DNA of 64,000 nucleotides from a virus (Duplodnaviria; Caudoviricetes). The notes beneath the pieces are model-generated. The model was given only the letters and a program-made list of their open reading frames with translations. It made no database searches and was not told the origin of the DNA. The translations under genes were made by a program, and so were the position numbers. Positions 1 to 64,000 of the stretch are shown here, in pieces (within the stretch, counting starts at the first letter, position 1; every line of letters starts with the position of its first letter). The stretch lies in the IMG/VR virus record IMGVR_UViG_3300025087_000689; one strand, written 5' to 3'.

Positions 1-159
1 CGCCGCATTCTACAAGAAGATTGTAGGCTGTCGATGATCCATCGAAGATAATAGCTTGAATTAGATGTGTAATATTAAGAACTTCATCAAATTCATTGGA
101 AATGAATTGAGCAGTCTCAAATATTATTCTGGTTCTAGCTGTACGTACCAAAGGTGCTC

Positions 160-405
160 CTATATATGTTCGAATAAGTTAATATTAGAGTCTAGAACCT
201 TTAAAGACTTTTTAATCTTTCGGTTTTGTAACTTTCGGATATCAAGAACTCTCTTCATTTCGTCATAGCAATCAGTAAGTCTTTGACGTGGAAAGGGAGG
301 TGCATTAGGAAAACGCTTTTTAAGGTTTTTTCTCGCATTTTTCAGATGATCATTTGTCATCTGATCAATTTCAAATATCTTACCTTCTTTGGTTTTCCAT
401 TGCAT
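160..405 (-). CDS. hypothetical protein
   Basis: 81-aa ORF tightly packed with neighbours in the minus-strand operon. Confidence 0.7.
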   Translation of the reverse strand: MQWKTKEGKIFEIDQMTNDHLKNARKNLKKRFPNAPPFPRQRLTDCYDEMKRVLDIRKLQNRKIKKSLKVLDSNINLFEHI

Positions 406-407
406 AG

Positions 408-845
408 TTAATCATCATTACCAAGTATATTAGGAGGAAGCATTTCATCGAGACCTAATTCTTTCATTTGTTCTTTAGCTTTGACAGTGTTGAATACTTC
501 AATTATACCAGTTTTTTCATTTACACGCCATACTTTGTTAACAAGATCGTGTTTTAATTCTATGGATGAAGTAAAAAAGTTATTGAGAGTGTTATAACGA
601 GATAGTTTCTTTTCAAGTTGTTCTTTTAACTTTAAAGCTTCATCCAGATCATTACGTAAAGACTTCATCTCATTGAAGATTTTGACTTGTTCAGCATCAA
701 GAGCTTCGACAGGGTTAAAGATTTCATCTGCTGATTTAGATACTTTATCAAGCATATCTTCTGGTATATCAGTGTCAAATTTGTTCTTTAATTGCTTATG
801 AAGTTTTTCGATTGTTTCTTTAACCTCATTCCAATTGATCATCAT
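408..845 (-). CDS. hypothetical coiled-coil protein
   Basis: 145-aa ORF, heptad-like central region, overlaps stop of upstream ORF. Confidence 0.7.
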   Translation of the reverse strand: MMINWNEVKETIEKLHKQLKNKFDTDIPEDMLDKVSKSADEIFNPVEALDAEQVKIFNEMKSLRNDLDEALKLKEQLEKKLSRYNTLNNFFTSSIELKHDLVNKVWRVNEKTGIIEVFNTVKAKEQMKELGLDEMLPPNILGNDD

Positions 846-1558
846 AATATATTACCTTGTTCATGTAAAGAGACTGATCTATAGAAAGAAGGCACTTCAA
901 CTTTATTCTTTGATACTAATAAAGTACATCTGGCCTCTTCCTGACCCCAAAAATGTTTTTCTATATCAAGATAAACGAGATCTCCTTTGTCCCTTAAATA
1001 TTCAGCATGATGCATCTTAATCTTAATCGCGGCGTCCAAACATCCTTCATGTGGATTATAGGAATGACCAGTTGTTGGAGACATTCTAATTTGATTCAAA
1101 ACTATAACCAAACTTTCTGTAGAAACCAGTTCTCTCTGTAAGATCATAAAATTTCGCATTAGCCATTTGAAACGTTCACTATCATTTCGTATATTACCTA
1201 ACATAGTTAAATCATCTATAATAATAACAATATTTTCTTTTATAATCTCGTGAATAAGTTCAAATACATTTTGATTGTTTACTGTTGGAGACATCATAAC
1301 ATTAGAAGTAATATAATCTGCACAGAGTTTACGAGCTAAATCTATATAAACGATTAAATCGTTTGGAAATAAAGATATGGCTAAAGATGATTTTCCAATC
1401 TGACTACGACCATAGATTTCTACTAATCTACCAGTGGGGAAACCACCTTCTAAAATGTCGTTTAGATTTACAAATGCTGTAGGTTTAATTGAAGATTTTG
1501 TACCTATGCATTTACCCAAAACAAGATTAGAAAAAGCGTCCAAATACGATCTCCTCAA
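842..1558 (-). CDS. short RecA/UvsX-like ATPase
   Basis: GGFPTGRLVEIYGRSQIGKSS Walker A region, IIIIDD Walker B, LNQIR motif; only 238 aa. Confidence 0.8.
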   Translation of the reverse strand: MRRSYLDAFSNLVLGKCIGTKSSIKPTAFVNLNDILEGGFPTGRLVEIYGRSQIGKSSLAISLFPNDLIVYIDLARKLCADYITSNVMMSPTVNNQNVFELIHEIIKENIVIIIDDLTMLGNIRNDSERFKWLMRNFMILQRELVSTESLVIVLNQIRMSPTTGHSYNPHEGCLDAAIKIKMHHAEYLRDKGDLVYLDIEKHFWGQEEARCTLLVSKNKVEVPSFYRSVSLHEQGNIL

Positions 1559-2534
1559 CTACATTATTGAAACTCTCATCTTTATATGGAATAGAAGACA
1601 TAACATAGATAAGATCAAACATGTTGTGAACTACTGTTGTTTTTCTTATCTCATCATATTGTGTTTTCCAAACTTTAAATTCTGGCATTGATTCTAATGT
1701 CTTGATCATCTTCTGTTCTAAAGTTGGTATTTGATCAACGGTGACATTAGACATTGTTCTTAAAGCATTTTGGATTAGATTCCAATTGTCAGAAGTTTTT
1801 GCAAAGAGGTTAGTTACTTCTTTTTCAAGTCTTTTAATAGCTTCACCACGATGAATCACTCTTCCCAATGTTCTTGTATCTCTTACGAATTGGAAACTAA
1901 GTGTGCGATCGGTATTCTGGATTGTCATACCAATGCCGCATCTTACAGAAGCATCACCTATTTCACTGTTACTTATGTACAAGAACATAGAAGTAGTATA
2001 TCCGTTGCATTCTGCTTCAAACTGTTCTCGTGTCAGAATTCTAGTATTAGAATCACTACTAGAACATGTAAATTGTATTTCTCTTATTTGTGGAAGGAAT
2101 AATCTTTCCATAAGATTGATGATTTCTTTATCGTCTATGGCTGTATATGAATTTGAAAGAACTGCACGTATCTCGTTATTAATCATACGGATAGTAACGT
2201 TCTGTTGTGCTGAACATTGAGCCATCCATGTTATTTTTCCGTTAACGAGTGGAATTTCTATCCATGATGGAGTATTATCCACAACACGAAATGGGATCCC
2301 AAGCCTTCCCAGGAGGCTTTGATAGCCTGTTTTGAGAACTATTCGTGAGTTGAGCAAAGTTGGTGTTTTATCTCGAAGAAAATAGATTCTATCTTCTCCA
2401 ATAGATAACGATGGAAATAAAGCTATAACGTCTGTCTTATTAAGATCATCTATAACGGTTTTAATAACCTGAAGATTCTCAGGATTACTTTCCGTAGAAA
2501 CATGGCGATGATAATTAATTCCTGATAATTTCAT
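1527..2534 (-). CDS. DUF932-like protein
   Basis: IRAVLSNSYTAIDD and YISNSEIGDASV segments resemble DUF932 family motifs. Confidence 0.55.
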   Translation of the reverse strand: MKLSGINYHRHVSTESNPENLQVIKTVIDDLNKTDVIALFPSLSIGEDRIYFLRDKTPTLLNSRIVLKTGYQSLLGRLGIPFRVVDNTPSWIEIPLVNGKITWMAQCSAQQNVTIRMINNEIRAVLSNSYTAIDDKEIINLMERLFLPQIREIQFTCSSSDSNTRILTREQFEAECNGYTTSMFLYISNSEIGDASVRCGIGMTIQNTDRTLSFQFVRDTRTLGRVIHRGEAIKRLEKEVTNLFAKTSDNWNLIQNALRTMSNVTVDQIPTLEQKMIKTLESMPEFKVWKTQYDEIRKTTVVHNMFDLIYVMSSIPYKDESFNNVVEEIVFGRFF

Positions 2535-2725
2535 TTGATCTCCAGAATTTCGTGTTCAAAGATCTTAATCAGATCGTCCTTCTCAAGTTTTTTACTAAAG
2601 ACAACGTTCCCTTTGGAAAGTATCTGAGCTTCGAGGTCTAACTTACTTGTAAGTCGATCCCCAAATCGGCTCTTAAGGAGTCTGAAAGTAATCTTAAGTA
2701 CGAGTTTGCGAAAGAACTTTTTCAA
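2531..2725 (-). CDS. hypothetical protein
   Basis: 64-aa ORF with overlapping start/stop junctions. Confidence 0.6.
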   Translation of the reverse strand: MKKFFRKLVLKITFRLLKSRFGDRLTSKLDLEAQILSKGNVVFSKKLEKDDLIKIFEHEILEIK

Positions 2726-2919
2726 AAGAATTCCAATTGATTAGGATCATTAACAATTACAGCTTCATGTGACTTAAGCATAGCAGCGTAAAGCTTTCCA
2801 GCTTCACGTTTGTCTTTGCTCTTTTCAAGAGCTAGCTTGTATAAAGCCTGTTTCTGACTGAAAGCCGTAACTTCAGTTATTTTACCCAACTTTTTCTCAA
2901 CTACTTTGTAACGTGGCAT
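2722..2919 (-). CDS. hypothetical protein with C-terminal QLEFF (clamp-binding-like) tail
   Basis: SD AAGGAG upstream; ends NQLEFF. Confidence 0.7.
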   Translation of the reverse strand: MPRYKVVEKKLGKITEVTAFSQKQALYKLALEKSKDKREAGKLYAAMLKSHEAVIVNDPNQLEFF

Positions 2920-2929
2920 CGCAACTCCT

Positions 2930-3155
2930 TAAAAAAGCGAAGGAATAGAAATAAAAAGTTTGTATAGTAATAACGAATAATAACTAATAATCAACAAGAA
3001 CCACCTGCTTTTATGTTTAACAAAGTATTATTTCGCAGGATAGAGTTGTTTTATAATAGTTGTGCTTTCGCACATCATAAGGATTTTACTTGTCAATAAC
3101 CAGTAACTTCACCAATAGGAGAAGACCTGGCTATCTATCTATTCCAACACTAATT
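2930..3155 (-). ncRNA. candidate structured RNA with periodic GTTATTA tract
   Basis: ORF-free; GTGC-GAAA-GCAC hairpin (3062-3073), CCTGC/GCAGG stem, GTTATTA-like repeats at 2967-3000. Confidence 0.4.
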
Positions 3156-3158
3156 GCT

Positions 3159-3458
3159 TTACTCGCTGATCTCAGACATTAAGTCGTCGAAATCTATTTG
3201 GAGTTCGACTGTTGTTGAAGTGTTTGACCGCTTTATTTCGTCGTCGATCTTGAATAAAGCCTTATTGAGCTGAATGATCTTCTTGTCCACTTTCTTGATA
3301 TCATAGAGTAGTTCCTCTATGGTCTCGTTATTAGCAACGTCGATTCGTCTCGTACACTGGGTAGTGGACGAACGTACGTTCTCGAGTTCACCTTTTCTCA
3401 TCTTCAATGCCTTTTGATAGCATAGAAGAGAATTTACTGTAAGTTTCTTGTCTGTCAT
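3159..3458 (-). CDS. helical coiled-coil protein (DUF6847/DIP1984-like)
   Basis: SD AAGGAG; all-helical, ends ...IDDEIKRSNTSTTV... Confidence 0.5.
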   Translation of the reverse strand: MTDKKLTVNSLLCYQKALKMRKGELENVRSSTTQCTRRIDVANNETIEELLYDIKKVDKKIIQLNKALFKIDDEIKRSNTSTTVELQIDFDDLMSEISE

Positions 3459-3799
3459 TTGTTACTCCTTTGATTTAACTTTTCTTTTGCTTCAATTTCT
3501 CTTTTACTTGGTTTGATGTATTTTCCTAGAAGATACTTCAGGTTTTTTAGTTCTTCATTGGAACATTGATATCCAATGGTATGTTCTAAGTAGTCTAGCT
3601 GTTTTATTTTCTGGAAAATATCTTTTAAAAGATAGTTTCTCTCTACCAGTTCAGCTTCGCGAGCTAGACATGCGGAACATTCAACGTTAAATAAGGTTGT
3701 CTGTCCACATTTAGAACACGTTTTCGGTACATTTGTCTGATTCATTGTGATTGATGGGATAATTCCTTGGAAGTTCGAGTCCATTGTGATTTTTTCCAC
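3455..3799 (-). CDS. hypothetical Zn-finger protein
   Basis: CSKC...CSAC motif. Confidence 0.55.
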   Translation of the reverse strand: MEKITMDSNFQGIIPSITMNQTNVPKTCSKCGQTTLFNVECSACLAREAELVERNYLLKDIFQKIKQLDYLEHTIGYQCSNEELKNLKYLLGKYIKPSKREIEAKEKLNQRSNK

Positions 3800-3864
3800 C
3801 TATAATATAGAGTTTATCATCAACCCATGTAATGTCTTCGATCTCATAATGAGTTTTTGTTTCC

Positions 3865-4515
3865 TCATCGAAGAAAAAAACTTTTTTCGACGGGATACAA
3901 CTCTTCATACACTTTTCCAATTCGATTAACTTCGCTGAGGACTGTTTTTGCGTAGTCATTAATAGGCCCCTGTTTTATATTCTTTCTCCAACCTGGTCCT
4001 GCATAATAATACTTCAAACCTTTTTCTATAGACTGTTCTTTCTTAATGCCTTGATCTAAATAGTTGATGCCAATAAGCATACCAGCTACATCATTCATCA
4101 ATGTCACATCAGGAATAAAAGTCATAGCTGTTCTTCGACATATAGCAGATGCTGTAGAATCAAGGACTTGTGCAATACCTTTAGCCTCCATCTCAGATAT
4201 AGCCTTAGGATTAAATCCTGATTCACAATGAATTTTTGCACAAACGACTCGCCAGTCTATTCGTCTCTTCTCACATTGGTCGTAAATAATACCAGACCAA
4301 TAGAATATAACGTCTGGACCCCATATTTTTAAATATGGATATGTTTTTATCAATGTAGTAGATATTCTTTCTGGTTCTTTAGATACTACATATTTTGGAA
4401 TTTGAAGTTCGATGATCTGACCTCTTATCTGGAGTAAACCTAAATTGGTCATAAAATTGATGCATAGAATTATAGCCAATATTATAAGAATAGTTAATGT
4501 TAAACCTTTATACAT
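3865..4515 (-). CDS. lytic transglycosylase (SLT domain) with N-terminal membrane anchor
   Basis: IHCESGFNPKAIS..AKGIAQV catalytic Glu motif, YYYAG; hydrophobic N-terminus. Confidence 0.85.
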   Translation of the reverse strand: MYKGLTLTILIILAIILCINFMTNLGLLQIRGQIIELQIPKYVVSKEPERISTTLIKTYPYLKIWGPDVIFYWSGIIYDQCEKRRIDWRVVCAKIHCESGFNPKAISEMEAKGIAQVLDSTASAICRRTAMTFIPDVTLMNDVAGMLIGINYLDQGIKKEQSIEKGLKYYYAGPGWRKNIKQGPINDYAKTVLSEVNRIGKVYEELYPVEKSFFLR

Positions 4516-4868
4516 CCATATCTCCTTGGTTTATCTAAGGTATTCCAATCGTTATACAATTCTTCTTTGGATACAGGAATATGAATGATAAGACTCAAAA
4601 TCTTACTCGGATCACCTGTAACTCGGATGTAGTCAAAACCTCCGTCTATAGCTACGGCACCACAAGAACAGGGATGATAATCGTGATCTACACAACTATA
4701 TATGATATCATGACAATGTAAACATTGAATGGCATTGACCTTAGTTGAATTAGACGCCAAAATTACAGGTTTTTTTGTAATCAGAAATGTCTTTTTGGAT
4801 CTCTTGATTGTTTTCTTTTCCATTGGTACTCTTTCTAATAGTTGGAGAAAGGTCGAAGATTTTCTCAA
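4500..4868 (-). CDS. Cys-rich conserved phage protein
   Basis: CLHCHDIIYS..HDYHPCSCGAVAIDGG motif; start may be at 4823. Confidence 0.65.
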   Translation of the reverse strand: MRKSSTFLQLLERVPMEKKTIKRSKKTFLITKKPVILASNSTKVNAIQCLHCHDIIYSCVDHDYHPCSCGAVAIDGGFDYIRVTGDPSKILSLIIHIPVSKEELYNDWNTLDKPRRYGCIKV

Positions 4869-4997
4869 TTGATCCTTCAGTATTTATGACTAATCCAAGT
4901 CCACAATCACAAGATACTGAAATATAACGTATCTTCCAATTGTAAGATGATTGTAACTTGAGAGTACGACCACACTTACATGTAACTATCATGTTGG

Positions 4998-5231
4998 TCA
5001 TAGAATAACATATCCAAGAACAGCAAGAGTATCAATTAAGATAATCTCGTCTTCCGTAGTTCTTTTTTCGTCGGATTTCATCCACTCTGCAATTGCAGTA
5101 TATACCATTCCTTTGAAGAAGTCTTTAGCTTCTTTTGTAGTTTTGAATGGTACGTTTGCTATCTCACAGAGACGTTGAAAGTCAGCACTGAGTTGAAAAC
5201 TTCCATTCTTCTTTTTCTTCTTAGTTGCCAT
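4998..5231 (-). CDS. hypothetical protein
   Basis: SD AAAAGGAG 5 nt before ATG at 5231. Confidence 0.65.
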   Translation of the reverse strand: MATKKKKKNGSFQLSADFQRLCEIANVPFKTTKEAKDFFKGMVYTAIAEWMKSDEKRTTEDEIILIDTLAVLGYVIL

Positions 5232-5292
5232 TGATACTCCTTTTAAATTCATGTAAGACATAAGGACCTACTTCGTCGTGCTGTAATGTTGA

Positions 5293-5703
5293 ACCGTCAA
5301 CAGTCTGAACGTCATAGTCCTTAACTCTAATGAACTCAATCAAAAATCAAGAATATGTCCAATATGTCGAAAATTTTGGTCTTCTATGACTGAACGTACA
5401 AAGAAGATGACTCTTAGAGAAGCTCAAGTTAAAGGAAGAAAGTATGGTTATTCAGCTTATAAAAGTACATACGTTAATACATACAATCGTAGTTGGAATA
5501 AAAATCTAACTAAATTACCATGTCAAAAATGTAATTATGACAAACATATTGATCTTTGTCATATTAAACCTATTCGTAGTTTTTCATTGGATACAACACT
5601 TGGAGAAATTAATTCTCCTGAAAATAATCTTGTTTTGTGTCTAAATCATCACTGGGAATTTGATCATGGTATATTAGATATAAAAGATATTTCCAAAAGG
5701 TGA
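5293..5703 (+). pseudogene. 5'-truncated HNH endonuclease, antisense to the operon
   Basis: CQKC..CHIKPI...NNLVLCLNHHWEFD HNH motif; frame open from 5293 (RICPICRK) with no proper start or SD before ATG 5386. Confidence 0.7.
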
Positions 5704-5728
5704 TGCTCTACCAGCTGAACTACATCCC
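5695..5728 (-). pseudogene. tRNA 5' half
   Basis: GGGATGTAGTTCAGCTGGTAGAGCATCACCTTTT = acceptor 5' strand, D arm and anticodon 5' strand; no 3' half found. Confidence 0.7.
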
Positions 5729-6042
5729 TATATGGCTGGCATGGCGTTTATAGCTTCGATTGTTTTAAGAGCAGTAGAAGTATGTTTTGTTGGCCAAACA
5801 AGAAGATTTACATCTCCATCTTTTATGACTTCTACGATTGGAATCAGTTTTAGGAATTCGGTATGTAAAAAAACCTGGAACTCATTTTCGTCAATGGTAT
5901 AACAACGAATCCAAGCCTCTCCTTTTTCACCTGATCCTGAATCAGATTGGAATGGTAACAAACCCTTATAGTTTTTAACCATTCTCTCGATAATAGGAGC
6001 TATTTCATCTTTCGCTTGGATTTCGACTTGGAAAGCTTGCAT
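5728..6042 (-). CDS. hypothetical protein
   Basis: 104-aa ORF, SD-like GAAAGGA. Confidence 0.7.
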   Translation of the reverse strand: MQAFQVEIQAKDEIAPIIERMVKNYKGLLPFQSDSGSGEKGEAWIRCYTIDENEFQVFLHTEFLKLIPIVEVIKDGDVNLLVWPTKHTSTALKTIEAINAMPAI

Positions 6043-6108
6043 ACTGGTTTCCTTTCTGATTCTGAACGCGGTTCGGTGAATATAGCCGAATCTACAAACA
6101 TAATATCA

Positions 6109-6441
6109 TTATATAGTTATTCTCATTCTTGCTACTTCATTTAAATCGAAAGATGGTTTTTCAAGTGTTCTGTCTGAATTTTTCCATTGGCATACTAACT
6201 TATGTTTATACGCAATCTCGATTCCTGGCCAGATTCCAGTCCAAATATCTCCTTCTCCTTCTTCACAATTACAACTAAGTCTTTGGTCTCCACATTTTAA
6301 ACATCTAGCAACATCGCAGTTTTCTAGGTGCTGTTCATCAACTGCAACACCACAATCAGGACACATGCCGATATCATCATTCTCTTTCTTCCATATCTCT
6401 TCTACTAATTCATCAGATGGATTTTCTACTTTAATCCACAT
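6109..6441 (-). CDS. Cys-rich conserved phage protein
   Basis: CPDCGV...HLENCDVARCLKCGDQRLSCNC motif. Confidence 0.7.
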   Translation of the reverse strand: MWIKVENPSDELVEEIWKKENDDIGMCPDCGVAVDEQHLENCDVARCLKCGDQRLSCNCEEGEGDIWTGIWPGIEIAYKHKLVCQWKNSDRTLEKPSFDLNEVARMRITI

Positions 6442-6453
6442 ATATTATCCTTA

Positions 6454-6848
6454 TTATGATTTGATAACGGCTAAGGGTATGAGTTCTTCTATGATCTCAA
6501 CTAAATCAGTCTGGGATGCCATAACTTCTTCCACGTTTTTGTAAGCTCCCGCTGCTTCATCAAGGTCTGAAACATTCCGAATCCCATGAATGATACCCTG
6601 ATCATCTAGTATCTTGATTTCTTCAGCTAGATTCAAGGTTCGTGAAGCTTCTTTTCTTCCCATTTTTCTTCCTGCTCCATGTGAACAAGAGTTGAAAGAG
6701 TCTGGGTTCTCTTTCCCGCAAACGATATATGATTTGGTCCCTTGACTTCCAGGGATGATACCAACTGTATCTTTACGAGCGAGGTAGCACCCTTACGGTG
6801 AACCCATACGTATTGACCAAAGTGATTCTCAAGAGATGTGATAGTCAT
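6454..6848 (-). pseudogene. rtcB: RtcB RNA ligase, C-terminal remnant with frameshift
   Basis: VHRKGAT | ARKDTVGIIPGSQGTKSYIV...SCSHGAGRKMGR...DEAAGAYK; one base missing near 6780; N-terminal two-thirds absent. Confidence 0.85.
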
Positions 6849-6857
6849 GAACTAACA

Positions 6858-7112
6858 TTAAAAAACCTCAAAAAGATTATCTGGATTCATCATTGCAGGT
6901 CTTGTTGTTCTCTTAAAGAGTACGCAGCACTCATCGTACTCATAACATAAGCCTCCTACGGAATAAACTATACGTTGATTATCACAGTTTTCTTTATGCG
7001 AACAAATCATAGTGCAGGTTCTAACATTCTTTATGCGAGCTTCTTTTCCGAGAAGATCTTCTCCACCTTCGTAATGATGTAGGGCAAAATTATAAATTTC
7101 ACCTGTTTGCAT
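6858..7112 (-). CDS. hypothetical protein
   Basis: 84-aa ORF starting 6 nt after tRNA-Ser CCA. Confidence 0.6.
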   Translation of the reverse strand: MQTGEIYNFALHHYEGGEDLLGKEARIKNVRTCTMICSHKENCDNQRIVYSVGGLCYEYDECCVLFKRTTRPAMMNPDNLFEVF

Positions 7113-7118
7113 ATAAAT

Positions 7119-7209
7119 TGGTGGAAGGAGTAGGATTTAAACCTACGAGGGCTGTTAACCCTACTAGTTTTCAAGACTAGTGCAATAAATCAGACTCTGC
7201 CACCCTTCC
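7119..7209 (-). tRNA. tRNA-Ser(TGA)
   Basis: cloverleaf, CTAGT-CTTGAAA-ACTAG anticodon arm, long variable arm, encoded CCA. Confidence 0.9.
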
Positions 7210-7220
7210 GTATGATATAG

Positions 7221-7309
7221 AGGAGGAAACCGGACTCGAACCGATAAGACGAGTTTTAAATTCGTCGGTAGATTAGTAATCTACTGCCTTGCCATTAGGC
7301 TATTCCTCC
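7221..7309 (-). tRNA. tRNA-Ser(ACT)
   Basis: GGAGGAA/TTCCTCC acceptor, GTAGA-TTACTAA-TCTAC anticodon arm, long variable arm, TTCGAGT T loop. Confidence 0.85.
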
Positions 7310-7316
7310 AAACTGA

Positions 7317-7784
7317 TTACTTTCCAGCTTTGATACTCTGACGTTCAATGTCAGCTTCTCGAGCATCTTTGATAACAATAGCAGTCATATCATCTTCAGG
7401 TCCGCAAACGTAGAAGTTTTCTACTGGTACGGATTTGAAGTAGGTAACTACTCTTTTAACAAAGATTTCGTACTGTTCAGGTAAAGAAGGTATGACAACT
7501 TCCATTGGAAGATCGAAGAAGAAACCTATATTCTCTGCATCTTCAATCAGTCTTGTCTCATGTTTTATGAACTGACGGCTAGATGGAATGTTAAGGATGG
7601 ATCCAGCTTCGGTACGTTTACGTGCTACAGTAAGAGCACGATCTCTTACGAACGTATCCTTCTTATTACACTTGCTCCAACCAATACGTACTGTATTAGC
7701 TATTTCGTCATAGATAGCAACCATTGCTCCAATTGGGTGATTTCCGTCGCCTCGGAAATACTGAATCATCTCATGATTTGCCAT
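7317..7784 (-). CDS. conserved phage protein
   Basis: SD AAGGAG; IGWSKCNKKDTF motif. Confidence 0.7.
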   Translation of the reverse strand: MANHEMIQYFRGDGNHPIGAMVAIYDEIANTVRIGWSKCNKKDTFVRDRALTVARKRTEAGSILNIPSSRQFIKHETRLIEDAENIGFFFDLPMEVVIPSLPEQYEIFVKRVVTYFKSVPVENFYVCGPEDDMTAIVIKDAREADIERQSIKAGK

Positions 7785-7849
7785 TATTTTCTCCTTGGTT
7801 TGTTTTCTTACATTCTTTAGATATTATACTTCATGAATGTAGAAATTGT

Positions 7850-8113
7850 TTATATAAATACGTTTACTACTGAGTCTGGATTAGCTTTATATGGTTTCTT
7901 ATCTCTTGTTTTCTTACTACGAGTATTTAAAAATGCTTCTACTTCTTCAATGGTTTCCCCAGTAAAAACAGGAACTATATCGTGAACTACAATACTTTCT
8001 ACAGCTCTTCGCTCACAATAGTGTTTCAAAGTACCAAATCGTTTTATGGTATAAGTATGACGCCTAGTACCGTATTGTACGGTATAATCGAATATAGTTT
8101 TTGATCTTGGCAT
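7850..8113 (-). CDS. hypothetical protein
   Basis: 87-aa ORF. Confidence 0.6.
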   Translation of the reverse strand: MPRSKTIFDYTVQYGTRRHTYTIKRFGTLKHYCERRAVESIVVHDIVPVFTGETIEEVEAFLNTRSKKTRDKKPYKANPDSVVNVFI

Positions 8114-8291
8114 AATTTATAATATGACTCTTTATTTTGTTAATTTAATATTGTGAAAATATATAATATACCTTTAAGTAGATATACCACTCATAGCTAT
8201 TGCGAATATAACCATTAATGGCTAAAAATACTTAATCCTACATGTGCTTCATCGTCTGATATCATATCAAATTCATCACAGATTAAAACTA

Positions 8292-8507
8292 TCATTTATC
8301 CACCAATTGATGAAGACGATTAGTTAAGTCAGAAATGGTTTTGCGAAAGAAGTCCACACACTTCATAGTGGGGTTATTATACTCTGTTGTATGGACCTCA
8401 CCTGATCCACAGACTCGACAGACTTCTGTTGGTTTTTCAATACCTCGTCTATCGTTGACTGTGTATCCTTGATCATTGTTTTTATTTTCGGTTGTTTCAG
8501 TAGCCAT
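8292..8507 (-). CDS. hypothetical protein
   Basis: SD GAGGAG; CRVC motif. Confidence 0.65.
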   Translation of the reverse strand: MATETTENKNNDQGYTVNDRRGIEKPTEVCRVCGSGEVHTTEYNNPTMKCVDFFRKTISDLTNRLHQLVDK

Positions 8508-8555
8508 GTTCTAAACTCCTCATTTAGTATTTTTGATATGTTTGACATAATTTAA

Positions 8556-8631
8556 TAGATCGGGGAAAATTTGAACTTCCGAACCTTTACCTTATCAGGA
8601 CACTGCTCTAAACCAACTGAACTACTGATCT
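8556..8631 (-). tRNA. tRNA-Ile(GAT), degenerate
   Basis: D arm and T arm intact, loop CTGATAA, weak anticodon stem GTGTC/GGTAA and one acceptor mismatch. Confidence 0.7.
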
Positions 8632-8855
8632 TCGCTTTCTTTATAAGTTTTTTCTAATTTGTCCCAATATCCAGATTCATTTTGATATCGTTTTACAGCT
8701 TCTACTTCTTCTGGAAAAGCTAAAGATAACTTAGCTTCATTTCCCACATCAGCGTGAAATATACAATCAAATAACTTGGTGAAGAATCCGCCACTCATTT
8801 GATACTTATATTCAAAGAGATGTCGTTCACCTTGATTTAGTTTTTTAGTGTTCAT
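8622..8855 (-). CDS. conserved small phage protein
   Basis: GGFFTKLFDCIFHADVGNEAKLSLAFPE motif typical of a small phage family. Confidence 0.7.
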   Translation of the reverse strand: MNTKKLNQGERHLFEYKYQMSGGFFTKLFDCIFHADVGNEAKLSLAFPEEVEAVKRYQNESGYWDKLEKTYKESEDQ

Positions 8856-9051
8856 TTGATTTCCTTATAGTAAATACCATCCACGGATAGTGATCCCATT
8901 TAGCTTTCTGATGTCTTATTATCCTACCTCTATCTTGTAGTCTTTGTACTGCAAACGCTCGTTGCTGATATTCTGTAGCCCAGAAGATAGTGAATCCTTT
9001 GTATTCTTTAATTCTATCAAGGACTTGTTTTTCTTGTTGTCTTTTTGTCAT
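8845..9051 (-). CDS. hypothetical protein
   Basis: 68-aa ORF overlapping the next start. Confidence 0.6.
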   Translation of the reverse strand: MTKRQQEKQVLDRIKEYKGFTIFWATEYQQRAFAVQRLQDRGRIIRHQKAKWDHYPWMVFTIRKSNEH

Positions 9052-9075
9052 TTATGTATTTCTTTAAATTTATTT

Positions 9076-9158
9076 TGCGGGTAACAGGACTTGAACCTGT
9101 ACGAGCTTACGCTCACAAGCTTCTAAGGCTTGATTGTCTGCGATTCCAGCATACCCGC
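9076..9158 (-). tRNA. tRNA-Leu(TAG)
   Basis: GCGGGTA/TACCCGC acceptor, CAAGC-CTTAGAA-GCTTG, variable arm GAGC-GTAA-GCTC. Confidence 0.9.
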
Positions 9159-9607
9159 TAATTTATATATTTACACATGTAGAAATCGGCTAATATCCTC
9201 TGATGATCAACATACAAGAACTTTCTTGATTGGGGGTATCCGCATTTTTTTAAATCTTCCCATTTAAAATCAACAGCATCATCTCCTGCTTTTATACCTG
9301 CATAGAGACCTCGAAGTGGACGTAAGTTACTATGATATATAGTCTTAACATACCAACCTCTTGAATCCTCACCATTTCTTACATCGAATAATGTAAGTGG
9401 AACTCCAATAAGATCAGTCTCCTCTTCAAGTTCTCTTCTTGCAGCTTCAATTGGTTCTTCTCGAGGGTTTATATGCCCACCTGGAAGAGCCCATAAATCT
9501 TTACCAGGTTCATGTCCACGTTTTATTAATAGAACTTCCAACTTGTGGTTGATAATAATTATATCGACTGAGTTGGAAGCTCTTTCGAATTCGTAGGTGA
9601 AGGACAT
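9158..9607 (-). CDS. Nudix hydrolase (ADP-ribose pyrophosphatase/NrtR-like)
   Basis: Nudix box GGHINPREEPIEAARRELEEETDL; LLIKR..PG...WALPG. Confidence 0.9.
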   Translation of the reverse strand: MSFTYEFERASNSVDIIIINHKLEVLLIKRGHEPGKDLWALPGGHINPREEPIEAARRELEEETDLIGVPLTLFDVRNGEDSRGWYVKTIYHSNLRPLRGLYAGIKAGDDAVDFKWEDLKKCGYPQSRKFLYVDHQRILADFYMCKYIN

Positions 9608-9873
9608 ATATCTCCAAATGGTTTAACTGGATCTTCAATACTTTCTTCTATTTCTGCCGTGTTAAAATTATAATGTTGATATAGAAGGTCTCGTTTTTCG
9701 TCGTATTTTCTATATAAATAAGCGAAAATATCTCCCTGTGACCAAGGAGGATCATCTGGTTCATTTGTAAGTGCGTAATATTTTGTTACAGTAATTTTAA
9801 CAAGAGTATATCCCTTGTCCAAACATTCGCCAATCTGTCTGTTGGCATTCATGTTATTGTCATCTGTAATCAT
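9559..9873 (-). CDS. hypothetical protein
   Basis: 104-aa ORF directly after tRNA-Tyr. Confidence 0.55.
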   Translation of the reverse strand: MITDDNNMNANRQIGECLDKGYTLVKITVTKYYALTNEPDDPPWSQGDIFAYLYRKYDEKRDLLYQHYNFNTAEIEESIEDPVKPFGDICPSPTNSKELPTQSI

Positions 9874-9883
9874 AATAAAATTT

Positions 9884-9970
9884 TGGGCAGGGAAGGACTC
9901 GAACCTTCGAGGACCACAAGGGCCGACGGATTTACAGTCCGTTGCTTTCGACCAACTCAGCCACCCGCCC
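9884..9970 (-). tRNA. tRNA-Tyr(GTA)
   Basis: ACGGA-CTGTAAA-TCCGT anticodon arm, long variable arm, GGTTCGAGTCC. Confidence 0.92.
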
Positions 9971-9971
9971 G

Positions 9972-10274
9972 TTATAAGTTTAAATCTATTATATTATCTG
10001 GTTTAGTTTGTATATTACGTTGTGTTATCTGACCATCAATTAAATTTTGACGAGTGAAAGCTTCATCAAGACCTTGGTAAGTGGCTATATAGTTAACAAG
10101 ATCGACCAATACCATATCTACAATAGTGATAGGTGTATAGGCATCTTCTCCATCTTTATAACCAATAAGATGCTTATTACGTTTAATACTTACCCACGGA
10201 CCTTTAGATCTATATTCAATAATGTTCTTCTCTATAAGGTCAATGAGTTGACGTTTAGATGTTATTGTTGACAT
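9972..10274 (-). CDS. hypothetical protein
   Basis: 100-aa ORF. Confidence 0.65.
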   Translation of the reverse strand: MSTITSKRQLIDLIEKNIIEYRSKGPWVSIKRNKHLIGYKDGEDAYTPITIVDMVLVDLVNYIATYQGLDEAFTRQNLIDGQITQRNIQTKPDNIIDLNL

Positions 10275-10280
10275 AGATCC

Positions 10281-10507
10281 TCAGACTAAGTTAAGAATAT
10301 TTATAGGTTGAACTATCTCACAATCATCTAGGTCTAAAGCAGTTTCTTTATTATCAATCATAATTATATAAAATTTACTTTTAACTATATGAATATGTGT
10401 TGTTGGAGCATATGAGATTACAGGTAATTTTGTTTCTATCTCCTTAATATAATGGACACTATAAGTTTCACCTACACGTTTGTACCTTTAGTTATTAGTA
10501 CTTCCAT
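10281..10507 (-). pseudogene. frameshifted small ORF
   Basis: MEVLITKGT then continues in another frame KRVGETYSV...QPINILNLV*; one extra A at 10479-10481 would restore the frame. Confidence 0.45.
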
Positions 10508-10962
10508 TATTGATTATCTCCACGAATATTATTTAAGATAGTTTTGCTAAATTTTATTACGTCTTCATGCGTCCATGTATGTTTACAAAAATTATACATC
10601 ATGCATACAAGTTGTATATTATCTTTCTGATACCCTTTAGAATTATCTTTTCGATCAATAGATATAGCCCACGGACTCATTTCTTTTGCGTTTGGACTTA
10701 TTTGAAATGGAATTTTTGTAATTATACACTTTCCTTTTTGTTCTTTAAATAATTTTGATAAAAATTCATATTTTACATCACATATTTCATTGCGTCTATA
10801 TTTAGATCTTGATCTAATTTTTCTTGCAAGAAATTTTAGAACGTGTTCGAAACTTTTTTTATCATGTGCTTGTCTATATATTCTATTGTATTTTCTATGA
10901 CATTTATCACTACATGTTTTTAGAATAGGACCTCTTTTATGAGAAAATGATATACCACACAT
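10507..10962 (-). CDS. His-Me finger (HNH-like) endonuclease
   Basis: CSDKC, CIITKIPF, SIDRKDNSKGYQKDNIQLVCMMYN. Confidence 0.75.
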   Translation of the reverse strand: MCGISFSHKRGPILKTCSDKCHRKYNRIYRQAHDKKSFEHVLKFLARKIRSRSKYRRNEICDVKYEFLSKLFKEQKGKCIITKIPFQISPNAKEMSPWAISIDRKDNSKGYQKDNIQLVCMMYNFCKHTWTHEDVIKFSKTILNNIRGDNQ

Positions 10963-10976
10963 TTTACATGTTGTTG

Positions 10977-11174
10977 TTAATTCAGTATATGTATATTTTT
11001 TTTCTCACACCCGCAATTTTGACAGCTTCCTGTTTGAAGATATGCTCCAATGATTGTTTTTGAATTACCGCATTCGCATTTGCATAGCCACGATATCTTA
11101 TTTGATATTTTCCCGTTTTCTCGAATAACAGTTAATTTACCAAATTTTTGTCCTTTTAGGTCTAATTTAATCAT
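10977..11174 (-). CDS. homing-endonuclease DNA-binding repeat fragment
   Basis: DLKGQKFGKLTVI...WLCKCECGN..SCQNCGC module without a nuclease domain. Confidence 0.7.
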   Translation of the reverse strand: MIKLDLKGQKFGKLTVIRENGKISNKISWLCKCECGNSKTIIGAYLQTGSCQNCGCEKKNIHILN

Positions 11175-11218
11175 AATATAGGATTTCCTTTCTCCTATAT
11201 TATACTATTATTGAAATA

Positions 11219-11253
11219 AAACTTCTCGTAGATTTATAATCTACGAGAAGTTT
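11219..11253. terminator. perfect 16-bp hairpin
   Basis: AAACTTCTCGTAGATT-TAT-AATCTACGAGAAGTTT at the end of the DNA ligase gene. Confidence 0.7.
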
Positions 11254-12346
11254 ATTCGTAATCTCTAATTTCTATTAAAACTGGAAATCTTGGTATACCT
11301 TCATTAGTTTTTTGTTGAAATCTAATTATGGCTTTTTTTCCCACTAATTCTTGTAAATTTTGAAACCATTCTTTTCGCTGTTGACGGGATCCTTTTGGCC
11401 TTGCTTCAAATTCTTTGCCTTCTTTGGTAATAAGTTGGAATACGATTGTACCTTTATCATTTCCGGTTGCTTCTTTGCCACCTATAATTTCAAATTCATC
11501 GTCATCAAAATTCTTCCACTTTTGGAGATTTTTTGAACGGTGTTTGAATTCGTATTCACCTTCTTTATTTCTTATCATTATTCCTTCGTATCCATCTTGA
11601 ACAAATTGTTCATGATACTTAATGATCTCAGCTTCATTCTTGACTTCATATGTTGGAACACGAACTAAATACTGAGGATTTTCCATTTTATCGAAAAATT
11701 CTTTTATAAGTCTTGTTCTAGTTTCAAAAGGAAGACCTTCATTTGCCAAATCATAAATATAATATTTAAGTCTGAAAGGTTCTCTTGTTTTCTTAACAGC
11801 TGCAACTATATCCTGAAAAGATATTTCATTATGACAATATACTTCGCCGTCTAAAGGTGATTGTACTTCAGCTTCAAAGATTGAACATTCTTCATCAAAT
11901 TGATCAAGAGTAGTAAAAGGTTTACCGCCACGAGAATTAAAGGTGTGATCTGTATAGATGCAACGCACTCCGTTAAACTTTGGCTGCACGTAGCAAGGAA
12001 ACTTAATATCATGTTTACGTTCAATATACTTAAGAGCAAGCATAGGAAGCAGTAACTTCTGTGTCTTCTGAGCCTTCTTAGTCTCGGTATATCCTTCATC
12101 CTTCTTCTTATTCCACTTAGATTGAGCATCAGATACGGCTTGATCAAATGGAGTTGTTTCATTTTTCTTGCCGATATTCAAACCAACAGTAATCTCTCTG
12201 TGATTAACTGCTTGTTTCTTACCTTCAAGACCGTGTTCCATGGTAATAAGAACATCTTTAGCACGTTCATCTACGCGTATATTAATAAGTTTAGTGCGAC
12301 CTGTTGAACCTGTACCATAAAGTGTTGGAAAGATTTTACTTTTCAT
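11252..12346 (-). CDS. ATP-dependent DNA ligase
   Basis: QPKFNGVRC (motif I), LDGEVY, YDLA, YEGIMIRN, LQKWKNF, OB-fold RFPV. Confidence 0.92.
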   Translation of the reverse strand: MKSKIFPTLYGTGSTGRTKLINIRVDERAKDVLITMEHGLEGKKQAVNHREITVGLNIGKKNETTPFDQAVSDAQSKWNKKKDEGYTETKKAQKTQKLLLPMLALKYIERKHDIKFPCYVQPKFNGVRCIYTDHTFNSRGGKPFTTLDQFDEECSIFEAEVQSPLDGEVYCHNEISFQDIVAAVKKTREPFRLKYYIYDLANEGLPFETRTRLIKEFFDKMENPQYLVRVPTYEVKNEAEIIKYHEQFVQDGYEGIMIRNKEGEYEFKHRSKNLQKWKNFDDDEFEIIGGKEATGNDKGTIVFQLITKEGKEFEARPKGSRQQRKEWFQNLQELVGKKAIIRFQQKTNEGIPRFPVLIEIRDYE

Positions 12347-12551
12347 TTTTATTCCTTATTCTAGTCATATGAACACTAGCGTAATCATTGGTATTCATAC
12401 CCAAGATTTTCCCTTTCCACTCTTTCATTTGTTTCTCTGAGAGTGGACGTTTGAACATAAGGCTAGTTACTACGTAAACCTCAGCGTTACGCGGATTCTC
12501 CAGTACTGCTGCTGGTCTTATCTTTATCCTCACTTTGTATTTTATCATCAA
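12336..12551 (-). CDS. hypothetical protein
   Basis: 71-aa ORF. Confidence 0.55.
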   Translation of the reverse strand: MMIKYKVRIKIRPAAVLENPRNAEVYVVTSLMFKRPLSEKQMKEWKGKILGMNTNDYASVHMTRIRNKNEK

Positions 12552-12768
12552 TTACCTCTATTTTATATGTTTTGAGAACTTGTATAAGCATCTCCAATCT
12601 TTGGAGAGTACCAATACAGTTTGCTATTAACATTGCAGTACCAATGACAAAAAAAACTTTCGCGATTGATACAGATGTAAATACTGTAAGTATAACACCT
12701 GTACATAATAGTAACCACGCAAAAGTATAACCCATGAGAAAATCCCAGATTTGACAAAATGTTTTCAT
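12487..12768 (-). CDS. small membrane protein
   Basis: two hydrophobic segments. Confidence 0.55.
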   Translation of the reverse strand: MKTFCQIWDFLMGYTFAWLLLCTGVILTVFTSVSIAKVFFVIGTAMLIANCIGTLQRLEMLIQVLKTYKIEVIDDKIQSEDKDKTSSSTGESA

Positions 12769-12953
12769 CGTAACTCCTTTACTTCATTCTCAAGTGTTTT
12801 GATATGTTTTTCCCATCTATCCATGAAGGATGATGGAGCACCTAATTCTTTTAATCGAAGTACGAAACGTTTAGTGTCCCGTATTTCTTTATAGGTGGCT
12901 TCTTTCCAAGCTTTAGGAAATAAAAACTTTAATATTTTTAGATGTGGTTTCAT
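12765..12953 (-). CDS. hypothetical protein
   Basis: MKPHLKIL...; ATG 13 nt after the tRNA-Leu 3' end. Confidence 0.55.
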   Translation of the reverse strand: MKPHLKILKFLFPKAWKEATYKEIRDTKRFVLRLKELGAPSSFMDRWEKHIKTLENEVKELR

Positions 12954-13062
12954 ATAATTTAAACAGTCTCCGGGGTGAGATTTGAACTCACAAGCCCTTA
13001 AGGGCAACGGATTTTACTTACTCATCTTACTTTCGTAAGCCTCTTACGAGTTTGAGTTTGGA

Positions 13063-13695
13063 CTATATCTTAGCCGTATCTTTCGAGTTAGGCTTTCCGG
13101 GCGTAGTCTCTGAACCTTCCTCATTTGAAAGAGGCTCGGCTGCTGATTGTCCAATATCACTTATTTTTATAACCTTCGCACTCGTTTTTTCAAACCATGC
13201 TGTAGTTAAGTGATCTCTTAGGATATTCCAGCAATTTTCGGAATTACTACTATGATTTTTCAACCATAGCGACCAATGATGTTCGATATGTCTATGTAGA
13301 GCTCCATGTGATCTACGATCCATTAGACTTAGATTATTTGGTTCATTGTTTGTTGGATTATAGTCTAGATGATGTGTTACAAATCCTTTTGGAGTTGTAA
13401 TACCAAGTTGATCTATAATCTTTCTTGCTTCGTATCTTCCATGCTGCCTAATAGGATCATTTTTATGAATCTTACTTGGTCTGCATTTTGCATGAGATAC
13501 TTGGCCAATTCTCCAAATCTTCATGTCTTTCTTACAGATAGAACATTTTGATATACCAAAGTAATGTCTTCCTACTTTCTGGTATCTGATTCTTGCTCTT
13601 TCTGTATTGTAGGTTCTAGAGTGTTCTAGACATCTTTTTCTTTCATGAACACCTTTTTTTCCACAATCAATACAGAGTTTATCTTCCTTCTTCAT
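13063..13695 (-). CDS. intron-encoded HNH homing endonuclease
   Basis: VTHHLDYNPTNNEPNNLSLMDRRSHGALH; SD TGGAGG; reads through the intron core. Confidence 0.85.
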   Translation of the reverse strand: MKKEDKLCIDCGKKGVHERKRCLEHSRTYNTERARIRYQKVGRHYFGISKCSICKKDMKIWRIGQVSHAKCRPSKIHKNDPIRQHGRYEARKIIDQLGITTPKGFVTHHLDYNPTNNEPNNLSLMDRRSHGALHRHIEHHWSLWLKNHSSNSENCWNILRDHLTTAWFEKTSAKVIKISDIGQSAAEPLSNEEGSETTPGKPNSKDTAKI

Positions 13696-13712
13696 ATAAT
13701 ACCTCCATAGAT

Positions 13713-13741
13713 ATTATACTTTGTTGGAAGACACAATTCAA
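13713..13741 (-). promoter_or_regulatory. sigma70-type promoter inside the intron L1 loop
   Basis: TTGAAT-N17-TATAAT upstream of the HNH. Confidence 0.65.
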
Positions 13742-13794
13742 GTATAATTGTGGAGAATCAGTCCGTTGTGTATGCCAGTTCCACCACCCGGAGG

Positions 13795-14034
13795 TTAATT
13801 TTGTCGATTGTATTTATTTAACTTGTTACCAGAAACATATGTTGTATCATCTTCTTGTCCAAGAAAACTTCTGATTCTATATATACCATTATCATCTAGA
13901 CATCGTACAAAGGCTATAGGAAATCTTGCTTTATACATCTCAGTCTGTATAATAACACATAAATGAGATGTAGTGTCCCACTGCATCCTTTGTTCCTGAT
14001 AATGTTTCTGTTCTCTTGTAGGTTTTTTACACAA
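13795..14034 (-). CDS. hypothetical protein
   Basis: 79-aa ORF. Confidence 0.5.
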   Translation of the reverse strand: MCKKPTREQKHYQEQRMQWDTTSHLCVIIQTEMYKARFPIAFVRCLDDNGIYRIRSFLGQEDDTTYVSGNKLNKYNRQN

Positions 14035-14068
14035 CCTATTAAAAGAATAATAAGAATTAAAAGGTATT

Positions 14069-15166
14069 TCATTTAAACTCTATAACTTTATGGTTTTTGA
14101 AACATAAAAAGTTTTTTGCTCCAAGTTCCTTACTTAAGCATTTAGCAAATATTTCTGCATCTGGGTAAACATATTTATTTCCGGCTGAAGTATATACATA
14201 ACTCGTGACATGTTCGAAACAGGTTATAACTAAAGTAAAATCTTTAATATCATCTTTCTGTATTGCGTATCTAAGAAGATCTGCATCTAACATCGACACG
14301 CGAAATTCACCTTGGTATTTGTGAGTTACATTGGTTTCATTTGGGTCGTGTATGATATGTTCTTTAAGATCTTCATTAGTCATAGGACCATTACCATGGC
14401 GTGTTTGGTAACAACGGGTTACAAGATATATTTCTGGATCGGTCACTTCCAGCTTTTTTAAATTTGTCATACCACAGTTACCACGAGTAACATGTGGAAA
14501 GAATCCTATGTCTTGATCGAGCATTAAACCCTGAGATCCTTCAAAGATATTAACTGATTCAACTCGATTGATATCTCTATCCCATTTCATTAATTCGATG
14601 CGAATCTGTTTTTCTTCAAGTAAGAGATAACAAGTTGGTAGGAAATCTTTGTCGTATTCAGCGAATTCTTGTAAGTATTTTTTTCTTATCAACTCTAACT
14701 TAGTTTCGAAGATCTTTGGGTAAAGAAGATCACCTACAAGAAGTGAATAATGTTGTTCTTCGCGTTCAATGGTTTTACCAAAACCTACACCACACGTACC
14801 ATTTTTTCTGTTCCAGGAGTTTTGAGTATTAGTCCATTTATCATACGGAGTAGTAATAGGACATCTTGGATCAAGATATAGAGTAGGTTCAATACCTTTC
14901 TTACGTAGAACTTTTAATTCGTTCGTAATACCTACTGGATCAACCGTGCATAGTCGAGACCAATAGGTAATATTACCTCGAAAGCTACCTGAGCCGAAAT
15001 TGGAGAAAACATGGCGAATGCCATTATGTACAACAGTATGTCCCGCTTGATGACCACCACTAAATCGTGTAACGATAGCATCAGGATACTGAGAGCAAAG
15101 GTAGTCTGTTACGACACCTTTCGCACAGTCACCAAATCCAGCCCCAATTACGGCTAGGTTTTTCAT
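14069..15166 (-). CDS. purA: adenylosuccinate synthetase-like protein
   Basis: GFGDCAKG, RFSGGHQAGHTV, GTCGVG, FEGSQGLMLD..GFFPHVT, TRHGNGP. Confidence 0.85.
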   Translation of the reverse strand: MKNLAVIGAGFGDCAKGVVTDYLCSQYPDAIVTRFSGGHQAGHTVVHNGIRHVFSNFGSGSFRGNITYWSRLCTVDPVGITNELKVLRKKGIEPTLYLDPRCPITTPYDKWTNTQNSWNRKNGTCGVGFGKTIEREEQHYSLLVGDLLYPKIFETKLELIRKKYLQEFAEYDKDFLPTCYLLLEEKQIRIELMKWDRDINRVESVNIFEGSQGLMLDQDIGFFPHVTRGNCGMTNLKKLEVTDPEIYLVTRCYQTRHGNGPMTNEDLKEHIIHDPNETNVTHKYQGEFRVSMLDADLLRYAIQKDDIKDFTLVITCFEHVTSYVYTSAGNKYVYPDAEIFAKCLSKELGAKNFLCFKNHKVIEFK

Positions 15167-15321
15167 CTTAAGCTTTCTAAGTATTTGATATTAATCTGTT
15201 GTTCTTCAATAATTCTTACTAATCTATTTATATCTTTCATCTGGATAGCAGGCCATCCTTCAGGTGAATGATCTTTGTTTAAGTCTTTTATTCTTTTGAG
15301 AAACTTTTTATTCATGACCAA

Positions 15322-16155
15322 TTACATCGTTGCTGTGATGTTAATAGGCATAGCCGATTCCTGTGCTACAGCTATTGTCGTTCTCGAAATGAGACCAACA
15401 ATATTCTGATGTCTTGGAGCAATAAGAACATTATCGTTACCCATAAGAACTCTCCAACTTTCAGCAACACCACGTCCACTACGTGAATCTTCGTTATGGA
15501 TGTGATAGACGTTATACTTTTCACGGGCAGTTGCAAGAAGTTGTGCAGCCGTATAATCTTCATATTGGCCGTCACCCATGATTTTCTTGATAACATCTTT
15601 TGAAAGGTTAGAAAGAACAGGTTCATCACCTATCGTGAAGAGAATACCCTTCTTGGCTCGTTTCTCAAAACAGTCAATGGCTGTATGTTTCGACGCGAAA
15701 TACCACGCAAGGTGGTAACTTTCACCAGCATTTCCACCACCACCACCTTCAAGGTAGACATCAGTGAGCCACTTATCCAAAAGAGCATCACTGGACTCGA
15801 ACTGTCCAACCTGTAAGGGTGCACGATCGCATTCGTGGTCGCCGACGCCGAGAAACAGCAACTGTGGATGTAGAATACCACCATCAATGATGGTCTGCAT
15901 GATCTTGGGAAGACCTTCTCTTACTAAATAGTGAGGAACTGATCCCATCGATCCTGTAAGATCTAAAGCTAGAATAATCGCGAAACTTTCTGGATGTTCT
16001 ATAGAATCTCTTGCTTCGCGAAGCTGGACCCCATAGGGATTCATTGCACTGTTGATTGTTGCCGCTGTGAAGATCTCTCTGGCTGATTTTGTATCATAAC
16101 CGAGAGATGTTGCTCTCACTGTACGTGAAAGACTTGAATAACTTCCGCCACCCAT
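15322..16155 (-). CDS. vWA-domain protein
   Basis: MIDAS LDLTGSMG, GGGGGNAGESY, FTIGDE; likely start MGGGSYS at 16155. Confidence 0.85.
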   Translation of the reverse strand: MGGGSYSSLSRTVRATSLGYDTKSAREIFTAATINSAMNPYGVQLREARDSIEHPESFAIILALDLTGSMGSVPHYLVREGLPKIMQTIIDGGILHPQLLFLGVGDHECDRAPLQVGQFESSDALLDKWLTDVYLEGGGGGNAGESYHLAWYFASKHTAIDCFEKRAKKGILFTIGDEPVLSNLSKDVIKKIMGDGQYEDYTAAQLLATAREKYNVYHIHNEDSRSGRGVAESWRVLMGNDNVLIAPRHQNIVGLISRTTIAVAQESAMPINITATM

Positions 16156-16156
16156 G

Positions 16157-16342
16157 TTATACCTTACCTTTCTCTGATTCACAATCGGGACAACCTTTAC
16201 ATTCACATGTATCGGTTTGTTCTGGTGTTACAGTTGGATTTGCAACTGGTTCAACTACAGTTGAGTCGTTTGTTTTTGCTGCTTCTTCCGCTACTTCTTG
16301 TTCTTCGAAGCTTGAATACTTTGCGTCTTTTCCTCCGCCCAT
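16157..16342 (-). CDS. small acidic protein
   Basis: SD AGGAG; starts MGGG like the adjacent vWA protein. Confidence 0.6.
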   Translation of the reverse strand: MGGGKDAKYSSFEEQEVAEEAAKTNDSTVVEPVANPTVTPEQTDTCECKGCPDCESEKGKV

Positions 16343-16451
16343 ATTGTCTCCTATGTTAAATATTAATGTTTTAATCGACTGAACTAAAGGTCCGAAGGAT
16401 ACTTGGTTTATGTATCCAACCTTTAGGTAAGAATATTTTATAGACCCGCCG

Positions 16452-16730
16452 TTAACTGTATCTCATCAGACTTAATCCTCTTTGGTTTAAATGTTTTTTT
16501 AAGCCAAATCGAATTTGTTCTTCTTCTGATATAATTGAAGCTGATGTGAATTTGTCATTCACAGTGAAAAAGACAAGTGCTTTATTCGGATGATCTTTTA
16601 AACAAAAGGTTCTGATAGTGCCAAGATGAGAAGATTTTTTGTTGATTCGTACGAGATCCCAAGTCTTTCTCGATTGAGTTAAGGCTTGGAGATACTCATT
16701 GATTGATCTTTTGGAATCTATACTTGGCAT
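16452..16730 (-). CDS. hypothetical protein
   Basis: SD AAGGAG. Confidence 0.65.
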   Translation of the reverse strand: MPSIDSKRSINEYLQALTQSRKTWDLVRINKKSSHLGTIRTFCLKDHPNKALVFFTVNDKFTSASIISEEEQIRFGLKKHLNQRGLSLMRYS

Positions 16731-16747
16731 AAGAACTCCTTAATTTA

Positions 16748-16822
16748 TGGGCCTGGAAAGATTCGAACTTTCGACTCCATTCTTAAAAAGAATGTACTCT
16801 AATCCAACTGAGTTACAAGCCC
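16748..16822 (-). tRNA. tRNA-Lys(TTT)
   Basis: CATTC-TTTTTAA-GAATG anticodon arm, GAAAG-TTCGAAT-CTTTC T arm. Confidence 0.9.
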
Positions 16823-17010
16823 ATTATTTTTAAACTTAACATAATAACTATGGCTATATTTGATAGGAAAGAAAAAAGAGCGTCAACCATAATATAAGTG
16901 AGTCTTTCTTTTTTATGAATTATTGCGGCTAATATAGAAAATGTTAATAAAATAATCATTGGTATTTTTAATGGGAAAGGGGTAATGATATAATCCATAT
17001 AAAGTTGCAA
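16813..17010 (-). CDS. small membrane protein
   Basis: two hydrophobic segments; stop lies inside tRNA-Lys. Confidence 0.5.
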   Translation of the reverse strand: MQLYMDYIITPFPLKIPMIILLTFSILAAIIHKKERLTYIMVDALFSFLSNIAIVIMLSLKIMGL

Positions 17011-17182
17011 ACATATAAAACAAATTGAATATACCTACTTGAATTGATGATAACACATCTTCCCCAGAACTCTTTCGTTTGGATATTCTATATATCCATG
17101 CTAATCTGTCTGGCTTTGCAAGTATTTTTGCCTCGTACAATATCGCGATAGCAAAAATACAAAAGACAACGAAATTTATCAT
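16913..17182 (-). CDS. small membrane protein
   Basis: SD AGGA; hydrophobic segments. Confidence 0.55.
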   Translation of the reverse strand: MINFVVFCIFAIAILYEAKILAKPDRLAWIYRISKRKSSGEDVLSSIQVGIFNLFYMFATLYGLYHYPFPIKNTNDYFINIFYISRNNS

Positions 17183-17386
17183 GATATATCCTATTTATAA
17201 ATGGTGGAGTTATTTATGTTTTACCACTTTCACCCCATAATACTCGAAATAAAGGCAAGGGCCCCCCCATGTTGGTGGAGGAACCCCTGCTGATTGTCAG
17301 CAAATCTTTATCCTAAAATAAGCTAACGGCAATCATGTTTATTACCTTACGGTAATTCATATATATATATCTAACCAATTCAGTTC

Positions 17387-17498
17387 GGAAAAGTTTAAAA
17401 TACCTGACTTGCCACTAGTCAACTTCCCATCGATAACCACCAATAGATGATCACTGATGGGAAGGTCGGATTCGAACCGACGTGCGGCATAGTTTTCC
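17387..17498 (-). ncRNA. circularly permuted tRNA-like RNA (YrlA/Y-RNA-like core)
   Basis: order 5'->3': ATGCC, T arm GTCGG-TTCGAAT-CCGAC, closed acceptor hairpin CTTCCCATC/GATGGGAAG, D arm GACT-AGTGGCA-AGTC, GGTAT; outer GGAAAA/TTTTCC. Confidence 0.7.
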
Positions 17499-17499
17499 T

Positions 17500-17600
17500 T
17501 ACTAACCAGTCAGAAGTATACGGTTCAGATTGAGTCTGGGACGTTCAAGTGTTTAAGCTTAAATCTGACTATAAGCCTAAGTCTGAATAAAATAACGTCC
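17500..17600 (-). ncRNA. hairpin with hexamer-periodic loop
   Basis: GGACGTT/AACGTCC stem enclosing TTCAGA CTTAGG CTTATA GTCAGA TTTAAG CTTAAA. Confidence 0.5.
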
Positions 17601-17604
17601 AAAT

Positions 17605-18357
17605 TTAGTTGATTATCAAATTGATCAGAGTTTGGCCGATCTTGGAAGTATCCGTTTCGGTCTTATTGGCTCTGGACCTAGCACGTTTGACACCTTCAAT
17701 AAGAGTATCACATCGAGCCAACATCTGTGACTTCTCCAAAGGAGAAAGAGAACCAGCTGTAAGAACCTCCTTGAACTCACCTACAGGTTCATCGGTAGTG
17801 ATGAGTTGGGCTTGGGCTGGATGTTTGTCAGTTGCTTCAGCAAGAGTAATCGGTTTCTGCATCTTCCTTGTTCTGACACGTTTGAATTCTTCTGTCTTGT
17901 AGATGCCTTCCTGTTCGTCTTTCTTCCACTTGTGGAGAGGATCTAATGTAGGGATGTTTTCCAAGACTCCACGCAATGACGTGAGGATCTTTTCATACTG
18001 GACGAGAGCTGTAACAGGAAGATCCTTTGCAATTTCAACGTCTTTACCAGAGCCATCATCTACCAAAAGATTGGCCTTGGCAACAGCATTGGTCCGTTCC
18101 TTTTGCAGAATGATGTCCATATGTTTGACAATGTATGGCATCGTATACTTGAGTTTAGCACCGACAGTTGTAACAATCGGTTTTACTTCTGCTTCAGGTC
18201 TGTCCCTGTCAGCGTCATTGAAAGGATTGTATGTCTTGGCGGATCCAACAAAGTGATCCTTCTTTGTTGCGAATGTGTGTTGTGTTTCGGCGAGAATCTT
18301 CACTGCTGTGTTCTTTGCATCGCCTTCAACGGCGATAAGTTCGTGTAACTGACCCAT
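17605..18357 (-). CDS. conserved helical phage protein (from memory DUF7873-like; unverified)
   Basis: SD AAGGAGG; MGQLHELIAVE start, IPTLDP, HPAQ, RARSRAN motifs. Confidence 0.7.
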   Translation of the reverse strand: MGQLHELIAVEGDAKNTAVKILAETQHTFATKKDHFVGSAKTYNPFNDADRDRPEAEVKPIVTTVGAKLKYTMPYIVKHMDIILQKERTNAVAKANLLVDDGSGKDVEIAKDLPVTALVQYEKILTSLRGVLENIPTLDPLHKWKKDEQEGIYKTEEFKRVRTRKMQKPITLAEATDKHPAQAQLITTDEPVGEFKEVLTAGSLSPLEKSQMLARCDTLIEGVKRARSRANKTETDTSKIGQTLINLIIN

Positions 18358-18399
18358 TAGGTCCTCCTTTTAAGTTTAAATATGAGACTAAAAATTCAA

Positions 18400-18473
18400 C
18401 ATCCCCTGAGAGGTTTGCACTCCCGACCTAAACATTAGAAGTGTTTTGCTCTATCTAGCTGAGCTAAGGGGAC
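18400..18473 (-). tRNA. tRNA-Arg(TCT)
   Basis: AAACA-CTTCTAA-TGTTT anticodon arm; atypical T loop TGCAAAC. Confidence 0.85.
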
Positions 18474-18481
18474 AAAATCTA

Positions 18482-18556
18482 CATTCCCGGAGAGATTTGA
18501 ACTCCCAACATTTTGCTTCGTAGGCAAAAGCTCTAATCCAATTGAGCTACGGGAAT
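18482..18556 (-). tRNA. tRNA-Arg(ACG)
   Basis: TTTGC-CTACGAA-GCAAA; ATTCCCG/CGGGAAT acceptor. Confidence 0.9.
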
Positions 18557-18569
18557 AAAATTAAACATC

Positions 18570-19000
18570 AGACACTTTAAAATGACACAAAATTGTGCCA
18601 GTTACTTCCGTTTTAATTTAAAGACGTTCTACGAGTTCTACTGGCTGAAGTCACGTAGATTATACACGAAACACCTTCCTGGATTTGTCTCTTTGGCGTT
18701 GCCATGCTAGACCGTTCCCTAGGTCTCTATGTCTAGCTAATCCTCCACAATACCAGGTAAGAGTCGGATTCTATTGGCGGTTATTTCCGCCGAATTTAAA
18801 ATATTGTGGCCGTGACAGCCTGTCCCCAGTTATTATGAACTCAATCATAATATCCTATTACTTTGGGTTTCCCATGAGACACTGATAGGACAATACACTA
18901 ACCCCGAAGGGCATATTAATATCTAATCAGGTAGCTTTATATGATTCCGCTTACGAACCTCTGCAGATTCACGCCATAGAATCAGATTAAACAACTAATT
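18570..19000 (-). ncRNA. candidate large structured ncRNA (~430 nt)
   Basis: no convincing ORF; dense hairpins CCC-TTCG-GGG, GG-GAAA-CC, GGCGG/CCGCC, GCTAGAC/GTCTAGC, CCACAATA/TATTGTGG, GCCAGT/ACTGGC. Confidence 0.55.
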
Positions 19001-19015
19001 AAAATTTTATTTAAA

Positions 19016-19265
19016 TTATTTAATCCTTGATGGAAATCCACCTCTGTCTTGGTTTGCTCGTTTGGTTTTTGGTTTACCAATAACTTTAATTTCATTTTCG
19101 TCTAGCCAATAACCCTCAGGAAGCTTACCTTCCTTGTCTATCATGGGGTGTAATCCAATAACGATTACAACCATTAAGATGTTCTGAACGGCAGGTAACA
19201 GTTCCTTCGAAACCAGAAATACTGCTCTTTACCTTAGAACCAAGTTCAATTGCAAAAACACTCAT
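19016..19265 (-). pseudogene. frameshifted conserved small phage protein
   Basis: LGSKVKSSISGFEGTVTCRSEHLNGCNRY...| DKEGKLPEGYWLDE...GGFP; one extra C at 19145-19148. Confidence 0.7.
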
Positions 19266-19289
19266 ACTGTCTCCTTATAAAAATATAAA

Positions 19290-19510
19290 CGTTAAATCGG
19301 AGGAGACTTTACGGTATAAGTCTCCAAACCTCTGAGTTTGACAAAAACTCAATAACACAGGGCGACGTTGACGGTCCTAGCGGAGAGGAAGGATACCGTC
19401 GGATGTCCGTTCGTGCTCCGCCTTTTTGCCTGTTCGGTTAGCCAAGTTAGACTTCTGTGTCTCACCCAGCCATTTAGGGTGCAGAAGGGGGTGACAGCCG
19501 AGTCAGGTCT
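19290..19510 (-). ncRNA. candidate structured RNA (~220 nt)
   Basis: GC-rich intergenic: CTTCTG/CAGAAG with CACCC/GGGTG, GACGGT/ACCGTC, GAGTTT/AAACTC, GGAGACTT/AAGTCTCC. Confidence 0.4.
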
Positions 19511-19698
19511 TATTCGCATTCATATTCCTGTAGATATGGACTATAAAGATTTTCTGTCATGGCAGTCCAACATCCTTTAATTGTTTCAGGGTATCTTGTT
19601 TCCATAGAATCCCAAAAACGGTAGATTGTTTGACGACCACCAGATTGATGTTTATCCCACTCACCCCAGAACCAATCTATGTCTTCGCGTGCGATCAT
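19510..19698 (-). CDS. hypothetical protein
   Basis: 62-aa ORF. Confidence 0.5.
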   Translation of the reverse strand: MIAREDIDWFWGEWDKHQSGGRQTIYRFWDSMETRYPETIKGCWTAMTENLYSPYLQEYECE

Positions 19699-19918
19699 AA
19701 CTCGTTTTACTTGTGGTTTTGTAACTTGTTCAGTTTATTGCATATTGGTAGTTGTTTCAGGAGTTTTTGCTAGAACTATAGGTTGTGATATAGTTCTAGC
19801 TGATGTTATTCTTCTTGGAGTATTAGATGTAATACTTATAAAGCTCATGAACGCTATAGCAAATAAAATGACTACTCCAATCATGACCGTTACTTGTTTC
19901 ATACAAATCCTATATTAG
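19679..19918 (-). CDS. hypothetical basic protein
   Basis: 79-aa ORF slot in the operon; the ORF track strand label and coding frame were not independently confirmed. Confidence 0.25.
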
Positions 19919-20541
19919 ATGTTATATTTTAATAAGTAATCAGGCGATATTACTTTAAAACTAATCCGGTTTAAACTAAAATCGTTTAGCTCTCGGATTA
20001 CTATACCCTCTCTAAGATCATCAGGACCTGATTCGTAGGAGCCTTTCGACATCTCCACGAGTTTATCAATCGTGGTGTCTTTTAAAGATATAACATGATT
20101 CACAACTGGAACAGTTTTCAGTCCTAGGAAGGTGCAAACAAGACCCATCTCAACAGGATCTAAATATCTGTGTTGTTTGACGTTATATACGTTAAAAACA
20201 AACAGTTCAAGTTCTTTGAGCTTGCATCTGTTCTTCTGTATACCTGGACCTGCTATTTCACCTTGGATCCAAAGTGTTTCACCATAACTTTTGAGTTGTT
20301 TTTTGAGATTATATTTTATCGCGATTTTACTCCAGTTTGAGTTATCATCCTCTTTCTTTTTTAATTCGCGGGAGTATATTCCAAAGAAATCGCGGAAGAT
20401 ACCTTTCTTATAATAGTAAGTCGCAGAACAATTATGAACTAAAATACCGTTAGCAAAATAATTATGAAATGATGTTTCTATATCATATTTTTTAGAATTG
20501 TTTTCTATTTTCTTGATGAATACAATTTCATCCGTTTTCAT
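19915..20541 (-). CDS. split-intein C-fragment (37 aa) + RNA ligase C-extein
   Basis: YDIETSFHNYFANGILVHN|CSATYY; then QGEIAGPGIQKN, FVFNV, LREGIVIR, SFKVISPDYLLK ligase motifs. Confidence 0.9.
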   Translation of the reverse strand: MKTDEIVFIKKIENNSKKYDIETSFHNYFANGILVHNCSATYYYKKGIFRDFFGIYSRELKKKEDDNSNWSKIAIKYNLKKQLKSYGETLWIQGEIAGPGIQKNRCKLKELELFVFNVYNVKQHRYLDPVEMGLVCTFLGLKTVPVVNHVISLKDTTIDKLVEMSKGSYESGPDDLREGIVIRELNDFSLNRISFKVISPDYLLKYNI

Positions 20542-20542
20542 A

Positions 20543-21541
20543 TTAGTTCTCCATTTTTTTTAAGATTAGTTGTTCTAATTTTTTTTTATCTTTAAAACAA
20601 TTTTTAATTTCATCTTCCCAAATATACACAACTTTAAATCCTTTAGATTCTGCTAATTTCTTTTTTTCTTTGTCGTAGTCCCAAATTTCTCTTGCTGATT
20701 CAATTCCATAATTGAATTTGATAAGATCATCAGCCTTATATATGTTTGGATTAGCGTGCCAATAATCTCCATTTACTTCAATAATAATTTTATTATCGAT
20801 TAATATATCATAGATTCTTCGTTTTTTATTTGAAATTTTAATAACAAAATTTATACTGAATGGAATATTAAGTTTTAGTAAAATCTCTCTAATAGAATAT
20901 TCTAATGAAGAGTTATAAATTCCTCCACTTTTACAATTTGCTTCAATACATTTATCGTTTAGTAATGATTTATTTAGCCATTCATTTTTTTCTTCGTCTG
21001 TAATGTTCTTCCATTTATCTTTCATTACCTTTGAAAAGTATTCTGTTCGTGTCACTCCATATTTTGTTAGTAGGTTACTATCTAAACTTGTTTTTATTTT
21101 TTCAATAATTTCTTTTACTTGAAATATATTATCTATATCATTACCATACTTTTTATGTAATGTATTTTTAGTTGTAGGTAGTTGAAATGTATTTTTAACT
21201 CCATATTTTTTTATACATGTATTTTTATATTTGTCTCTTGTTTCTTTGAGATTTGTGGATTCTTTAATAGTTCTTTTTTTAATATTAAAATATTTTAGCA
21301 AAAATAATGTAAAAGAATAATTAATATCGTATTCTTTTTTTAAGTCTGGTAAAGATTTTTTATTATTAATATATAAATCTTCTAATTTTTCTTTATTACA
21401 TAAAGTAGGATAATTATGTTTAATACATAAATACTTTAGTTCAGTAACATTTGTACTTGTTTTTTCTTTACATCTTCTTAGATGAGAGGTTTCTCCTCGT
21501 GGTTTTAGTTCTCTAGAACAAAACGGACATTTAAGTATCAC
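20543..21541 (-). CDS. free-standing Vsr-like (DUF559-type) homing endonuclease
   Basis: YDILIDNKIIIEVNGDYWHANP...DKEKKKLAESKGFKVVYIWE; KKYGV repeats; own promoter and SD. Confidence 0.85.
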   Translation of the reverse strand: MILKCPFCSRELKPRGETSHLRRCKEKTSTNVTELKYLCIKHNYPTLCNKEKLEDLYINNKKSLPDLKKEYDINYSFTLFLLKYFNIKKRTIKESTNLKETRDKYKNTCIKKYGVKNTFQLPTTKNTLHKKYGNDIDNIFQVKEIIEKIKTSLDSNLLTKYGVTRTEYFSKVMKDKWKNITDEEKNEWLNKSLLNDKCIEANCKSGGIYNSSLEYSIREILLKLNIPFSINFVIKISNKKRRIYDILIDNKIIIEVNGDYWHANPNIYKADDLIKFNYGIESAREIWDYDKEKKKLAESKGFKVVYIWEDEIKNCFKDKKKLEQLILKKMEN

Positions 21542-21564
21542 ATCAACCTCCTTAGTATATCTAT

Positions 21565-21593
21565 ATTATACTAAAAAGATTGAATGAATTCTA
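21565..21593 (-). promoter_or_regulatory. promoter for the intervening endonuclease
   Basis: TAGAAT-N17-TATAAT, then AAGGAGG. Confidence 0.55.
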
Positions 21594-22472
21594 GTTTTCT
21601 AGTAAAATATCTCCTTCTTTCAAATCTTCTACTTTGCGATAACAGTAAGAATTTGGTAAATATATCTTATGATTACCTGTAACTTTTATGATTTTACCAT
21701 TTTTTGTGGTGATTTCATACCATTCGTGTTTATTTTCATTTATAAAAGTATTTTTAATTCTAGTTAATTGTATTTTATTAGTTGTAGGATTTACACCAAA
21801 TACTTTACCTTTATATTTAGTGTCGCAAATTTCTTTTATTGTTTTTAGTCCTTTATCTGTGTGAAGTATTGTATTTTCATCAAGACAACCATCAATTTTA
21901 GTTGTAACATACCACTTTTTATCTGAGTTAAGATGAGGTTCAAGATCACGGAAGATAGCTTGTACCCTTGTTTCATCTGTATGAGGAATGCAAGAAGGCC
22001 AACCTTTATCCTTCTTTCTGAAGATAAGAGGTCGTATCTTACGATATAACTTGAACTTACAAAGAAAATGATCAATCGGATGTTGTCTTTTAGCAGTAGG
22101 TGAACATTCACCAGCTTCATCTGTATCGATCTTAGTTACACCTATGATGTCTGTTACATCCATTCCCTCAATAGGGTCTACGATTGCAGGAAAGTCCTTT
22201 AAAGGCATGATAAGACCTTGTGATGTCACACCACGCATTTTCAAAGTTTTGACCTTGTAATGCCTTTTTTCCATAAAGGAGAAGGCTGGAATTATAGGTA
22301 ATCTTGAATCGATCTCAAAATAGATCACAAGATCCCCGGTTTTAATACCGTTATCTATAGCTGTTATACATTTCCATCCATTACCATGCATACTAGCTAA
22401 GACTATTTTATCTGCACCAGGAATAACTTCAAGTGAACTGATTTTTTGTATTGATGCTAGCTGACGAGTCAT
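21591..22472 (-). CDS. RNA ligase (DRB0094/Rnl2-like) N-extein + split-intein N-fragment (98 aa, 21594-21887)
   Basis: LASIQKI...GADKI...YFEIDS, HTDETRVQ, TTKIDG|CLDENT...KVTGNHKIY...LKEGDILLEN*. Confidence 0.9.
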   Translation of the reverse strand: MTRQLASIQKISSLEVIPGADKIVLASMHGNGWKCITAIDNGIKTGDLVIYFEIDSRLPIIPAFSFMEKRHYKVKTLKMRGVTSQGLIMPLKDFPAIVDPIEGMDVTDIIGVTKIDTDEAGECSPTAKRQHPIDHFLCKFKLYRKIRPLIFRKKDKGWPSCIPHTDETRVQAIFRDLEPHLNSDKKWYVTTKIDGCLDENTILHTDKGLKTIKEICDTKYKGKVFGVNPTTNKIQLTRIKNTFINENKHEWYEITTKNGKIIKVTGNHKIYLPNSYCYRKVEDLKEGDILLEN

Positions 22473-22635
22473 AATTAATCCTTTATTTTTTCAATTATTT
22501 TAGTGAATTGGTCTCGGATTCTGATGGCTTCATCCTTATATATGATTTTTGAAGCATATCCTTCTTTATAGTCGTTCATAGTTACCAATAACCTATCTGG
22601 AGAATTGCCAGAAATTCGAACTCTTATACAGTCCA

Positions 22636-23162
22636 TTATTTACTCCTTGTAACTCTCTTTTTTCTTACAACTCTTTGAGGTTGTGTTATTGTCGTTGATG
22701 TATAATTTGATGGTGAATAATAACCTGAACACATATCTGCAGTAATACTATTCATTTTGTTTAAGATGTCTTGTATATCAGTGGGGTCTGAATTTCGATT
22801 TTTATTTGGTGGAGTATATTGTCCGTTTAAATTAGATGGACGTTGTTGTTCTATAAGAACTCCGTGTGTTGTAATATTCTTATGTTCATCATATGCTTCA
22901 CATATTAGATTACGTCCTATACCTGTATATACACAACGTAAAACACAACCTGTTTGAAATCCTCTTTGTGTAAGAGCTACAACAATGCCAAACTTTCCGG
23001 TTTGTTTCTCTTTTTTGTATGTGTAAATGTAAGAGAGAAAGTGTTGTCTTTAATAACACTTATATCTTTAACTCTAGACTTAATACGTCTTAAAATCATT
23101 ATCTGTCGGATTGGAGTTAAAAATTTGCGACATAATCTCGCAAAATGAATACGTAATGTCAT
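22636..23162 (-). CDS. ORF pair joined by a -1 shift at A_AAA_AAG (or frameshifted gene)
   Basis: SD AGGAG + ATG 23162; the -1 frame is open across the A6G run (~23010-23016) and runs about 125 codons to TAA 22636. Confidence 0.5.
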
Positions 23163-23184
23163 GTGACTCCTATCAATAAAAATT

Positions 23185-23269
23185 TCTGTGCGGCAAGATT
23201 CGAACTTGCGATGTCTTTCGACTCCTGGTCCCAAACCAGGTGACCTTAACCAGACTATCCGATGCTCAG
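23185..23269 (-). tRNA. tRNA-Pro(TGG), degenerate, with extra arm
   Basis: CCTGG-TTTGGGA-CCAGG; variable hairpin GTC-GAAA-GAC; two acceptor mismatches. Confidence 0.7.
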
Positions 23270-23317
23270 ATATTATAGTTTATATTCAAACTATTATGTC
23301 AAAGAACTCTAATTTAA

Positions 23318-23390
23318 TCCGACTGCAGGAACTTGCATCCTGTTATTAGGTCCCACAAACCTATGCATTACTATATATGCTACAGAAGGG
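23318..23390 (-). tRNA. tRNA-His(GTG), degenerate
   Basis: TAGGT-TTGTGGG-ACCTA; T loop TGCAAGT; two acceptor mismatches. Confidence 0.65.
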
Positions 23391-23423
23391 ATGAATGCTT
23401 CTAACTACACTATCAATACCATA

Positions 23424-23729
23424 TTATATCATATCTAAAATATTAATGTTTTTTGGAACACTATGTTTATGAGATATCTTTGTATGAATGTGATACACTT
23501 TTCCTTCAATCTCGTCTTCAGCTGGCATATCATAGAATTTTCCAGTAAAATTGATCTTAAATGGATCATCATAGGGTATATTCGTACCAGATATACATAC
23601 TGGAAAAGTCTCACTATTTGCTAATTTATAGTAGACATGTTTTATAAACTGTCCGTGTGCGTCACGTCCATTAATTATTTCAACAATGGAATTACGCTTA
23701 AGATGCTCCATGAATTCATTAGTATTCAT
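23424..23729 (-). CDS. hypothetical protein
   Basis: 101-aa ORF. Confidence 0.6.
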   Translation of the reverse strand: MNTNEFMEHLKRNSIVEIINGRDAHGQFIKHVYYKLANSETFPVCISGTNIPYDDPFKINFTGKFYDMPAEDEIEGKVYHIHTKISHKHSVPKNINILDMI

Positions 23730-23784
23730 AGATCAATGGATCTCATTGTTTGTACCGTTAAGCATATTGTACTCCAAACGAATG

Positions 23785-24009
23785 TTAGAAATCAAGTGGA
23801 ATTAGAGGTTCTGGGTTCTTATGTTCCCACAATTCTGACGGTCTTTTGATCTTAATAATCTGTTTTTTCTGGATAATACAACCATCTCTTATAAGTGGAT
23901 CCACTAACTTGTACGCATCAGCTATGCATTCCTCACATTCTTCACACAAGTTATCATAGTTAGTACATGAAGCAAATTTAACTGATTCACCAATTTCATA
24001 TACACTCAT
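23785..24009 (-). CDS. hypothetical Cys-rich protein
   Basis: 74-aa ORF. Confidence 0.6.
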   Translation of the reverse strand: MSVYEIGESVKFASCTNYDNLCEECEECIADAYKLVDPLIRDGCIIQKKQIIKIKRPSELWEHKNPEPLIPLDF

Positions 24010-24010
24010 A

Positions 24011-24250
24011 TTACGATTTAACGTTTATCTGACTTCGTAAAAGTAACTGACATAGAAATGTTAAACACCAAGCCATTCTCCATGTTATCTTTGGAAAGCC
24101 AAAGACAGTTGGAATAACAAAATTCCAACATAACATGACAAGAACTGCAATTAGGCAGCTAATAATAGCTGCTATTACTAGTCCAATTAGAACTAGTACA
24201 GTTGTAGAAACGATTGTTGTGAGATTCATTCTCCTTGAAAAGTAATTCAT
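24011..24250 (-). CDS. small membrane protein
   Basis: LCWNFVIPTVFGFPKITW motif, hydrophobic. Confidence 0.7.
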   Translation of the reverse strand: MNYFSRRMNLTTIVSTTVLVLIGLVIAAIISCLIAVLVMLCWNFVIPTVFGFPKITWRMAWCLTFLCQLLLRSQINVKS

Positions 24251-24256
24251 TCATTA

Positions 24257-24511
24257 TTAGTCTAGAAAAACATCAAATCTCTTTTCGGACTTGTTGAGAA
24301 ATTCTATTTTTCCATTATTAATTTTATAAGGAGACAGTCTGACGTCTCGATTACCATCCTTATCATATATTGCTATGACAATAAAGTTATCGTCGCTATC
24401 TAGAACAGGAGTTGTCATAACAAATACTATAAATGAAGCACCTGTTTCGTGTCCTTTGTTAACTAAAGATTGTACGACTCCAGATTCTGGTATAATTCCT
24501 TGTAGCTTCAC
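24257..24511 (-). CDS. hypothetical protein
   Basis: 84-aa ORF. Confidence 0.55.
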   Translation of the reverse strand: MKLQGIIPESGVVQSLVNKGHETGASFIVFVMTTPVLDSDDNFIVIAIYDKDGNRDVRLSPYKINNGKIEFLNKSEKRFDVFLD

Positions 24512-24568
24512 ATACTATGCACCTATTCACATCTCCACATCCAGTAATGGATACAAAATCTCCTTCTC

Positions 24569-24802
24569 TCATAGTATTGGTATAATTCCATGTGGTGGAT
24601 CATATGTATATAGGTCAATTTGTTTAGGGTGAAGAAATACTTGTGTTGTCGTTACTTGGTTTTGTGTTATACCCTTTATTGTGTCGTATCTCCAGCCGGA
24701 AAGATCATAGTTTCCTGATCTTTTACATTCTTCTTTTGGGCAAGAGCTACATTCTGGATAAGCCCAACAACCTTTGAAACGTATTTTATCTCTAATATTC
24801 AT
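24569..24802 (-). CDS. hypothetical Cys-rich protein
   Basis: 77-aa ORF. Confidence 0.55.
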   Translation of the reverse strand: MNIRDKIRFKGCWAYPECSSCPKEECKRSGNYDLSGWRYDTIKGITQNQVTTTQVFLHPKQIDLYTYDPPHGIIPIL

Positions 24803-25476
24803 AATTGGTCAAATATGGGATTGGACGTATTAAATAGATGTTTTCCATGCCATTGAGAGAACTTAACGTTTGGCTCACTGTGCTGTAATTCTATGCGATT
24901 ACCGTCTTCATCTGACTGATAGCCATAAAGTGAGTCTGTTCTCCAGAAATCATACATGATATATTGTGGCTCGTACTGTGATGTAATATATGTTGGGTTC
25001 TGCATATCACAAGCTATTCCGCCATATGAACCAGGAATAACACGGTTAACGGCAATAGTCAGTCTTATACCATCATTATCATCCCATGTACCTGCGTAAT
25101 ATTCAATAGGTAACCATCCCGCGATTTGTGCGGCCCAGAAATCTAAATACTCTTCATAGGTACGACCATCGGTTCCAATGACATTTCCGTTGCCATCGGT
25201 ACGCCAAGCATCGCCTACACAGCAGTTGCAGCTGGCATCGATATGAGACATACAATGAGGTACCCATGGCGGGGCACCACTGACTTCTGTGATCTTGCGT
25301 TTCCACGCGGCATAACATTCACCGTTGGCCCTGAAAGTCCACCAGGTCGTATCTTGTGGGTGTAACACTTCCCACTCAATATAAGTTACAGGAAATGTTA
25401 CATTCATGCCAGAAGGATCTGTTATGTCGAAACATCCAGTTATGATCAAGAAAACTACTAGGAGTAAGTATTTCAT
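24799..25476 (-). CDS. putative lipoprotein
   Basis: SD AAGGAGG; signal peptide with lipobox ITGC. Confidence 0.75.
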   Translation of the reverse strand: MKYLLLVVFLIITGCFDITDPSGMNVTFPVTYIEWEVLHPQDTTWWTFRANGECYAAWKRKITEVSGAPPWVPHCMSHIDASCNCCVGDAWRTDGNGNVIGTDGRTYEEYLDFWAAQIAGWLPIEYYAGTWDDNDGIRLTIAVNRVIPGSYGGIACDMQNPTYITSQYEPQYIMYDFWRTDSLYGYQSDEDGNRIELQHSEPNVKFSQWHGKHLFNTSNPIFDQL

Positions 25477-25552
25477 ATGTCCTCCTTCACATAAAAAAAG
25501 CTAATCATAAAGATATAGGTAGCCTTGGCTGGACAAGAAAGTGAAGTAACGT

Positions 25553-25960
25553 TTATGCGTGTTTATACTGTTTCTTTTTAGAATGCCAGGTTTTGAGGTT
25601 TTTAAGAGGTGTAATCATCGCCGTTTTCTTATCCCATTCATGCTGACATTTGCAACAATGCCATTCAGGTGTTTTAACCTTACGTGTATGAATGAATGGT
25701 TTTGTAGTACCACATTCAGGACAACGATTTACAATGGGTTTTATAGCTTTGAAATCGTGTTTCTTTGCCCAGTATTCAGATGTATGTACATACTTACGAA
25801 TACCTTTCTGTTTGGATCCAGATAACGTTTCATGAAAATTCAGTTCTCGTTTCATGTAGCGTCCTTCATGTGCATCAATGCTTTCCATGGCTTTTGAAAT
25901 AGCTACGTTCATAAGACTGAGAACGTTTCTTGCAAATTTCTTTTCCGTTGCTGTAGACAT
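25553..25960 (-). CDS. Zn-ribbon protein
   Basis: CPECG...CCKCQHEW. Confidence 0.65.
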   Translation of the reverse strand: MSTATEKKFARNVLSLMNVAISKAMESIDAHEGRYMKRELNFHETLSGSKQKGIRKYVHTSEYWAKKHDFKAIKPIVNRCPECGTTKPFIHTRKVKTPEWHCCKCQHEWDKKTAMITPLKNLKTWHSKKKQYKHA

Positions 25961-26402
25961 AGATTCTCACTTGTTAAAGATTATAAAAACTCACCAAAGT
26001 TTATTCCCTTTGGAATATTTTCATCGTATACTTTCAAAAAGAATATATTAAAAGTATTTTTACCCTAATAACGCATTTCCTTTCGTTCATCGAATCCTTT
26101 AAAATCGCAATACTCACTACAAGGTTCAAACGAATAGAATCTTCCTTTTATATATGCCGTTTCTCCAATATCAACTGTCTTAATGCATTTGTATAACATC
26201 AATAAAATCCTGTGGAAGGTGAACGTTAACAGTATTTATGACGGCAGTAAACATTGGAGCGATCTAAAGAATCTTCGGGGCCAATATGATCGCATTTGTT
26301 GCATTTAACATTTCTCATGATTTCTCCTTTGCTATTTGTATGCACCACAGTTTGAATGAACCTGGGAACAGGTGAGCCGCCCTTTGGCTTGTTGTAAAAT
26401 GT

Positions 26403-26684
26403 TTAAACTACGCCCGCCTTTTTTCGTCTTAACTCCAATTTTTTTGCACGATACCAGACCATCATTGCACGATTCGCTATATCTAAACTCAATTTCTGGT
26501 GTGAATGTGCCCCATTCCTATACTTTTGCACATCCACTGCCATTTCCGTAATCAAGTCGGATAGGGGGGGTATTTTTCCGGCCCATCCTCTTTTTCCTTC
26601 CTTTTCTTTTTTAGCAAGACGATTATACATTTCTGTATAAAATTCTTGCATGGTGAGTTCAAGTTTTTTGTCTTTTATTTTCAT
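26403..26684 (-). CDS. conserved small phage protein
   Basis: RLAKKEKEGKRGW...DIANRAMMVW motif. Confidence 0.65.
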   Translation of the reverse strand: MKIKDKKLELTMQEFYTEMYNRLAKKEKEGKRGWAGKIPPLSDLITEMAVDVQKYRNGAHSHQKLSLDIANRAMMVWYRAKKLELRRKKAGVV

Positions 26685-26912
26685 TTTCCCTTTCAGCGAG
26701 TTTAAACTTCTTACAACGTCTCAAAGCACGCACGTCGCGTAATCGTGACGTGCCACCGTCACAACGCTACTATCAGGAACGACCCTGAACAAGGCGTGTG
26801 GTAGTTTTAATGAATTCGTAATGAACCACATACAGAACAACTACATCGTTATTATGTGTAATACCGAACAACATTATTGACGTAGCATTTATACGAATTC
26901 ACGACTCAACAT

Positions 26913-27152
26913 TTAATCTGTAACCTGTTTTGCTTCCTCCGCAAAATGATCGTACTCCATGACCTTACCAGAAGCGTAGTTTCCTTCTGGGATGGTTATG
27001 GGTTTATGTTCTTCGTGTACAATTGTGGCAGATTCCTTGAGATTGAAAAATCTTTGATCTTTGTCTTCAAAGACTTCTACCTCTGCATCAATAACGTGTG
27101 CATGACCTGTAACTTCTCCTTCTGCAAGAACTGGTCTGTCTAACTTCTTCAC
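26913..27152 (-). CDS. partner protein of DUF6745-like gene
   Basis: LAEGEVTGHAH...HEEHKPITIPEG.Y motif; SD AAGGAGG, GTG start. Confidence 0.75.
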   Translation of the reverse strand: MKKLDRPVLAEGEVTGHAHVIDAEVEVFEDKDQRFFNLKESATIVHEEHKPITIPEGNYASGKVMEYDHFAEEAKQVTD

Positions 27153-27165
27153 AAAAACCTCCTTA

Positions 27166-28452
27166 TTAAGTTAATACTTTTGGATATTTTTTCAAAGACT
27201 TTGCATCTTTGTTCCAAACACAAACGTCTCCTTGTTGATACCAGTCTTCTCCATCTTTTGATACCGGTATACTTTTCATAGCTTGGGGTTTTCTGCTATT
27301 CAATGCCTTCTCCACAGTATCGCAGTCTGGTGGAACGCCTTCAATATGATATATTCCAATGCTAGGATTCAACATTTTTAAATAAGGTCTGCTTCTATCA
27401 CCAAGATTAAGATTCAAAAGTTCATAATTACCAATTTTATCTAAAATAGTTGCTCCTAAATCCTTACAGACTTTTTCTATACCTATTTTCCTTACTATTT
27501 CCCTTCTTATTTCTACATTGGTTTCCTTAAGGATAATATTTGAGTCTAATTTGTCCCAAGCAGTCATAACCAAGTCTTTAGGAACACTAACTCCATTAAG
27601 ATTATATATAGAATACCCATCACTGTATTCTACAGAAGGACCATTTTCACAATGAAGAACATTTCCTTTAAACTTCAAAGTCTTAGGCTTCTGGGAAAGA
27701 AATACAATATCCTTAAATATAAACATATAATGAACATATTCATGTACCTTTTTGAATATTTCCCATCCTTGCATATTATCTATTTTCTGGACTTCACTTA
27801 TCAAATAGTCATAAAAAGAGCAATATCCACTAAAAATATTACCATTCGTACCAAAATATCCTAATAAATAATATTCTAACTTAAGACTGCGAAGCTGACT
27901 GTCAAGCTGACTGTAAAGCTGACTGTCAAGCTGACTGTCAAGCTGACTGTAAAGCTGACTGTAAAGCTGACTGCGAAGCTGACTGTAAAGCTGACTGTAA
28001 AGCTGACTGCGAAGCTGACTGCGAAGCTGACTGTCAAGCTGACTGTCAAGCTGACTGTAAAGCTGACTGTAAAGCTGACTGTAAAGCTGACTGTCAAGCT
28101 GACTGTAAAGCTGACTGTAAAGCTGACTGTAAAGCTGACTGTAAAGCTGACTGTAAAGCTGACTGTCAAGCTGACTGTCAAGCTGACTGTAAAGCTGACT
28201 GTCGATTTTCAAATTCTTAAAGACTGCTTTTACTATATTAATTCCTATATTACAGGCAAAAGGGGAATCTAAAATTATGAATAGTTTTGGTTCAATATTT
28301 AAATACATTTTTAAATAAGGAAGTAAAACTTCTTTAGCCTTATCTAATTCAATAGGATTATATTCTAATCCTATTTTAGTCCACTTATCTATATAAAAAG
28401 GTATTTTGGATTCTTGCATTGGCGTTAGCTTTGTAATCATATAACCTTTCAT
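27166..28452 (-). CDS. DUF6745-like protein with xSQL tandem repeat
   Basis: KLTPMQE...W...GL N-terminus, LHCENGPSVEYSDGY..Y.LNGV, NVEIRREIVRKIG, CDTVEKAL. Confidence 0.75.
   Translation of the reverse strand: MKGYMITKLTPMQESKIPFYIDKWTKIGLEYNPIELDKAKEVLLPYLKMYLNIEPKLFIILDSPFACNIGINIVKAVFKNLKIDSQLYSQLDSQLDSQLYSQLYSQLYSQLYSQLYSQLDSQLYSQLYSQLYSQLDSQLDSQLRSQLRSQLYSQLYSQLRSQLYSQLYSQLDSQLDSQLYSQLDSQLRSLKLEYYLLGYFGTNGNIFSGYCSFYDYLISEVQKIDNMQGWEIFKKVHEYVHYMFIFKDIVFLSQKPKTLKFKGNVLHCENGPSVEYSDGYSIYNLNGVSVPKDLVMTAWDKLDSNIILKETNVEIRREIVRKIGIEKVCKDLGATILDKIGNYELLNLNLGDRSRPYLKMLNPSIGIYHIEGVPPDCDTVEKALNSRKPQAMKSIPVSKDGEDWYQQGDVCVWNKDAKSLKKYPKVLT
27886..28203 (-). repeat. 12-bp tandem repeat x26.5
   Basis: unit NNC-AGT-CAG-CTT with NNC = TAC, GAC or CGC only. 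Confidence 0.95.
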
Positions 28453-28470
28453 GAATTAAAATCATAAATA

Positions 28471-28648
28471 GAGCGTGCTGTTACGCTAAAGGGAAAGGAG
28501 CTTCACCTACTATCCGCAGTCGAACCTAATCACGCTTATTTTCAAAGCTATCGACCAACTCAATAAGACGTTCGTAGAATTTACTACGACAAGGATTTCG
28601 GTGCTTCGTCCCACTCATTAAGGATGGCTGCTTCTAAGCCAACCACTC
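28471..28648 (-). ncRNA. 23S rRNA GTPase-associated-centre-like RNA with insert
   Basis: GGTTGGCTTAGAAGCAGCCATCC...GAGT [insert] GCGTAACAGC, closed by GAGTG/CGCTC. Confidence 0.7.
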
Positions 28649-28658
28649 AATCCAAAAC

Positions 28659-28832
28659 TTATTTTTCGGCTATAATAGAAGATGATATCTCATTTGGTTT
28701 CTTACCATAATTCTTCTCGACAAATTCAAAGGCTGTCTTGTTCACGTCAGAACAGAACTTCTCATCAGCAGTGAACTTACCTTTGATGTTAGTCTTGTCG
28801 ATCTTACCAATGTACTCGATTTGCTTTAACAT
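28659..28832 (-). CDS. small hypothetical protein (57 aa, below ORF-track cutoff)
   Basis: SD AGGAGG; MLKQIEYIGKIDK...IIAEK*. Confidence 0.6.
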   Translation of the reverse strand: MLKQIEYIGKIDKTNIKGKFTADEKFCSDVNKTAFEFVEKNYGKKPNEISSSIIAEK

Positions 28833-28841
28833 ATTGTCCTC

Positions 28842-29141
28842 CTAATGTCCATACCTATTATATATGGGTTGTTGAGTTGGTATTGTTCGCGAATTTAAAA
28901 GACTATCAAGTGTATGAACTAGTCGTATTTGACAGTATTTGCAGTTACCCTTGTGAACAAGGAATTGTATTTCTGAGAAACTAGCTGGACCAATGTACTC
29001 ACAACCTTCTATCTCAAATATCCAAAGATTTTGGGTATTATCGCAGTTTGTCACTTGTTCTTCAAGTTTGTAAGACTTGATTAGCTCATGATCAGCTGCA
29101 CAGACTAAGATGCATAGTAACAGAATGATTCTAATCATCAT
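28842..29141 (-). CDS. secreted or membrane-anchored hypothetical protein
   Basis: signal peptide; FEIEGCEY...HKGNCKYC motif. Confidence 0.7.
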   Translation of the reverse strand: MMIRIILLLCILVCAADHELIKSYKLEEQVTNCDNTQNLWIFEIEGCEYIGPASFSEIQFLVHKGNCKYCQIRLVHTLDSLLNSRTIPTQQPIYNRYGH

Positions 29142-30739
29142 TGTTCTCCTAATAGTTCAAGTATTGGACCTTCGGATTTTTCAAAATGTACTGAATCGAA
29201 CACTGGTCCGTGGATGCTACCACTATCCGTTATGTGGTGTCCTTTAATCTTGATAATTGAATCATTATTAATGACTTCATCAATGTTTTTAGCAAACCAC
29301 TTACGCTCATAGTCGGTGAATCCAGATCCAACATCTGTGTTACCAAGACCATCTATCTTACAGTGTAATGCACCAATCCTGGTCTTATCGATTTTACTAG
29401 ACTTGGTTTCTAGTGGTTCCCATCCCACGATTTTACAATCATAGAAGTCAGTCTTCTTGATTTTCCACCATGCTTGTGCTTCAGGATTAAACTGTGGATC
29501 AGGAGTTACTTCATCAAGAAGTTTTATTACTAGACCTTCACCCCTACGTTTTTCGACCACAGCCTTCCATCCATTTCTAACCGAGTCAAACTGCTCGGGA
29601 ACATACACGTAAGTATGGTTGTCAGCGATCTTTGCCATGATTTTATGCTTCTCACGGTAGGTAAGAGATTTGGCCGATCTGCCATTAACCTTTGCAAGAT
29701 CATAAATAACGATGGCTGATTGCCCTTTCTGAATTTGTTGTTCTGAACGAGAACGCAGTGGATTTGATATGAGTGAGAATTTGGCCAATAGATGTGGATG
29801 CTCAAATCCGTAGTCTTTAAATACTTGCCCACGCGTAATTCTGCGTCCAGGAACATAGATGAGTTCACCCCGAGCAATCGTCCCGTGAAATTCTGAGTGG
29901 ATATCATCTCTAATGTCTGGGAACTTATCTTGGAGAAATATTGTACTTTCACGTTTGCCTTCTCTCCACGAGTAGATTTGGTTACCACTTTTGTCGAATC
30001 TGATGAGATTGGCTGCACCATCGATTTTTGCCTCGATAATATAGGCTTGGTTATTTTCCTTAAGTTTCTTTTCGAGATCAAATGCTTTAGGTGGGACATC
30101 TCTTCCCGTGGTACCAGCAATGAGTTTAAACTTGTTCTTACCTTTGATTTGCGGCTCATCATATTTCCTTCGAGAACAGATCCAATTACCTTTTGAATCC
30201 TTTGGATCTATAAGGGCAAAACGACCAGTGATACTCCTGTTTGTGTCAGTTTTATAGATATTGAATAAAATTTCGCCTTTCGAATGGGTTTTGAGTAATT
30301 CAATATCTTCATTGAAGACAACCGTTTGAGTACCTCTACCGTATCCTTCCTGGATAATACCTGACCAGTTGTATCCATATTTACCTTTTGAATGTTGAGG
30401 TTGACGAGCGAATGATGTGCGAACTACATCTCCCTGAGGGAATAGTCTTTCTATTTCTCCTTTGGATACAGCTCCACGAAAGATCTCTATGCCATCTGCA
30501 TCTACAATAGATATGTCATGATGAAGATGTAATGCTTCGTGTCGTTGAATATATAATTTACCAACTCTTGATTTTTTGTTCTCAGGTATTTTATTGAAAT
30601 TATTAAGACGTATTGCTGGTTTATACCTATCTCGTATGAACCGACGAGTACGAGATTTTAACCATGGTTCGACAAAGGTGCTGAATAACTCAGCACCAAT
30701 GTCTACCATAGTGAGAACAACCGCAATCTTCTTACCCAT
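29138..30739 (-). CDS. LigD-like 3'-phosphoesterase + ATP-dependent ligase fusion
   Basis: QRHEALHLHHDISI and QHSKGKY PE-like motifs; EAKIDG, RGELI, YDLA, GEGLVIK, WWKIK, VGSGFTD; start approximate. Confidence 0.75.
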   Translation of the reverse strand: MGKKIAVVLTMVDIGAELFSTFVEPWLKSRTRRFIRDRYKPAIRLNNFNKIPENKKSRVGKLYIQRHEALHLHHDISIVDADGIEIFRGAVSKGEIERLFPQGDVVRTSFARQPQHSKGKYGYNWSGIIQEGYGRGTQTVVFNEDIELLKTHSKGEILFNIYKTDTNRSITGRFALIDPKDSKGNWICSRRKYDEPQIKGKNKFKLIAGTTGRDVPPKAFDLEKKLKENNQAYIIEAKIDGAANLIRFDKSGNQIYSWREGKRESTIFLQDKFPDIRDDIHSEFHGTIARGELIYVPGRRITRGQVFKDYGFEHPHLLAKFSLISNPLRSRSEQQIQKGQSAIVIYDLAKVNGRSAKSLTYREKHKIMAKIADNHTYVYVPEQFDSVRNGWKAVVEKRRGEGLVIKLLDEVTPDPQFNPEAQAWWKIKKTDFYDCKIVGWEPLETKSSKIDKTRIGALHCKIDGLGNTDVGSGFTDYERKWFAKNIDEVINNDSIIKIKGHHITDSGSIHGPVFDSVHFEKSEGPILELLGEQ

Positions 30740-31109
30740 GTGAACAAACAGCTGCTGTTGCTGCGGCAAGTTCAATTGCACGCGGATGAGCAGCCGTTGT
30801 TTCAATCTCATCGGTGTCAGTGGTGTCCAACTGGCAAACGTTCCACAGAACGTTAAAGACTTCCATACCGATTGTGATCGCGGTGAAGATGATTAAGAAG
30901 TACGAGAAGCAAAGAGCAATGAGACCAATCAAAGATGTCATCGCGAACGGAAGCAGGAGCACATCTGCTGCATAAAGACCGAAAATCTCGAATGTGCACA
31001 TTACAAGACCAGCACCGATTACGGCGACAGCCTTGTGAAAATGCCGTTTGAAAAAGTTAAGAGCCATGCTTGGAATCGACTTGATTCCGTTCCAGATTTT
31101 GCGAATCAT
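30732..31109 (-). CDS. membrane protein
   Basis: SD AGGAG; 2-3 TM segments. Confidence 0.7.
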   Translation of the reverse strand: MIRKIWNGIKSIPSMALNFFKRHFHKAVAVIGAGLVMCTFEIFGLYAADVLLLPFAMTSLIGLIALCFSYFLIIFTAITIGMEVFNVLWNVCQLDTTDTDEIETTAAHPRAIELAAATAAVCSHG

Positions 31110-31129
31110 AAGATACTCCTACGTTAAGG

Positions 31130-31399
31130 TTAATTGATATCAAGTACATTAATAACTGTATCTTGTTTCTTCTTCATTGGCTTTGGGAATACAGCTGATA
31201 TTTTTGAAAGTTCAGATATCATAAATTGTAATGCTGCTAAGTTGGTTTCAATTTTATTCGGAGCACATTTGACACAATAACATTTATCAGTAACTGATAA
31301 ATATATTGAACCTTTTGTTACTATCTTATCGCAATTGCCGCAAGTATAATCGTGGGTTGCTTCTGATGAAAGTATTTCTCTTGGAAATATGTTAACCAT
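31130..31399 (-). CDS. Zn-finger hypothetical protein
   Basis: CGNC...CVKC. Confidence 0.65.
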   Translation of the reverse strand: MVNIFPREILSSEATHDYTCGNCDKIVTKGSIYLSVTDKCYCVKCAPNKIETNLAALQFMISELSKISAVFPKPMKKKQDTVINVLDIN

Positions 31400-31922
31400 G
31401 GTTCTTCAGCCTTTCATATATATCAGAAAGTAATAACTCCTTGCTCTCAGCCTCTCTGATTTCCTCTTCGACTAGTCTGCGTTCATATGATGATTTGACA
31501 TGGTTAGCGAAACGTAACATTTCTGGCATACCGAGAATACATACTATAATCCAATATGGAGATAATAGTATGAATTCCATTGCGGCGAAAACTATAAACC
31601 CGAATCCAAACTTAAGTATTGGATCGTTAATACCATTGGTAAAGCTTGCAATCACTGCAAACACAGCGAGTTGTGGTAGCATTAGCAGGAGATATCCCGC
31701 GATAAATACAATAGGAATTACAGTCCAAGCTAGTGTATCAATAGCATTGGTAATGTTATGAAGGATGTGACTGAGTATTCCGAGAACAAAATCCTTGATT
31801 GCGTTGAAGATAATCTTGGTTCGTTTCCACATTTGAATCTCGTTTTTTAAAGTATTCTTCTGCGATCTTATATTGTTCTTCAATAGGTAGGTTATTGAAT
31901 AACCTGCACTGCGAGTCAACAA
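31392..31922 (-). CDS. membrane protein
   Basis: several hydrophobic segments; start uncertain. Confidence 0.6.
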   Translation of the reverse strand: MLTRSAGYSITYLLKNNIRSQKNTLKNEIQMWKRTKIIFNAIKDFVLGILSHILHNITNAIDTLAWTVIPIVFIAGYLLLMLPQLAVFAVIASFTNGINDPILKFGFGFIVFAAMEFILLSPYWIIVCILGMPEMLRFANHVKSSYERRLVEEEIREAESKELLLSDIYERLKNHG

Positions 31923-31934
31923 TGGAATGTTTAT

Positions 31935-32183
31935 TCATAATACTTCTGGTAGGAATGAGACAATCGTATTTCTTGACTTGTCATAGACTACTGTCATAGT
32001 CTTACTAGCCCAAGTAACTTCGTGAATAGACACGCGATTGCTTTGTTTATCAATGATTTTTGATTTGCCTGTTTGGATTATCTTACAGATCTTTTGATAA
32101 TCATCGTTGTTTAACTGCAAATCAAAACGTTCAAGTGCCCGCTGCTTTGCATGTCTGATTTGTGTTTTGTATTTTGATGACAT
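31935..32183 (-). CDS. small HAxxRxxER protein (DUF4258/RelE-like fold candidate)
   Basis: RHAKQRALERF...VVYDKSRNTIVSFLP. Confidence 0.55.
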   Translation of the reverse strand: MSSKYKTQIRHAKQRALERFDLQLNNDDYQKICKIIQTGKSKIIDKQSNRVSIHEVTWASKTMTVVYDKSRNTIVSFLPEVL

Positions 32184-32192
32184 GGTTTGTTC

Positions 32193-32387
32193 CTACATGT
32201 AGTGTTTAATGGCGATCGTAAGACCAACACAAAGACCAGTCATAGCTAAGCCAACCCAAGTCAAACCTTTGTTTCCACAGAACCAATGGAATGCAGCACA
32301 GACAGCATTAATTGGTGTACAGATCAGAAGGATCTGAATGATTGTAAATGGATCGTTCATAAGATACCTCACTTTTAAGGCTAGCAA
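32193..32387 (-). CDS. small membrane protein
   Basis: two hydrophobic segments. Confidence 0.55.
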   Translation of the reverse strand: MLALKVRYLMNDPFTIIQILLICTPINAVCAAFHWFCGNKGLTWVGLAMTGLCVGLTIAIKHYM

Positions 32388-32568
32388 AACGCAAAGATAA
32401 TTAAGACAACGCCAATTATAGGATGACCTGCAAAAATGCAGATAATACCACCAATAAATATAATTATATTACGCATTGTAATTCCTTGTTTAGGTACAGA
32501 CAATAATTTGATTAAAAATCATTCAATTATACATGTATAGTTATTATTGTCTGTCTTAAATTGACATG

Positions 32569-32772
32569 TCATAGGCATTGTGATATATCCAATGTAAAAT
32601 CTTGATAAAGGATATCGGGATAGTTATAGTTAACACTGTTGCCATCAGGTGAACATGATAAACAGTGTCTGCAATCTCCACAAACCCAGGAACCAATGAT
32701 AACTATAGTCCCGTCATTTATAATACCATGTGAACATGGTATGCCATATTTATTTTTATATATCGTCAACAT
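32569..32772 (-). CDS. hypothetical Cys-rich protein
   Basis: CSH...CGDCRHC. Confidence 0.55.
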   Translation of the reverse strand: MLTIYKNKYGIPCSHGIINDGTIVIIGSWVCGDCRHCLSCSPDGNSVNYNYPDILYQDFTLDISQCL

Positions 32773-32886
32773 GTTTAATTTCCATCAATAGACGTTCATC
32801 TGCGACTAACATATCAACGTTTAGATCTTCATCGTTGATAGTATCAACTGATCCGTCTTCCCATATTAGTTGAATCATATAATCCT

Positions 32887-33483
32887 TTATTTGGTTTTAA
32901 TTACTACACGTTTATTCTTAGTGAAATATAAACCATTTGGTTTAATAGTAGATTTTCGTCCAAGTATGTCATAATAATATAACATACTATAAGTTTTAGT
33001 GTTATAATGACGTGCTGGAATACTATGTTCTTTTGTAGTATTTAATGTATCGTCAATATTTGTCCATCTTTCGATTATTGTGGTGCGTATAAAATCTATT
33101 CCCGATGTATCAGAATTTATTGTTTCAAGAACAAATAATTTACCAACTACGTTATTCTGGTTTTTTATATAACGGGTAAATCCTTTACGTATAAGCATAA
33201 TATTATGTTGTAATATGGAATCGTTTATAGAATCTTTAACGAATAAGGTAGAATTTCTTTCGACTATTGTGGTATTGAGAGTGTTGTAGTAAATATAAGT
33301 TTTTATAGTAATGTCTAATACATTACTATCGGCGATACCAACACTTCCCTGATTACTATCTAAAGATACACCATCATTGTTACATCTGCCAGTCATTTGT
33401 ATAAAATGCTGAAATGTTAGTGTGTCGTGAATTGAAAATACATTATAGACCATTACAAGCAGGATTAGAGACGTGAATTTCAT
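32887..33483 (-). CDS. secreted protein with T9SS-CTD-like tail
   Basis: signal peptide; ends YYYDILGRK..KPNGLYF...VVIKTK. Confidence 0.55.
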   Translation of the reverse strand: MKFTSLILLVMVYNVFSIHDTLTFQHFIQMTGRCNNDGVSLDSNQGSVGIADSNVLDITIKTYIYYNTLNTTIVERNSTLFVKDSINDSILQHNIMLIRKGFTRYIKNQNNVVGKLFVLETINSDTSGIDFIRTTIIERWTNIDDTLNTTKEHSIPARHYNTKTYSMLYYYDILGRKSTIKPNGLYFTKNKRVVIKTK

Positions 33484-33661
33484 AAGTACTCCAATAAGTT
33501 TAAGTCTGTTGGTTTAGTTAAAGACTCTATAGAACTGACACGACATGGTTCGTTAAATTAGATTTAAAAGGTTAATATTATAATATACTCATTGAAATGA
33601 ACTAACTTATGTTATGTTACTACCCCAATTACTTTATGAAGTCGCGGTAGGTGTAACCTTA

Positions 33662-33904
33662 TCATAAGTTTAAGATGTTAATGTCTGGAGATTCAGGTTT
33701 AGTAACTAAATCTAACTTACAAACAACAATAGAACCATGTTCAGTACAAGATATTATGTTTTTAGTAAAGGCTATAAACGCTTGTAAGACCTTAGGATCA
33801 AGGTAAACAGTATCAGTGGGATTGTGAGCGTCATTAGCTCTTAACTCGAACTGGAAGCCATCGTAGACAGCATAAAGACCGTCACCTAGATATACTGGTT
33901 CCAT
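33662..33904 (-). CDS. conserved small phage protein
   Basis: YLGDGLYAVYDGFQFEL...VYLDP motif. Confidence 0.75.
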   Translation of the reverse strand: MEPVYLGDGLYAVYDGFQFELRANDAHNPTDTVYLDPKVLQAFIAFTKNIISCTEHGSIVVCKLDLVTKPESPDINILNL

Positions 33905-34255
33905 ATGTTATTCCTTATAGTTAATGACTCTTTTGAGTTCGTTTTCTAATAATATAACGTCTGAAGAACTGTGTTCTCTAAATCGTCGTATTACCTTCTG
34001 TAATAGGAAGGTGTAGCTTTTAGATGGAATGACTTCTTTATTATAATGAAGCCAAGTTTTACTAGAATAGATGTCAAACATAAGTTATTCATTAGTTGAA
34101 GTAATAAGTATGAATATTACGTAATATTATATATAGTTTACACCAATCTCTCATTTTCCCTCATTCGCCAATCTATCACCAGCAAATATATGTATATTAA
34201 TATATATTGATAGTATATATTGTTAAATACGTAAAATATGATATGAGTACATCTC

Positions 34256-34355
34256 GCAGCTACGCTGCAAAATATACATACTTAGTTCTCAACTATGTAT
34301 GTATATTTTCACCCCATATGCCCCTCAAGGGGCTATATCGCAACTATATAGTTGC
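34256..34355. repeat. cluster of inverted repeats
   Basis: GCAGC/GCTGC; AAAATATACATAC/GTATGTATATTTT; GCCCC/GGGGC; perfect palindrome GCAACTATATAGTTGC. Confidence 0.8.
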
Positions 34356-34604
34356 TGTCCCCTCCCTAAAGGGCCCCACCCCTCCGGGGATGACTCTGTT
34401 TAGTCTCTTATTTAGCTCGTCTTTGAATACTGACATTGTGTTGTTCCTGTTTTTAAGTCATTATTACCCGCGAAAACGTTGTAGATACAGCGTTGATAGG
34501 TACTTATAGGCATAAATATAGGGGAATCGAGTCCTATTCAGCAGTTGCTACTGTGAGATGCTGTTTTCAGTCTCTATCCCCTTATTTATCGACTTCCTAA
34601 GCGT

Positions 34605-34979
34605 TTAGGCTTTGTGTGCAGCTTCAGCAGCAGTTGCCGTTGCATTTGCTGTTGCCTGAACTGCGTTGTACGCATTCATGACTGCAGCATTCAGTACGTT
34701 GCGTGCATCTGCCGTCAAAGCGTGGAAGATGTCATCGTATTCCGGCTTTCCGGTCTTTTCCGAGATGACTTCGGCACCTGCCTTGAATTTCTTGCGTCCG
34801 GGCATGGAGACGAATGTTCCCTTTTCGCCTTGGATTACGCGAATGCCATTGACGCGAAATGCACCATCCAACAGGTTGACGCTGCACAGTGCGAGCAGGT
34901 TGGAGTCTGCCTTCTGCGTTTTGTTCTTCATGAGAACGACGTTCTTCACTTCGATGGGCTCTTTGATCTGAGTACTCAT
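34605..34979 (-). CDS. spoVG: SpoVG-family nucleic-acid-binding protein
   Basis: LALCSVNLLDGAFRVNGIRVIQGEKGTFVSMPGRK...YDDIFHALTADARNVL; start MSTQIK. Confidence 0.88.
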   Translation of the reverse strand: MSTQIKEPIEVKNVVLMKNKTQKADSNLLALCSVNLLDGAFRVNGIRVIQGEKGTFVSMPGRKKFKAGAEVISEKTGKPEYDDIFHALTADARNVLNAAVMNAYNAVQATANATATAAEAAHKA

Positions 34980-35065
34980 TGGTACTTCCTTTTGTTGATA
35001 GTTATGGACACTCAGTGTTTTATGGCTGACACAGAACCAATAGAGACTGAAACTAACTTTCGAGA

Positions 35066-35413
35066 CTAGATGTATCTCCACTGATGTTTCCTACGCATAT
35101 AGAAGAGATAACCCGCTATTGCCGAACACATGATACTTGAAGTTAGTAACCCCATCATTCCTTCTGCACCTAGAAAGGTTACTATGCCCAAAGTTATTGC
35201 AACATCCAGTATTATTGGCAAGAAACATACTGGAATCATGGGGATTATCATGATTTTCAATGGACCCCATAGCTGACTCCAAGTACGCATCAGATTATGG
35301 ATACTCCAATTGAGTTCAAGTATCATGAATACACCAGTAAGTATTGCTGTAATAGCAAAGAGGATTACTGTTGCAAACATACTGTCCTCCTGGTTAAAAG
35401 GTAGCGGAGACAA
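35066..35413 (-). CDS. membrane protein
   Basis: three hydrophobic segments. Confidence 0.65.
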   Translation of the reverse strand: MSPLPFNQEDSMFATVILFAITAILTGVFMILELNWSIHNLMRTWSQLWGPLKIMIIPMIPVCFLPIILDVAITLGIVTFLGAEGMMGLLTSSIMCSAIAGYLFYMRRKHQWRYI

Positions 35414-35499
35414 GAAGTTCCTTTTCGCCTGCTTTCATTGCGGATTACCGCCAAAGGTTGGACTTCTACCAACACTTGCCTTTGATACGCTACGATGTA

Positions 35500-35730
35500 T
35501 TAAGTCTTTACTGCCGCGAGTTCTTTCTCTGCACGCCGTAACTCCATCTCCTTGTGGAAGTTGTAGCTGTAGCGTTTCTGCTCTTCGGTCGTGTCGATCT
35601 TCTCAGCCAACGTTTCGAGACCTTCAGCTGCTTTGGCACGGCCATCCAACACCAGGACTTTGGCGAAGTTCTTGCACAGGTTGAACGTTGAGTTTTCTTT
35701 CACTGAGTTGAGCGTGTTCTTGAGGTCCAT
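35500..35730 (-). CDS. hypothetical protein
   Basis: SD AAGGAG. Confidence 0.7.
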   Translation of the reverse strand: MDLKNTLNSVKENSTFNLCKNFAKVLVLDGRAKAAEGLETLAEKIDTTEEQKRYSYNFHKEMELRRAEKELAAVKT

Positions 35731-35793
35731 CTGATACTCCTTGTTTTAATGTATTGAGTAGTTAGTATTTCCAACTACCCCGAAAATGAACTT

Positions 35794-36153
35794 TTACTTC
35801 TGCACTTCTTGTTTTGATTTGAGTGTATCAATCAACACCTGATTCAAATTATCCTGTGTTTTCATGATGGCATTCGCCTCTTTCAACGATACAAAAAGAT
35901 CCTCTATAATGGTTGCTTGTTTTACCATGTAGTGAAAGATTGTGCACATCATACTTGATTCACATGTATTGCAACATGTTTCTTTGTTCATAGTCTGCCT
36001 GTGTGCACAGTATGGTGAATTAATCAGGAACTGTTGTTGATACTTTCCCGCGAACTTAACAACTTCAGGATACACAGCTTCTTTTATGATATCCATTGGA
36101 TCCTCATTGTTTAAGGTAATGGTACTGGGGACAGAGGCACGATGGTTTGGCAT
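35794..36153 (-). CDS. hypothetical protein
   Basis: 119-aa ORF. Confidence 0.65.
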   Translation of the reverse strand: MPNHRASVPSTITLNNEDPMDIIKEAVYPEVVKFAGKYQQQFLINSPYCAHRQTMNKETCCNTCESSMMCTIFHYMVKQATIIEDLFVSLKEANAIMKTQDNLNQVLIDTLKSKQEVQK

Positions 36154-36178
36154 ATCCCCAGACTAGCGGAAAGGAACG

Positions 36179-37201
36179 CTAGTAAATTTCTTCTTTGGTA
36201 ACACGGTCAATAACGTTGCCATCCCACGTTGAGCCATAGCCATACTTGGCTATCAAGTGCTCGTACTCCTGAACGTGAATGTCAAGCTCTTCCATGTCTT
36301 CACACTCGGCATCTGCAATCATAGCTGCTTCTTCAGCCTTTTGCAGGAGTGTCATGGGCACGAACTCGATCTGGATCTCATCTTCAATTGGATATACTTC
36401 AAGAGCAATCTTATCCTTGAAGACTTTGGTCAACCACCACGCTAGATCTTTACTAAGTGAATAGGGATCACTTGAGTCTAGAGCCATGAAGATACCAAGT
36501 TTGAGGTGTTCCACACGTATTGCGTGTACCTCCTTGGATTCCTTTGGTATAGCTGGTACATCTAGGCGTGAGAACCACTCATGGTACAGATACACCATGA
36601 TGAGTTTCTTCATCTCATCCTTGATACCTGCGTTCTTATCAAGATCAGAGTTGAATTTCTCTGAGCGATAGAACCAGAGACCACGGGAGAATCCCATTCC
36701 CTTTTGTGGAGGGAGGCCAAGTCTGAATGTATACTGAGGTATGAAGCTGGTATTAAGCAGTTCCATAATCTTAGTATTGTCAGGGAATACGACAGTACGC
36801 TTTCTGTCAAATAGTTGGGAGAGGCATTTGTCCCAATTATTATGTTTGATCGTTGTCTTGTCTTCCTGCATCTGGTTAATGCAGCGTTTAGCTTCGTGAG
36901 GATTATGATAGAGATCTGTTGAATCATCCAACAGGTTATCATGTTTATCGTGAGGAGCAAAAGTGGCACCTGGATAAGTGGTGTCACGCTCAACAGGGGT
37001 GTGATCTTCGAAGTTGGGGCAGAGATTACGTGCGTGAACTACAAGTTCAGCAGTGTCAGCAATGTCACGTTTCTTATCCCGTATTGTAACGAGATCAAAC
37101 AAGACACTGGTTTTGGCACAGTGCAGGCAGAACTTGCAGGTGTTGATGAGAGCCAACGAATGACGGTTGGCGAATTTCCAATCCTGGACGTCGAGTTCCA
37201 T
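36179..37201 (-). CDS. hypothetical protein
   Basis: 340-aa ORF; CKFCLHC motif. Confidence 0.75.
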   Translation of the reverse strand: MELDVQDWKFANRHSLALINTCKFCLHCAKTSVLFDLVTIRDKKRDIADTAELVVHARNLCPNFEDHTPVERDTTYPGATFAPHDKHDNLLDDSTDLYHNPHEAKRCINQMQEDKTTIKHNNWDKCLSQLFDRKRTVVFPDNTKIMELLNTSFIPQYTFRLGLPPQKGMGFSRGLWFYRSEKFNSDLDKNAGIKDEMKKLIMVYLYHEWFSRLDVPAIPKESKEVHAIRVEHLKLGIFMALDSSDPYSLSKDLAWWLTKVFKDKIALEVYPIEDEIQIEFVPMTLLQKAEEAAMIADAECEDMEELDIHVQEYEHLIAKYGYGSTWDGNVIDRVTKEEIY

Positions 37202-37326
37202 AACAGAATCCTTTCATTGTGGCATCAATATCGATTATGATATATATAGCCGGTTTAGACACAAGAAACACTAGAAGAAATCCCTCTAGAGATCTTCTTG
37301 ACTTGAACTATAGAGGGTATCTGTTC

Positions 37327-37536
37327 TTAAATATCTCCCACATCTACGAGCACGAGCAACTGCATATTGCTTATAACAATCCCCCTTTCGTCTTTGGGTA
37401 ACGTTTGGTATTTATCTGTGTGACAGCAATCACCGTAGGGTTCATCGCAAATCTGACACAGATATGTACGGGTTTTAATAGCCTGCATGTGTTGTCTCCT
37501 CCTTTGTTTTACAATTGTTGCATATAACTTCCCCAA
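37327..37536 (-). CDS. hypothetical protein
   Basis: CQIC..CCH. Confidence 0.5.
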   Translation of the reverse strand: MGKLYATIVKQRRRQHMQAIKTRTYLCQICDEPYGDCCHTDKYQTLPKDERGIVISNMQLLVLVDVGDI

Positions 37537-37616
37537 CTGCCTTTTCTTTGCTGCATATGGGGCACATCTTCTCTTTGCGTAGGAAGTACGCGGCTACACG
37601 CTTGAAGTTCTTGAAT

Positions 37617-37943
37617 TTAGGCATAAGTGTAACCTTTCAAAGGCCGTTCCACTTTGAATGTCCTGCCCTGTACTGATATGCCCACATCTGACTTCTCGAA
37701 TGGTACTTCCAGGATCAGTTTGCCTGTCTTGGCTTTGTGATCCATTAAGTAAAAGCCGGAAGGAACTTCATCACCTTCAGCTTGATTCCTGTTGTCCATG
37801 TTGAAGACTTCGCACTTGCACAGGTTTGTGAACTTCTCACGAGTCATCTGCACATCGTAATTACCAAGACGCACAGTGATTGTCTGTTTTTGGACTTTGT
37901 TCATGAGCTTCTGGATGTCTCCAGGCAGTTGATCCTTCTTCAT
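37617..37943 (-). CDS. hypothetical protein
   Basis: SD GAAAGGA. Confidence 0.7.
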   Translation of the reverse strand: MKKDQLPGDIQKLMNKVQKQTITVRLGNYDVQMTREKFTNLCKCEVFNMDNRNQAEGDEVPSGFYLMDHKAKTGKLILEVPFEKSDVGISVQGRTFKVERPLKGYTYA

Positions 37944-37971
37944 TTGTATTCCTTTCTGTTAAGTTGTTAAG

Positions 37972-38178
37972 TTAGCGATGAACGCGATGAACGTGAATCC
38001 ATTCTCTGATCTTTTGTAATTCAGGATCAGATACTGTTCCTCCATTCGGGCCATGTGCAATATCTTCTTGCAGCATTCCGACTACGCCATTTGCTCCGTG
38101 GTCGTGACCTCTCCACCACGCAGGACAAGCACCATCGGTGCAATCAGTCTCGGGAGGAAATGTACAGGTATTAGGCAT
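37972..38178 (-). CDS. hypothetical protein
   Basis: SD AAGGAG; CPAWWRGHDHG. Confidence 0.7.
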   Translation of the reverse strand: MPNTCTFPPETDCTDGACPAWWRGHDHGANGVVGMLQEDIAHGPNGGTVSDPELQKIREWIHVHRVHR

Positions 38179-38267
38179 TTGATACTCCTTATGTTAAATT
38201 TTGTGTAGATGACAAATAGGAAAGGCCCCTCTAGTTTAGTCCTAGAGAGGCTATTAATATAGGAGAC

Positions 38268-38456
38268 TTACTCGAATCTGATCTGTGCACGTTTGTGATG
38301 TTTGTCACAGCACACAGGGATTGTATAGTGTGGTCTGTCATAGTCGGGATGGTGTTCCATCCTTTCTGGTTTGCCACAGATCACACATACTTTACCAAGG
38401 AATTCACCAGCCTTTCTACGCATTCTGGTGATGTAGTGGGAGAATATTACTTTCAT
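38268..38456 (-). CDS. minimal HNH-like Zn protein
   Basis: CVICG...EHHPDYDRP...VCCDKHH. Confidence 0.55.
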   Translation of the reverse strand: MKVIFSHYITRMRRKAGEFLGKVCVICGKPERMEHHPDYDRPHYTIPVCCDKHHKRAQIRFE

Positions 38457-39355
38457 TATTTCACCTCATCAGCGACGAAGATACCCTTTTTGGTGAGGAC
38501 TTTCCCGAATTCACCAATGTCCTTGGTATTGTCGAAGCAATTCGCGAAGATGAACTTCCAGAAGGAATAGTTCAGAGAGCCAGGGAGGCGTTTGCCCTTC
38601 AGATAGCTCTTGATTACCAACTGGTTGCGTGACAGGAAAGGTAATGCAATCCTGTAGTTGCTGTAGTTGAAGTAAGAAGCCCATGCTGCGAGACATGAAC
38701 CACGGGCAAACAAGCGATGCAGATCAGGAGCAATACCCTTCTGTAGTATGGTGTGCAGTTTGTTCACGAAGGCTGCGGTTGCTTTGATCTTTGTTGACGA
38801 GGGTTTGTCAGCCAGGAATTCTTTCTTCCCGCCGTCTTCATTGGTCTGAGCGTTGACCATGATACGTACAGCGTCACGGTAGTCAATTACGCATCCGTGT
38901 TTGTTGGATTTCTCCGCGAGTTTGAACTTGAGAGTTTCCTTGAGAGTATCCAACGCTTCACTGAAGCGTGAATTGGTATACAGCTTCCAGGATGGAGTGG
39001 GATTCACGAAGTTGTTATGAATACCCATCAGTTCCCTGACTTCCTTTGTGTTGATGTAATATATGCATACCAGGAAGAGTTCATCATCTGCGAGGTTGTC
39101 CTTGAAGTGATTGCCATCTATGATGACATCGTCACCACCCTTGACTTCGCCAGCGAATATGATACGCACAGCCTTGGATCCGTTCTCAATGTCTTCCTGT
39201 GCCTCATGTGTGGCAGGGCCTTCGTTGCTACGCTGGTGGATGTTCTTGCCATTGAAACGTGCTTTGAGTTCGCCGATTGTCATGTGGCAAAGATCGAACT
39301 TATAGTCCGAAATCTTGGCTTTGATGTCGGCTGCGATGTTGATGAGATTTTTCAT
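38456..39355 (-). CDS. ParB/DGQHR-like domain protein
   Basis: HQR...IIDGNH motif followed by a helical region; SD AAGGAG. Confidence 0.45.
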   Translation of the reverse strand: MKNLINIAADIKAKISDYKFDLCHMTIGELKARFNGKNIHQRSNEGPATHEAQEDIENGSKAVRIIFAGEVKGGDDVIIDGNHFKDNLADDELFLVCIYYINTKEVRELMGIHNNFVNPTPSWKLYTNSRFSEALDTLKETLKFKLAEKSNKHGCVIDYRDAVRIMVNAQTNEDGGKKEFLADKPSSTKIKATAAFVNKLHTILQKGIAPDLHRLFARGSCLAAWASYFNYSNYRIALPFLSRNQLVIKSYLKGKRLPGSLNYSFWKFIFANCFDNTKDIGEFGKVLTKKGIFVADEVK

Positions 39356-39454
39356 GAGCAGATACTCCTTGTATTAATTCTTTCCTGACACTTTTGTCTA
39401 TGAGTGTGTCAACTCATTAATATCAAAAACGAAAATCCCCTCTAGTTTTTTAGG

Positions 39455-39649
39455 CTAGAGGAGACTATAAATGTTATCCGCCGAAACTGAATCTTGGCAC
39501 TTCTGGCACATACCAGATATGTTGTACTCACGCTTGGAGAGTTCATCTCTGAACAATCCGACAGGTTCATCGCATGTTGGGCACAAGTTGGCTTTGCATG
39601 TAGCCACGATTGCTGGATTGGCTTTGAAGAACGGCCGGTTGAAATCCAT
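39455..39649 (-). CDS. small Cys-rich conserved phage protein
   Basis: CPTC...FRDELSKREYNISGMCQKCQD; SD AGGAGG. Confidence 0.75.
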   Translation of the reverse strand: MDFNRPFFKANPAIVATCKANLCPTCDEPVGLFRDELSKREYNISGMCQKCQDSVSADNIYSLL

Positions 39650-39925
39650 CAGACCTCCTAGTTAAGTTAAATTTAAGAAACACAATAACTAATCCCCTCT
39701 ATTACGAATTTTGCCGTAGGGAGGATTTTAAATTATCCAACTCTTCCCTGAGATGGGACTTAGGAATGATGAGCACACCCCTAAGTGAAACGAAACGATA
39801 CTCATCTTGGCCCCACTCTTCGTAAGTGCCAACTATTGTCTTAAACATGGTAACTCCTTGGTTAAATGTAAAAGAAACACTAAGAAAATACCCTCTAGTT
39901 CATTAAGGGATTGGGGAGGGAGGGA

Positions 39926-40132
39926 TTAAAGATATCTCTTTTCAGTGACATGAACATCTAACTCCTTCAATAGATCTCCAAATACCTTCTTACGTTCCCA
40001 TGCAGGTAGTTGAAGAGCCCTAATCTTATTCTCATTAATCCACTCCTTTCTCTTTTGATTATAAAGTTTCTGGTACTCTTCAACCGATCCAGTAAAGTTA
40101 CGTAACTCGGTGTGTGAATGAAACGCTATCAT
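39926..40132 (-). CDS. hypothetical protein
   Basis: SD GAGGAG. Confidence 0.65.
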   Translation of the reverse strand: MIAFHSHTELRNFTGSVEEYQKLYNQKRKEWINENKIRALQLPAWERKKVFGDLLKELDVHVTEKRYL

Positions 40133-40417
40133 ATGATCTCCTCAATAAAGTTAATGTTTTTAATGAGACCAATATCGATCTCATCAATAGGCACACTACG
40201 ATCAGGTTTCTTGCCCTCAGACAGAGTGATTAGTTTGTTTCTGGCCCATTATTGGGCCAATCTCGAGTGTTCTTCCTGTATGTCGAGTTCATCGTACATC
40301 ATAATAATACCTTTCTACGGTTAACCTATACACCGTAAGGTAGTTGAGTTTTTACTATCGCGATTTTTTAGTATACCTAATATGGTAGTTTAAGGGTATT
40401 CTACCAACCATGAACAG

Positions 40418-41428
40418 TTATTCAGTTTGTTGTTTAGCAGAACGTTCAGCACCAACACCGGTGAAGTGTTCAATCAAGTCTGATATCTGATCTTCAGTAA
40501 CAACACCATCATCGTTGTCAGAACCATAACTCCATTCCTTGATGGTAGTATAATCATTACGACCATCAGGAATGAAATCAGGTGAATCAATCTTTTCCAA
40601 ATACTTGATATATCCGGTTACTGTACCAAACTCAGCATTACGAAGAGTTCTTTCAGATAACCGAATGATATCACGAATGTGTAAGAGTGACTCGTAGCAG
40701 TCTTTGTCCTTAACAGGTCTCTTACATTCAACTATGTGTAAGTTTCCATCGTATCCTGATAAGATCTTCTTGTTAGTATCCATGAGATACCGTTTGAAAT
40801 CATCGACCTTGATCTTATCGATGGCGTCCACTAATCTGACAGTGTCAAACTCCTTTCTGTTGTCAAATGCATTAACAATTTTCTCGATGATCGGTTTAGT
40901 GGTTTCATAATCAAAGAAAGCCAACTGTTTTGCAACATCGTCATCGAATTCCTTCTCACTGATGATAGTCGGTTTCTGTTTAGGTTCCTGTTGACCTTCT
41001 TCTTTTAAGTATGGACAGAACGTACCAGGAGTCCAATTCGTACGATAGTCACTAACGATACGATCCTGTTCGTCTTCTGACCAACCTTTGAGTGTCAACA
41101 TGTTTTCCAGATTCTTTTCTTGGTTTATCTGACACTCTTTCATCTTAGCACCCACATAGAATTCACACCCAATACATGGACTCACGTGTTTCTCCCATGG
41201 GATAGTAGGATTATCTTCTGTCTTGATATAGTACTCATTCCACTTCCCATTCTCATCTTTCTTCCATTTATGGGTGAACCACCATCCGCGATAGAACCAT
41301 GAGCTACGCACTTTCTTATCCTTACCTTCAGTAAGAACTTCGAATGCGTTACGACGCCAATCCTGTAAGAATTGAGCGAAGTCAGCAATACCGAAGAACT
41401 TAGCAACATTGTCCCAGAACTTTTTCAT
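40418..41428 (-). CDS. hypothetical protein
   Basis: SD AAGGAG before MKKFWDN (41428); long open frame. Confidence 0.75.
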   Translation of the reverse strand: MKKFWDNVAKFFGIADFAQFLQDWRRNAFEVLTEGKDKKVRSSWFYRGWWFTHKWKKDENGKWNEYYIKTEDNPTIPWEKHVSPCIGCEFYVGAKMKECQINQEKNLENMLTLKGWSEDEQDRIVSDYRTNWTPGTFCPYLKEEGQQEPKQKPTIISEKEFDDDVAKQLAFFDYETTKPIIEKIVNAFDNRKEFDTVRLVDAIDKIKVDDFKRYLMDTNKKILSGYDGNLHIVECKRPVKDKDCYESLLHIRDIIRLSERTLRNAEFGTVTGYIKYLEKIDSPDFIPDGRNDYTTIKEWSYGSDNDDGVVTEDQISDLIEHFTGVGAERSAKQQTE

Positions 41429-41498
41429 AACATTCTCCTTTAATATACAGTACACCCTACTACATACAGTACACACCATGTGCACCACACTAGTATGG

Positions 41499-41762
41499 TT
41501 ATAGACCTTCCTCACGAATGGTCTGTAGTATCTCATCCACTGTACTATGTGCACAGTATGTAGGTTGATTAACCCACTTGATCATACGCTGCATCCTAAC
41601 ATACACTATACTATCTAACTCTTCTATAGTAGGGTATACCTTAGGTGCGTTAGGTTGTGGTGTATCCTTGTCCTGAAATAAAGGCACATGTGACAATAGG
41701 TTTAGTATTGTGCATAGTATTACTACACACGATACTACTAAGAGCAAGTAGCTCACAGACAT
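41499..41762 (-). CDS. membrane-anchored hypothetical protein
   Basis: SD AAGGAG; N-terminal TM. Confidence 0.6.
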   Translation of the reverse strand: MSVSYLLLVVSCVVILCTILNLLSHVPLFQDKDTPQPNAPKVYPTIEELDSIVYVRMQRMIKWVNQPTYCAHSTVDEILQTIREEGL

Positions 41763-42038
41763 AGTAACTCCTTTACTTTAATTGTTTAGTACCCAATAAC
41801 TAGTGCACATACAACAATGTCAACCATGATTACAAAGAGCACAGTCATGAAGTCTCTTCCTTGCCGATTCGTTCTTGAGCTTGTTGATGTATGCCTTTCC
41901 CTCTAATTCTCTGTATTTCCAGTAATTTCCACTTGACATTGATTCCATTTCTTTCTGTGTGCATGAGGTGTTCATAATAAGTTCCTTTCAAGAACTTAAA
42001 GTATGCCCTTTTGTCAATGAGTGGGCTAACTCATGTAC

Positions 42039-42245
42039 TTACTCAACGTAAAGCATAGTAACAGATTCAAACTCATCATTCCACGGTATTTTAGAAAGTA
42101 GCGTGAGTGTGTGACTTCTTCTGAATGCAGTGTATTCTTCTTCATCCGCAGTAATAACTTCCCAATTAGGCATTCCATCTGTTGTGGATGCCAGTTTGCG
42201 TAATTGGATTATATTGGCACATGAGATTACTTGATAAATAGTCAT
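42039..42245 (-). CDS. hypothetical protein
   Basis: SD AAGGAG. Confidence 0.65.
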   Translation of the reverse strand: MTIYQVISCANIIQLRKLASTTDGMPNWEVITADEEEYTAFRRSHTLTLLSKIPWNDEFESVTMLYVE

Positions 42246-42318
42246 TGTGAACTCCTTCTTAATTGTTTAGATACATGTCCTCTCTAGTTAACGTGCAAGA
42301 GGACTAATCACGATTGGA

Positions 42319-42711
42319 TTAGATCGAATCCCAGAAATCTTCTTCATCTTTTTCAGCTTTCGCTTCCAGATATTTATCAGCAATTTCCAACTCAGCGTCT
42401 TCCATACATGAAACATAGTCGGAACCAGCAGCTTCAGGATGATCTTTCCTTTGTCTAAGATCAAAGAGACGATTTGCCTCTTCCTCCACTTCTTGTTCAA
42501 TTGTCATGTTAGACTCCTGTTTAAAGTTATTAACTTCCTTGCGAATAGTGTCATTGTCTCTTGCATCATTCATCATTGATGCTATGTTCTCAATATCATC
42601 TTCTCTTGTGTCTATAAGAAAGAGTTCTTTTCCACATTCAGGGCATTCATTAAGACCGTAGTGAACTGTGTGGTGCTTGTAACAGTTAACGCAAGCGATA
42701 ATCATGTTCAT
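42319..42711 (-). CDS. acidic Zn-ribbon protein
   Basis: CVNC...CPECG; SD AAGGAG. Confidence 0.7.
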   Translation of the reverse strand: MNMIIACVNCYKHHTVHYGLNECPECGKELFLIDTREDDIENIASMMNDARDNDTIRKEVNNFKQESNMTIEQEVEEEANRLFDLRQRKDHPEAAGSDYVSCMEDAELEIADKYLEAKAEKDEEDFWDSI

Positions 42712-42791
42712 AGTAAACTCCTTGTTAGATACAGTAAGTACTTAGTACATACAGTACACATTATGTGCACTATACTACTAGATACAATGTG

Positions 42792-43133
42792 TTATGCATG
42801 TGCTTTGTGTGTTACTACCATGTGCCTTGTTTCTTTCATGTTATCATCATGAGTGATAACAGTGCTAGTGTGCCATACGCTACTACGTGTACTATGTATG
42901 CCCATACTAGTTAACTTATATGACATATTATCCATGTATGCCATATTCATTCTAGTAGTAGCTACATCTACTATAATCTGTGTGCGATACCCACATGGTA
43001 GCATAGTAGTAGTGATACGTAGCGTAGTAAGATATGACTTACCCCATACTACTATCTCTACTATGGTACATACTAGTACATAGCATGTGAGTAGTATAAT
43101 CAAGTGCCCTAAGAACATGAGTGTTGATAACAT
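42792..43133 (-). CDS. hypothetical membrane-anchored protein
   Basis: SD AAGGAG; compositionally odd DNA. Confidence 0.5.
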   Translation of the reverse strand: MLSTLMFLGHLIILLTCYVLVCTIVEIVVWGKSYLTTLRITTTMLPCGYRTQIIVDVATTRMNMAYMDNMSYKLTSMGIHSTRSSVWHTSTVITHDDNMKETRHMVVTHKAHA

Positions 43134-43473
43134 GTAATCTCCTTTGTTAATAGCCTATTGTTACGCACAATACTACTATCTCTATCATCAATGCTATTGT
43201 GCTAAGCATAATGATATTGAATGTTGTCTTGTTCATTTCTTTTCCTTTCTTTTGTTTAAGTGAATAAGCGTAGACTTTCATAACGAACTCCTTTGTTAAA
43301 AGTTAGAGAGACGTACGGTACCATGAAGCGTCCCGACAACTAGGATATAGAAAACAATAGGTACTCAATCATTTTTGTACTTTCAGAAAAAATATAGAAT
43401 TTTTTTGGAATTTCTAAGACCTATTGGAATTTTAAGATAGAATGAGTTATAATATACAGTTGAGGGTAGAACA

Positions 43474-44349
43474 ATGGCTAAAATATGTGTAGAATGTGGT
43501 AGAGAATTTCCGTGGCAGATAACTATCAATGGCGTTAGACAAGACTTATCTTGTAGAAAGTATTGTCTAAAATGTCATCCTATTGGAGTAAGGTATGGAA
43601 GAGAAAAAGTTACTCATATCTGTAAAAAGTGTGGGAAGAAAATATCTATTCAGTATAAGTATCGTAAAGGAGATAAGTCGTTTATATGTTTAGATTGTAT
43701 ACCACGAAGAACAACTATAAAAAAATATTGTATAACATGTGGAAGAGAAACGTCTTATGGAAGAAAATATTGTTCAAAGAAATGTATTCCATCTAAACTA
43801 ATAATTACTAATAAAAAATTACATCTATATAAAAGACGATTATTATTAAAACAAAAAGCGTTAGAACTTAATGGTAATTTAAGTTGTTCTTGTGGAGAAA
43901 ATAATATCTATCTTCTTGAATTTCATCATGAACAAGAGAAAGAATTTCAGATTAGTGATAAAATATATAATTATTCACCTAATAAAGAATTTCCTAAAGA
44001 TCTTGTAGATGAAATTAAGAAGTGTTCAGTGTTATGTAAAAAGTGTCACATTAAACAACATCCTGAATTAAGAAGTACTAGAGAAGAAAAGAAATTAGAA
44101 CTTTATAAATATTCTGGAAGTAAGTGTAAAGACTGTAATGAAACTGATATTATATTCATGCATTGGCATCATAGAGATACCTCCACGAAAAAATTTGAGA
44201 TTGGTCGTGGAATTAAAGACGGAAGAAGTCTTAAGTCTTTAAAGTTAGAAGTCGATAAGTGTGATATGTTATGTACTAACTGTCATATATTAAGATTTAA
44301 ACAAAAATACGAAAAGGAAATAGGATATGACAAACATAGAACTAACTAA
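43474..44349 (+). CDS. tandem-HNH homing endonuclease-like protein
   Basis: two HNH modules (LEFHH...VLCKKCH and HWHHRD...MLCTNCH) plus N-terminal Zn fingers. Confidence 0.75.
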   Translation: MAKICVECGREFPWQITINGVRQDLSCRKYCLKCHPIGVRYGREKVTHICKKCGKKISIQYKYRKGDKSFICLDCIPRRTTIKKYCITCGRETSYGRKYCSKKCIPSKLIITNKKLHLYKRRLLLKQKALELNGNLSCSCGENNIYLLEFHHEQEKEFQISDKIYNYSPNKEFPKDLVDEIKKCSVLCKKCHIKQHPELRSTREEKKLELYKYSGSKCKDCNETDIIFMHWHHRDTSTKKFEIGRGIKDGRSLKSLKLEVDKCDMLCTNCHILRFKQKYEKEIGYDKHRTN

Positions 44350-44680
44350 AATTACTAATACTGGTTATACTAATATGATTGATAACAAGTTACACTTAAT
44401 AAAGATACGTATAACTGAAGGTTATTATAATGAGGTTCAAGTTATAGACTTGGTTGTAGGATCTATAATAGACATAATCGCTTAGAGCTTGAGATTAATG
44501 CTTAAAAAGAGTATAATACTTGATGAACGAAGGATTTTATGGAAGATATATCTAAAATTATAAATTGTACATGTTTAGAGAAGAATCCTGAACTTGAGTT
44601 TGAAGACCTTCAAGATGCTGATCTTTGTGACCCCGAATGCCCTATACATGGTGGTAACGTTAAACTAATACGGGAGTAAT

Positions 44681-45079
44681 ATGAGTATCTTTAAAACTAA
44701 AGACAAAATTGAACTCTACTGCGAGTACAACTATGAAACAACAGCATCGATCTTACGAGAGAAAGAGACAAACGGTTGTGGTCCCGGTGGTTGGAAGTTT
44801 GATCTTGTTCCCGATTCAATCTGGGGTTGTCCTATTACTGATGCTTGTAATATACATGATTGGATGTATCATTTCGGAAAAGTATTAGAAGATAAGGATC
44901 GAGCTGATAGAATATTTCGTAATAATATGATAAGATTAATAAATGCTAGAACGACTAATTGGTTTGCTAAAAAACTTCTATTAGGTAGAAGACTTAGGAT
45001 GGCTGAAATATACTATGAAGTAGTAAGTCATTTTGGAGGTCCTGCTTTCTGGAATGGAAAAGAGGGTCAACCAAAATAA
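44681..45079 (+). CDS. phospholipase-A2-like conserved phage protein
   Basis: NGCGPGGW...CNIHDWMY...ADRIF. Confidence 0.6.
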   Translation: MSIFKTKDKIELYCEYNYETTASILREKETNGCGPGGWKFDLVPDSIWGCPITDACNIHDWMYHFGKVLEDKDRADRIFRNNMIRLINARTTNWFAKKLLLGRRLRMAEIYYEVVSHFGGPAFWNGKEGQPK

Positions 45080-45420
45080 TGGATATTGATTTAATTTTAG
45101 AGTCTATTTTCGGCGAATATAAAAGACAATCTATTGCTTTGGGTAGAGATCGTGCCAAAGTTGAAGAGAGACTTGAGAACATCAGGAAAGAGTTCGAAGG
45201 TAATATCAGATCGTCACTTGATGATTTCGTGGGGATGCCTAATAATGAAACAACTATAGAATTAATCAGACGAAACCTTAATGATAATATAAACCAGTTT
45301 TTAGATACAAATATAACGTTGGATGACATTCAAATGGATAGGGATACTATTACCATCCAGATGGGTATAGCACCGAAACACCCAGCTCAAGTTAACTTAA
45401 ATAAGAGGATATATGAGTAA
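45079..45420 (+). CDS. hypothetical protein
   Basis: TAATG coupling with the previous gene. Confidence 0.65.
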   Translation: MDIDLILESIFGEYKRQSIALGRDRAKVEERLENIRKEFEGNIRSSLDDFVGMPNNETTIELIRRNLNDNINQFLDTNITLDDIQMDRDTITIQMGIAPKHPAQVNLNKRIYE

Positions 45421-45601
45421 GGCACCAATAATAACAGCAACTCCACAGAAAGTAACTTTACCAACAGGTGCCAAAGTAATTCCAGTTGAAGGATCCAAGT
45501 TGGGATCTGGAGAAGGTAATAATGGACGTGGTGGCGGATACGAACATATGAAGAGTAGATGGAAAGAACTTAAAATAGAAAATCCTCGCCAAGGGGAATA
45601 A
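45413..45601 (+). CDS. hypothetical protein
   Basis: 62-aa ORF. Confidence 0.55.
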   Translation: MSKAPIITATPQKVTLPTGAKVIPVEGSKLGSGEGNNGRGGGYEHMKSRWKELKIENPRQGE

Positions 45602-45639
45602 TCCCTGCGGCGGTTTTAACTTAAACCGAGGAGAGACAA

Positions 45640-46164
45640 ATGGTTTCAGGGACAATGGCTTTAACAGAGGCAACCTTAAAAGGTGGCAGTGCTGGTATAA
45701 GAGCACAAAGAGGAGATGAAATTTGGGGAGCGAGCTGGGCTTTTGCTTCAGGTGGAGCACAAGGAGATATTTTAACACTATCAGATGTGTTAAATAATTT
45801 ATCAACGTCAGGTGCGTATGCTACTGATGCCGAATTACTGGCTGTGTCTGGTGCATTAAGAGCGGTCCTAGATGCGTCTGGGGCAAATCTTGCTTCTGCA
45901 TCAGGTGCAATTGTAACTAATATATCTGGACTCATAGTCAATGTATCTGGTACGATTGTGGCTAGTGGTCAGTATTTTAATCAACCTACAATAGCTTCGG
46001 GTGTGATGTATGGAAGAATAACACTGGATCCATCTGGAACAGTTACTATTGGCACGGCATCCGCTCCGCTAACATCCGGGTTTGCTAGTGTGGTATCGGC
46101 CAATGGAATAGTTTATCAGCTTAGAATTGGTAACGACGGATTAGTATCTGGCTTTATCGTATAA
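45640..46164 (+). CDS. Gly/Ala/Ser-rich putative virion protein
   Basis: SD GAGGAG; SG-rich low-charge sequence. Confidence 0.6.
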   Translation: MVSGTMALTEATLKGGSAGIRAQRGDEIWGASWAFASGGAQGDILTLSDVLNNLSTSGAYATDAELLAVSGALRAVLDASGANLASASGAIVTNISGLIVNVSGTIVASGQYFNQPTIASGVMYGRITLDPSGTVTIGTASAPLTSGFASVVSANGIVYQLRIGNDGLVSGFIV

Positions 46165-46171
46165 TCGTTGT

Positions 46172-46666
46172 TTGATATGTGCCTGCCCTGGTCGTTCTTT
46201 ATGTGCCAGACATGAAAAAGTATATGTTTTGGACGTGGAGAATGGTTGGGTCAGGAAAAAATCAGGTCTAAAGCGGGGAGTTCGCAGATATCATAAAACC
46301 GAGACCAAACTACTCGAAATTTTAAAAGAGATTTTTGGTCAAGAGAATGTGATCTCGAGCGTGCACCCGCTTTGGGCCCTTTCCGACAAGGGAGTTCTTC
46401 TTGAGTATGATGTCTGTGTGATGTCAAAACATCTATTAGTCGAGTATGACGGATTGCAGCACTTTGAGTTTTCAAACTTCTTTCATAAAACTCGTAGTGA
46501 ATTTGAAAGTCAAAAAACTAGAGACAGATTAAAGGATAGATTGGCTAAACAAAACGGATGGAAACTGCTCAGGATAAAATACAATGAAGATGTAACTTAT
46601 GGAAACATCTTTAAAAAACTATCAACAATGAGGTTAACATGCCCGAAAGAGAAGACAGAATACTAG
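46172..46666 (+). CDS. Vsr/DUF559-like endonuclease
   Basis: EYDVC...VEYDGLQHF...RDRLKDRLAKQNGWKLLRIKYNE. Confidence 0.8.
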   Translation: MICACPGRSLCARHEKVYVLDVENGWVRKKSGLKRGVRRYHKTETKLLEILKEIFGQENVISSVHPLWALSDKGVLLEYDVCVMSKHLLVEYDGLQHFEFSNFFHKTRSEFESQKTRDRLKDRLAKQNGWKLLRIKYNEDVTYGNIFKKLSTMRLTCPKEKTEY

Positions 46667-47145
46667 AAGGACTTGGTAAACTCTCTGGACTCGTGGAAGC
46701 ATCTAGGGATGATATCAAGACGCTAGTAGGTAAACAAGATGAACACGCTAAGTGTTTACAGACTTTGAATACGAGTATCCAGGTGATTCAAACTGGATAT
46801 GAAAATAAAACTGCTATGTGTGGTAAAGAGTTTAAAGATATTAATGAGAAATTGGGACGAGATTACGAAGTTTTAAATATTTTAAAAACTAAACAAGTTG
46901 TGGAAAATGGAGTTGAGGCTTATAAAGGTAAGAAAAGAGAGTGGTGGCAATATATGCTTGGTGTTGTGGGTGCTGTCATTGGCATTTTAATTGGTATCAA
47001 TCAACTATCTGGAATATATAACACATTTACTACTAATACAATAACATCGTCATCGTCCGCTTATTCAACAACACTTAGCCCGAATAGATTACATATGGAC
47101 ACTACTTTTACAAATTCCTATGATACGTCAAAAGGAAATAGATAA
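46639..47145 (+). CDS. coiled-coil + single-TM protein (holin/XhlA-like candidate)
   Basis: coiled coil, then WWQYMLGVVGAVIGILIG; near the endolysin. Confidence 0.45.
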   Translation: MPEREDRILEGLGKLSGLVEASRDDIKTLVGKQDEHAKCLQTLNTSIQVIQTGYENKTAMCGKEFKDINEKLGRDYEVLNILKTKQVVENGVEAYKGKKREWWQYMLGVVGAVIGILIGINQLSGIYNTFTTNTITSSSSAYSTTLSPNRLHMDTTFTNSYDTSKGNR

Positions 47146-47155
47146 GGAGCAATAA

Positions 47156-47545
47156 ATGCAAACATTAATAGCAACTGCGAGTGGTTGGACTTTAGTGCCA
47201 CCAAGCGGTCTTAGTATTACAGTTAAGAATTTACAATTAAGTACTTTAAGTACTTCGGGTAATATTTTTATATCAGGTAGTGCTAGTTCATATATAAATA
47301 CACTTTATTCAGCAGGATCTATTAACATTCCCATTGAATTAAGATTCGTCCAAGCTGAAAATGTCACAGTAATACCATCAAGTGGAGATCTTATTGTAAG
47401 TTATCTCTACGCTGGTGAACCAGAGGCTTATCTATATGCTAGGGCCGTCTCAGAATATTCGGCTCTATCTGGTGTGGCACCTCTTTGGAATAGTGTTGTC
47501 TTAAGTGGTTCTTACAACTACGGCAGTGGAAAGTTCGGGGGGTAA
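47156..47545 (+). CDS. putative virion protein
   Basis: SD AAGGAG; beta-rich. Confidence 0.6.
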   Translation: MQTLIATASGWTLVPPSGLSITVKNLQLSTLSTSGNIFISGSASSYINTLYSAGSINIPIELRFVQAENVTVIPSSGDLIVSYLYAGEPEAYLYARAVSEYSALSGVAPLWNSVVLSGSYNYGSGKFGG

Positions 47546-47559
47546 TTAAAGGATTATTA

Positions 47560-48198
47560 GTGATTATCTACTGTGTTGAAAATATAATATCAGGTAAAAA
47601 GTATATTGGAAAGAGTAAAAATTCTTTACAAGAAAGAATGAAATCTCATTTCTTTAAAATTAGAAATGGCGTGAAAACCAAATTTTATGATGCTATTAGA
47701 TCTTATGGAATCGATAATTTTAAGTATTATATCCTTGATCAGGCATTCACCGCAGATGAATTAAATGAAAAAGAAATAAAATATATTAAGTTATTTGATA
47801 CTATTAATTCTGGGTATAATATGGTAGAGGGTGGAACTGGTGGAGATACAATGTGTCATCATCCTAATAAGGAAGAAATCTATAAAAAGATAGGAAAGAA
47901 ATGTTCTATTGCTTTAAAAGGTCGTATATTTACTGAAGAGCACAGATTAAATATGTCTAAATCTCGTGTAGGACATAAATGGACTTTAGAACAAAGACAA
48001 AAACTTTCCAATTCTATTAAAGGTGAGAATCACCCTTTATTTGGAAAGTTTCATTCTGAAGAAACAAAGAGAAAAATTGGATTATCATCAAAAATAAAAC
48101 ATAAACGTATTTGTTTAACTTGTAATACTGAATTTTATGGTGGCAGATCTGCAAAATATTGTCAATGTAAATGTAAACCCCTCGCATTGGTTATATAA
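47560..48198 (+). CDS. GIY-YIG homing endonuclease with NUMOD3 repeats
   Basis: IIYCVENIISGKKYIGKS...ELNEKE..YI...GYN; GKFHSEETKRKIG. Confidence 0.9.
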   Translation: MIIYCVENIISGKKYIGKSKNSLQERMKSHFFKIRNGVKTKFYDAIRSYGIDNFKYYILDQAFTADELNEKEIKYIKLFDTINSGYNMVEGGTGGDTMCHHPNKEEIYKKIGKKCSIALKGRIFTEEHRLNMSKSRVGHKWTLEQRQKLSNSIKGENHPLFGKFHSEETKRKIGLSSKIKHKRICLTCNTEFYGGRSAKYCQCKCKPLALVI

Positions 48199-48209
48199 TA
48201 AGGAAAATA

Positions 48210-48707
48210 ATGATCAAAAAATATCAACTAATAGAGATGCATCCGCAACTCAAAATATTATATCTTAAATTTGAAAAGAAAATGGGTGTTGTTGGCATTC
48301 GTTTTAAAGTTACGAACGTAGCCAGAACTTATAAAGAACAAATTGCTTTATATGCACAAGGACGAGAAACACTTAATCGCGTCAATGAGTATAGAAAATT
48401 AGCATTATTAGGAAAGATATCAAATGAACAAAATAAATTTATAGTTACATACACCTTAAATTCTAAGCATATAATAAATACAGATGACAGTGAATCTAAT
48501 AATGATTTATCCAGGGCTTTTGATATAGTTTTATTTGATAAAAATATGAAAATAACATATGATTTAAAAGCAAATATAAATTTAAACGAGGAGACTGACT
48601 ATCTGGAAGCTGCTAAAATTGGTAAATCAGTTGGTTTAAATTGCGGTGCTTTTTTCAAAAATGTTAAAGGTGAACTACGTCCGGATTTTCCACATTATGA
48701 AATCTAG
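48210..48707 (+). CDS. endolysin, M15 (L-Ala-D-Glu peptidase-like)
   Basis: RTYKEQIALYAQGR, SKH, RAFD, DFPHYE. Confidence 0.85.
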   Translation: MIKKYQLIEMHPQLKILYLKFEKKMGVVGIRFKVTNVARTYKEQIALYAQGRETLNRVNEYRKLALLGKISNEQNKFIVTYTLNSKHIINTDDSESNNDLSRAFDIVLFDKNMKITYDLKANINLNEETDYLEAAKIGKSVGLNCGAFFKNVKGELRPDFPHYEI

Positions 48708-48715
48708 GAGAATTT

Positions 48716-49516
48716 ATGGCTGAAGATCAACGTATTATCGATCAAGTTAAAAGAGAGAAAGCTGAGTTTGAAAAAACAGTAGAAACTGAAGCAATTCAAA
48801 CTCAAAAGGAATTAATCAATCAAGATGAACTTCTACCTGTAACCCAAATTGGACAGAAGAATGTTCTGAATCTATTTAAAGATTATTACCCCCCCGAAGC
48901 ACTTGAACATATGAGTATTGAACCAGCAAAGGTTGAAGCTTTGGCCGGTGCTTTAAAAACAATGGTTAGAAATGTTATAAAGACCTCTAATCCTATTATA
49001 TGTCTTGCTCAGAAATGTTATGCAGCTGAACGATGTCCCATTCAAAAGGCTGGTGTGGCTCCAACGAGTCATAGTTGTCCAATTGAACTTATGTTAATAG
49101 ATCAATGGGAATATGATTATATTGATGATCTTGGTGTTGATAAACAATCTAAAGTTGAGATCGATCTAGTAAGGGATATGGTTGAATCAGATCTTATAGA
49201 CTGGCGTGCATCACATGAATTGGCTAGAGGTGGACTCTTTGATTGGAATGCGATAGGAATGACGGAAGATGGTAAACCTATCTATCGTAAAGAAGAGGCC
49301 GTGGCCATCGGTATTAAACTTAAGTTTAAAGCCAGGAAGGATCGTATACGTGAAGATCTAATGGCCACTCGAAAGATGCGTGCTAAGTTTGGTTTAGCTA
49401 AGACTATGGATCCATCTAAATTTGCAGCTGCGTTACAGGATCGTTATAATGCTATTAAGAAAGCTGAAATTATAGATGAAGATCCAATTGAAGAGATGCA
49501 TGAGGAGCACGAGTAA
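48716..49516 (+). CDS. conserved packaging-region protein (possible small terminase)
   Basis: SD AGGAG; C..C...CP...CPIE motif; position upstream of terminase. Confidence 0.4.
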   Translation: MAEDQRIIDQVKREKAEFEKTVETEAIQTQKELINQDELLPVTQIGQKNVLNLFKDYYPPEALEHMSIEPAKVEALAGALKTMVRNVIKTSNPIICLAQKCYAAERCPIQKAGVAPTSHSCPIELMLIDQWEYDYIDDLGVDKQSKVEIDLVRDMVESDLIDWRASHELARGGLFDWNAIGMTEDGKPIYRKEEAVAIGIKLKFKARKDRIREDLMATRKMRAKFGLAKTMDPSKFAAALQDRYNAIKKAEIIDEDPIEEMHEEHE

Positions 49517-49983
49517 TGGGGAATCTTTTTACATCTTTACTAAAATCTGGAGTTAAAAAAATAACCCCAAAGGTTGCAAGTATACGTAGTTGGGCTAATA
49601 AAACAACTGAATCATTTTCAAAAATAACCAAAACAAAAGTACAATCTGGTAAATTAAATTTTGAATCTAATAAATTTCAAGGTGTCTTTTTTGCGACACC
49701 CACTGGTAAATTTCTTAGTGGTGCCGGAAGACTTGGAAGAAGTCTTGGCAAAGCCAGTATAGGTGTTATAAAAACTGGAATGAAGGTATCTACATTTGGA
49801 CTAGTTCCACATGCTTTAACTTTGGGAGCTTTAGGTACAGGTGTTGCATATGGAGCTGGTAGAGCTATTATTAATAGATCGAATGAACGAACTATGAATA
49901 TGGCTAATAAAGGTATGTCACCGAATAATTTAGGTACTGACGGGTTAACTTTAGCATTATCGAAGAGGCGTCATCGTGGCTAA
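49516..49983 (+). CDS. Gly/Lys-rich putative virion protein
   Basis: TAATG coupling. Confidence 0.55.
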   Translation: MGNLFTSLLKSGVKKITPKVASIRSWANKTTESFSKITKTKVQSGKLNFESNKFQGVFFATPTGKFLSGAGRLGRSLGKASIGVIKTGMKVSTFGLVPHALTLGALGTGVAYGAGRAIINRSNERTMNMANKGMSPNNLGTDGLTLALSKRRHRG

Positions 49984-50881
49984 TTATTATCAATCTCCAG
50001 AAATGGAACGGCCATCTATATCACAAGAACTCTTTGGTTCTCCTCTTAAAGCCCAATGGACATTACAAAAAGCATCTATGTATGCCACCGCTCTGACGCC
50101 TGGTATGTGGAATAAGGTTATGACTGGGCATGGAATTAGATGGGGTGGTGTTGTTGGTTTTCGCGGTATTGCTCTTGGTGAAAAAGGATTAGGTACTGGT
50201 GCGGTTGGTATGAGGACCCTATCACCTGCCAAACTAATTCAACACGCTATCGGTATATTTAGTCCAGATAAAGCTCAACAATTTTCAAAATATGGTTTAT
50301 TTGGTAGATCAGAAGGATCATTAGGTGCTATTGGTAGATTTTTAGGCGGTGGTGTTATAGAAAGTACAAAATTTATAGAGACCAATGGTCCTTTGCATTT
50401 TCGTGTTACACCAAATGAAGAATTGATTCGTAAGAGGGCAAATAAAATATGGAGAAAAGGTCTTGGTGGTACTCCACAAGAACATTGGTTTGCCGCTCAA
50501 GAACAAATAAATAAAGAAACCAATATAATAATTAAAAAAGGAATGAAAAATATTACCAAACGTAATATTGTGAGAAAAATAGCGAGAGTTGGAAAATTTG
50601 CGTCATGGGCTGGAGCGGCTTCAATAGCATTTGATATAGGTACAGCGGTTGGAGGATTAGCTGTTAATGCCATGGCATCTACAGCTGAGAGATTAGAAAA
50701 AACTATGAGTAACATAATAAATAGAAAGATGGAATTTGGCGGAAAAGTTGGCGTTGGTTTCTATAGTGGGCGGTCTGGAACAGAAAGACAACGTGCACTT
50801 TCAGCTATAGGTAAAGGTTATAATGGAAGTCCTGGTTTTGGAAATGAAGCTGGAATGCAACATGTCGATAGCACCTGGTAG
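49976..50881 (+). CDS. Gly-rich putative virion protein
   Basis: 301-aa ORF; ends SGTERQRALSAI...GNEAGMQH. Confidence 0.6.
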   Translation: MANYYQSPEMERPSISQELFGSPLKAQWTLQKASMYATALTPGMWNKVMTGHGIRWGGVVGFRGIALGEKGLGTGAVGMRTLSPAKLIQHAIGIFSPDKAQQFSKYGLFGRSEGSLGAIGRFLGGGVIESTKFIETNGPLHFRVTPNEELIRKRANKIWRKGLGGTPQEHWFAAQEQINKETNIIIKKGMKNITKRNIVRKIARVGKFASWAGAASIAFDIGTAVGGLAVNAMASTAERLEKTMSNIINRKMEFGGKVGVGFYSGRSGTERQRALSAIGKGYNGSPGFGNEAGMQHVDSTW

Positions 50882-50887
50882 TTTAAA

Positions 50888-50920
50888 GTATTTGAATTCA
50901 AATACTTAAGAAAGTATAAT
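50888..50920 (+). promoter_or_regulatory. terminase promoter overlapped by an 18-bp palindrome
   Basis: TTGAAT-N17-TATAAT; GTATTTGAATTCAAATAC. Confidence 0.65.
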
Positions 50921-50926
50921 ATAAGT

Positions 50927-53900
50927 ATGAAAGCTAAAGAGAAAAAAGATTTATTAATTAAGGGTTTTACCCCTGATGAGATACAACAATTAGAGATACA
51001 ACAAAGTCCTTCTCTTTGGGCTGAAACATATTTATATGATCCCGAAAAACCAGGTAAATCATTACAATTGAGATCATATCAAAAAGATATATTAGAATGC
51101 AAAAGTAAAAAGAAGGTACTAAGATTAGGTCGAAGATCAGGGAAAAGTATTTGTTTGTGTATTGAATCTTTATACAAAGCTTTTATAACTGAAAATACCA
51201 GAGTTCTTATTTGCACACCTTATAAAATTCAGACCAGAAACTTATGGAAAGATGGTTTTCAGAAATTAATTAAAGGTAATAAACTTCTTGAGAGTTCTAT
51301 AATTAGAATGGGACAAAATCCCTATCTTATTGAATTTAAAAATGGTGCCAGAATAATGGGATTAACTGCTGGTTCTTCTACTGGAAATAAGGGTGGATCT
51401 ATTAGAGGTTCATCTGCTGATCATTTAATAATGGATGAGATTGATTACATGGGTGAAGAAGCAATCCAATCTATTATGGCTATTACCGCCACAAATAAAA
51501 ACACAACTCTAACTATATCATCTACACCAACTGGTAGACGAGAATTCTTTTATAATGCGTGTACAAATAAAAATTTAGGGTTCCAGGAATTTTATTTTCC
51601 ATCATCTTCAAGTCCTGAATGGACATCTATAGAACAAGCAAAAAAACTAGGATTACCTCTGCATGAATCGCAAGAATACGTATTTAGAAATATGTATCCC
51701 GAAGATGTTTTTATTAGAGAGTATATGGCCGTTTTTGGTGAAGAATCTCAAGGGGTTTTTAAACACAAATACATCGACGCGGCTTTAGTGAAATATGATC
51801 CTGATAGCGAAGTAGCCGATTCTATGGGTTTTAAATGGTTCTGTGGGGCTGAACAGAATGAGGATAATCTATATTCGATGGGTGTTGATTGGAATGGCAC
51901 AAAGGTTGGAACTCAAATAGTTATTACAGAATATTGCCGAGTATCAACTAATGTTAATTATGTTATAGAAGATGATAATGGAAAAACGATAAAACAAACA
52001 TCAACAGTTATTAAAAAATATAGAGTGTTTTATCGTGAATCTGTGTCAATGGAAGAAATGACGCAATTAGAATCAATACATAGAATTATAGAACTAACGA
52101 AGAAATTCAAGATAGATCATATATATGTTGATAATGGTTTTGGAACTTGTGTTGCCCCGGATACATTGATATATACAAATAGAGGGGTTAAACCAATTTC
52201 AAATATAATCATCGGCGATTTAGTTATGACGAAAAATGGAACATTTGAAAGAGTTTTGGATACAATAACTAGAAAAGATATTAAAGACTCATATAAATTA
52301 ATTCCATCTAAATGTTTAGCAACAACTGCAAGTTTTTGTCATCCTTTTTTAACTTATAGAAGTTCTAATAGATTTAAAGATAAAAATATTAATGAGGGAA
52401 ATTTAGTTTGGAGGCAGTGTTCTGAAATAGATATAAAAAAAGATTTTATAGCGATTAGTAAGACAAAAAACCTGGAAAATAAAACAAGTGATATTATTGA
52501 TCTTTATCAATTATTAAAAAATGTACAAGGATTAAAGCACGATAAAATGAATATATGGTTAAGTTCATCATATAAAATAAAAGATCGAAATTATTTAAGT
52601 GCTTATGAATTAAGTAAAATATGTTCCACTTCTAAAATTATGATAACCAGAATTCGTAGTAAACTAAGAAATAAGTTAAAGTTAACAGAACATCAAATGA
52701 GGATATATAAGAAAAATAAAAACGCTCTTAATGTTTTACCGGAAATAATAAAACTTCCCAGATATATCGATATATTATCTGAAGATTTCCAACGAATTTA
52801 TGGTTGGTTTTTGTCTGAAGGTAATTGTAATACTAATAGTATTGAAATATCTCAAAAAGTTGGAAATCACACTGAAGAGATTAATAGTTTAAAAAAATCA
52901 ATTTCTAACATTTTTGGATACTCTTTTTTATCTGAATATATAAAAAAAGAAGTTAGACGAATTGTTATTAGTTCAAAATTAATTTCTATTATTTTTGAGA
53001 CTCTTGGTGGTAAATATTGTTATAATAAATTCATTCATCCTGAATTTATGAAACATCCGAAATCATTAGGTGTATTTTTTAATTCGATAATATTAGGAGA
53101 TGGTAGTAAGGTTAAGAATAAAATTGGATATTGTATTAGTTTAACTAGTTCATCATTAATATTTCAATTAAGACAAATATTAATAGATAATGGAATTCTT
53201 CCATCTATTAATTTTTTAGGGAAAAGAAGTAAAGAACATAATGATCAATGGTTACTTCAAATATTCGGAACCTTTGAAATAATGAAAAAATTCAATAATT
53301 TTACCAAATTACCTTTAAAAAATACGGAAAGAAAAACTAGAAACAAATATATAGAAATTGATAATTATTTTTTAGTCCCCATAAGAAAATTAGAAAAAAT
53401 TGAATCTTGTTCCGGTCTTGTTGATATTAAAGTCGATAACGAACACAGTTTTTGTGGCAATGGAGTAGTTCTACATAATACGAATATCGAAGAGTTAAAA
53501 TTATACGGTAAGAAATTTCCTGAATCTGATATGAATCGTAAACTAGTTGCAATAGATTTTGCCAGTAAGATATCTATTTTTGATCCTTATTCTAAAGAAG
53601 AAGTGGATAAGGCGATGAAACCTTTTACAGTAAATAATGCTGTAACTTGTCTCGAAAGAGGAGAATTAATTCTTCCTGATATTGAAGATGAAAAAGTAAA
53701 ATTGATTGGTCAAATGAGAGAATATAGAATTGAGAAAATTAGTACTTTAGGAATACCAAGATATTCCGAAGACAACGATCATATTCTAGATGCTTTCATG
53801 CTTTCTCTTCTAGCATTTCAGATGGAATATAGTACCTTAATACGACTGGCACACACCAGTCAGATAGCTATATCTAATAAACCTACTCTTCTTATGCGTG

Positions 53901-54139
53901 GACTTAGTGAAGTCCAAGACAGAACTACATCATTGAAGAAAGATAAGTTGCAAGAAATGGGTGTTCCTAAGAGACAACCTGCATTTGGTACTGAGAAGTA
54001 TCATTCGGATAGTCGTGGTGGTCATATGGATTACGAAGACTTATATAAAACGTCTCCGACTACATCGACTCCATTTACCGGACAACCATTGAGATCATCC
54101 TGGAATAAAATAAACGCTCCAACCCGGACTAATTTTTAA
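50927..54139 (+). CDS. terL: terminase large subunit (intein-containing)
   Basis: RLGRRSGKS Walker A, IMDEIDY Walker B, ISSTPTG, GVDWN, DHILDA. Confidence 0.93.
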   Translation: MKAKEKKDLLIKGFTPDEIQQLEIQQSPSLWAETYLYDPEKPGKSLQLRSYQKDILECKSKKKVLRLGRRSGKSICLCIESLYKAFITENTRVLICTPYKIQTRNLWKDGFQKLIKGNKLLESSIIRMGQNPYLIEFKNGARIMGLTAGSSTGNKGGSIRGSSADHLIMDEIDYMGEEAIQSIMAITATNKNTTLTISSTPTGRREFFYNACTNKNLGFQEFYFPSSSSPEWTSIEQAKKLGLPLHESQEYVFRNMYPEDVFIREYMAVFGEESQGVFKHKYIDAALVKYDPDSEVADSMGFKWFCGAEQNEDNLYSMGVDWNGTKVGTQIVITEYCRVSTNVNYVIEDDNGKTIKQTSTVIKKYRVFYRESVSMEEMTQLESIHRIIELTKKFKIDHIYVDNGFGTCVAPDTLIYTNRGVKPISNIIIGDLVMTKNGTFERVLDTITRKDIKDSYKLIPSKCLATTASFCHPFLTYRSSNRFKDKNINEGNLVWRQCSEIDIKKDFIAISKTKNLENKTSDIIDLYQLLKNVQGLKHDKMNIWLSSSYKIKDRNYLSAYELSKICSTSKIMITRIRSKLRNKLKLTEHQMRIYKKNKNALNVLPEIIKLPRYIDILSEDFQRIYGWFLSEGNCNTNSIEISQKVGNHTEEINSLKKSISNIFGYSFLSEYIKKEVRRIVISSKLISIIFETLGGKYCYNKFIHPEFMKHPKSLGVFFNSIILGDGSKVKNKIGYCISLTSSSLIFQLRQILIDNGILPSINFLGKRSKEHNDQWLLQIFGTFEIMKKFNNFTKLPLKNTERKTRNKYIEIDNYFLVPIRKLEKIESCSGLVDIKVDNEHSFCGNGVVLHNTNIEELKLYGKKFPESDMNRKLVAIDFASKISIFDPYSKEEVDKAMKPFTVNNAVTCLERGELILPDIEDEKVKLIGQMREYRIEKISTLGIPRYSEDNDHILDAFMLSLLAFQMEYSTLIRLAHTSQIAISNKPTLLMRGLSEVQDRTTSLKKDKLQEMGVPKRQPAFGTEKYHSDSRGGHMDYEDLYKTSPTTSTPFTGQPLRSSWNKINAPTRTNF
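52148..53479 (+). mobile_element. intein with LAGLIDADG endonuclease (444 aa) in the terminase nuclease domain
   Basis: GFGT|CVAPDT ... YGWFLSEGN, ILGDGS ... VLHN|T. Confidence 0.92.
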
Positions 54140-54153
54140 TATAGGATTAACAG

Positions 54154-55605
54154 ATGGCTGAAAATGTATTTTCACGATACGGTGGTAAAGTTAGATATAC
54201 TCCCGATAGAGTTCAGAGTGATATTACTACGCCTTATGAGTATACTGATGAAGACCAAGTTCGTAATTTAGGACTACAGAGAGATCTTACTGCCGCGAAT
54301 CTTCTAGAGAATGATATTCTTCTAGATATGCTAGATGCGGCTATCGATGAACAGATGAAAGATTTTGCTCTTACTGTTCCCGAGTTGGCTGAAGCCGCGT
54401 CCAGTTTATGTGGAAGTATCACTGTTACTTGGGAATGTTATAAAAAAGCCAAGGAACTCCTTAGGATAGCTCCATGGATAGCATATGGTTATGATCCGGT
54501 ACAACTCACCTTTACAGATAAATTTATCAAGAGAAAAGGTAATGTGGTATTCGATTGTAAAAATTTCGACCCAGATAGGTTCCAAACTATTCAAAATTTA
54601 GATGCTGATATAGATGCAACTCTTGGCACCGATTCAGATGTCAATACTGAAACACCAAGTGAAATTGAAAAGAAAGCCAGAGAGAATCAAAAGAAGTGGG
54701 CTTTACTTGTGTTGTTTTGGGATTTGTTATGGGGAAAACCAGAAGTAAAACCAGGTATTCCAGATGACGACGCTAGAAAACAAAGTATCGATGCTATTAA
54801 TGAAGATATTCAGAAGTTAAGAGTTCAAAGTTTTGATATATCCTTAGTTGGAAAAGAACCAAAATATACAACAGCACAAAGAAAAGAATTTGGTCTTCAA
54901 GCAGACGCATTAGCAAGAGGATTAGCTAAGTCAGAAAGTATGCCTAATACCATAATGCTGGATAGACCAAAGATTGTCAGTCAGTTACAATGGCAAGGAA
55001 GGACAGGTATTCTTCCATACAATCTAAAAGCAATTAATGGTATTCAATCATATGAGATTAAAAAAGATCCCGCAGCCATACCAACAGAACCTTGGAATGA
55101 AAATGCTTGTGCTGTTTGGGTTGATTTTCGTTCGTTCTTTACAGCCACTGATAATTATAAAGATAAGAGTATTCCCGCAATTAAAAGTGGATTTATTCTA
55201 TCTATACTTGTTGGATTTCTTGGTCTAGTTCCAAAGACTGTTTTTTATTTTATTAAGGCAAGAGTTGAATTTTTAGGTTTAATTAAATGGATGAAAGTTA
55301 AAAAATATCCTCTTGTTGGGAGAATTTTTAAGCCTATCTATACGGCACTTAAGTTTATTATAGATATAATTACGGCGATACCAGTGGCGATAAGTACTAT
55401 CTTTCTTGAGATATGTATTTGGTTAGCTATGCTACCCAAACATCATATACCAAATATGTCAGATATAGAAGAAATATATATATCAGATACTGGATTGAAA
55501 CAGGATATGGAAGTCGAACCAACTCCAGCCGGATTCATATCTATGGATTGTTTTGAAAATGCTCAAGCGATACTTAATAGAGTTAATCAAGAAGCGGTGA
55601 ATTAA
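54154..55605 (+). CDS. hypothetical head-region protein
   Basis: 483-aa ORF between terminase and portal; hydrophobic C-terminal part. Confidence 0.7.
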   Translation: MAENVFSRYGGKVRYTPDRVQSDITTPYEYTDEDQVRNLGLQRDLTAANLLENDILLDMLDAAIDEQMKDFALTVPELAEAASSLCGSITVTWECYKKAKELLRIAPWIAYGYDPVQLTFTDKFIKRKGNVVFDCKNFDPDRFQTIQNLDADIDATLGTDSDVNTETPSEIEKKARENQKKWALLVLFWDLLWGKPEVKPGIPDDDARKQSIDAINEDIQKLRVQSFDISLVGKEPKYTTAQRKEFGLQADALARGLAKSESMPNTIMLDRPKIVSQLQWQGRTGILPYNLKAINGIQSYEIKKDPAAIPTEPWNENACAVWVDFRSFFTATDNYKDKSIPAIKSGFILSILVGFLGLVPKTVFYFIKARVEFLGLIKWMKVKKYPLVGRIFKPIYTALKFIIDIITAIPVAISTIFLEICIWLAMLPKHHIPNMSDIEEIYISDTGLKQDMEVEPTPAGFISMDCFENAQAILNRVNQEAVN

Positions 55606-55808
55606 TGTTTAATAAACAAGCCATAATAATTAAACAAATGGTGGATAATGCCAGAGAACAACAGGAAGCAATGAAATATGCTTTCTATTCAATTGATAAT
55701 TCTGAAGGTGCTCAACTTTTAATGGATAATACAAGGAGTAGAGGATTTTTTCGAGCCAGATATCTAAATCCAGATGCACTAGCTTTAAGAAATTCAATAT
55801 TTAAATAA
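55605..55808 (+). CDS. hypothetical protein
   Basis: TAATG coupling. Confidence 0.6.
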   Translation: MFNKQAIIIKQMVDNAREQQEAMKYAFYSIDNSEGAQLLMDNTRSRGFFRARYLNPDALALRNSIFK

Positions 55809-55809
55809 T

Positions 55810-57561
55810 ATGGCTGATTCCTTTGATGAAAGTAAGAGACAAGAATCTGAAGACGCTATAGAGCGTAAAGTTGATTATTTAGAAGCTCTAGGTAGAGATC
55901 AACTTGGTTCTTACGATAGAGCTCAAAAGAGAGCATATGATAATGCTCTTCCTGATGACCAATTTGCACTTGTTCCAGGAGTTGGTGTAGCTGGAAATGC
56001 CCTTAATATTGGAAAACGTTCAGACTATCAATGGATACAAAAAGTTAGGAATATAGCGGCTATTGAATTCGAAAATCAACGTAAGAATGAATTAAACGAA
56101 TTGCAAGCAGCGTATAATCTAAAAACAGCCCCAACCAGTCCTATCGGACAATTTACCGATATACCTGTAAGAATTACTGACGCTCTTGGCAGAGATATTG
56201 GAGCGTCGTTTAGTAGAAGTAGAAATGATTTTGCTAGTGGAGTTGCGTCTGTTTTTGGTCAAAGTGGATCTATAGCTCCTGTTGTTGATACAGCTGATCG
56301 ATATGTTAGAGCGGCAATTGATGATGTTACTAAGATTATAACAGAGTCTCCTTGGATTGAAAAAAGAATAAAGAGTTTGAAAGATAAGGCTAATAAACCT
56401 TTAAATCTTCCGGATGTTAATAGTTTTCTGGGTGGTGTAAATAATGTTTTCGCAACACATTTTAGAAAAGTAATGGGGGATCTTGGTGATATTTTAAATG
56501 AATGGTGGCATGATCCTAGAACACTCTGTTGTTTGATAAAAACTCTTGCGGCATTAGCTCTTGCGACAGGAAAGAAAATAGGTAATGAAACAGGTTTGTA
56601 TGAACCTGACGCTGGAAGTTTTGGTGCCACATATAATAAGATAGTTAAGAAGTACTTTACAGGAAACGCAAAGTTTAGTGAGTTAACAGGAACTAGAGAT
56701 TTCTTTGATAAAATGATCGCAATTTTAAAGATCATACGTAATTTTTTAAATCAGGATCTAAATTTCAACTTTGCTTTAAATCTTGATTTAGGTTTATCTA
56801 TGAGTAAGGCCAGTATTGGTGCTCTTATGGCTCTTCTAACTGCGTTACAGCAAATGTTAGAAGATAAGATCTATACTAAGATGATGGAGATTACTAAGAA
56901 GTATGTTCGCGAAGAAATAAGACAGTGTATACCTTTTGAGAAGTTACTGCGACTTTTAGCAGATTGGATGACAGGACCAGATGGTCTTTTTAAATATATA
57001 GAACAGTTTGTGGATGCTTATATGATTGGATTCGCCCAAAATATGCAATATGGATTCGATCAATCAGCTAAGAATAAAATGATGGATCTCGCAGCTCTTG
57101 ATAAGTTAATTGCCTTATTAGAAAAACTCAGAGATTCGATGTTGAATCTCGAGTTGTGTATTGAAGCAGATTTTAGTAAAACACCAGAATTAAGTGATGA
57201 TGGAATGAATAGTGAGAAGACGGTCGGGATGGGACCAACAAATTACTCTGGACTTGTAGATCAGATCCAAGGTAAAAAACCAATAGGAAATAATATAGTA
57301 TATCCAACAGATAGAGAAATAATGGCTTTCATTACTGGACCACTAGGTGAAAGCCAAGCATTTGCCACACAAGTACTAACATCAGCTAAACTGGTGTCAG
57401 ACGTTAATGTTGGACGTGCGGCTGGTTCTCCAGACAATCAGGGAGCTGGGACAGCAGGCACGGATGGAATAAGTATGGCAATTGGAGATTGTGCGAGAAC
57501 GGTTAATCCAACACGTCTCGAAGAAATCGCTAGATTAGTGGCAGATTGGGACATAATATAA
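55810..57561 (+). CDS. hypothetical head-region protein
   Basis: 583-aa ORF. Confidence 0.7.
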   Translation: MADSFDESKRQESEDAIERKVDYLEALGRDQLGSYDRAQKRAYDNALPDDQFALVPGVGVAGNALNIGKRSDYQWIQKVRNIAAIEFENQRKNELNELQAAYNLKTAPTSPIGQFTDIPVRITDALGRDIGASFSRSRNDFASGVASVFGQSGSIAPVVDTADRYVRAAIDDVTKIITESPWIEKRIKSLKDKANKPLNLPDVNSFLGGVNNVFATHFRKVMGDLGDILNEWWHDPRTLCCLIKTLAALALATGKKIGNETGLYEPDAGSFGATYNKIVKKYFTGNAKFSELTGTRDFFDKMIAILKIIRNFLNQDLNFNFALNLDLGLSMSKASIGALMALLTALQQMLEDKIYTKMMEITKKYVREEIRQCIPFEKLLRLLADWMTGPDGLFKYIEQFVDAYMIGFAQNMQYGFDQSAKNKMMDLAALDKLIALLEKLRDSMLNLELCIEADFSKTPELSDDGMNSEKTVGMGPTNYSGLVDQIQGKKPIGNNIVYPTDREIMAFITGPLGESQAFATQVLTSAKLVSDVNVGRAAGSPDNQGAGTAGTDGISMAIGDCARTVNPTRLEEIARLVADWDII

Positions 57562-57562
57562 T

Positions 57563-60556
57563 ATGACTAATTCGATCTTGTCGCGAATTAAGGGTTTCTT
57601 TAGTGTACCTGTGCAAGATATATATGAACAGGATAAAGCAACTCTTTCATTAGTAACTAATACTAAAGCCACTGGTAATCCTAATCCAACGCCCGTGTCT
57701 ACTAAAGCTGTTCATGCTGGTATGGTATACAATCCATCTCTATCCAGTAAAAATGGCGAGGAAATGTATACTCCACCAGAGTATAATCTCTCTGTTATTG
57801 CCAATTGTTTAGATACAGATAGTTATTTTCGCAGAGCTGTTGAGAAGTACGTTGAGCTTATTTGGAAAGCTGGTTATAGTTTCTATGGTAAAAATCCTAA
57901 TGCTGTAGCTTATGTTCGAAAGAGATTTGAACAAATTGGTGAAGTTACCGCGAACCCGACAGATCAATTATTTAGAGATATTAGTTATCAACTAGTTGAG
58001 TATTCTAATGTTTATGTTTCCAAAGTGCGAAATATGAAAGCATCCGGCGGAAAAGAACGTAGAACTTTTACGGGACAGTTGTTAACACCAGTTGCTGGAT
58101 ACTTCATTGAAGATTCTGTTTCTATGCAGTTAGCTGTAAAAGAAAATGGCGATCCGATAGGTTATAAACAATGTATTCCTGGTTCTAGAGAATGGAAGAT
58201 CTGGAGACCTTGGAATATGATTCATATGGTCCATTCGAGAAAACCAGGACTTCGAGTTGGCACCCCTATGGTTTGGCCGGTGCTTGATGATATTAGGGCT
58301 TTACGTAGAATAGAACAGAACGTTGAACTTCTTATCTTCCAACATACAATTCCACTCTTTCAATATATAGTGGGAACAGAAAATAGACCAGCTCAACCAG
58401 ATGAAATCGTATCAGTAAAACAAACAGTTGAGAGAATGCCTCCAAATGGTTGTGTTGTAACTCCTGAAAGACATGAGATTAAAGCTATCGGATTAGAAGG
58501 AAGTGCTATTGATGTTAGTACTTACCTTGATTACTATAAGAACAGAGTTCTTTCTGGTCTTGGTATGTCTGGTGTTGGTATGGGTGAAGGTTGTCATGAT
58601 GAAAAAACAGAAACTTTAACTGAACATGGATGGAAAAAAATTAATGAAATAGGTTTAACTGATAGAATAGCCACATGTAATCCCATATCGAGAAAAATAG
58701 AATATCATATTCCAAATGAACGTTTTGTTGCAAGATATACAGGTGAAATGGTTTGCATGAATACTAAACACGTTAATTTTAAGGTAACACCTAATCATGA
58801 AATGTGGATATGTAATGATCCTAAAATTAATACATGGAAGAAAATAAAAGCAGAAGAATTAATAGGTCATGGACCAGAAAATTTTTCCTTTTTAGAAAAA
58901 ACTGAAGGAAAGATTAATTCTGATATAAATGAATTTATAACTATTAATAACATTCCTTATACATGTAAGAATACTAAACAATTAAAATTTCAACCATTAA
59001 TATTTAATAAAAAATATTTTTCTGAATTTTTAGGTTACTTTGTATCAGAAGGTTCTTTAGAAACATCTAATCATAAATTCAGAATAATTTTAACTCAGAA
59101 AAAAGAAGATATCTTACAAAAAATGATAGAGTGTTTAGAAAAATTAAGTATAAACTATTCTAAATCTATTGATAAGGGTGGTTGTACTAATATAAGTATC
59201 TATCATAAATCATTATATATTTATTTATTAAATGAATGTGGTAAAGGTTGTTATAATAAAAAAGCACCTAAATTTTTAAAAAATGAATCTGATGAAATTA
59301 TTAATATGTTTTTAGAAGCCGCAATTGATGGTGATGGAACAAGATGTAAGAAAAAAGGAAGTTCGCATAGTACTTATTATACTACATCAGAACAGTTAGC
59401 AGATGATATACAAGAATTATCTATTTTAGTTGGGCGTACAGCAAAAAAGAAAAAATATTATCATAATGAAGATAAAAAAGGAATAGGATATATTTATAGG
59501 ATTTTTATAAGTAACCGAAATTCGATTTTTAGACATGTAAAAAGAAAAGATTTATATAGAGAATATTATCATGGTTATATATATTGTTTTAATGTACCAA
59601 ACCATTTATTTTTAACTAGGAGAGAAGGTAAAGTAACAATTCAAGGAAATTCTACTTCTAATAAAGGTACGGCTATAGTCCTTGATAAACACCTAGTTAA
59701 TAGTTGTGGTATGTTTCAACAGGTCTTTAAAATGAACGTTGATGAATTCATGATTAAGGAGTTACTTGCTGAAGGTGGTTTTGATACGAGTTATATTAAT
59801 GAAGATAATAAGGTTGGTATTCTATTCCCGCCCATTGATACCGAGGAACAACGAGCCAAAGAGAATCATTATGCTCAAATGTATACTCAACATGCTGTCA
59901 ATGAAGATGAAATGAGAAAAGAATTTGGCATGGAACCTATGCAAGATGGTGAGAGAGATAAGGATTATTTTGAGTTAATTTTAAAACCTCTGGAAATGAT
60001 TAAGGCAAAACTTGCCCAGGAGACGGCAATAATTGCCGGACAAGCAAAACCAGTAGTAACTAAGTCACTTTCAGGTGCTTCCAAAGTACATCGTCCAAAT
60101 AAAGTTGGAGCTGCCAAAGAAAGACCGACTAACCAGCACGGACAACTTGGAGCTAAACCTAGAATTCCAAAGAATGATGAAGTAGAACAACTTCTTGATA
60201 TCTTTAAAGATACAAAAAATGATCTTATAGATTCCTGTATAGATGCTGTAAAGGAAGACGTTCCACTCCTAACTAAGTTAACTGGTATTAGAAAATACAA
60301 TTTTGAGAACTCAAAATCCATTATTGAAAAAAAGAAAGCTGAATCAACATTAGAAGATAAAGAAGCTTTATATGGAACAGCTATAAGGACTTTGGATGAG
60401 TTATATGATAGATTTAGCAAGATTCAAGACATGAAACATGTTGATGATCTTACAGTTAGAATCAGTTCTTTATTTTCTACTTTAAGTGTTCGAATTGAAG
60501 GTTATTACGTAGATGATGTTGAAGATACTATAAGTGACTTGAATTCAGATAGTTAA
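57563..60556 (+). CDS. portal protein (intein-containing)
   Basis: PEYNLSVI...DSYFRRAV, IHMVHSRKPGLRVGTP...DDIRALRRIE, VTPERHEIK; position between terL and protease. Confidence 0.85.
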   Translation: MTNSILSRIKGFFSVPVQDIYEQDKATLSLVTNTKATGNPNPTPVSTKAVHAGMVYNPSLSSKNGEEMYTPPEYNLSVIANCLDTDSYFRRAVEKYVELIWKAGYSFYGKNPNAVAYVRKRFEQIGEVTANPTDQLFRDISYQLVEYSNVYVSKVRNMKASGGKERRTFTGQLLTPVAGYFIEDSVSMQLAVKENGDPIGYKQCIPGSREWKIWRPWNMIHMVHSRKPGLRVGTPMVWPVLDDIRALRRIEQNVELLIFQHTIPLFQYIVGTENRPAQPDEIVSVKQTVERMPPNGCVVTPERHEIKAIGLEGSAIDVSTYLDYYKNRVLSGLGMSGVGMGEGCHDEKTETLTEHGWKKINEIGLTDRIATCNPISRKIEYHIPNERFVARYTGEMVCMNTKHVNFKVTPNHEMWICNDPKINTWKKIKAEELIGHGPENFSFLEKTEGKINSDINEFITINNIPYTCKNTKQLKFQPLIFNKKYFSEFLGYFVSEGSLETSNHKFRIILTQKKEDILQKMIECLEKLSINYSKSIDKGGCTNISIYHKSLYIYLLNECGKGCYNKKAPKFLKNESDEIINMFLEAAIDGDGTRCKKKGSSHSTYYTTSEQLADDIQELSILVGRTAKKKKYYHNEDKKGIGYIYRIFISNRNSIFRHVKRKDLYREYYHGYIYCFNVPNHLFLTRREGKVTIQGNSTSNKGTAIVLDKHLVNSCGMFQQVFKMNVDEFMIKELLAEGGFDTSYINEDNKVGILFPPIDTEEQRAKENHYAQMYTQHAVNEDEMRKEFGMEPMQDGERDKDYFELILKPLEMIKAKLAQETAIIAGQAKPVVTKSLSGASKVHRPNKVGAAKERPTNQHGQLGAKPRIPKNDEVEQLLDIFKDTKNDLIDSCIDAVKEDVPLLTKLTGIRKYNFENSKSIIEKKKAESTLEDKEALYGTAIRTLDELYDRFSKIQDMKHVDDLTVRISSLFSTLSVRIEGYYVDDVEDTISDLNSDS
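58592..59650 (+). mobile_element. intein with LAGLIDADG endonuclease (353 aa) in portal
   Basis: GMGEG|CHDEKTE..., VTPNHEM, FLGYFVSEG, AIDGDG, VTIQGN|S. Confidence 0.9.
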
Positions 60557-60568
60557 ATAAAGTATACT
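60539..60568 (+). promoter_or_regulatory. putative head-operon promoter
   Basis: TTGAAT-N18-TATACT. Confidence 0.5.
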
Positions 60569-60578
60569 ATTATTAACA

Positions 60579-62012
60579 ATGACAAAGAAAAACATAGCTA
60601 TTATTCGAGCCACTGACGCGGGGTTTGTAAACTGTAATAACACCTGGTATCTTGAAGAAGATATGGCTAATGCTGTTTCTACTTGGACGGATCCTTTTCA
60701 AAAACCTGTTCTTGCACATCACGAAATAAAAAAGGATGCTATTGGAAGAGTACTTTCGGCAAAATATATTCAACTAAAAGATTCTAAGGGAAATAAACCT
60801 CGCGGATATATTCAGCTTGAAGCAGAAATTACAGATGCTGAAGCTGTAACAAAGATTAGAGATAAAAGATACAATACGGTTTCGATTTCAACTGATGCTC
60901 GCACTGCTGTTTGCTCAATATGCAATCATGATATTGCTAAAAATGGTTTGTGTGAACATGAGAGGGGAAAGAAATACGACGGTAAGAAATGCTTTTGGTA
61001 TTTGGGCGGTCTTAAGTATAAGGAAGTATCGTACGTGAACGCACCAGCGGACGAGTACGCCGAAACTGAAAGATTCGAAGAAAAGGAAGTTACTATGGCA
61101 GTTCAAGACTCTGTACAAGTTCCAAAGTTCACTTTTGTTGATAATACAGAAGAATGTGAAACTTGGGAAGATTATACAGAAGATGATCTAGCTCTAGCTC
61201 ATTGGTTGATGATTGAGATAGATAGTGAATTATCTGAAGAAGATAAGGTATTATCCACTAAAACCAGAAAAACAATGAAACCATCCTCATTCTGTGGTCC
61301 AAATAAATCATTTCCCGTCTCGGATTGTTCCCACGTAACCGCAGCTAGAAGATTGATTGGTAAGTATAAAGGTCCTGGAGACAAGACTAAAATACTTAAC
61401 TGTGTCAATCGTAAGGCTAAGGCAATGGGTTGCGATAGTAGTAAAGATACTTTAATAACAGAAGGAGATTCAATGGCAATTACATTGAAAGATGCTCTTG
61501 AAACCGATGCGGTCAAACAGCATATCGACTCCGAAATTCAAAAGGCAACACAACCTTTAAAAGATCAACTCGTTGGCATGTCAGCTTTATCTGAAAAAGT
61601 TGCGACGTTAGAAACAGGTGTGAAGTCTAAGGATTCAGAGTTAGCATCAAACAAAGAGACAATTAAGAAACTTGAAGATTCTGTAACAGCAATGAAAACA
61701 GAAATTCACAAGGGTCTTGTTGATCGCGTTTTTGATCTGCGGAAGAATCTGCAGAAAAAAGATGTAATGGCTCTAAAGGACGATAAGGAAGTAGAAGTCT
61801 TCAAGGCTGAACTTGCGAAACGTACTGATGAAAGCCTTAAAGACGCCGTAGCAGATCTATCTAAGGAAGTAGTTGTAGAAGTTAAGGCAACTGATACTTT
61901 AGTATCTACTCCTGATAAAATAGAAACTGCAACTGAAGATGCTACGAAGATAGCACCTATAGTTGGCAAGTCTCGTAAAGAGACTGTTAAAGACATTATC
62001 TTCAAAAATTAA
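60579..62012 (+). CDS. prohead protease with DUF6582-like insert and scaffold-like tail
   Basis: KPVLAHH...AIGRV, YNTVSIS, CSICNHD..CEH, EVSYVNAPAD; FCGPNKSFPVSDCSHVTAARR; C-terminal coiled coil. Confidence 0.85.
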   Translation: MTKKNIAIIRATDAGFVNCNNTWYLEEDMANAVSTWTDPFQKPVLAHHEIKKDAIGRVLSAKYIQLKDSKGNKPRGYIQLEAEITDAEAVTKIRDKRYNTVSISTDARTAVCSICNHDIAKNGLCEHERGKKYDGKKCFWYLGGLKYKEVSYVNAPADEYAETERFEEKEVTMAVQDSVQVPKFTFVDNTEECETWEDYTEDDLALAHWLMIEIDSELSEEDKVLSTKTRKTMKPSSFCGPNKSFPVSDCSHVTAARRLIGKYKGPGDKTKILNCVNRKAKAMGCDSSKDTLITEGDSMAITLKDALETDAVKQHIDSEIQKATQPLKDQLVGMSALSEKVATLETGVKSKDSELASNKETIKKLEDSVTAMKTEIHKGLVDRVFDLRKNLQKKDVMALKDDKEVEVFKAELAKRTDESLKDAVADLSKEVVVEVKATDTLVSTPDKIETATEDATKIAPIVGKSRKETVKDIIFKN

Positions 62013-62026
62013 GGGAGGATTTTCTA

Positions 62027-63172
62027 ATGGCTGATTTAACTTTTACAAATCAAGGTCTAAGAGCTCAAAGCCTGAGAGCCGCCCCGTCGAAATATGCGAA
62101 GTCAAAACTTCGTTATAATTTTGAACAGTCTGAAGGTCAGAGATTGGCCGAAGTGTTTTATCCTTGGAAGTACCTTCCAGTACAATTCCAAGATATTGCA
62201 ACTGAAGACTTTGTGGTGATTCCAAAGGGCAAAATCGTATCCGCTATTGGATACGGAGATTACGTAGGTGCGATGGAGGCTACTGCTGCTGCCACATCTG
62301 GTATTCTTGCAAATCCACATGCGAGTGGTTCGATTCCAGTTTTCTCTAACCGTGCTGGTACTGTTGTAACAGCTAACATGGATTCAGATTTCTGGGGTTA
62401 CAATGAAAGTGTTTGTAGTCTTCTGGTTCCAGCTAATGGTGGTCAGGATCGTACGACTGCGAATCTCTATGAGTATACAGCGAATGACGTAACAGCTGGA
62501 ACATATAGAGCTGGAAACGTTCTTGCCGCAGACGGCGATGACGTCGCTGGTCCAGGTTGTTCTGGAAACATTCCTATCGGCGTTGCTATGTACGATATCT
62601 ATCAGGATATTCGTGGTAAGAACCTAAACTACCAGCAATGGGATAAATGGGGAACACTGTCTGACTTCTATGTAACAGTGCCTTTCATCCGTGAGGGTTT
62701 TGGTGGAACTACATTCAATAAAGGCTTATCGGCTTTTGATCACGCTGATGACGTAGCATCTATTAGTGCACTTCGCAATATGACGTTCCTTACTATTCCT
62801 TCTGGCACGTATGCTCGTACAGGTTGTACTATTGCACCTGATATTCGTGGTAACTACGTTATTGAACACACGAATGCAGTATTAAGTGATGTTGCTGGTG
62901 TTTCTGGTGCTGCTAATCCAACAATTCAAACAGTTGGTCGCCTAATAACATTAGACACAAGATTCCCAAAGGATCTGTTACAATATGTTGATACCTATGA
63001 AGGTTCACAGATGGCGGGTACTGACACTGGTGGACTACCTTACTGGTTATTCATCTTTGCCTATAACTATCTGACAGCTGCTACAGGATCTGCTCCTGCT
63101 ATTAGTTCTATCGTCGACTACGTTAAATCGGGTCGTTTCGGTATGGCTCGTATTCAGTTGCACATCAACTAA
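62027..63172 (+). CDS. head decoration/cement protein
   Basis: SD GGAGG; between protease and MCP; PIGVAMYDIY motif. Confidence 0.6.
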   Translation: MADLTFTNQGLRAQSLRAAPSKYAKSKLRYNFEQSEGQRLAEVFYPWKYLPVQFQDIATEDFVVIPKGKIVSAIGYGDYVGAMEATAAATSGILANPHASGSIPVFSNRAGTVVTANMDSDFWGYNESVCSLLVPANGGQDRTTANLYEYTANDVTAGTYRAGNVLAADGDDVAGPGCSGNIPIGVAMYDIYQDIRGKNLNYQQWDKWGTLSDFYVTVPFIREGFGGTTFNKGLSAFDHADDVASISALRNMTFLTIPSGTYARTGCTIAPDIRGNYVIEHTNAVLSDVAGVSGAANPTIQTVGRLITLDTRFPKDLLQYVDTYEGSQMAGTDTGGLPYWLFIFAYNYLTAATGSAPAISSIVDYVKSGRFGMARIQLHIN

Positions 63173-63186
63173 GGAGGAATAAATAA

Positions 63187-64000
63187 ATGAGACAGTTTAA
63201 AGATGAAAAAGAGAAGAAAGCCTATGCGAGAGTGTATGATGCTTTCACAAATAATGGAGAGATCCAAGGCGAAGACAGTGTCGTAACTGTTAGCGACTTA
63301 GTAACTTCTCCAGACGTAGCTCGTTTTATTCCTCAGGTTGTAGAACAAGTTGTACGTGAAGCCCTCGAACCAAACCTAGTAATCGTTCCTAATCTGTTCC
63401 AGGAAGTACGTCTCGAACGTGGTTCCAGAGTTCAGATCGGTGCTCTAGGTGCCTTAACAGCATCTGAAGTAGCTGAAGGTGGCGAATACAAAGAGAATGA
63501 TATGCAAATGGACGGTGGTGACATGGTCGCCGTAACCGTTTCAAAACACGGTCTTATGATTCGCGTGACTGATGAAATGATTAGTGATAATCAGTTCGAC
63601 GTTATCGGACTCTGGCTCCGTGCTGCAGGTCGTGCTCTTGCTCGTCACAAAGAACAGTATGCGATGAGAAAAATTAATGAGTTTGGTATTGATATTTTCA
63701 ATAACACAACTCCTGCTAATGCTATGTATGGCTCAACAAGTGGTCGCGATATCACTGGTGCCGGTAACGGTTCCATGACACCCGAGAACATCTGGGACAT
63801 GTATGCTGAATTGCTGATGAGGGGTTTTACTCCCGACACAGTTCTCATGCATCCTCTTGCATGGCGTTGTTTTATGTCAGATCCTGAGATGAGAGAACAG
63901 GTTCTGAATGGTGCTACAGTTGCTACACGTCAGATGCCCGCTGGCTCGACTACTTCTGGTTGGGGAACATCCCATAATGGATATGGTCTGAGAACACAGG
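63187..64000 (+). CDS. major capsid protein (partial, runs off window)
   Basis: SD AAGGAGG; MRQFKDEK...FIPQVVEQVVREALEP...EVAEGGEY...KHGLMIRVTDEMISDNQFDVIGLWLRAAGRALARHKE (HK97-fold pattern). Confidence 0.88.
   Translation, partial: MRQFKDEKEKKAYARVYDAFTNNGEIQGEDSVVTVSDLVTSPDVARFIPQVVEQVVREALEPNLVIVPNLFQEVRLERGSRVQIGALGALTASEVAEGGEYKENDMQMDGGDMVAVTVSKHGLMIRVTDEMISDNQFDVIGLWLRAAGRALARHKEQYAMRKINEFGIDIFNNTTPANAMYGSTSGRDITGAGNGSMTPENIWDMYAELLMRGFTPDTVLMHPLAWRCFMSDPEMREQVLNGATVATRQMPAGSTTSGWGTSHNGYGLRTQ

Follow-up and report, generated by a model that had tools for sequence, protein, structure and literature searches.

What kind of element interrupts the tRNA-Leu(UAA) gene carried by this viral DNA, and how can most of its catalytic RNA be a reading frame at the same time? 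The locus analyzed here lies in a stretch of 64,000 nucleotides, the whole of which is hereafter called the window, and it very probably holds a mobile, IC3-like group I intron of the kind known from bacterial tRNA genes, inserted between U33 and U34 of a phage tRNA-Leu(UAA), with an HNH gene that lies in the P1 loop and reads on through the ribozyme core. Bacterial tRNA introns, ORFs located in P1, overlaps between ORF and core, and the Leu.2Ug class of introns are all already known, and the element described here is an extreme but recognizable form of known mobile introns; it is the extent of its dual coding that is unusual.

A Split tRNA-Leu(UAA) Gene

An earlier note on this DNA had placed a group I intron within a tRNA-Leu(UAA) gene at 12967-13793, a reading with which both an ARAGORN intron call and an Rfam match of 58 bits agree. 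When introns are allowed, ARAGORN reports tRNA-Leu(UAA) on the minus strand at 13793-12967 (the call itself being 13793..12966), with an intron of 743 nt; at default settings, it misses the split tRNA-Leu gene of the window, and the intron mode is needed to recover it. The gene is laid out as follows.

13760..13793, minus strand: exon 1 of tRNA-Leu(UAA), with the acceptor 5' strand, the D arm, the anticodon stem 5' strand, C32, and U33 (ARAGORN with introns)
12967..13016, minus strand: exon 2 of tRNA-Leu, with U34 A35 A36, the anticodon stem 3' strand, a long variable arm, the T arm, the acceptor 3' strand, and the discriminator A (ARAGORN)
13017..13759, minus strand: group I intron of 743 nt, bounded by G1 and the terminal (omega) G (Rfam RF00028 at 58 bits, gathering score 50; terminal G in 22/22 family members)

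Exon 1 ends in ...ACGGACU, the intron begins with GAUUCUCC and ends in GAGUAAG, and exon 2 begins at 13016 with UAAAAUCCGU..., so that the predicted junction of the ligated exons reads ...GGACU/UAAAAUCC. Once joined, the exons form a canonical type II tRNA-Leu in which the loop reads CU-UAA-AA, the acceptor stem has 7 bp, the variable arm is long, and the T arm is normal; CCA is absent from the encoded 3' end. Uninterrupted tRNA-Leu genes match the ligated junction exactly over 23 nt in 43 viral contigs, and four metagenome contigs carry an uninterrupted gene whose junction is identical over ~44 nt. The existence of these uninterrupted, identical tRNA-Leu(UAA) genes implies that the ligated product is a natural tRNA sequence and that targets for homing are available. 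We take the reading of the locus as a split tRNA-Leu(UAA) gene with a group I intron to be confirmed.

The Ribozyme Core

The match to the Rfam model Intron_gpI (RF00028) extends from 13309 to 13036 and emerges with permissive filters only, the default gathering scan of the window having missed the intron. From an annotation perspective, standard tRNA and Rfam scans thus both miss the split tRNA-Leu, and the tRNA counts of such phages are accordingly underestimated. The Rfam model also imposes a poor local P1, when the actual P1 is long-range, as apparent from the elements listed below.

13757..13763, minus strand: P1 5' strand, made of exon GACU and intron GAU, with U33 (13760) in a U.G wobble (pairing search)
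13271..13277, minus strand: internal guide sequence AUUGGUC, the P1 3' strand, which is also ORF codons 140-142
13250..13269, minus strand: P2, a hairpin capped by GAAA, codons 143-149, with compensatory changes at 8/8 pairs
13095..13243, minus strand: P3 around the P4-P5-P5a-P5b-P6-P6a domain, and the P7 5' strand, codons 151-201 (helix map, covariation counts)
13061..13108, minus strand: P7 (GACUAC with AUAGUC) flanking P3' and P8, the UAG stop of the ORF (13065-13063) lying within the P7 3' strand
13020..13057, minus strand: P9 with P9a and P9b (GAAA loop in P9b), followed by AAG to the terminal G at 13017 (covariation, helix map)

The proposal that P1 pairs exon GACU/GAU with AUUGGUC across a loop of ~500 nt holds, the loop being 479 nt long; the guide itself, which had been put near 13265-13271, in fact occupies 13277-13271, six bases away. 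From P2 to P9, the core of the window intron is complete and every core helix is kept, with one P7 pair (C-A) left unpaired. GNRA loops cap P2 and P9b, P7.1/P7.2 are absent, and the P5a/P5b extension of ~60 nt is large and atypical for IC3.

Support for this fold comes from a family of 22 tRNA-Leu introns, that is, the window intron and 21 relatives, mostly from phages or viral contigs, which were gathered through homologues of the ORF and through core-motif scans of IMG/VR and of bacterial genomes. In the resulting core alignment (A4, 343 columns, 22 members), 98% of the cells in 14 helices are paired and compensatory, both-side changes are found at 41/70 pairs, whereas sliding the partners by one to three columns leaves only 30-41% paired, and none of 500 shuffles matches the observed pairing and covariation values. 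The P3-P9 core, including the P3/P7 pseudoknot, is supported by this covariation. The intron-side pairs of P1 are short, ranging from 0 to 3 bp among relatives, and show no clean covariation.

The layout can be aligned with those of cyanobacterial tRNA-Leu, tRNA-fMet, and tRNA-Arg introns, with an identity of 43-55% over shared columns. By its anticodon-loop site and its architecture, the intron is probably IC3-like, yet its sequence indicates that it is a separate lineage.

An Intron Family at Two Adjacent tRNA Sites

Within the family, the guide sequence varies together with the point of insertion. Eleven members, including the window intron, are inserted after U33 (CU/..g/UAAAA), and the guide is GGUC, which pairs with GACU, in 11/11; ten members are inserted after U34, the classical site (CUU/..g/AAAA), and the guide is GAGY, which pairs with CUU or ACUU, in 10/10. 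The guide type hence matches the inferred junction in 21/21 clear cases, which provides independent support for the U33 junction: ARAGORN and guide both agree with the insertion after U33 (13760/13016) that the earlier note had proposed. The alignments show what appears to be a single intron-nuclease lineage occupying two adjacent tRNA sites, U33 and U34, and the coupled shift of splice site and guide within one family makes it a clean case of a one-nucleotide intron move. One further relative of the same family (L006:1987-2841) has exons ..GACUC / AAAAUC, like a tRNA-Leu(CAA) split after C34 (Leu.3Cg class), yet its guide is GGUC.

The closest point of comparison is the cyanobacterial/plastid tRNA-Leu(UAA) intron (Leu.3Ug; Xu 1990 and Kuhsel 1990, as cited in PMC3984707). 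It had been stated beforehand that this classical intron is inserted after U34 and lacks an ORF, and the 10 cyanobacterial trnL introns that we checked (clean ARAGORN calls) do conform to it, with boundaries CUU/a..g/AAAA and lengths of 225-300 nt. The two introns share the same tRNA, an IC3-like organization with GNRA loops on P2/P9, and the absence of P7.1/P7.2, and ten relatives of the window intron sit at the very trnL site, U34/A35. The window intron differs in being inserted one base earlier (CU/g..g/UAAAA) and in having an ORF and a large P5a/P5b.

Could the true junction then be the classical U34/A35, and the intron an unremarkable representative of the cyanobacterial/plastid trnL lineage? 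Ten members of its own family are inserted there, but in the window exon 1 ends in ..CU and is followed by G, and a 7-nt anticodon loop needs UAAAA from exon 2; since the intron opens with G, shifting the junction to U34/A35 is not possible. The guide of the window intron, GGUC, is moreover of the type seen with U33 insertion, and its identity to cyanobacterial trnL introns (0.43-0.48) is not above its identity to fMet/Arg tRNA introns (0.46-0.55). We therefore consider the classical junction to be extremely improbable, and retain insertion between U33 and U34.

The U33 position is not new in tRNA-Leu, since Leu.2Ug is already present in the seed alignment of a 2020 preprint that brings the bacterial tRNA intron classes to 21 and whose seed includes Eba21.Leu.2Ug, with a GGGUCC guide (Williams 2020, bioRxiv 10.1101/2020.01.27.920355). 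Leu.2Ug shares with the window intron the tRNA, the insertion position, and the kind of guide (GGACU with GGGUCC), but its seed is short, ORF-less, and bacterial, and the scope of that survey was bacterial and archaeal assemblies, not phage genomes (Williams 2020, 10.1101/2020.01.27.920355). Phage group I introns, for their part, were placed in protein-coding genes by a 2014 review (PMC3984707), and the blastn matches of the core in known phages are likewise introns in protein-coding genes, not in tRNA genes. A core-motif scan of bacterial genomes returned 44 matches, only three of which fall in tRNA-Leu, which indicates that the motif is shared by a broader class of introns.

Several viral sequences met during these searches deserve mention in their own right. 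A protein-pattern scan of IMG/VR yielded two full-length relatives among 61 generic HNH matches. Five Rfam group I intron matches lie within ~3 kb of an IMG/VR contig (L001:2952-6091), which suggests an intron-riddled gene, and one of these introns matched the window ORF via the translated ribozyme core alone. In four other viral contigs (L015, L018, L030, and L036), unrelated sequence precedes the 3' two-thirds of a tRNA-Leu(UAA), which begins there with the D stem 3' strand; these could be attP-like tRNA fragments, or genes that are split elsewhere.

An HNH Gene That Reads through the Core

The intron carries a reading frame that starts within the P1 loop.

13063..13695, minus strand: HNH homing-endonuclease ORF, encoding 210 aa and closed by TAG (ORF list, Pfam HNH_3, PHROG HNH families, 75 homologues)
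13303..13392, minus strand: HNH_3 catalytic motif, residues 102-131 (Pfam; His/Asn invariant in alignment A2)

The Pfam HNH_3 match is marginal (25.7 bits for a cut-off of 24.8), and PHROG HNH families match the product at 2.6e-7; across the 25 homologous sequences of alignment A2, H108, H109, N117, N121, H130, and H134 are invariant, and the N-terminal part of the product contains two Cys-rich motifs. Searches of the PDB, either with Foldseek from a model of the ORF product or with a sequence profile, returned no significant match, I-HmuI coming out at E = 0.22 in the latter. Among the 75 homologues found in the protein collection, the distinct loci for which DNA is available are, in 8/8 cases and down to ~32-33% identity, tRNA-Leu genes split at the anticodon loop.

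The frame does not end where the catalytic RNA begins. Codons 140-211 cover P1', P2, P3, P4, P5, P6, P7, P3', P8, and P7', with the P3 5' strand to the P6 3' strand corresponding to codons 151-194 and the P7 5' strand, P3', and P8 to codons 196-208; the stop, codon 211 (UAG, 13065-13063), falls within the P7 3' strand AUAGUC. The description of an HNH gene that starts in L1, traverses the core, and stops at a TAG inside S thus agrees with the helix and codon map, and the overlap that had been claimed for its last ~65 codons is real but longer, amounting to ~72 codons. Altogether, ~215 nt serve both as catalytic-core RNA and as codons 140-211.

This feature is widespread in the family: the frame enters the core in 17 of the 18 ORF-bearing members, and in these 17 the stop lies anywhere from the P6 loop to near the intron end, at 137 nt to 4 nt from the 3' splice site. 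As a separate observation, a TAG closes the ORF of L138 (L138:65-819) ahead of P4, the rest of the frame being open in relatives, which points either to a recent knockout or to a phage reading TAG as sense.

Comparison with other introns puts the extent of this overlap into perspective. The tRNA-fMet intron of Synechocystis PCC 6803 with I-Ssp6803I (class fMet.2Ug of Williams 2020) is also inserted after U33 of a tRNA anticodon loop and also has an endonuclease ORF in P1 running into the core, with an overlap given as 61 nt in P1/P2 (Bonocora & Shub 2001; PMC3073962 Table 1). It differs in lying in the tRNA-fMet of a bacterial chromosome and encoding a PD-(D/E)XK nuclease, as opposed to an HNH nuclease in a phage tRNA-Leu, and its 61 nt compare with ~215 nt (P1' to P7') in the window. 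The td intron of T4 with I-TevI (PMC3073962) is, like ours, a phage intron whose nuclease ORF runs into core helices, and its ribosome site lies in a hairpin, as is predicted for ours, but it resides in a protein-coding gene and has its ORF in P6, an overlap of 20 nt, and a GIY-YIG nuclease; the host gene of the window intron is never translated, and its overlap spans nearly the whole core. The overlaps between ORF and core that have been tabulated range from 0 to 81 nt (PMC3073962), whereas nearly the whole ribozyme is also coding here.

Such overlaps have been explained by "core creep," described together with the sequestration of ribosome-binding sites, and a variable 3' extension among homologues is a prediction of this model (Edgell, Chalamcharla & Belfort 2011, PMC3073962), in keeping with the varying length of the 3' extension among the homologues of the window intron. 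We thus regard it as most likely that the core overlap arose by core creep, earlier stops being lost in a frame kept open by the conserved core. Three relatives lack the ORF, the shortest of which (L149, L149:2622-2899) is 278 nt long and has a 12-nt P1 loop at the place of the ORF; in a further relative, not one of these three (L148, L148:2162-2641; 480 nt), the HNH part is deleted when the N-terminal zinc-finger codons and the core are retained. The ORF-less L149 and the HNH-deleted L148 imply that the gene is an insertion in L1 and that the family displays a cycle of invasion, decay, and loss, of which the two introns look like stages of homing-endonuclease decay. With ORF-less, nuclease-deleted, and intact members, and with stops at many core depths, the family makes core creep directly testable.

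RNA and Protein Constraint in the Overlap

Which of its two products shapes the sequence of the overlap? For codon positions 1/2/3, pairwise identities amount to 0.48/0.52/0.43 in the N-terminal region of the ORF and 0.54/0.70/0.44 in the HNH motif; they reach 0.84/0.80/0.78 in the P3-P6 overlap. Judging from these comparisons, the sequence of the overlap is set by the RNA, which accounts for the protein alignment being most conserved in its C-terminal peptide.

There are nevertheless hints of some constraint at the protein level too, namely the frame-keeping lengths of the P6 loop and the helices modeled by AlphaFold2. The P6-loop segments of read-through members come in seven distinct lengths, all of which are 2 mod 3, when lengths are mixed in the other members. 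AlphaFold2 models two helices (residues 127-147 and 153-171) and one strand (residues 175-177), with a mean pLDDT per 10-residue block of 82-91 over residues 141-180 and of 47-56 over residues 181-210. On this basis, the core-encoded C-terminus might work in the endonuclease, the helices encoded by P1'-P5 being needed to bind DNA or, in a maturase-like fashion, the intron itself; this would refine rather than replace our main reading. That no full-length member other than L138 stops before the guide sequence is also in its favor. Against it, third codon positions are conserved like the first two, so that RNA alone explains the conservation, the most conserved peptide (residues 179-189) is modeled at low confidence, the stop positions are widely spread, and the AlphaFold confidence is perhaps inflated by RNA-driven conservation in the alignment. 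Because the model may be biased in this way, we hold a functional tail to be a tentative, minority reading, and the low confidence of residues 181-210 suggests that much of the tail encoded by the core may have no function as protein. A bolder combination is doubtful: ~130 nt, from the guide to P5b, would be truly dual-function, with RNA and protein constraining each other (two helices and a strand being needed by the nuclease), and the lineage would in addition have moved between U33 and U34 by retuning its guide from GGUC to GAGY. Our preferred reading remains that of an overlap whose sequence is dictated by the ribozyme.

A Possible Means of Keeping Ribosomes off the Ribozyme

A gene that reads through a ribozyme raises the question of when it is translated. 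Ribosomes crossing the core would be expected to unfold the ribozyme, and the host of the intron being a tRNA, otherwise untranslated, this conflict between translation and ribozyme folding is open to clean study. Two predicted features upstream of the HNH motif bear on this point.

13713..13741, minus strand: sigma-70-like promoter match TTGAAT-17-TATAAT in the P1 loop (consensus scan only; 10/12 match)
13694..13719, minus strand: predicted 11-bp hairpin, 13719-13709 (-10 box) with 13704-13694 (RNAfold -16.9 kcal/mol, z = -2.4)

The 3' arm of the hairpin comprises the last 3 nt of the Shine-Dalgarno sequence (SD), the spacer, and the first two bases of the AUG, with a pairing probability of at least 0.9, and in 13/18 relatives a local hairpin engages 10 or more of the 18 bases between positions -15 and +3 relative to the AUG. 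Since translating ribosomes would presumably unfold the ribozyme, the ribosome site may be locked in this hairpin in the read-through pre-tRNA. The promoter-like site, whose -10 box is the 5' arm of the hairpin, could then give rise to a short transcript with a free ribosome site, and RNAs beginning at the expected transcription start do fold weakly (-1.4 to -3.3 kcal/mol). The predicted arrangement of the start-region hairpin with a promoter-like -10 box resembles that of T4 I-TevI (PMC3073962).

As for the promoter itself, the HNH gene had been said to have its own within L1; the TTGAAT-17-TATAAT match is indeed present, but calling it a promoter goes too far, the number of such sites not being above chance: six promoter-like sites are found in this AT-rich region against 5.5 expected, with a sigma-70 consensus that may not be that of the host. 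Mononucleotide shuffles of the leader reach the promoter score in 2.5% of cases, and a strong promoter match is present in some relatives only.

A different control had been envisaged by the earlier note, in which the intron 5' end would act as a switch by pairing with the SD. UCUCCA (13756-13751) would pair with the SD UGGAGG (13707-13702), thereby coupling the formation of P1 with translation. The 6-bp complementarity exists and adjoins the P1 5' strand, but it does not belong to the favored fold: when forced, it yields -12.8 kcal/mol, ~4 weaker than the unconstrained fold at -16.9 kcal/mol, which uses another partner, and in relatives the partners of the start region are local and diverse, the first intron bases not being consistently among them. 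We deem this switch unlikely. The general idea that translation is kept away from the ribozyme is plausible, and the local hairpin is the means of doing so that we favor.

A Homing Element or a Relic

If active, the intron would spread as other mobile introns do. The RNA would self-splice, the nuclease would cut the uninterrupted tRNA-Leu(UAA) of coinfecting phages near the anticodon-loop site, and repair of the break would copy the intron into the cut tRNA-Leu(UAA) gene, that is, homing. The locus might conversely be a decaying relic, either because the intron has ceased to splice and the tRNA-Leu(UAA) gene is dead or because the nuclease is inactive and the intron is inherited only vertically. 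CCA is not encoded, the phage also carries a tRNA-Leu(UAG), degenerate relatives such as L148 are known, and the C-A pair of P7 is unpaired. These points must be set against the perfect cloverleaf formed by the exons of the window, the preservation of all core helices, an intact ORF with its catalytic residues present, and the occurrence of an identical protein in 37 assembly-collection blocks, including 25 with contigs >200 kb. We find a relic very unlikely, and favor a functional, mobile intron.

Genomic Context

The window has a G+C content of 36% and carries ten tRNA genes, all on the minus strand, between 5700 and 23400, interleaved with small ORFs. Megablast of 20 kb of the window against the INPHARED phages returned no match, and the identical endonuclease is encoded on metagenome contigs of up to ~221 kb; taken together, these two observations lead us to assign the window to an uncultured large phage.

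Two other genes of the window are worth recording. Just upstream of the split tRNA, at 14069-15166 (minus strand), lies a gene for a 365-aa short homologue of adenylosuccinate synthetase, which matches phrog_1211 ("2-aminooxy adenylosuccinate synthetase") at 2e-56 but scores only 41 bits with NCBIfam PurZ (cut-off 300); its role may be PurZ-like, in the making of 2-aminoadenine DNA. At 7220-7309 (minus strand), adjoining a tRNA-Ser(TGA) gene, ARAGORN calls a tRNA-Ser with anticodon ACT, hence with an unusual A34, which scores 55 bits against the Rfam tRNA model.

Follow-up and report, generated by a model that had tools for sequence, protein, structure and literature searches.

The locus described here occupies positions 19915-22472 of a 64,000-nucleotide stretch of DNA from an uncultured phage (hereafter the window). 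It consists of three genes on the minus strand, each in another frame (start coordinates mod 3 = 2, 1 and 0), which means that read-through cannot join them. The coordinates, lengths and gene order given in the initial annotation of this DNA agreed in every number with the list of open reading frames and their translations. The genes and the features within them are as follows.

21591..22472, minus strand: N gene, 293 aa, RNA-ligase N-extein followed by the N-terminal intein half (IntN), TAG stop
21888..22472, minus strand: N-extein, aa 1-195, with the OB domain, a conserved TDETR motif and motif I (K192-I-D-G195)
21594..21887, minus strand: IntN, 98 aa, from CLDENT to LLEN plus stop, with Cys1 (C196) and block B T-G-N-H
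21538..21587, minus strand: hairpin in the 5'-UTR of the endonuclease gene, spanning the Shine-Dalgarno (SD) sequence AAGGAGG, the GTG start and a TATAAT hexamer
20543..21541, minus strand: endonuclease gene, 332 aa, GTG start, free-standing EDxHD (Vsr-like) endonuclease
19915..20541, minus strand: C gene, 208 aa, C-terminal intein half (IntC) followed by the RNA-ligase C-extein
20431..20541, minus strand: IntC, 37 aa, ending ...GILVHN, with block F Asp20 and block G His36-Asn37
19915..20430, minus strand: C-extein, 171 aa plus stop, the rest of the nucleotidyltransferase domain after motif I

Both outer genes matched RNA ligase and intein families. The N gene matched Pfam PF21189 (the PHA02142 OB domain, E 1.5e-21), PF14890 (Intein_splicing, E 2.6e-10) and PHROG 968 (RNA ligase, E 5.8e-33), while the C gene matched PF09414 (RNA_ligase, E 4e-16), Intein_splicing and PHROG 968 (E 2e-31). 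The N-extein ends in ...TTKIDG, with the adenylation lysine within motif I, and the sequence that follows the terminal Asn of IntC reads CSATYYY..., that is, the +1 residue is Cys. In the joined protein this Cys would directly follow the motif I glycine, a place where the usual residue after KxDG is Gln or Ser. Among the motifs of the C-extein are WIQGEIAG, REGIVIR and SFKVISP. When the exteins were joined in silico (195 + 171 = 366 aa), the product was 62-65% identical to intein-free orthologues from end to end over approximately 362 columns, with a gapless junction and all nucleotidyltransferase motifs present. The joined protein has the arrangement by which Rnl5 ligases are recognised, namely an OB domain at the N-terminus and, after it, an adenylyltransferase domain whose motif I reads KxDG. 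One of the intein-free orthologues (P0005) matched NgrRnl (PDB 5cot) with an E value of 7.8e-26, and alignment via this orthologue placed the NgrRnl motif I, VTVKLDGSS, and showed the C-extein to run collinear with NgrRnl. On the TIGR02306 profile the two halves scored 48.9 and 43.3 bits and the intact orthologue 109.9 bits, all below the NCBI equivalog cut-off of 151.15, and we therefore regard the enzyme as strongly diverged within the Rnl5 group, "Rnl5-type" and not an equivalog. The Rnl5 ligases of Naegleria gruberi and Deinococcus radiodurans (PDB 5cot, TIGR02306) have the same OB module and C-terminal adenylyltransferase domain with KxDG, whereas the window enzyme is in two pieces and belongs to a divergent phage branch. 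In a related 182-kb phage contig the ligase is uninterrupted, and an adenylosuccinate synthetase gene lies a few kb downstream of the ligase in both this contig and the window.

The condition of the exteins bears on whether the ligase is still in use. It might be a decaying pseudogene, killed by invasion of the endonuclease, and the phage might depend on its other ligase-like genes instead; two further genes with ATP-dependent ligase domains are present in the window (11252-12346 and 29138-30811), and one related locus (L007) does look badly damaged, its endonuclease being cut short and its C-extein carrying an additional break. However, both exteins in the window are complete, have neither stops nor frameshifts, and are close to the intact orthologues as described above. 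The catalytic residues of the intein are intact, the endonuclease keeps all of its invariant residues, and the undamaged layout is retained at no fewer than six divergent loci. Decay of the ligase is accordingly very improbable.

The intein halves are equally well preserved. The NCBIfam profile TIGR01445 (intein_Nterm) scored 35.3 bits on IntN against a cut-off of 24.5 bits, and TIGR01443 (intein_Cterm) scored 23 bits on IntC against a cut-off of 15.6 bits. In alignments with alleles that are merely 40-66% identical to the window sequences, C1 together with the T and H of TxxH of IntN was invariant across 10 divergent alleles, and Y19, D20, H36 and N37 of IntC were invariant across 13, with Cys, or Ser in a few, at the +1 position. 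The residue set of a class 1 intein (Cys1, TxxH, block F Asp, His-Asn and +1 Cys) is complete in the window. It had been proposed at the outset that this is a naturally split intein and that motif I is rebuilt on joining, and the family matches, the invariant residues and the gapless in-silico junction bear out that core of the proposal. IntN and IntC are also predicted to pair, the modelled complex having an ipSAE of 0.87 against 0.01 for the best control, with three runs sharing at least 95% of contacts and a partner pLDDT of 75-76. The mark applied to such predictions was passed by 58 of 80 solved complexes and by 2 of 110 mismatched pairs, though a pass in this case may mirror likeness to split-intein structures that have already been solved.

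Pairing of the halves could also serve assembly alone, with the intein acting as a non-covalent dimerisation device that brings the ligase fragments together without formation of a peptide bond. The predicted interface is large (220-226 contacts), the NrdA of phage Aeh1 that is split by mobE assembles via short interaction peptides (PMC2677866), and fractured genes that lack an intein and function through assembly have been documented (PMC3045599). Against this, the residues needed for the chemistry (Cys1, TxxH, block F Asp and His-Asn) do not vary among divergent alleles and the +1 residue is always Cys or Ser, a pattern that is not expected for a mere docking domain. Furthermore, a HINT domain of 135 aa would stay wedged beside the active-site motif I. 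We consider assembly without splicing improbable and favour a split intein that splices in trans; judged from these sequence features, the split-intein ligase system is probably functional.

The initial annotation had likened IntC to that of NrdJ-1, and this likeness holds, since a phmmer search of the window IntC against NrdJ-1 (PDB 8ubs; see also 9omb) gave an E value of 1.2e-5 and identity at 19 of 28 aligned residues. Both inteins have class 1 chemistry that begins at Cys1, both are split at the canonical point that an endonuclease domain would occupy, and their IntN halves are only weakly alike (E 0.097). However, NrdJ-1 resides in another host protein at another insertion site and is not allelic to the window intein. 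No kinetic inference can be transferred from NrdJ-1 to the window intein, and the suggestion in the initial annotation that the latter is fast and possibly orthogonal extrapolates from the likeness of IntC.

The inserted segment also stands apart in base composition. From IntN through IntC the GC content is 23.2%, compared with 36.3% for the exteins and 36.0% for the window, and the shift coincides with the intein boundaries (N-extein 37.1%, IntN 24.8% with a GC3 of 13%, IntC 21.6%, C-extein 35.5%). This points to a foreign origin of the low-GC insert as an acquired element.

The protein encoded between the two halves belongs to the EDxHD/Vsr-like endonuclease family. Its N-terminal CCHC-type finger is followed by helical KYGxxN repeats and, at approximately aa 210-332, by the nuclease itself at the C-terminal end. 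Its AlphaFold model has a mean pLDDT of 88.7, and the best Foldseek match of this model was 3r3p, the catalytic domain of I-Bth0305I (E 4.4e-4, prob 1.00, TM by target 0.70), followed by Vsr itself (1cw0 and 1vsr, both prob 1.00); the TIGR00632 vsr profile matched the sequence with an E value of 1.5e-4. In an alignment of 50 sequences D245, E255 and H262 were invariant and D290 was at least 90% conserved, and the catalytic motif reads IIEVNGDYWH. The fold match and the catalytic residues together confirm the free-standing Vsr-like endonuclease that had been recognised from the translation. I-Bth0305I (PMC3239194) has the same conserved Asp, Glu, His, Asp catalytic set and, like the window protein with its putative one, an N-terminal DNA-binding region ahead of a C-terminal Vsr-like nuclease, but it is encoded by an intron and carries NUMOD/HTH repeats, whereas the window protein is free-standing within an intein and has the CCHC finger and KYGxxN repeats; identity between the nuclease domains is approximately 22%. 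A Pfam search for NUMOD repeats in the window protein gave no match, and its N-terminal half had a weak match to DUF7487 (23.2 bits, under the 27-bit cut-off). Relatives of the endonuclease are abundant, with 5104 representative clusters at E <= 1e-3, but among GenBank phages full-length relatives were absent except in two uncultured phages of 735 kb.

An untranslated spacer of 49 nt separates the N gene from the endonuclease gene. The SD sequence AAGGAGG (21553..21547) is located 5 nt ahead of the GTG start (21541..21539), and the 5' hairpin pairs both of them and includes the TATAAT hexamer at 21570..21565. The hairpin has an RNAfold energy of -20.3 kcal/mol (z -5.5), and none of 200 shuffled sequences was as stable. 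Similar SD-sequestering hairpins are present at two related loci (L001 and L002), and a hairpin in this position has been described for 15 of 16 fractured-gene loci (PMC2677866). The suggestion that the endonuclease gene has its own promoter and SD was right as to the SD; the promoter is at most putative: the hexamer lies in the hairpin with no -35 element and a promoter scan gave no call. At the other end of the gene, the ATG of the C gene begins 1 nt past the endonuclease TAA (TAA-T-ATG), with a GGAG within the 3' end of the endonuclease gene, and translation of the C gene is probably coupled to that of the endonuclease.

This arrangement is that of the fractured genes reported by Dassa, London, Stoddard, Schueler-Furman and Pietrokovski in 2009 (PMC2677866) from the gp41-1 to -8, NrdJ-1, NrdA, IMPDH-1, DnaE, DNA ligase and terminase loci. 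The three genes come in the identical order (N part of the host protein with IntN, Vsr-like endonuclease, IntC with host C part), and those loci share with the window the hairpin in the endonuclease 5'-UTR, an endonuclease stop that runs up against the start of the next gene, a source in phages and an insertion point at a catalytic motif. Of the elements by which a fractured gene is known, the window has fusions to intein halves, a free-standing endonuclease between them, collinear exteins, the hairpin and the abutting start, while trans-splicing to the ligated host protein is predicted. The layout had been matched to the known fractured genes with split inteins in the initial annotation, and the gene order, the hairpin and the 1-nt gap are all in agreement with that. 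It is a clean, fresh instance of a layout known since 2009 and no new kind of system. What differs is the host, since an ATP-dependent RNA ligase (Rnl5 type) is absent from the eight host types of PMC2677866, and ATP-dependent RNA ligases are thereby added to the known hosts of naturally split inteins.

The claim that host and insertion site were both new holds in part only. The split form recurs widely in metagenomes, and the site itself has already been catalogued with a contiguous intein, in gp147 of Mycobacterium phage Bobby. This is an 800-aa RNA ligase of OB and PF09414 domains with a contiguous LAGLIDADG intein (...KLHG|C ... NHVLVHN|S). The Bobby-type intein is cluster 73 in supplementary file 8 of bioRxiv 10.1101/2025.01.02.630785, where it is named "RtcB-like RNA ligase IPR021122", and the cluster is also found in other cluster J phages. 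The literature search for RNA-ligase inteins found nothing, and in a wider search that actinobacteriophage preprint was the only relevant item. Bobby gp147 and the window ligase have the same host architecture and the same insertion point, immediately behind the glycine of motif I (KLHG|C and KIDG|C), and their C-terminal splicing blocks resemble each other closely, agreeing in 17 of 22 residues between the start of the [ST]KYDIET stretch and the VHN at the end. However, the Bobby intein is contiguous with an in-frame LAGLIDADG domain and +1 Ser, whereas the window intein is split with +1 Cys; identity to the window protein is only approximately 21% in the exteins and the N-terminal splicing region; and the Bobby-type hosts are cultured actinobacteriophages, unlike the uncultured phage of the window. 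There is precedent, then, for the layout, for the endonuclease family and even for the insertion site, and current concepts are unchanged.

The contiguous form is the commonest among known inteins, and it might be supposed from this and from the same-site intein of Bobby that the true gene in the window is likewise interrupted by one contiguous intein whose endonuclease domain is in frame, and that an assembly or annotation error has broken this up. The three open reading frames in three frames and the untranslated spacer with its hairpin and SD speak strongly against such an error. In addition, the exact C-half protein has been recorded on 14 contigs, the longest of 221,625 bases, so the layout is no one-off assembly artefact, and independent metagenomes have the same layout. 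The probability of an artefact is negligible. Similarity searching with the DNA of the window gave no near match among GenBank phages.

Taking together the anatomy of the locus, its conservation, the folds and its recurrence, it is highly likely that this is a genuine fractured gene in an uncultured phage of approximately 221 kb, in which a Rnl5-type ligase was invaded after motif I by a split intein/endonuclease element. We propose that a Rnl5-type, ATP-dependent, nick-sealing RNA ligase would have been entered by this mobile element directly after K-I-D-G, the element being a class 1 intein split by a free-standing EDxHD/Vsr-like homing-endonuclease gene. The N gene would then supply the OB domain and the adenylation lysine fused to IntN, and the C gene IntC fused to the remaining nucleotidyltransferase domain. 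On association, IntN and IntC would form the HINT fold and splice in trans to give the 366-aa ligase, with Cys in place of the Gln or Ser after KxDG. Since neither half holds the full active site, ligase activity would depend on splicing. The endonuclease would cut intein-free alleles of co-infecting relatives, and repair would copy the whole element in (homing). Translation of the endonuclease would be kept low by the 5' hairpin hiding the ribosome site, and this block could be relieved by late transcripts that begin within the hairpin, at its TATAAT, in the way that has been shown for mobE of phage Aeh1.

The same layout was found in at least 14 other protein clusters and at six sequenced loci (L001, L002/L003, L004, L005, L014 and L092), at two sites of the Rnl5-type ligase, and related inteins were found in two other RNA-ligase families. 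Inteins with an IntN approximately 50% identical to that of the window occur directly after KxDG in Rnl5-type, Rnl1-like (PF09511) and divergent OB-ligases. Others of this identity are inserted two residues beyond KxDG, in a ligase whose N-terminal Cys/His pattern recalls HNH nucleases by eye, and at a second conserved Rnl5 motif, TDExR. A matching IntC was found on a NAD-dependent DNA ligase as well. We consider it a close call, leaning slightly to the negative, whether a single lineage of split intein with its EDxHD endonuclease has moved again and again from one covalent nucleotidyltransferase to another. In a maximum-likelihood tree built on 21 IntN sequences, which represented several sites and hosts, no branch was starred and 14 of 18 inner forks stayed open, and the tree gave neither a grouping by site or by host nor an order of the jumps. 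At the DNA level motif I reads GARAARnTnGAYGG in 59 empty sites, and should the endonuclease recognise this conserved DNA, homing would proceed across enzyme families and not between alleles. The presence of the same lineage at the catalytic lysine motif of several ligase families would make this a useful case for how homing elements reach new sites, and would provide a ready panel of related natural split inteins in different extein contexts. At least 20 divergent natural relatives of the window intein were found (IntC approximately 34-40 aa, +1 Cys or Ser), and these, with the window intein, are candidate trans-splicing pairs for protein engineering.

Several leads were set aside. Intein-free sequences of the empty site were obtained from L090 and L091, and that of L091, ATTGACGGTCAAT, is a perfect 6+1+6 palindrome; a palindromic target was rejected as a general feature, as only 1 of the 59 empty sites has it. 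The RNA ligase of Arthrobacter phage Racecar seemed to align into IntN, but the gene encodes an intein-free ligase of 322 aa, and in Pseudomonas phage phiPMW an HNH gene is located after the ligase, not inside it. Among GenBank phages the nearest relatives of IntN come from one Streptococcus phage and from terminases of Brucella phages, and they share approximately 30-33% identity with it. As for its surroundings, the ligase locus lies among tRNA genes of the phage, and in this setting a phage RNA-repair enzyme would become active only after ligation at the protein level.

The fractured RNA ligase locus of the window (19915-22472) comprises the following three genes:

22472..21591, minus strand: N gene, 293 aa, with the ligase N-extein (aa 1-195, ending TTKIDG) followed by IntN (aa 196-293, from CLDENT to LLEN) and a stop
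21541..20543, minus strand: endonuclease gene, 332 aa, GTG start
20541..19915, minus strand: C gene, 208 aa, with IntC (aa 1-37, ending GILVHN) followed by the C-extein (CSATYYY from aa 38)

The locus is real and, on the evidence of sequence and structural modelling, very probably constitutes a working trans-splicing system. Since the three ORFs each lie in a different frame, they cannot be joined by read-through. The lengths in the initial annotation (98, 37, 332 and 366 aa for IntN, IntC, the endonuclease and the joined ligase) all agreed with the ORFs and their translations. In Pfam, the N protein matches the PHA02142 OB domain and Intein_splicing, and the C protein RNA_ligase and Intein_splicing; PHROGs assigns both host halves to RNA ligase and the middle gene to homing endonucleases, and the NCBIfam models intein_Nterm and intein_Cterm exceed their own cut-offs. 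An identical C-half protein is recorded on 14 contigs, the longest of 221,625 bases. About 115 nt 3' of the C gene, a 12-bp palindromic stem (window 19769-19800) may serve to terminate transcription of the ligase operon.

The residues expected of an intein are in place: Cys1 and the block B T-x-x-H are present in IntN, and IntC carries the block F Asp and ends in His-Asn, with Cys at +1. When 10 IntN and 13 IntC sequences, 40-66% identical to those of the window, were aligned, Cys1, the T and H of TxxH, the block F Asp and the His-Asn were invariant, and the +1 residue was Cys in all the IntC sequences except one with Ser. The resemblance of IntC to NrdJ-1 that had been noticed earlier is borne out by a match to PDB 8ubs (E 1.2e-5, 19 of 28 aligned residues identical). 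IntN, in contrast, resembles NrdJ-1 only weakly (E 0.097) and has a match to DnaB mini-inteins (E about 0.002). Fast or orthogonal splicing, as first suggested, would be an extrapolation from the likeness of IntC by itself. The predicted IntN-IntC complex supports the pairing of the two parts, with an ipSAE of 0.87 against 0.01 for the best control, at least 95% contact agreement between runs and a partner pLDDT of 75-76; 58 of 80 solved complexes passed the mark applied, as did 2 of 110 mismatched pairs. Since split inteins have solved structures, this pass is to be read as likeness to those structures and not as proof of binding by the window copy.

The in-silico spliced sequence made for alignment (N protein aa 1-195 plus C protein aa 38-208, 366 aa) is collinear with four intein-free orthologues at 62-65% identity, with a gap-free junction at which the sole change is Cys for the Gln of the four. 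Intein-free relatives of 363-380 aa reach 69% identity to the N-extein. Since the intein-free orthologue P0005 matches the Naegleria gruberi RNA ligase (PDB 5cot, E 7.8e-26, motif I aligned to VTVKLDGSS) and TIGR02306 (DRB0094 family) is the top NCBIfam model, with a score under its equivalog cut-off, the host enzyme is classified by homology as a divergent Rnl5-type ligase in which an N-terminal OB module precedes a C-terminal adenylyltransferase. In the alignment the motif I lysine falls in the N half and all other nucleotidyltransferase motifs in the C half, and therefore neither half is predicted to be a complete enzyme. The ligase region of the window also holds 10 tRNA genes and other ligase-like genes, a neighbourhood that fits a putative RNA-repair role for the fractured ligase, as has been proposed for cluster J mycobacteriophages (PMC3706429). 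The same tRNA-rich arm carries two more ATP-dependent DNA-ligase-domain genes (11252-12346 and 29138-30811, both minus strand), of which the one encoding 557 aa has an additional weak RNA_ligase match. An HNH endonuclease gene lies at 13063-13695, a tRNA at 23318-23389 (minus) was called by Rfam and is absent from the ARAGORN list, and ARAGORN reports at 7220-7309 (minus) a tRNA-Ser whose anticodon, ACT, is unusual.

The AlphaFold model of the endonuclease, made from 50 homologues (mean pLDDT 88.7), comes closest in the PDB to the I-Bth0305I catalytic domain (3r3p, E 4.4e-4, probability 1.00, TM 0.70 by target), with E. coli Vsr next; sequence searches concur weakly (3r3p E 0.015, TIGR00632 E 1.5e-4). 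In the 50-homologue alignment D245, E255 and H262 never vary and D290 hardly does, positions that form the EDxHD set described for the family (PMC3239194, PMC2677866). The N-terminal two thirds are helical, with a CCHC-like finger, KYGxxN repeats and a weak Pfam match to DUF7487. The family is very large, counting 5104 representative clusters at E <= 1e-3, of which 157 remain at E <= 1e-30.

Base composition shifts at the intein boundaries, from 37.1% and 35.5% GC in the N- and C-exteins (window 36.0%) to 24.8% in IntN, 22.9% in the endonuclease gene and 21.6% in IntC, and such a low-GC insert would be a sign of a mobile element. The 49-nt spacer that precedes the endonuclease gene forms a hairpin more stable than all 200 shuffles (-20.3 kcal/mol, z -5.5). 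Both the AAGGAGG Shine-Dalgarno and the GTG start are paired in this hairpin, which also contains TATAAT; comparable hairpins cover the ribosome sites in the related loci L001 and L002. Of the 16 loci of Dassa et al., 15 had hairpins of this kind, often with an element resembling a late promoter, and the authors tied them to the translational control shown for mobE, an endonuclease gene of phage Aeh1 (PMC2677866). The hairpin is thus a feature of their loci and of ours. By this analogy the promoter of its own that had been ascribed to the endonuclease is plausible, although a promoter scan of the window called none at this spacer. The ATG of the C gene lies one base past the endonuclease TAA, with GGAG 7 nt upstream within the endonuclease gene, which suggests that translation of the two is coupled, as in the loci of Dassa et al.

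Both the fractured-gene layout and the endonuclease family have been known since 2009, in gp41, IMPDH, DnaE, NrdA, NrdJ, DNA ligase, terminase and one unknown protein (PMC2677866); RNA ligase, the host in the window, is missing from that list. A 2025 preprint covering the inteins of actinobacteriophages (bioRxiv 10.1101/2025.01.02.630785) records a class-1 LAGLIDADG intein cluster in an 'RtcB-like RNA ligase (IPR021122)' of cluster J phages. Gp147 of Mycobacterium phage Bobby (800 aa, PF09414, weak PHA02142 OB match) has its intein at ...KLHG|C, the same insertion point as in the window, and a nearly identical C-terminal block (...YDIETETHNFFANHVLVHN|S), but this intein is contiguous and of the LAGLIDADG type whereas that of the window is split. 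The initial annotation had regarded the intein as new. Given Bobby gp147, the insertion site is already catalogued for a contiguous intein; for the split form in an RNA ligase, our literature search found no report.

Of the 120 top-scoring relatives of the N protein, 14 are clusters of proteins that combine N-extein and IntN. The relatives' ligases have two insertion sites, site A directly after KxDG, as in the window, and site B about 25 residues upstream, after a conserved TDE(E/T)R. Among five loci examined in full, the three-gene layout was found at site A in L001 and L002/L003 and at site B in L004, L005 and L014. Fractured loci made up 2 of the 80 best Rnl5-type loci in IMG/VR, and no fractured RNA ligase of any type was found in GenBank phage records. 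A related 182-kb phage contig (L091) has an uninterrupted ligase, followed downstream within a few kb by an adenylosuccinate synthetase gene as in the window, so the element is variably present among related phages. The sequence of its empty homing site (L091:5001-6104), ATTGACGGTCAAT, is perfectly palindromic about the Gly codon, probably by chance, since such a palindrome occurs in only 1 of 59 empty sites; a GIY-YIG gene lies directly upstream of this ligase. The Rnl5-type ligase of L007:3420-6789 (IMGVR_UViG_3300010342_000303) is interrupted at both sites, the intein Cys at the second replacing the motif I Gly (EKID|C); the endonuclease is reduced to a 62-aa remnant and the C-extein is cut once more by about 480 nt. 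This gene is either encoded in multiple pieces or in decay.

IntN sequences 51-56% identical to that of the window sit in further ligases in three settings: after EKLDG in an Rnl1-like (PF09511) ligase that has a member of the same endonuclease family downstream of it (protein P0337, locus L093:2732-3913); after KTDG of divergent OB-ligases (P0338, P0339); and after KMDGEN of a third ligase family with the complete three-gene layout (L092:1628-4118, P0341 with P0181), whose N-terminal region has, by eye, a Cys/His pattern recalling HNH nucleases. In protein P0183, an IntC about 55% identical to that of the window is fused to the C part of an NAD-dependent DNA ligase (...ILVHN|CVGDIVTKN), which may be a DNA-ligase split intein of the sort mentioned by Dassa et al. 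A single intein/endonuclease lineage may have spread between several ligase families, inserting at the coding sequence of motif I or beside it; the IntN tree did not resolve the branching order. Elsewhere in the window, the large terminase subunit (50927-54139, plus strand, 1070 aa) contains a contiguous intein (Hint_2 and Intein_splicing over about aa 381-851), with an IntC-like end at 53390-53479 and local GC falling to 27%. A further contiguous intein in a structural gene is probably represented by a 997-aa protein (57563-60556, plus strand) that has LAGLIDADG_3 as its sole Pfam match and a start resembling IntN at 58592-58816 (tblastn E 0.002).

Follow-up and report, generated by a model that had tools for sequence, protein, structure and literature searches.

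What is a copy of a ribosomal RNA domain doing between two protein genes of a phage? The question arises at one locus of the window (the whole 64,000-nucleotide stretch of DNA that was analysed), where an earlier note, made from the letters alone, had read a phage RNA that preserves the GTPase-associated centre (GAC) of 23S rRNA, the binding site of ribosomal protein uL11 and of thiostrepton, around an insert. Our analysis confirms that the locus is the gene for a conserved stand-alone non-coding RNA, neither a chance match nor an assembly chimera. The family to which this GAC-like RNA belongs is very large, extending over hundreds of viral contigs, Lak megaphages, Rak2-like jumbo phages and chromosomal tRNA arrays, and its members probably imitate the ribosomal GTPase centre off the ribosome. 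Phages carry tRNAs, tmRNAs, ribosomal proteins and translation factors; to our knowledge, no stand-alone gene that copies a functional centre of rRNA, with its tertiary structure kept by compensatory evolution, has been described before. Given its size and spread, the family would be a common and overlooked part of the phage translation toolkit.

The RNA gene and its surroundings

The gene lies on the minus strand at 28465–28654, about 190 nt from outer closing helix to outer closing helix, and is present in one copy: the covariance model R1, built from 44 members of the family, matches the 64-kb window only at 28464–28655 (90.7 bits, E 7e-22, model positions 1–170). The domain reproduced is H42-H43-H44 of 23S rRNA (E. 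coli 1051–1108), with a 122-nt, helix-based insert after U1090, and its core is about 90% identical to bacterial 23S rRNA. The minus strand reads exactly as had been claimed, with all of the quoted modules. The ends of the RNA pair, UUGGAU-(U.U)-GAGU with GCUC-(U.U)-AUUUA(U). Within this closing helix the 5' strand GAGU (28645–28648), the equivalent of the tip of H42 (about nt 1054–1057), pairs with GCUC (28471–28474); of the terminal pairing GAGTG/CGCTC proposed before, this GAGU/GCUC part is upheld by homology, whereas the fifth pair, G-C, belongs to H43 and H44.

The H43 mimic (28622–28644, minus strand, like all features of the RNA) reads GGUUGGC-UUAGAAGCA-GCCAUCC and matches the bacterial 23S consensus; UUAGAAGCA is the 1067 loop, and the equivalent of A1067 is at 28635. 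The adjoining junction (28613–28621) consists of UUAAU, which is equivalent to 1081–1086 and 1 nt shorter than usual, and GAGU (1087–1090). Between the equivalents of U1090 and G1091 lies the insert (28491–28612), beginning with GGGA and ending with UCCC, and the linker UUUA (28487–28490; UUUG in the family consensus) connects it to the H44 hairpin mimic GCGUAACAGC (28477–28486, equivalent to 1091–1100). This hairpin keeps G1091-C1100 and C1092-G1099, has the loop GUAACA with the equivalent of A1095 at 28482, and is followed by A1101, C1102 and the GCUC strand of the closing helix (28471–28476). The window member thus has both loops intact, as had been stated, together with C1072/C1092:G1099, a shortened 1081–1086 junction and U1057-G1103 in the closing helix. 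Its 25-nt junction variant is that of a minority (12 of 95 members), and we assume that the shortened junction and U1057-G1103 fit the GAC fold.

Standard annotation passes over the locus. ARAGORN and Rfam find no tRNA or tmRNA at 28465–28654, and the short large-subunit match that had been expected in Rfam did not appear, RF02541 giving no match there even at E<=10. The minimum free energy fold of the single sequence (z = -0.15) misfolds the core, a result that is uninformative because the domain is tertiary-structured. Scans for promoters and terminators at the locus return weak consensus matches, and the "terminators" called are the RNA's own hairpins.

As the earlier note had it, no rRNA flanks the RNA, which fills the gap between two phage ORFs. 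Both are on the strand of the RNA. One encodes 57 aa; the other, of 428 aa (27166–28452, minus strand), matches DUF6745 (E 1.7e-11) and lies directly downstream, the RNA ending 13 nt before its start codon region on the same strand. The DUF6745 protein contains a long in-frame array of SQL(Y/D/R) repeats, seen as 12-bp repeats in the DNA. A gene resembling ATP-dependent DNA/RNA ligases lies 0.5 kb upstream of the RNA. In Xanthomonas phage XacN1 (L010:529-1179, ORF260) the RNA comes directly after a gene annotated as 2'-5' RNA ligase, with a strong terminator hairpin 3' of the RNA. A tie of the GAC-like RNA to RNA repair, drawn from these ligase neighbours, is possible but unproven.

A chimeric assembly with host rDNA was looked for and not found. 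Independent Logan contigs (9.8 kb and 133 kb), from groundwater and soil runs, cover 28174–29100 with zero differences; they run identically across both phage ORF junctions, and therefore there is no chimera with host rDNA. A megablast search of 10 kb of the window against INPHARED gave no match, so the phage is uncultured.

Family members, fold and covariation

IMG/VR contigs, the genomes of cultured phages and bacterial contigs with tRNA arrays supplied more than 200 homologues; these share both loop modules, vary in their inserts and show covariation, all of which had been predicted. By BLAST the conserved 5' module was found in unannotated gaps of the tRNA clusters of Pseudomonas phages UNO-G1W1 and pf16. 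Further carriers are the Aeromonas phage 4_4572, Astolliot, Milchi, XacN1, XaC1, XbC2, GAP32, CBB, Kaldavass, Serratia phage BF, Erwinia pEa_SNUABM phages, Ralstonia phage RSP15 and Prevotella Lak megaphages. Two pattern scans of IMG/VR each returned at least about 120 contigs, both patterns forcing part of the core and taking only insert-bearing copies. A scan of species-representative genomes returned 80 stretches, comprising about 32 stand-alone copies in contigs of many bacterial phyla, 18 true 23S genes without insert (recognised by more than 300 nt of flanking rRNA similarity) and, for the remainder, chance coding matches. R1 gives one full-length match per locus in about 190 to more than 200 loci, and the carriers infect, or occur in contigs of, many bacterial phyla.

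A single copy is the rule among cultured carriers. Pseudomonas phage Astolliot (L009:857-1182) carries a second, divergent GAC-like RNA immediately upstream of its class A copy; this second RNA is class B-like (insert classes are described below), has U1072 and U1092:A1099, and scores 24 bits with R1. Milchi (L013) shows the same tandem arrangement, and two other loci, L153 and L167, have two R1 matches each.

The family appears to be new. Rfam 15 contains no such family; on nine homologous loci Rfam (E<=0.1) reports only tRNAs and one sub-threshold LSU match (31 bits, L054), and a search of full texts, few of them from subscription journals, found no description of it. R1 has no match in PA5oct, an RNA-seq-annotated relative of GAP32 with four annotated ncRNAs. 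Genuine 23S rRNA does occur in phage records: Paenibacillus phage Pd_22F (L014, MZ092003.1, about 82.8–85.2 kb) contains more than 2 kb of it, lacking the insert, which probably entered the record as assembled host DNA or as a packaged fragment, and many short "phage" records of INPHARED are plain 23S fragments too.

The fold was recovered by comparison. RNAalifold, applied to 44 members, finds the closing helix, H43, the 4-bp base of the insert and the H44 stem, with compensatory changes at 14 of 21 pairs. Across 88 distinct sequences 94.2% of cells are paired (68.6% in shuffles, 30–49% in slid controls) and the covariation score is 0.599 (0.142 in shuffles), statistics computed without phylogenetic correction and with parts of the core forced by the search patterns. 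At each of nine closing-helix positions 64–89 of 95 members form a pair, and all four Watson-Crick types are represented. Position 1058 covaries with 1080 (UA 35, GC 31, AU 11, CG 4), while G1059, U1060, G1062-C1064 and C1079 are invariant at positions that the patterns left free. C1102-G1087 is paired in 83 of 83 members and 92 of 95 retain A1101; G/A1056 opposite A1103 is kept across the family. The linker, likewise unforced, has U, U, U and G in 92, 93, 86 and 85 of 95 members, its third U pairing with A1101. At the base of the insert the four pairs are formed in 94, 92, 86 and 72 of 95 members, and GC, AU, UA and CG are all seen.

Conservation extends to tertiary contacts. A 1072/(1092:1099) base triple and a 1082:1086 lone pair are established features of the 58-nt GAC (work of Conn, Gutell and Draper). 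The triple is C/CG in 119, U/UA in 20 and U/UG in 6 of 146 members, with one exception (Fisher 6e-28, uncorrected for phylogeny), and the lone pair covaries among members of standard junction length (UA 47, CG 21, AU 9). [quoted passage not shown] These positions are invariant in the family, or covary as pairs, wherever the patterns left them unforced, and the insert site 1090/1091 is outside the uL11-CTD surface. The exposed bases vary more, A1067 being conserved in 82%, G1068 in 75%, A1095 in 88%, A1096 in 77% and U1097 in 45%; the claim that both loops are intact, which is correct for the window member, therefore does not extend to the family, where about 17% have G instead of A1067 and about 12% have a base other than A at 1095. 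Such variation speaks against a common function that depends on thiostrepton-type or factor contacts.

The claim that the GAC is preserved around the insert is thus borne out by the 90.7-bit R1 match, the covariation and the tertiary signatures, and the comparative data support the view that the RNA keeps the secondary and tertiary structure signatures of the uL11-binding centre. Among known RNAs the rRNA domain itself comes closest. The bacterial 58-nt uL11/thiostrepton domain has near-identical loops and stems and the same secondary structure, and it shares the 1082:1086 and 1072/(1092:1099) covariations, G/A1056-A1103 and the nucleotides that contact the uL11-CTD. Unlike it, the GAC-like RNA is a separate gene with its own closing helix of variable sequence rather than a part of the 2.9-kb rRNA, has a helical insert after U1090, a UUUG linker and A in place of U1101, conserves A1067 and A1095 less, and is encoded by phages and tRNA arrays.

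Inserts and tRNA arrays

In every member fetched the insert lies between U1090 and G1091 and has a covarying helix at its base. Insert length ranges from 27 nt, in the form of a hairpin, to 363 nt, and the whole RNA measures about 100–450 nt. Two classes recur. Class A inserts, to which the window's belongs, start with GRGRC-GAA-G, and their 3' part is made up of a GGA(U)AGUR strand, the hairpin CACC-CCN-tetraloop-NGG-UAA-GG with a covarying inner pair, and the basal helix's 3' strand; the window's insert is without the usual CACCCC-tetraloop-GGUAAGG hairpin. Class B inserts (Rak2-like phages, XacN1, Lak phages) start with UGCGAG or GUCRAG and end with CCCUUAGAGC/A.

The class consensus allows the structure proposed for the window's insert to be assessed in part. 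That the insert is itself paired holds for its basal helix, GGGA/UCCC (28612–28609 / 28494–28491), which covaries, but the proposed GACG/CGTC pairing conflicts with the consensus; the inner pairs TCGTAG/CTACGA and CTTATT/AATAAG are present in the window sequence, and no homologue bears on them. Beyond the basal helix the interior has the junction CGAA and then a helix GCA..UGC with a distal domain; a purine-rich strand, GGAUAGUA, lies at 28515–28508. The string GGTTCGACT, taken before for a T-loop-like motif, is otherwise engaged in the class consensus, CGAA being a junction strand there and UUCG pairing with CGAA in the next helix. The string GGUUCGACU pairs, according to the same consensus, within the second helix of the insert. 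An imitation of H69/H71 or of a T-loop by the window's insert was considered and dropped, with no homologue or search in support.

The longest inserts hold a second piece of the ribosome. A direct pattern search for the sarcin-ricin loop (SRL), AGUACGAGAGGACC with at most 2 mismatches, finds it in 13 of 183 unique inserts (0.155 in shuffles), and all 13 fall among the 18 inserts of at least 290 nt. The copy sits in a hairpin with a covarying stem. It is near-exact, GUACGAGAGGA, in loci L136, L144, L148, L154, L155, L159, L161, L163, L168, L172, L191, L205 and L094, where inserts measure 297–359 nt, and the Lak megaphage copies are related to L136 by BLAST. Such an RNA combines GAC and SRL and therefore brings together both halves of the ribosomal factor-binding site. 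None of the 165 shorter inserts, the window's included, contains the SRL. When all inserts were compared with eight full 23S genes by short-word BLAST, no further rRNA-derived module came up; the SRL itself showed only in the direct pattern search. "Ribosome-in-pieces" oligonucleotides are comparable to the long-insert members, which join GAC and SRL in one natural RNA, and differ in being laboratory constructs; the window member corresponds to the GAC part only.

Many members reside among tRNA genes. At 61 of 95 unique loci a tRNA gene lies within 3 kb, and at 44 within 150 nt; the remaining 34 have none within 3 kb, and neither does the window's locus. All 363 neighbouring tRNAs are on the strand of the RNA, and the spacers between RNA and tRNA are often 1–10 nt. 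In the chromosome of Acidithiobacillus sp. M4-SHS-6 (L244) the RNA is flanked by tRNA-Val and tRNA-Trp in a stretch where 38 tRNA genes are packed into 8 kb; members also occur in dense bacterial tRNA arrays of a Chloroflexota MAG (L221), Thiobacillus denitrificans (L237) and Gemmobacter caeni (L268). Copies in dense arrays on bacterial contigs would make the RNA a component of tRNA arrays generally, not of lytic phages alone. The window has 10 tRNA genes, all on the minus strand like the RNA and 5–21 kb from it, none abutting it. These tRNAs (7119–23389, minus strand: Ser x2, Ile, Leu, Tyr, Lys, Arg x2, Pro and one more) are dispersed over 16 kb and do not form an array.

By analogy, the tRNA-abutting layout would suit a stable RNA that is cut free from a tRNA precursor, as with rnaC and rnaD (species 1 and 2) of phage T4, which are likewise small stable RNAs with no assigned function, on the strand of a tRNA cluster and abutting tRNA genes. 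They have no match in sequence or structure to the GAC-like RNA, and R1 reaches at best 5.6 bits on the T4 tRNA region, which rules them out as family members. No protein neighbour recurs among the family loci (the largest cluster comprises four related loci), and no uL11 gene (PF00298) was found in five carrier phages; a protein partner would therefore be a conserved host component or be encoded elsewhere.

Proposed function and rival explanations

We propose that the RNA is an off-ribosome decoy or sponge that binds host uL11, a model that, taken as a whole and resting on comparative sequence evidence, we regard as evenly poised between right and wrong. The decoy role suggested in the earlier note, with uL11, translation factors, RelA or a toxin as possible targets, is thus plausible. 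The RNA of about 190 nt would be stable, trans-acting and closed on itself by its terminal helix, and would adopt the fold of the 58-nt domain to which uL11 binds in 23S rRNA (the H42 tip carrying H43 and H44), with an extra helical arm in the 5' strand of H44. Copies that abut tRNAs would be co-transcribed with them and excised by tRNA-processing enzymes. The intact uL11-CTD surface would bind host uL11 off the ribosome, and the resulting RNA-uL11 particle would act during infection as a stalk-base decoy or sponge. In this way uL11, or ligands that need the uL11-GAC surface, might be withdrawn from host responses such as the activation of RelA by uncharged tRNA; more speculatively, a phage that adds many tRNAs could benefit from dampened uL11-dependent RelA activation. 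Comparable are 6S RNA, which mimics an open promoter, and bacterial Y RNAs, which have a tRNA-like module: they too work in trans by imitating a nucleic acid that an abundant host machine naturally binds, although their targets and folds are others and neither imitates rRNA. If binding of uL11 or of factors off the ribosome proves true, phages would have a new way of taking over the host or countering its defences; the classic 58-nt GAC system would gain natural variants, including built-in swaps of the base triple, and the role of phage tRNA arrays would become more testable.

The uL11 decoy is favoured because the contacts to the uL11-CTD are intact while the exposed A1067 and A1095 vary more. 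In the cell uL11 is as abundant as ribosomes and is mostly ribosome-bound; a sponge would therefore need the copy number of a tRNA or a more limiting target. Some features are left unexplained by a pure uL11 sponge: the insert at one fixed site in every member (the patterns having taken insert-bearing copies only), the conserved insert classes, and the tandem pairs of different classes in some phages. The SRL copies in 13 of the 18 longest inserts would point to translation factors, tRNA or SRL-directed enzymes rather than to uL11. A more far-reaching possibility, which we consider less likely than not, is that large phages and other tRNA-array elements make in this RNA a portable piece of the ribosome, probably loaded with host uL11, which would rebuild the stalk base (and, in the longest forms, GAC plus SRL) and capture a limiting ligand. 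Such a ligand could be a stress GTPase, RelA together with deacylated tRNA, or an immune effector directed at the ribosome, and the effect might be to keep translation running or to silence the stringent response during the flood of phage tRNAs.

A related explanation, rather unlikely in our estimate, is that the RNA, as a free-standing "mini GTPase centre", imitates the whole factor-binding site, with or without uL11, and sequesters a limiting factor or deacylated tRNA; its targets could be a translational GTPase (EF-G, IF2, RF3, BipA or HflX), RelA, or the elbow and acceptor arm of a tRNA. It stays a serious rival because the longest inserts (not the window's) carry an SRL copy in a covarying stem, GAC and SRL jointly form the factor site, and the RNA resides inside tRNA arrays. 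On the ribosome A1067 stacks on the elbow of the A/R-tRNA and the SRL contacts its acceptor stem (PMC5829649), and both EF-G and IF2 are bound in vitro by SRL and GAC RNAs in isolation (Munishkin and Wool 1997, cited in PMC5829649). Against this, the 165 shorter inserts have no SRL, the factor and tRNA contacts A1067 and A1095 are among the less conserved positions of the core, and EF-Tu and EF-G are too abundant for sponging.

It is more doubtful that the RNA serves as a decoy or tight inhibitor of an enzyme attacking the host GTPase centre, such as an abortive-infection or interbacterial toxin; a Tre23-type ADP-ribosyltransferase acting on H44, or an RNase or glycosidase directed at the SRL, would be candidates. 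Such a role would parallel phage tRNAs offsetting tRNA-cleaving defences, phage tRNA genes being generally credited with a role against tRNA-directed immunity. There are defence nucleases that cut rRNA and tRNA, the RNA shares its arrays with tRNA genes, and long members carry the SRL. However, we know of no anti-phage system specific for the GAC, and none was found in a literature search; facing a catalytic toxin, the decoy would also need to compete successfully with tens of thousands of ribosomes. A precedent at H44 is Tre23, which ADP-ribosylates 23S rRNA at 1095–1098 (PMC8661411), yet positions 1095–1097 are the most variable in the family.

An improbable alternative makes the uL11-stabilised GAC core a nuclease-resistant handle and the variable insert the active part, which would be an aptamer, an antisense or a protein-binding module depending on the phage. 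The range of insert lengths with conserved classes, the motifs that class A inserts conserve on their own account, and the retention by Astolliot of class B-like and class A copies in tandem are in keeping with this arrangement; members whose insert is a hairpin of 27–60 nt would lack a cargo, however, and conservation of the core far exceeds what a stability handle needs.

Regulation in cis, through uL11 binding to a leader of the downstream DUF6745 gene, is very improbable. The 13-nt spacing and common strand in the window would suit a leader like those of ribosomal-protein operons, but the family has no conserved downstream gene, its usual neighbours being tRNA genes on both sides. Ribosomal-protein leaders (L1, the L10 leader RF00557 and others) are nonetheless the nearest functional analogues, as they too imitate an rRNA site to bind a ribosomal protein off the ribosome. 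They differ in being cis-regulatory elements of host mRNAs upstream of ribosomal-protein genes, with a local motif only, whereas the GAC-like RNA has a phage gene to itself, reproduces an entire tertiary domain and has no ribosomal-protein gene nearby.

Finally, the reading of the locus as a captured piece of host 23S rDNA without function, or as a chimera of the assembly, which the near identity of the core to bacterial 23S and the contamination of phage records such as Pd_22F by real 23S fragments might suggest, is refuted by the RNAalifold result and covariation counts (hundreds of homologues with compensatory changes and a self-closing helix), by the Logan contigs, identical across both junctions, and by the lack of rRNA flanks.

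The runs listed as containing the window sequence are DNA runs from groundwater and soil, with no RNA run among them. A second contig from the same groundwater samples (runs X1, X2 and X5) matches only the 41-nt H43 module (window 28606–28646) and diverges on either side of it; its flank is the insert of locus L106, and therefore another phage with its own GAC-like RNA co-occurs in these samples.
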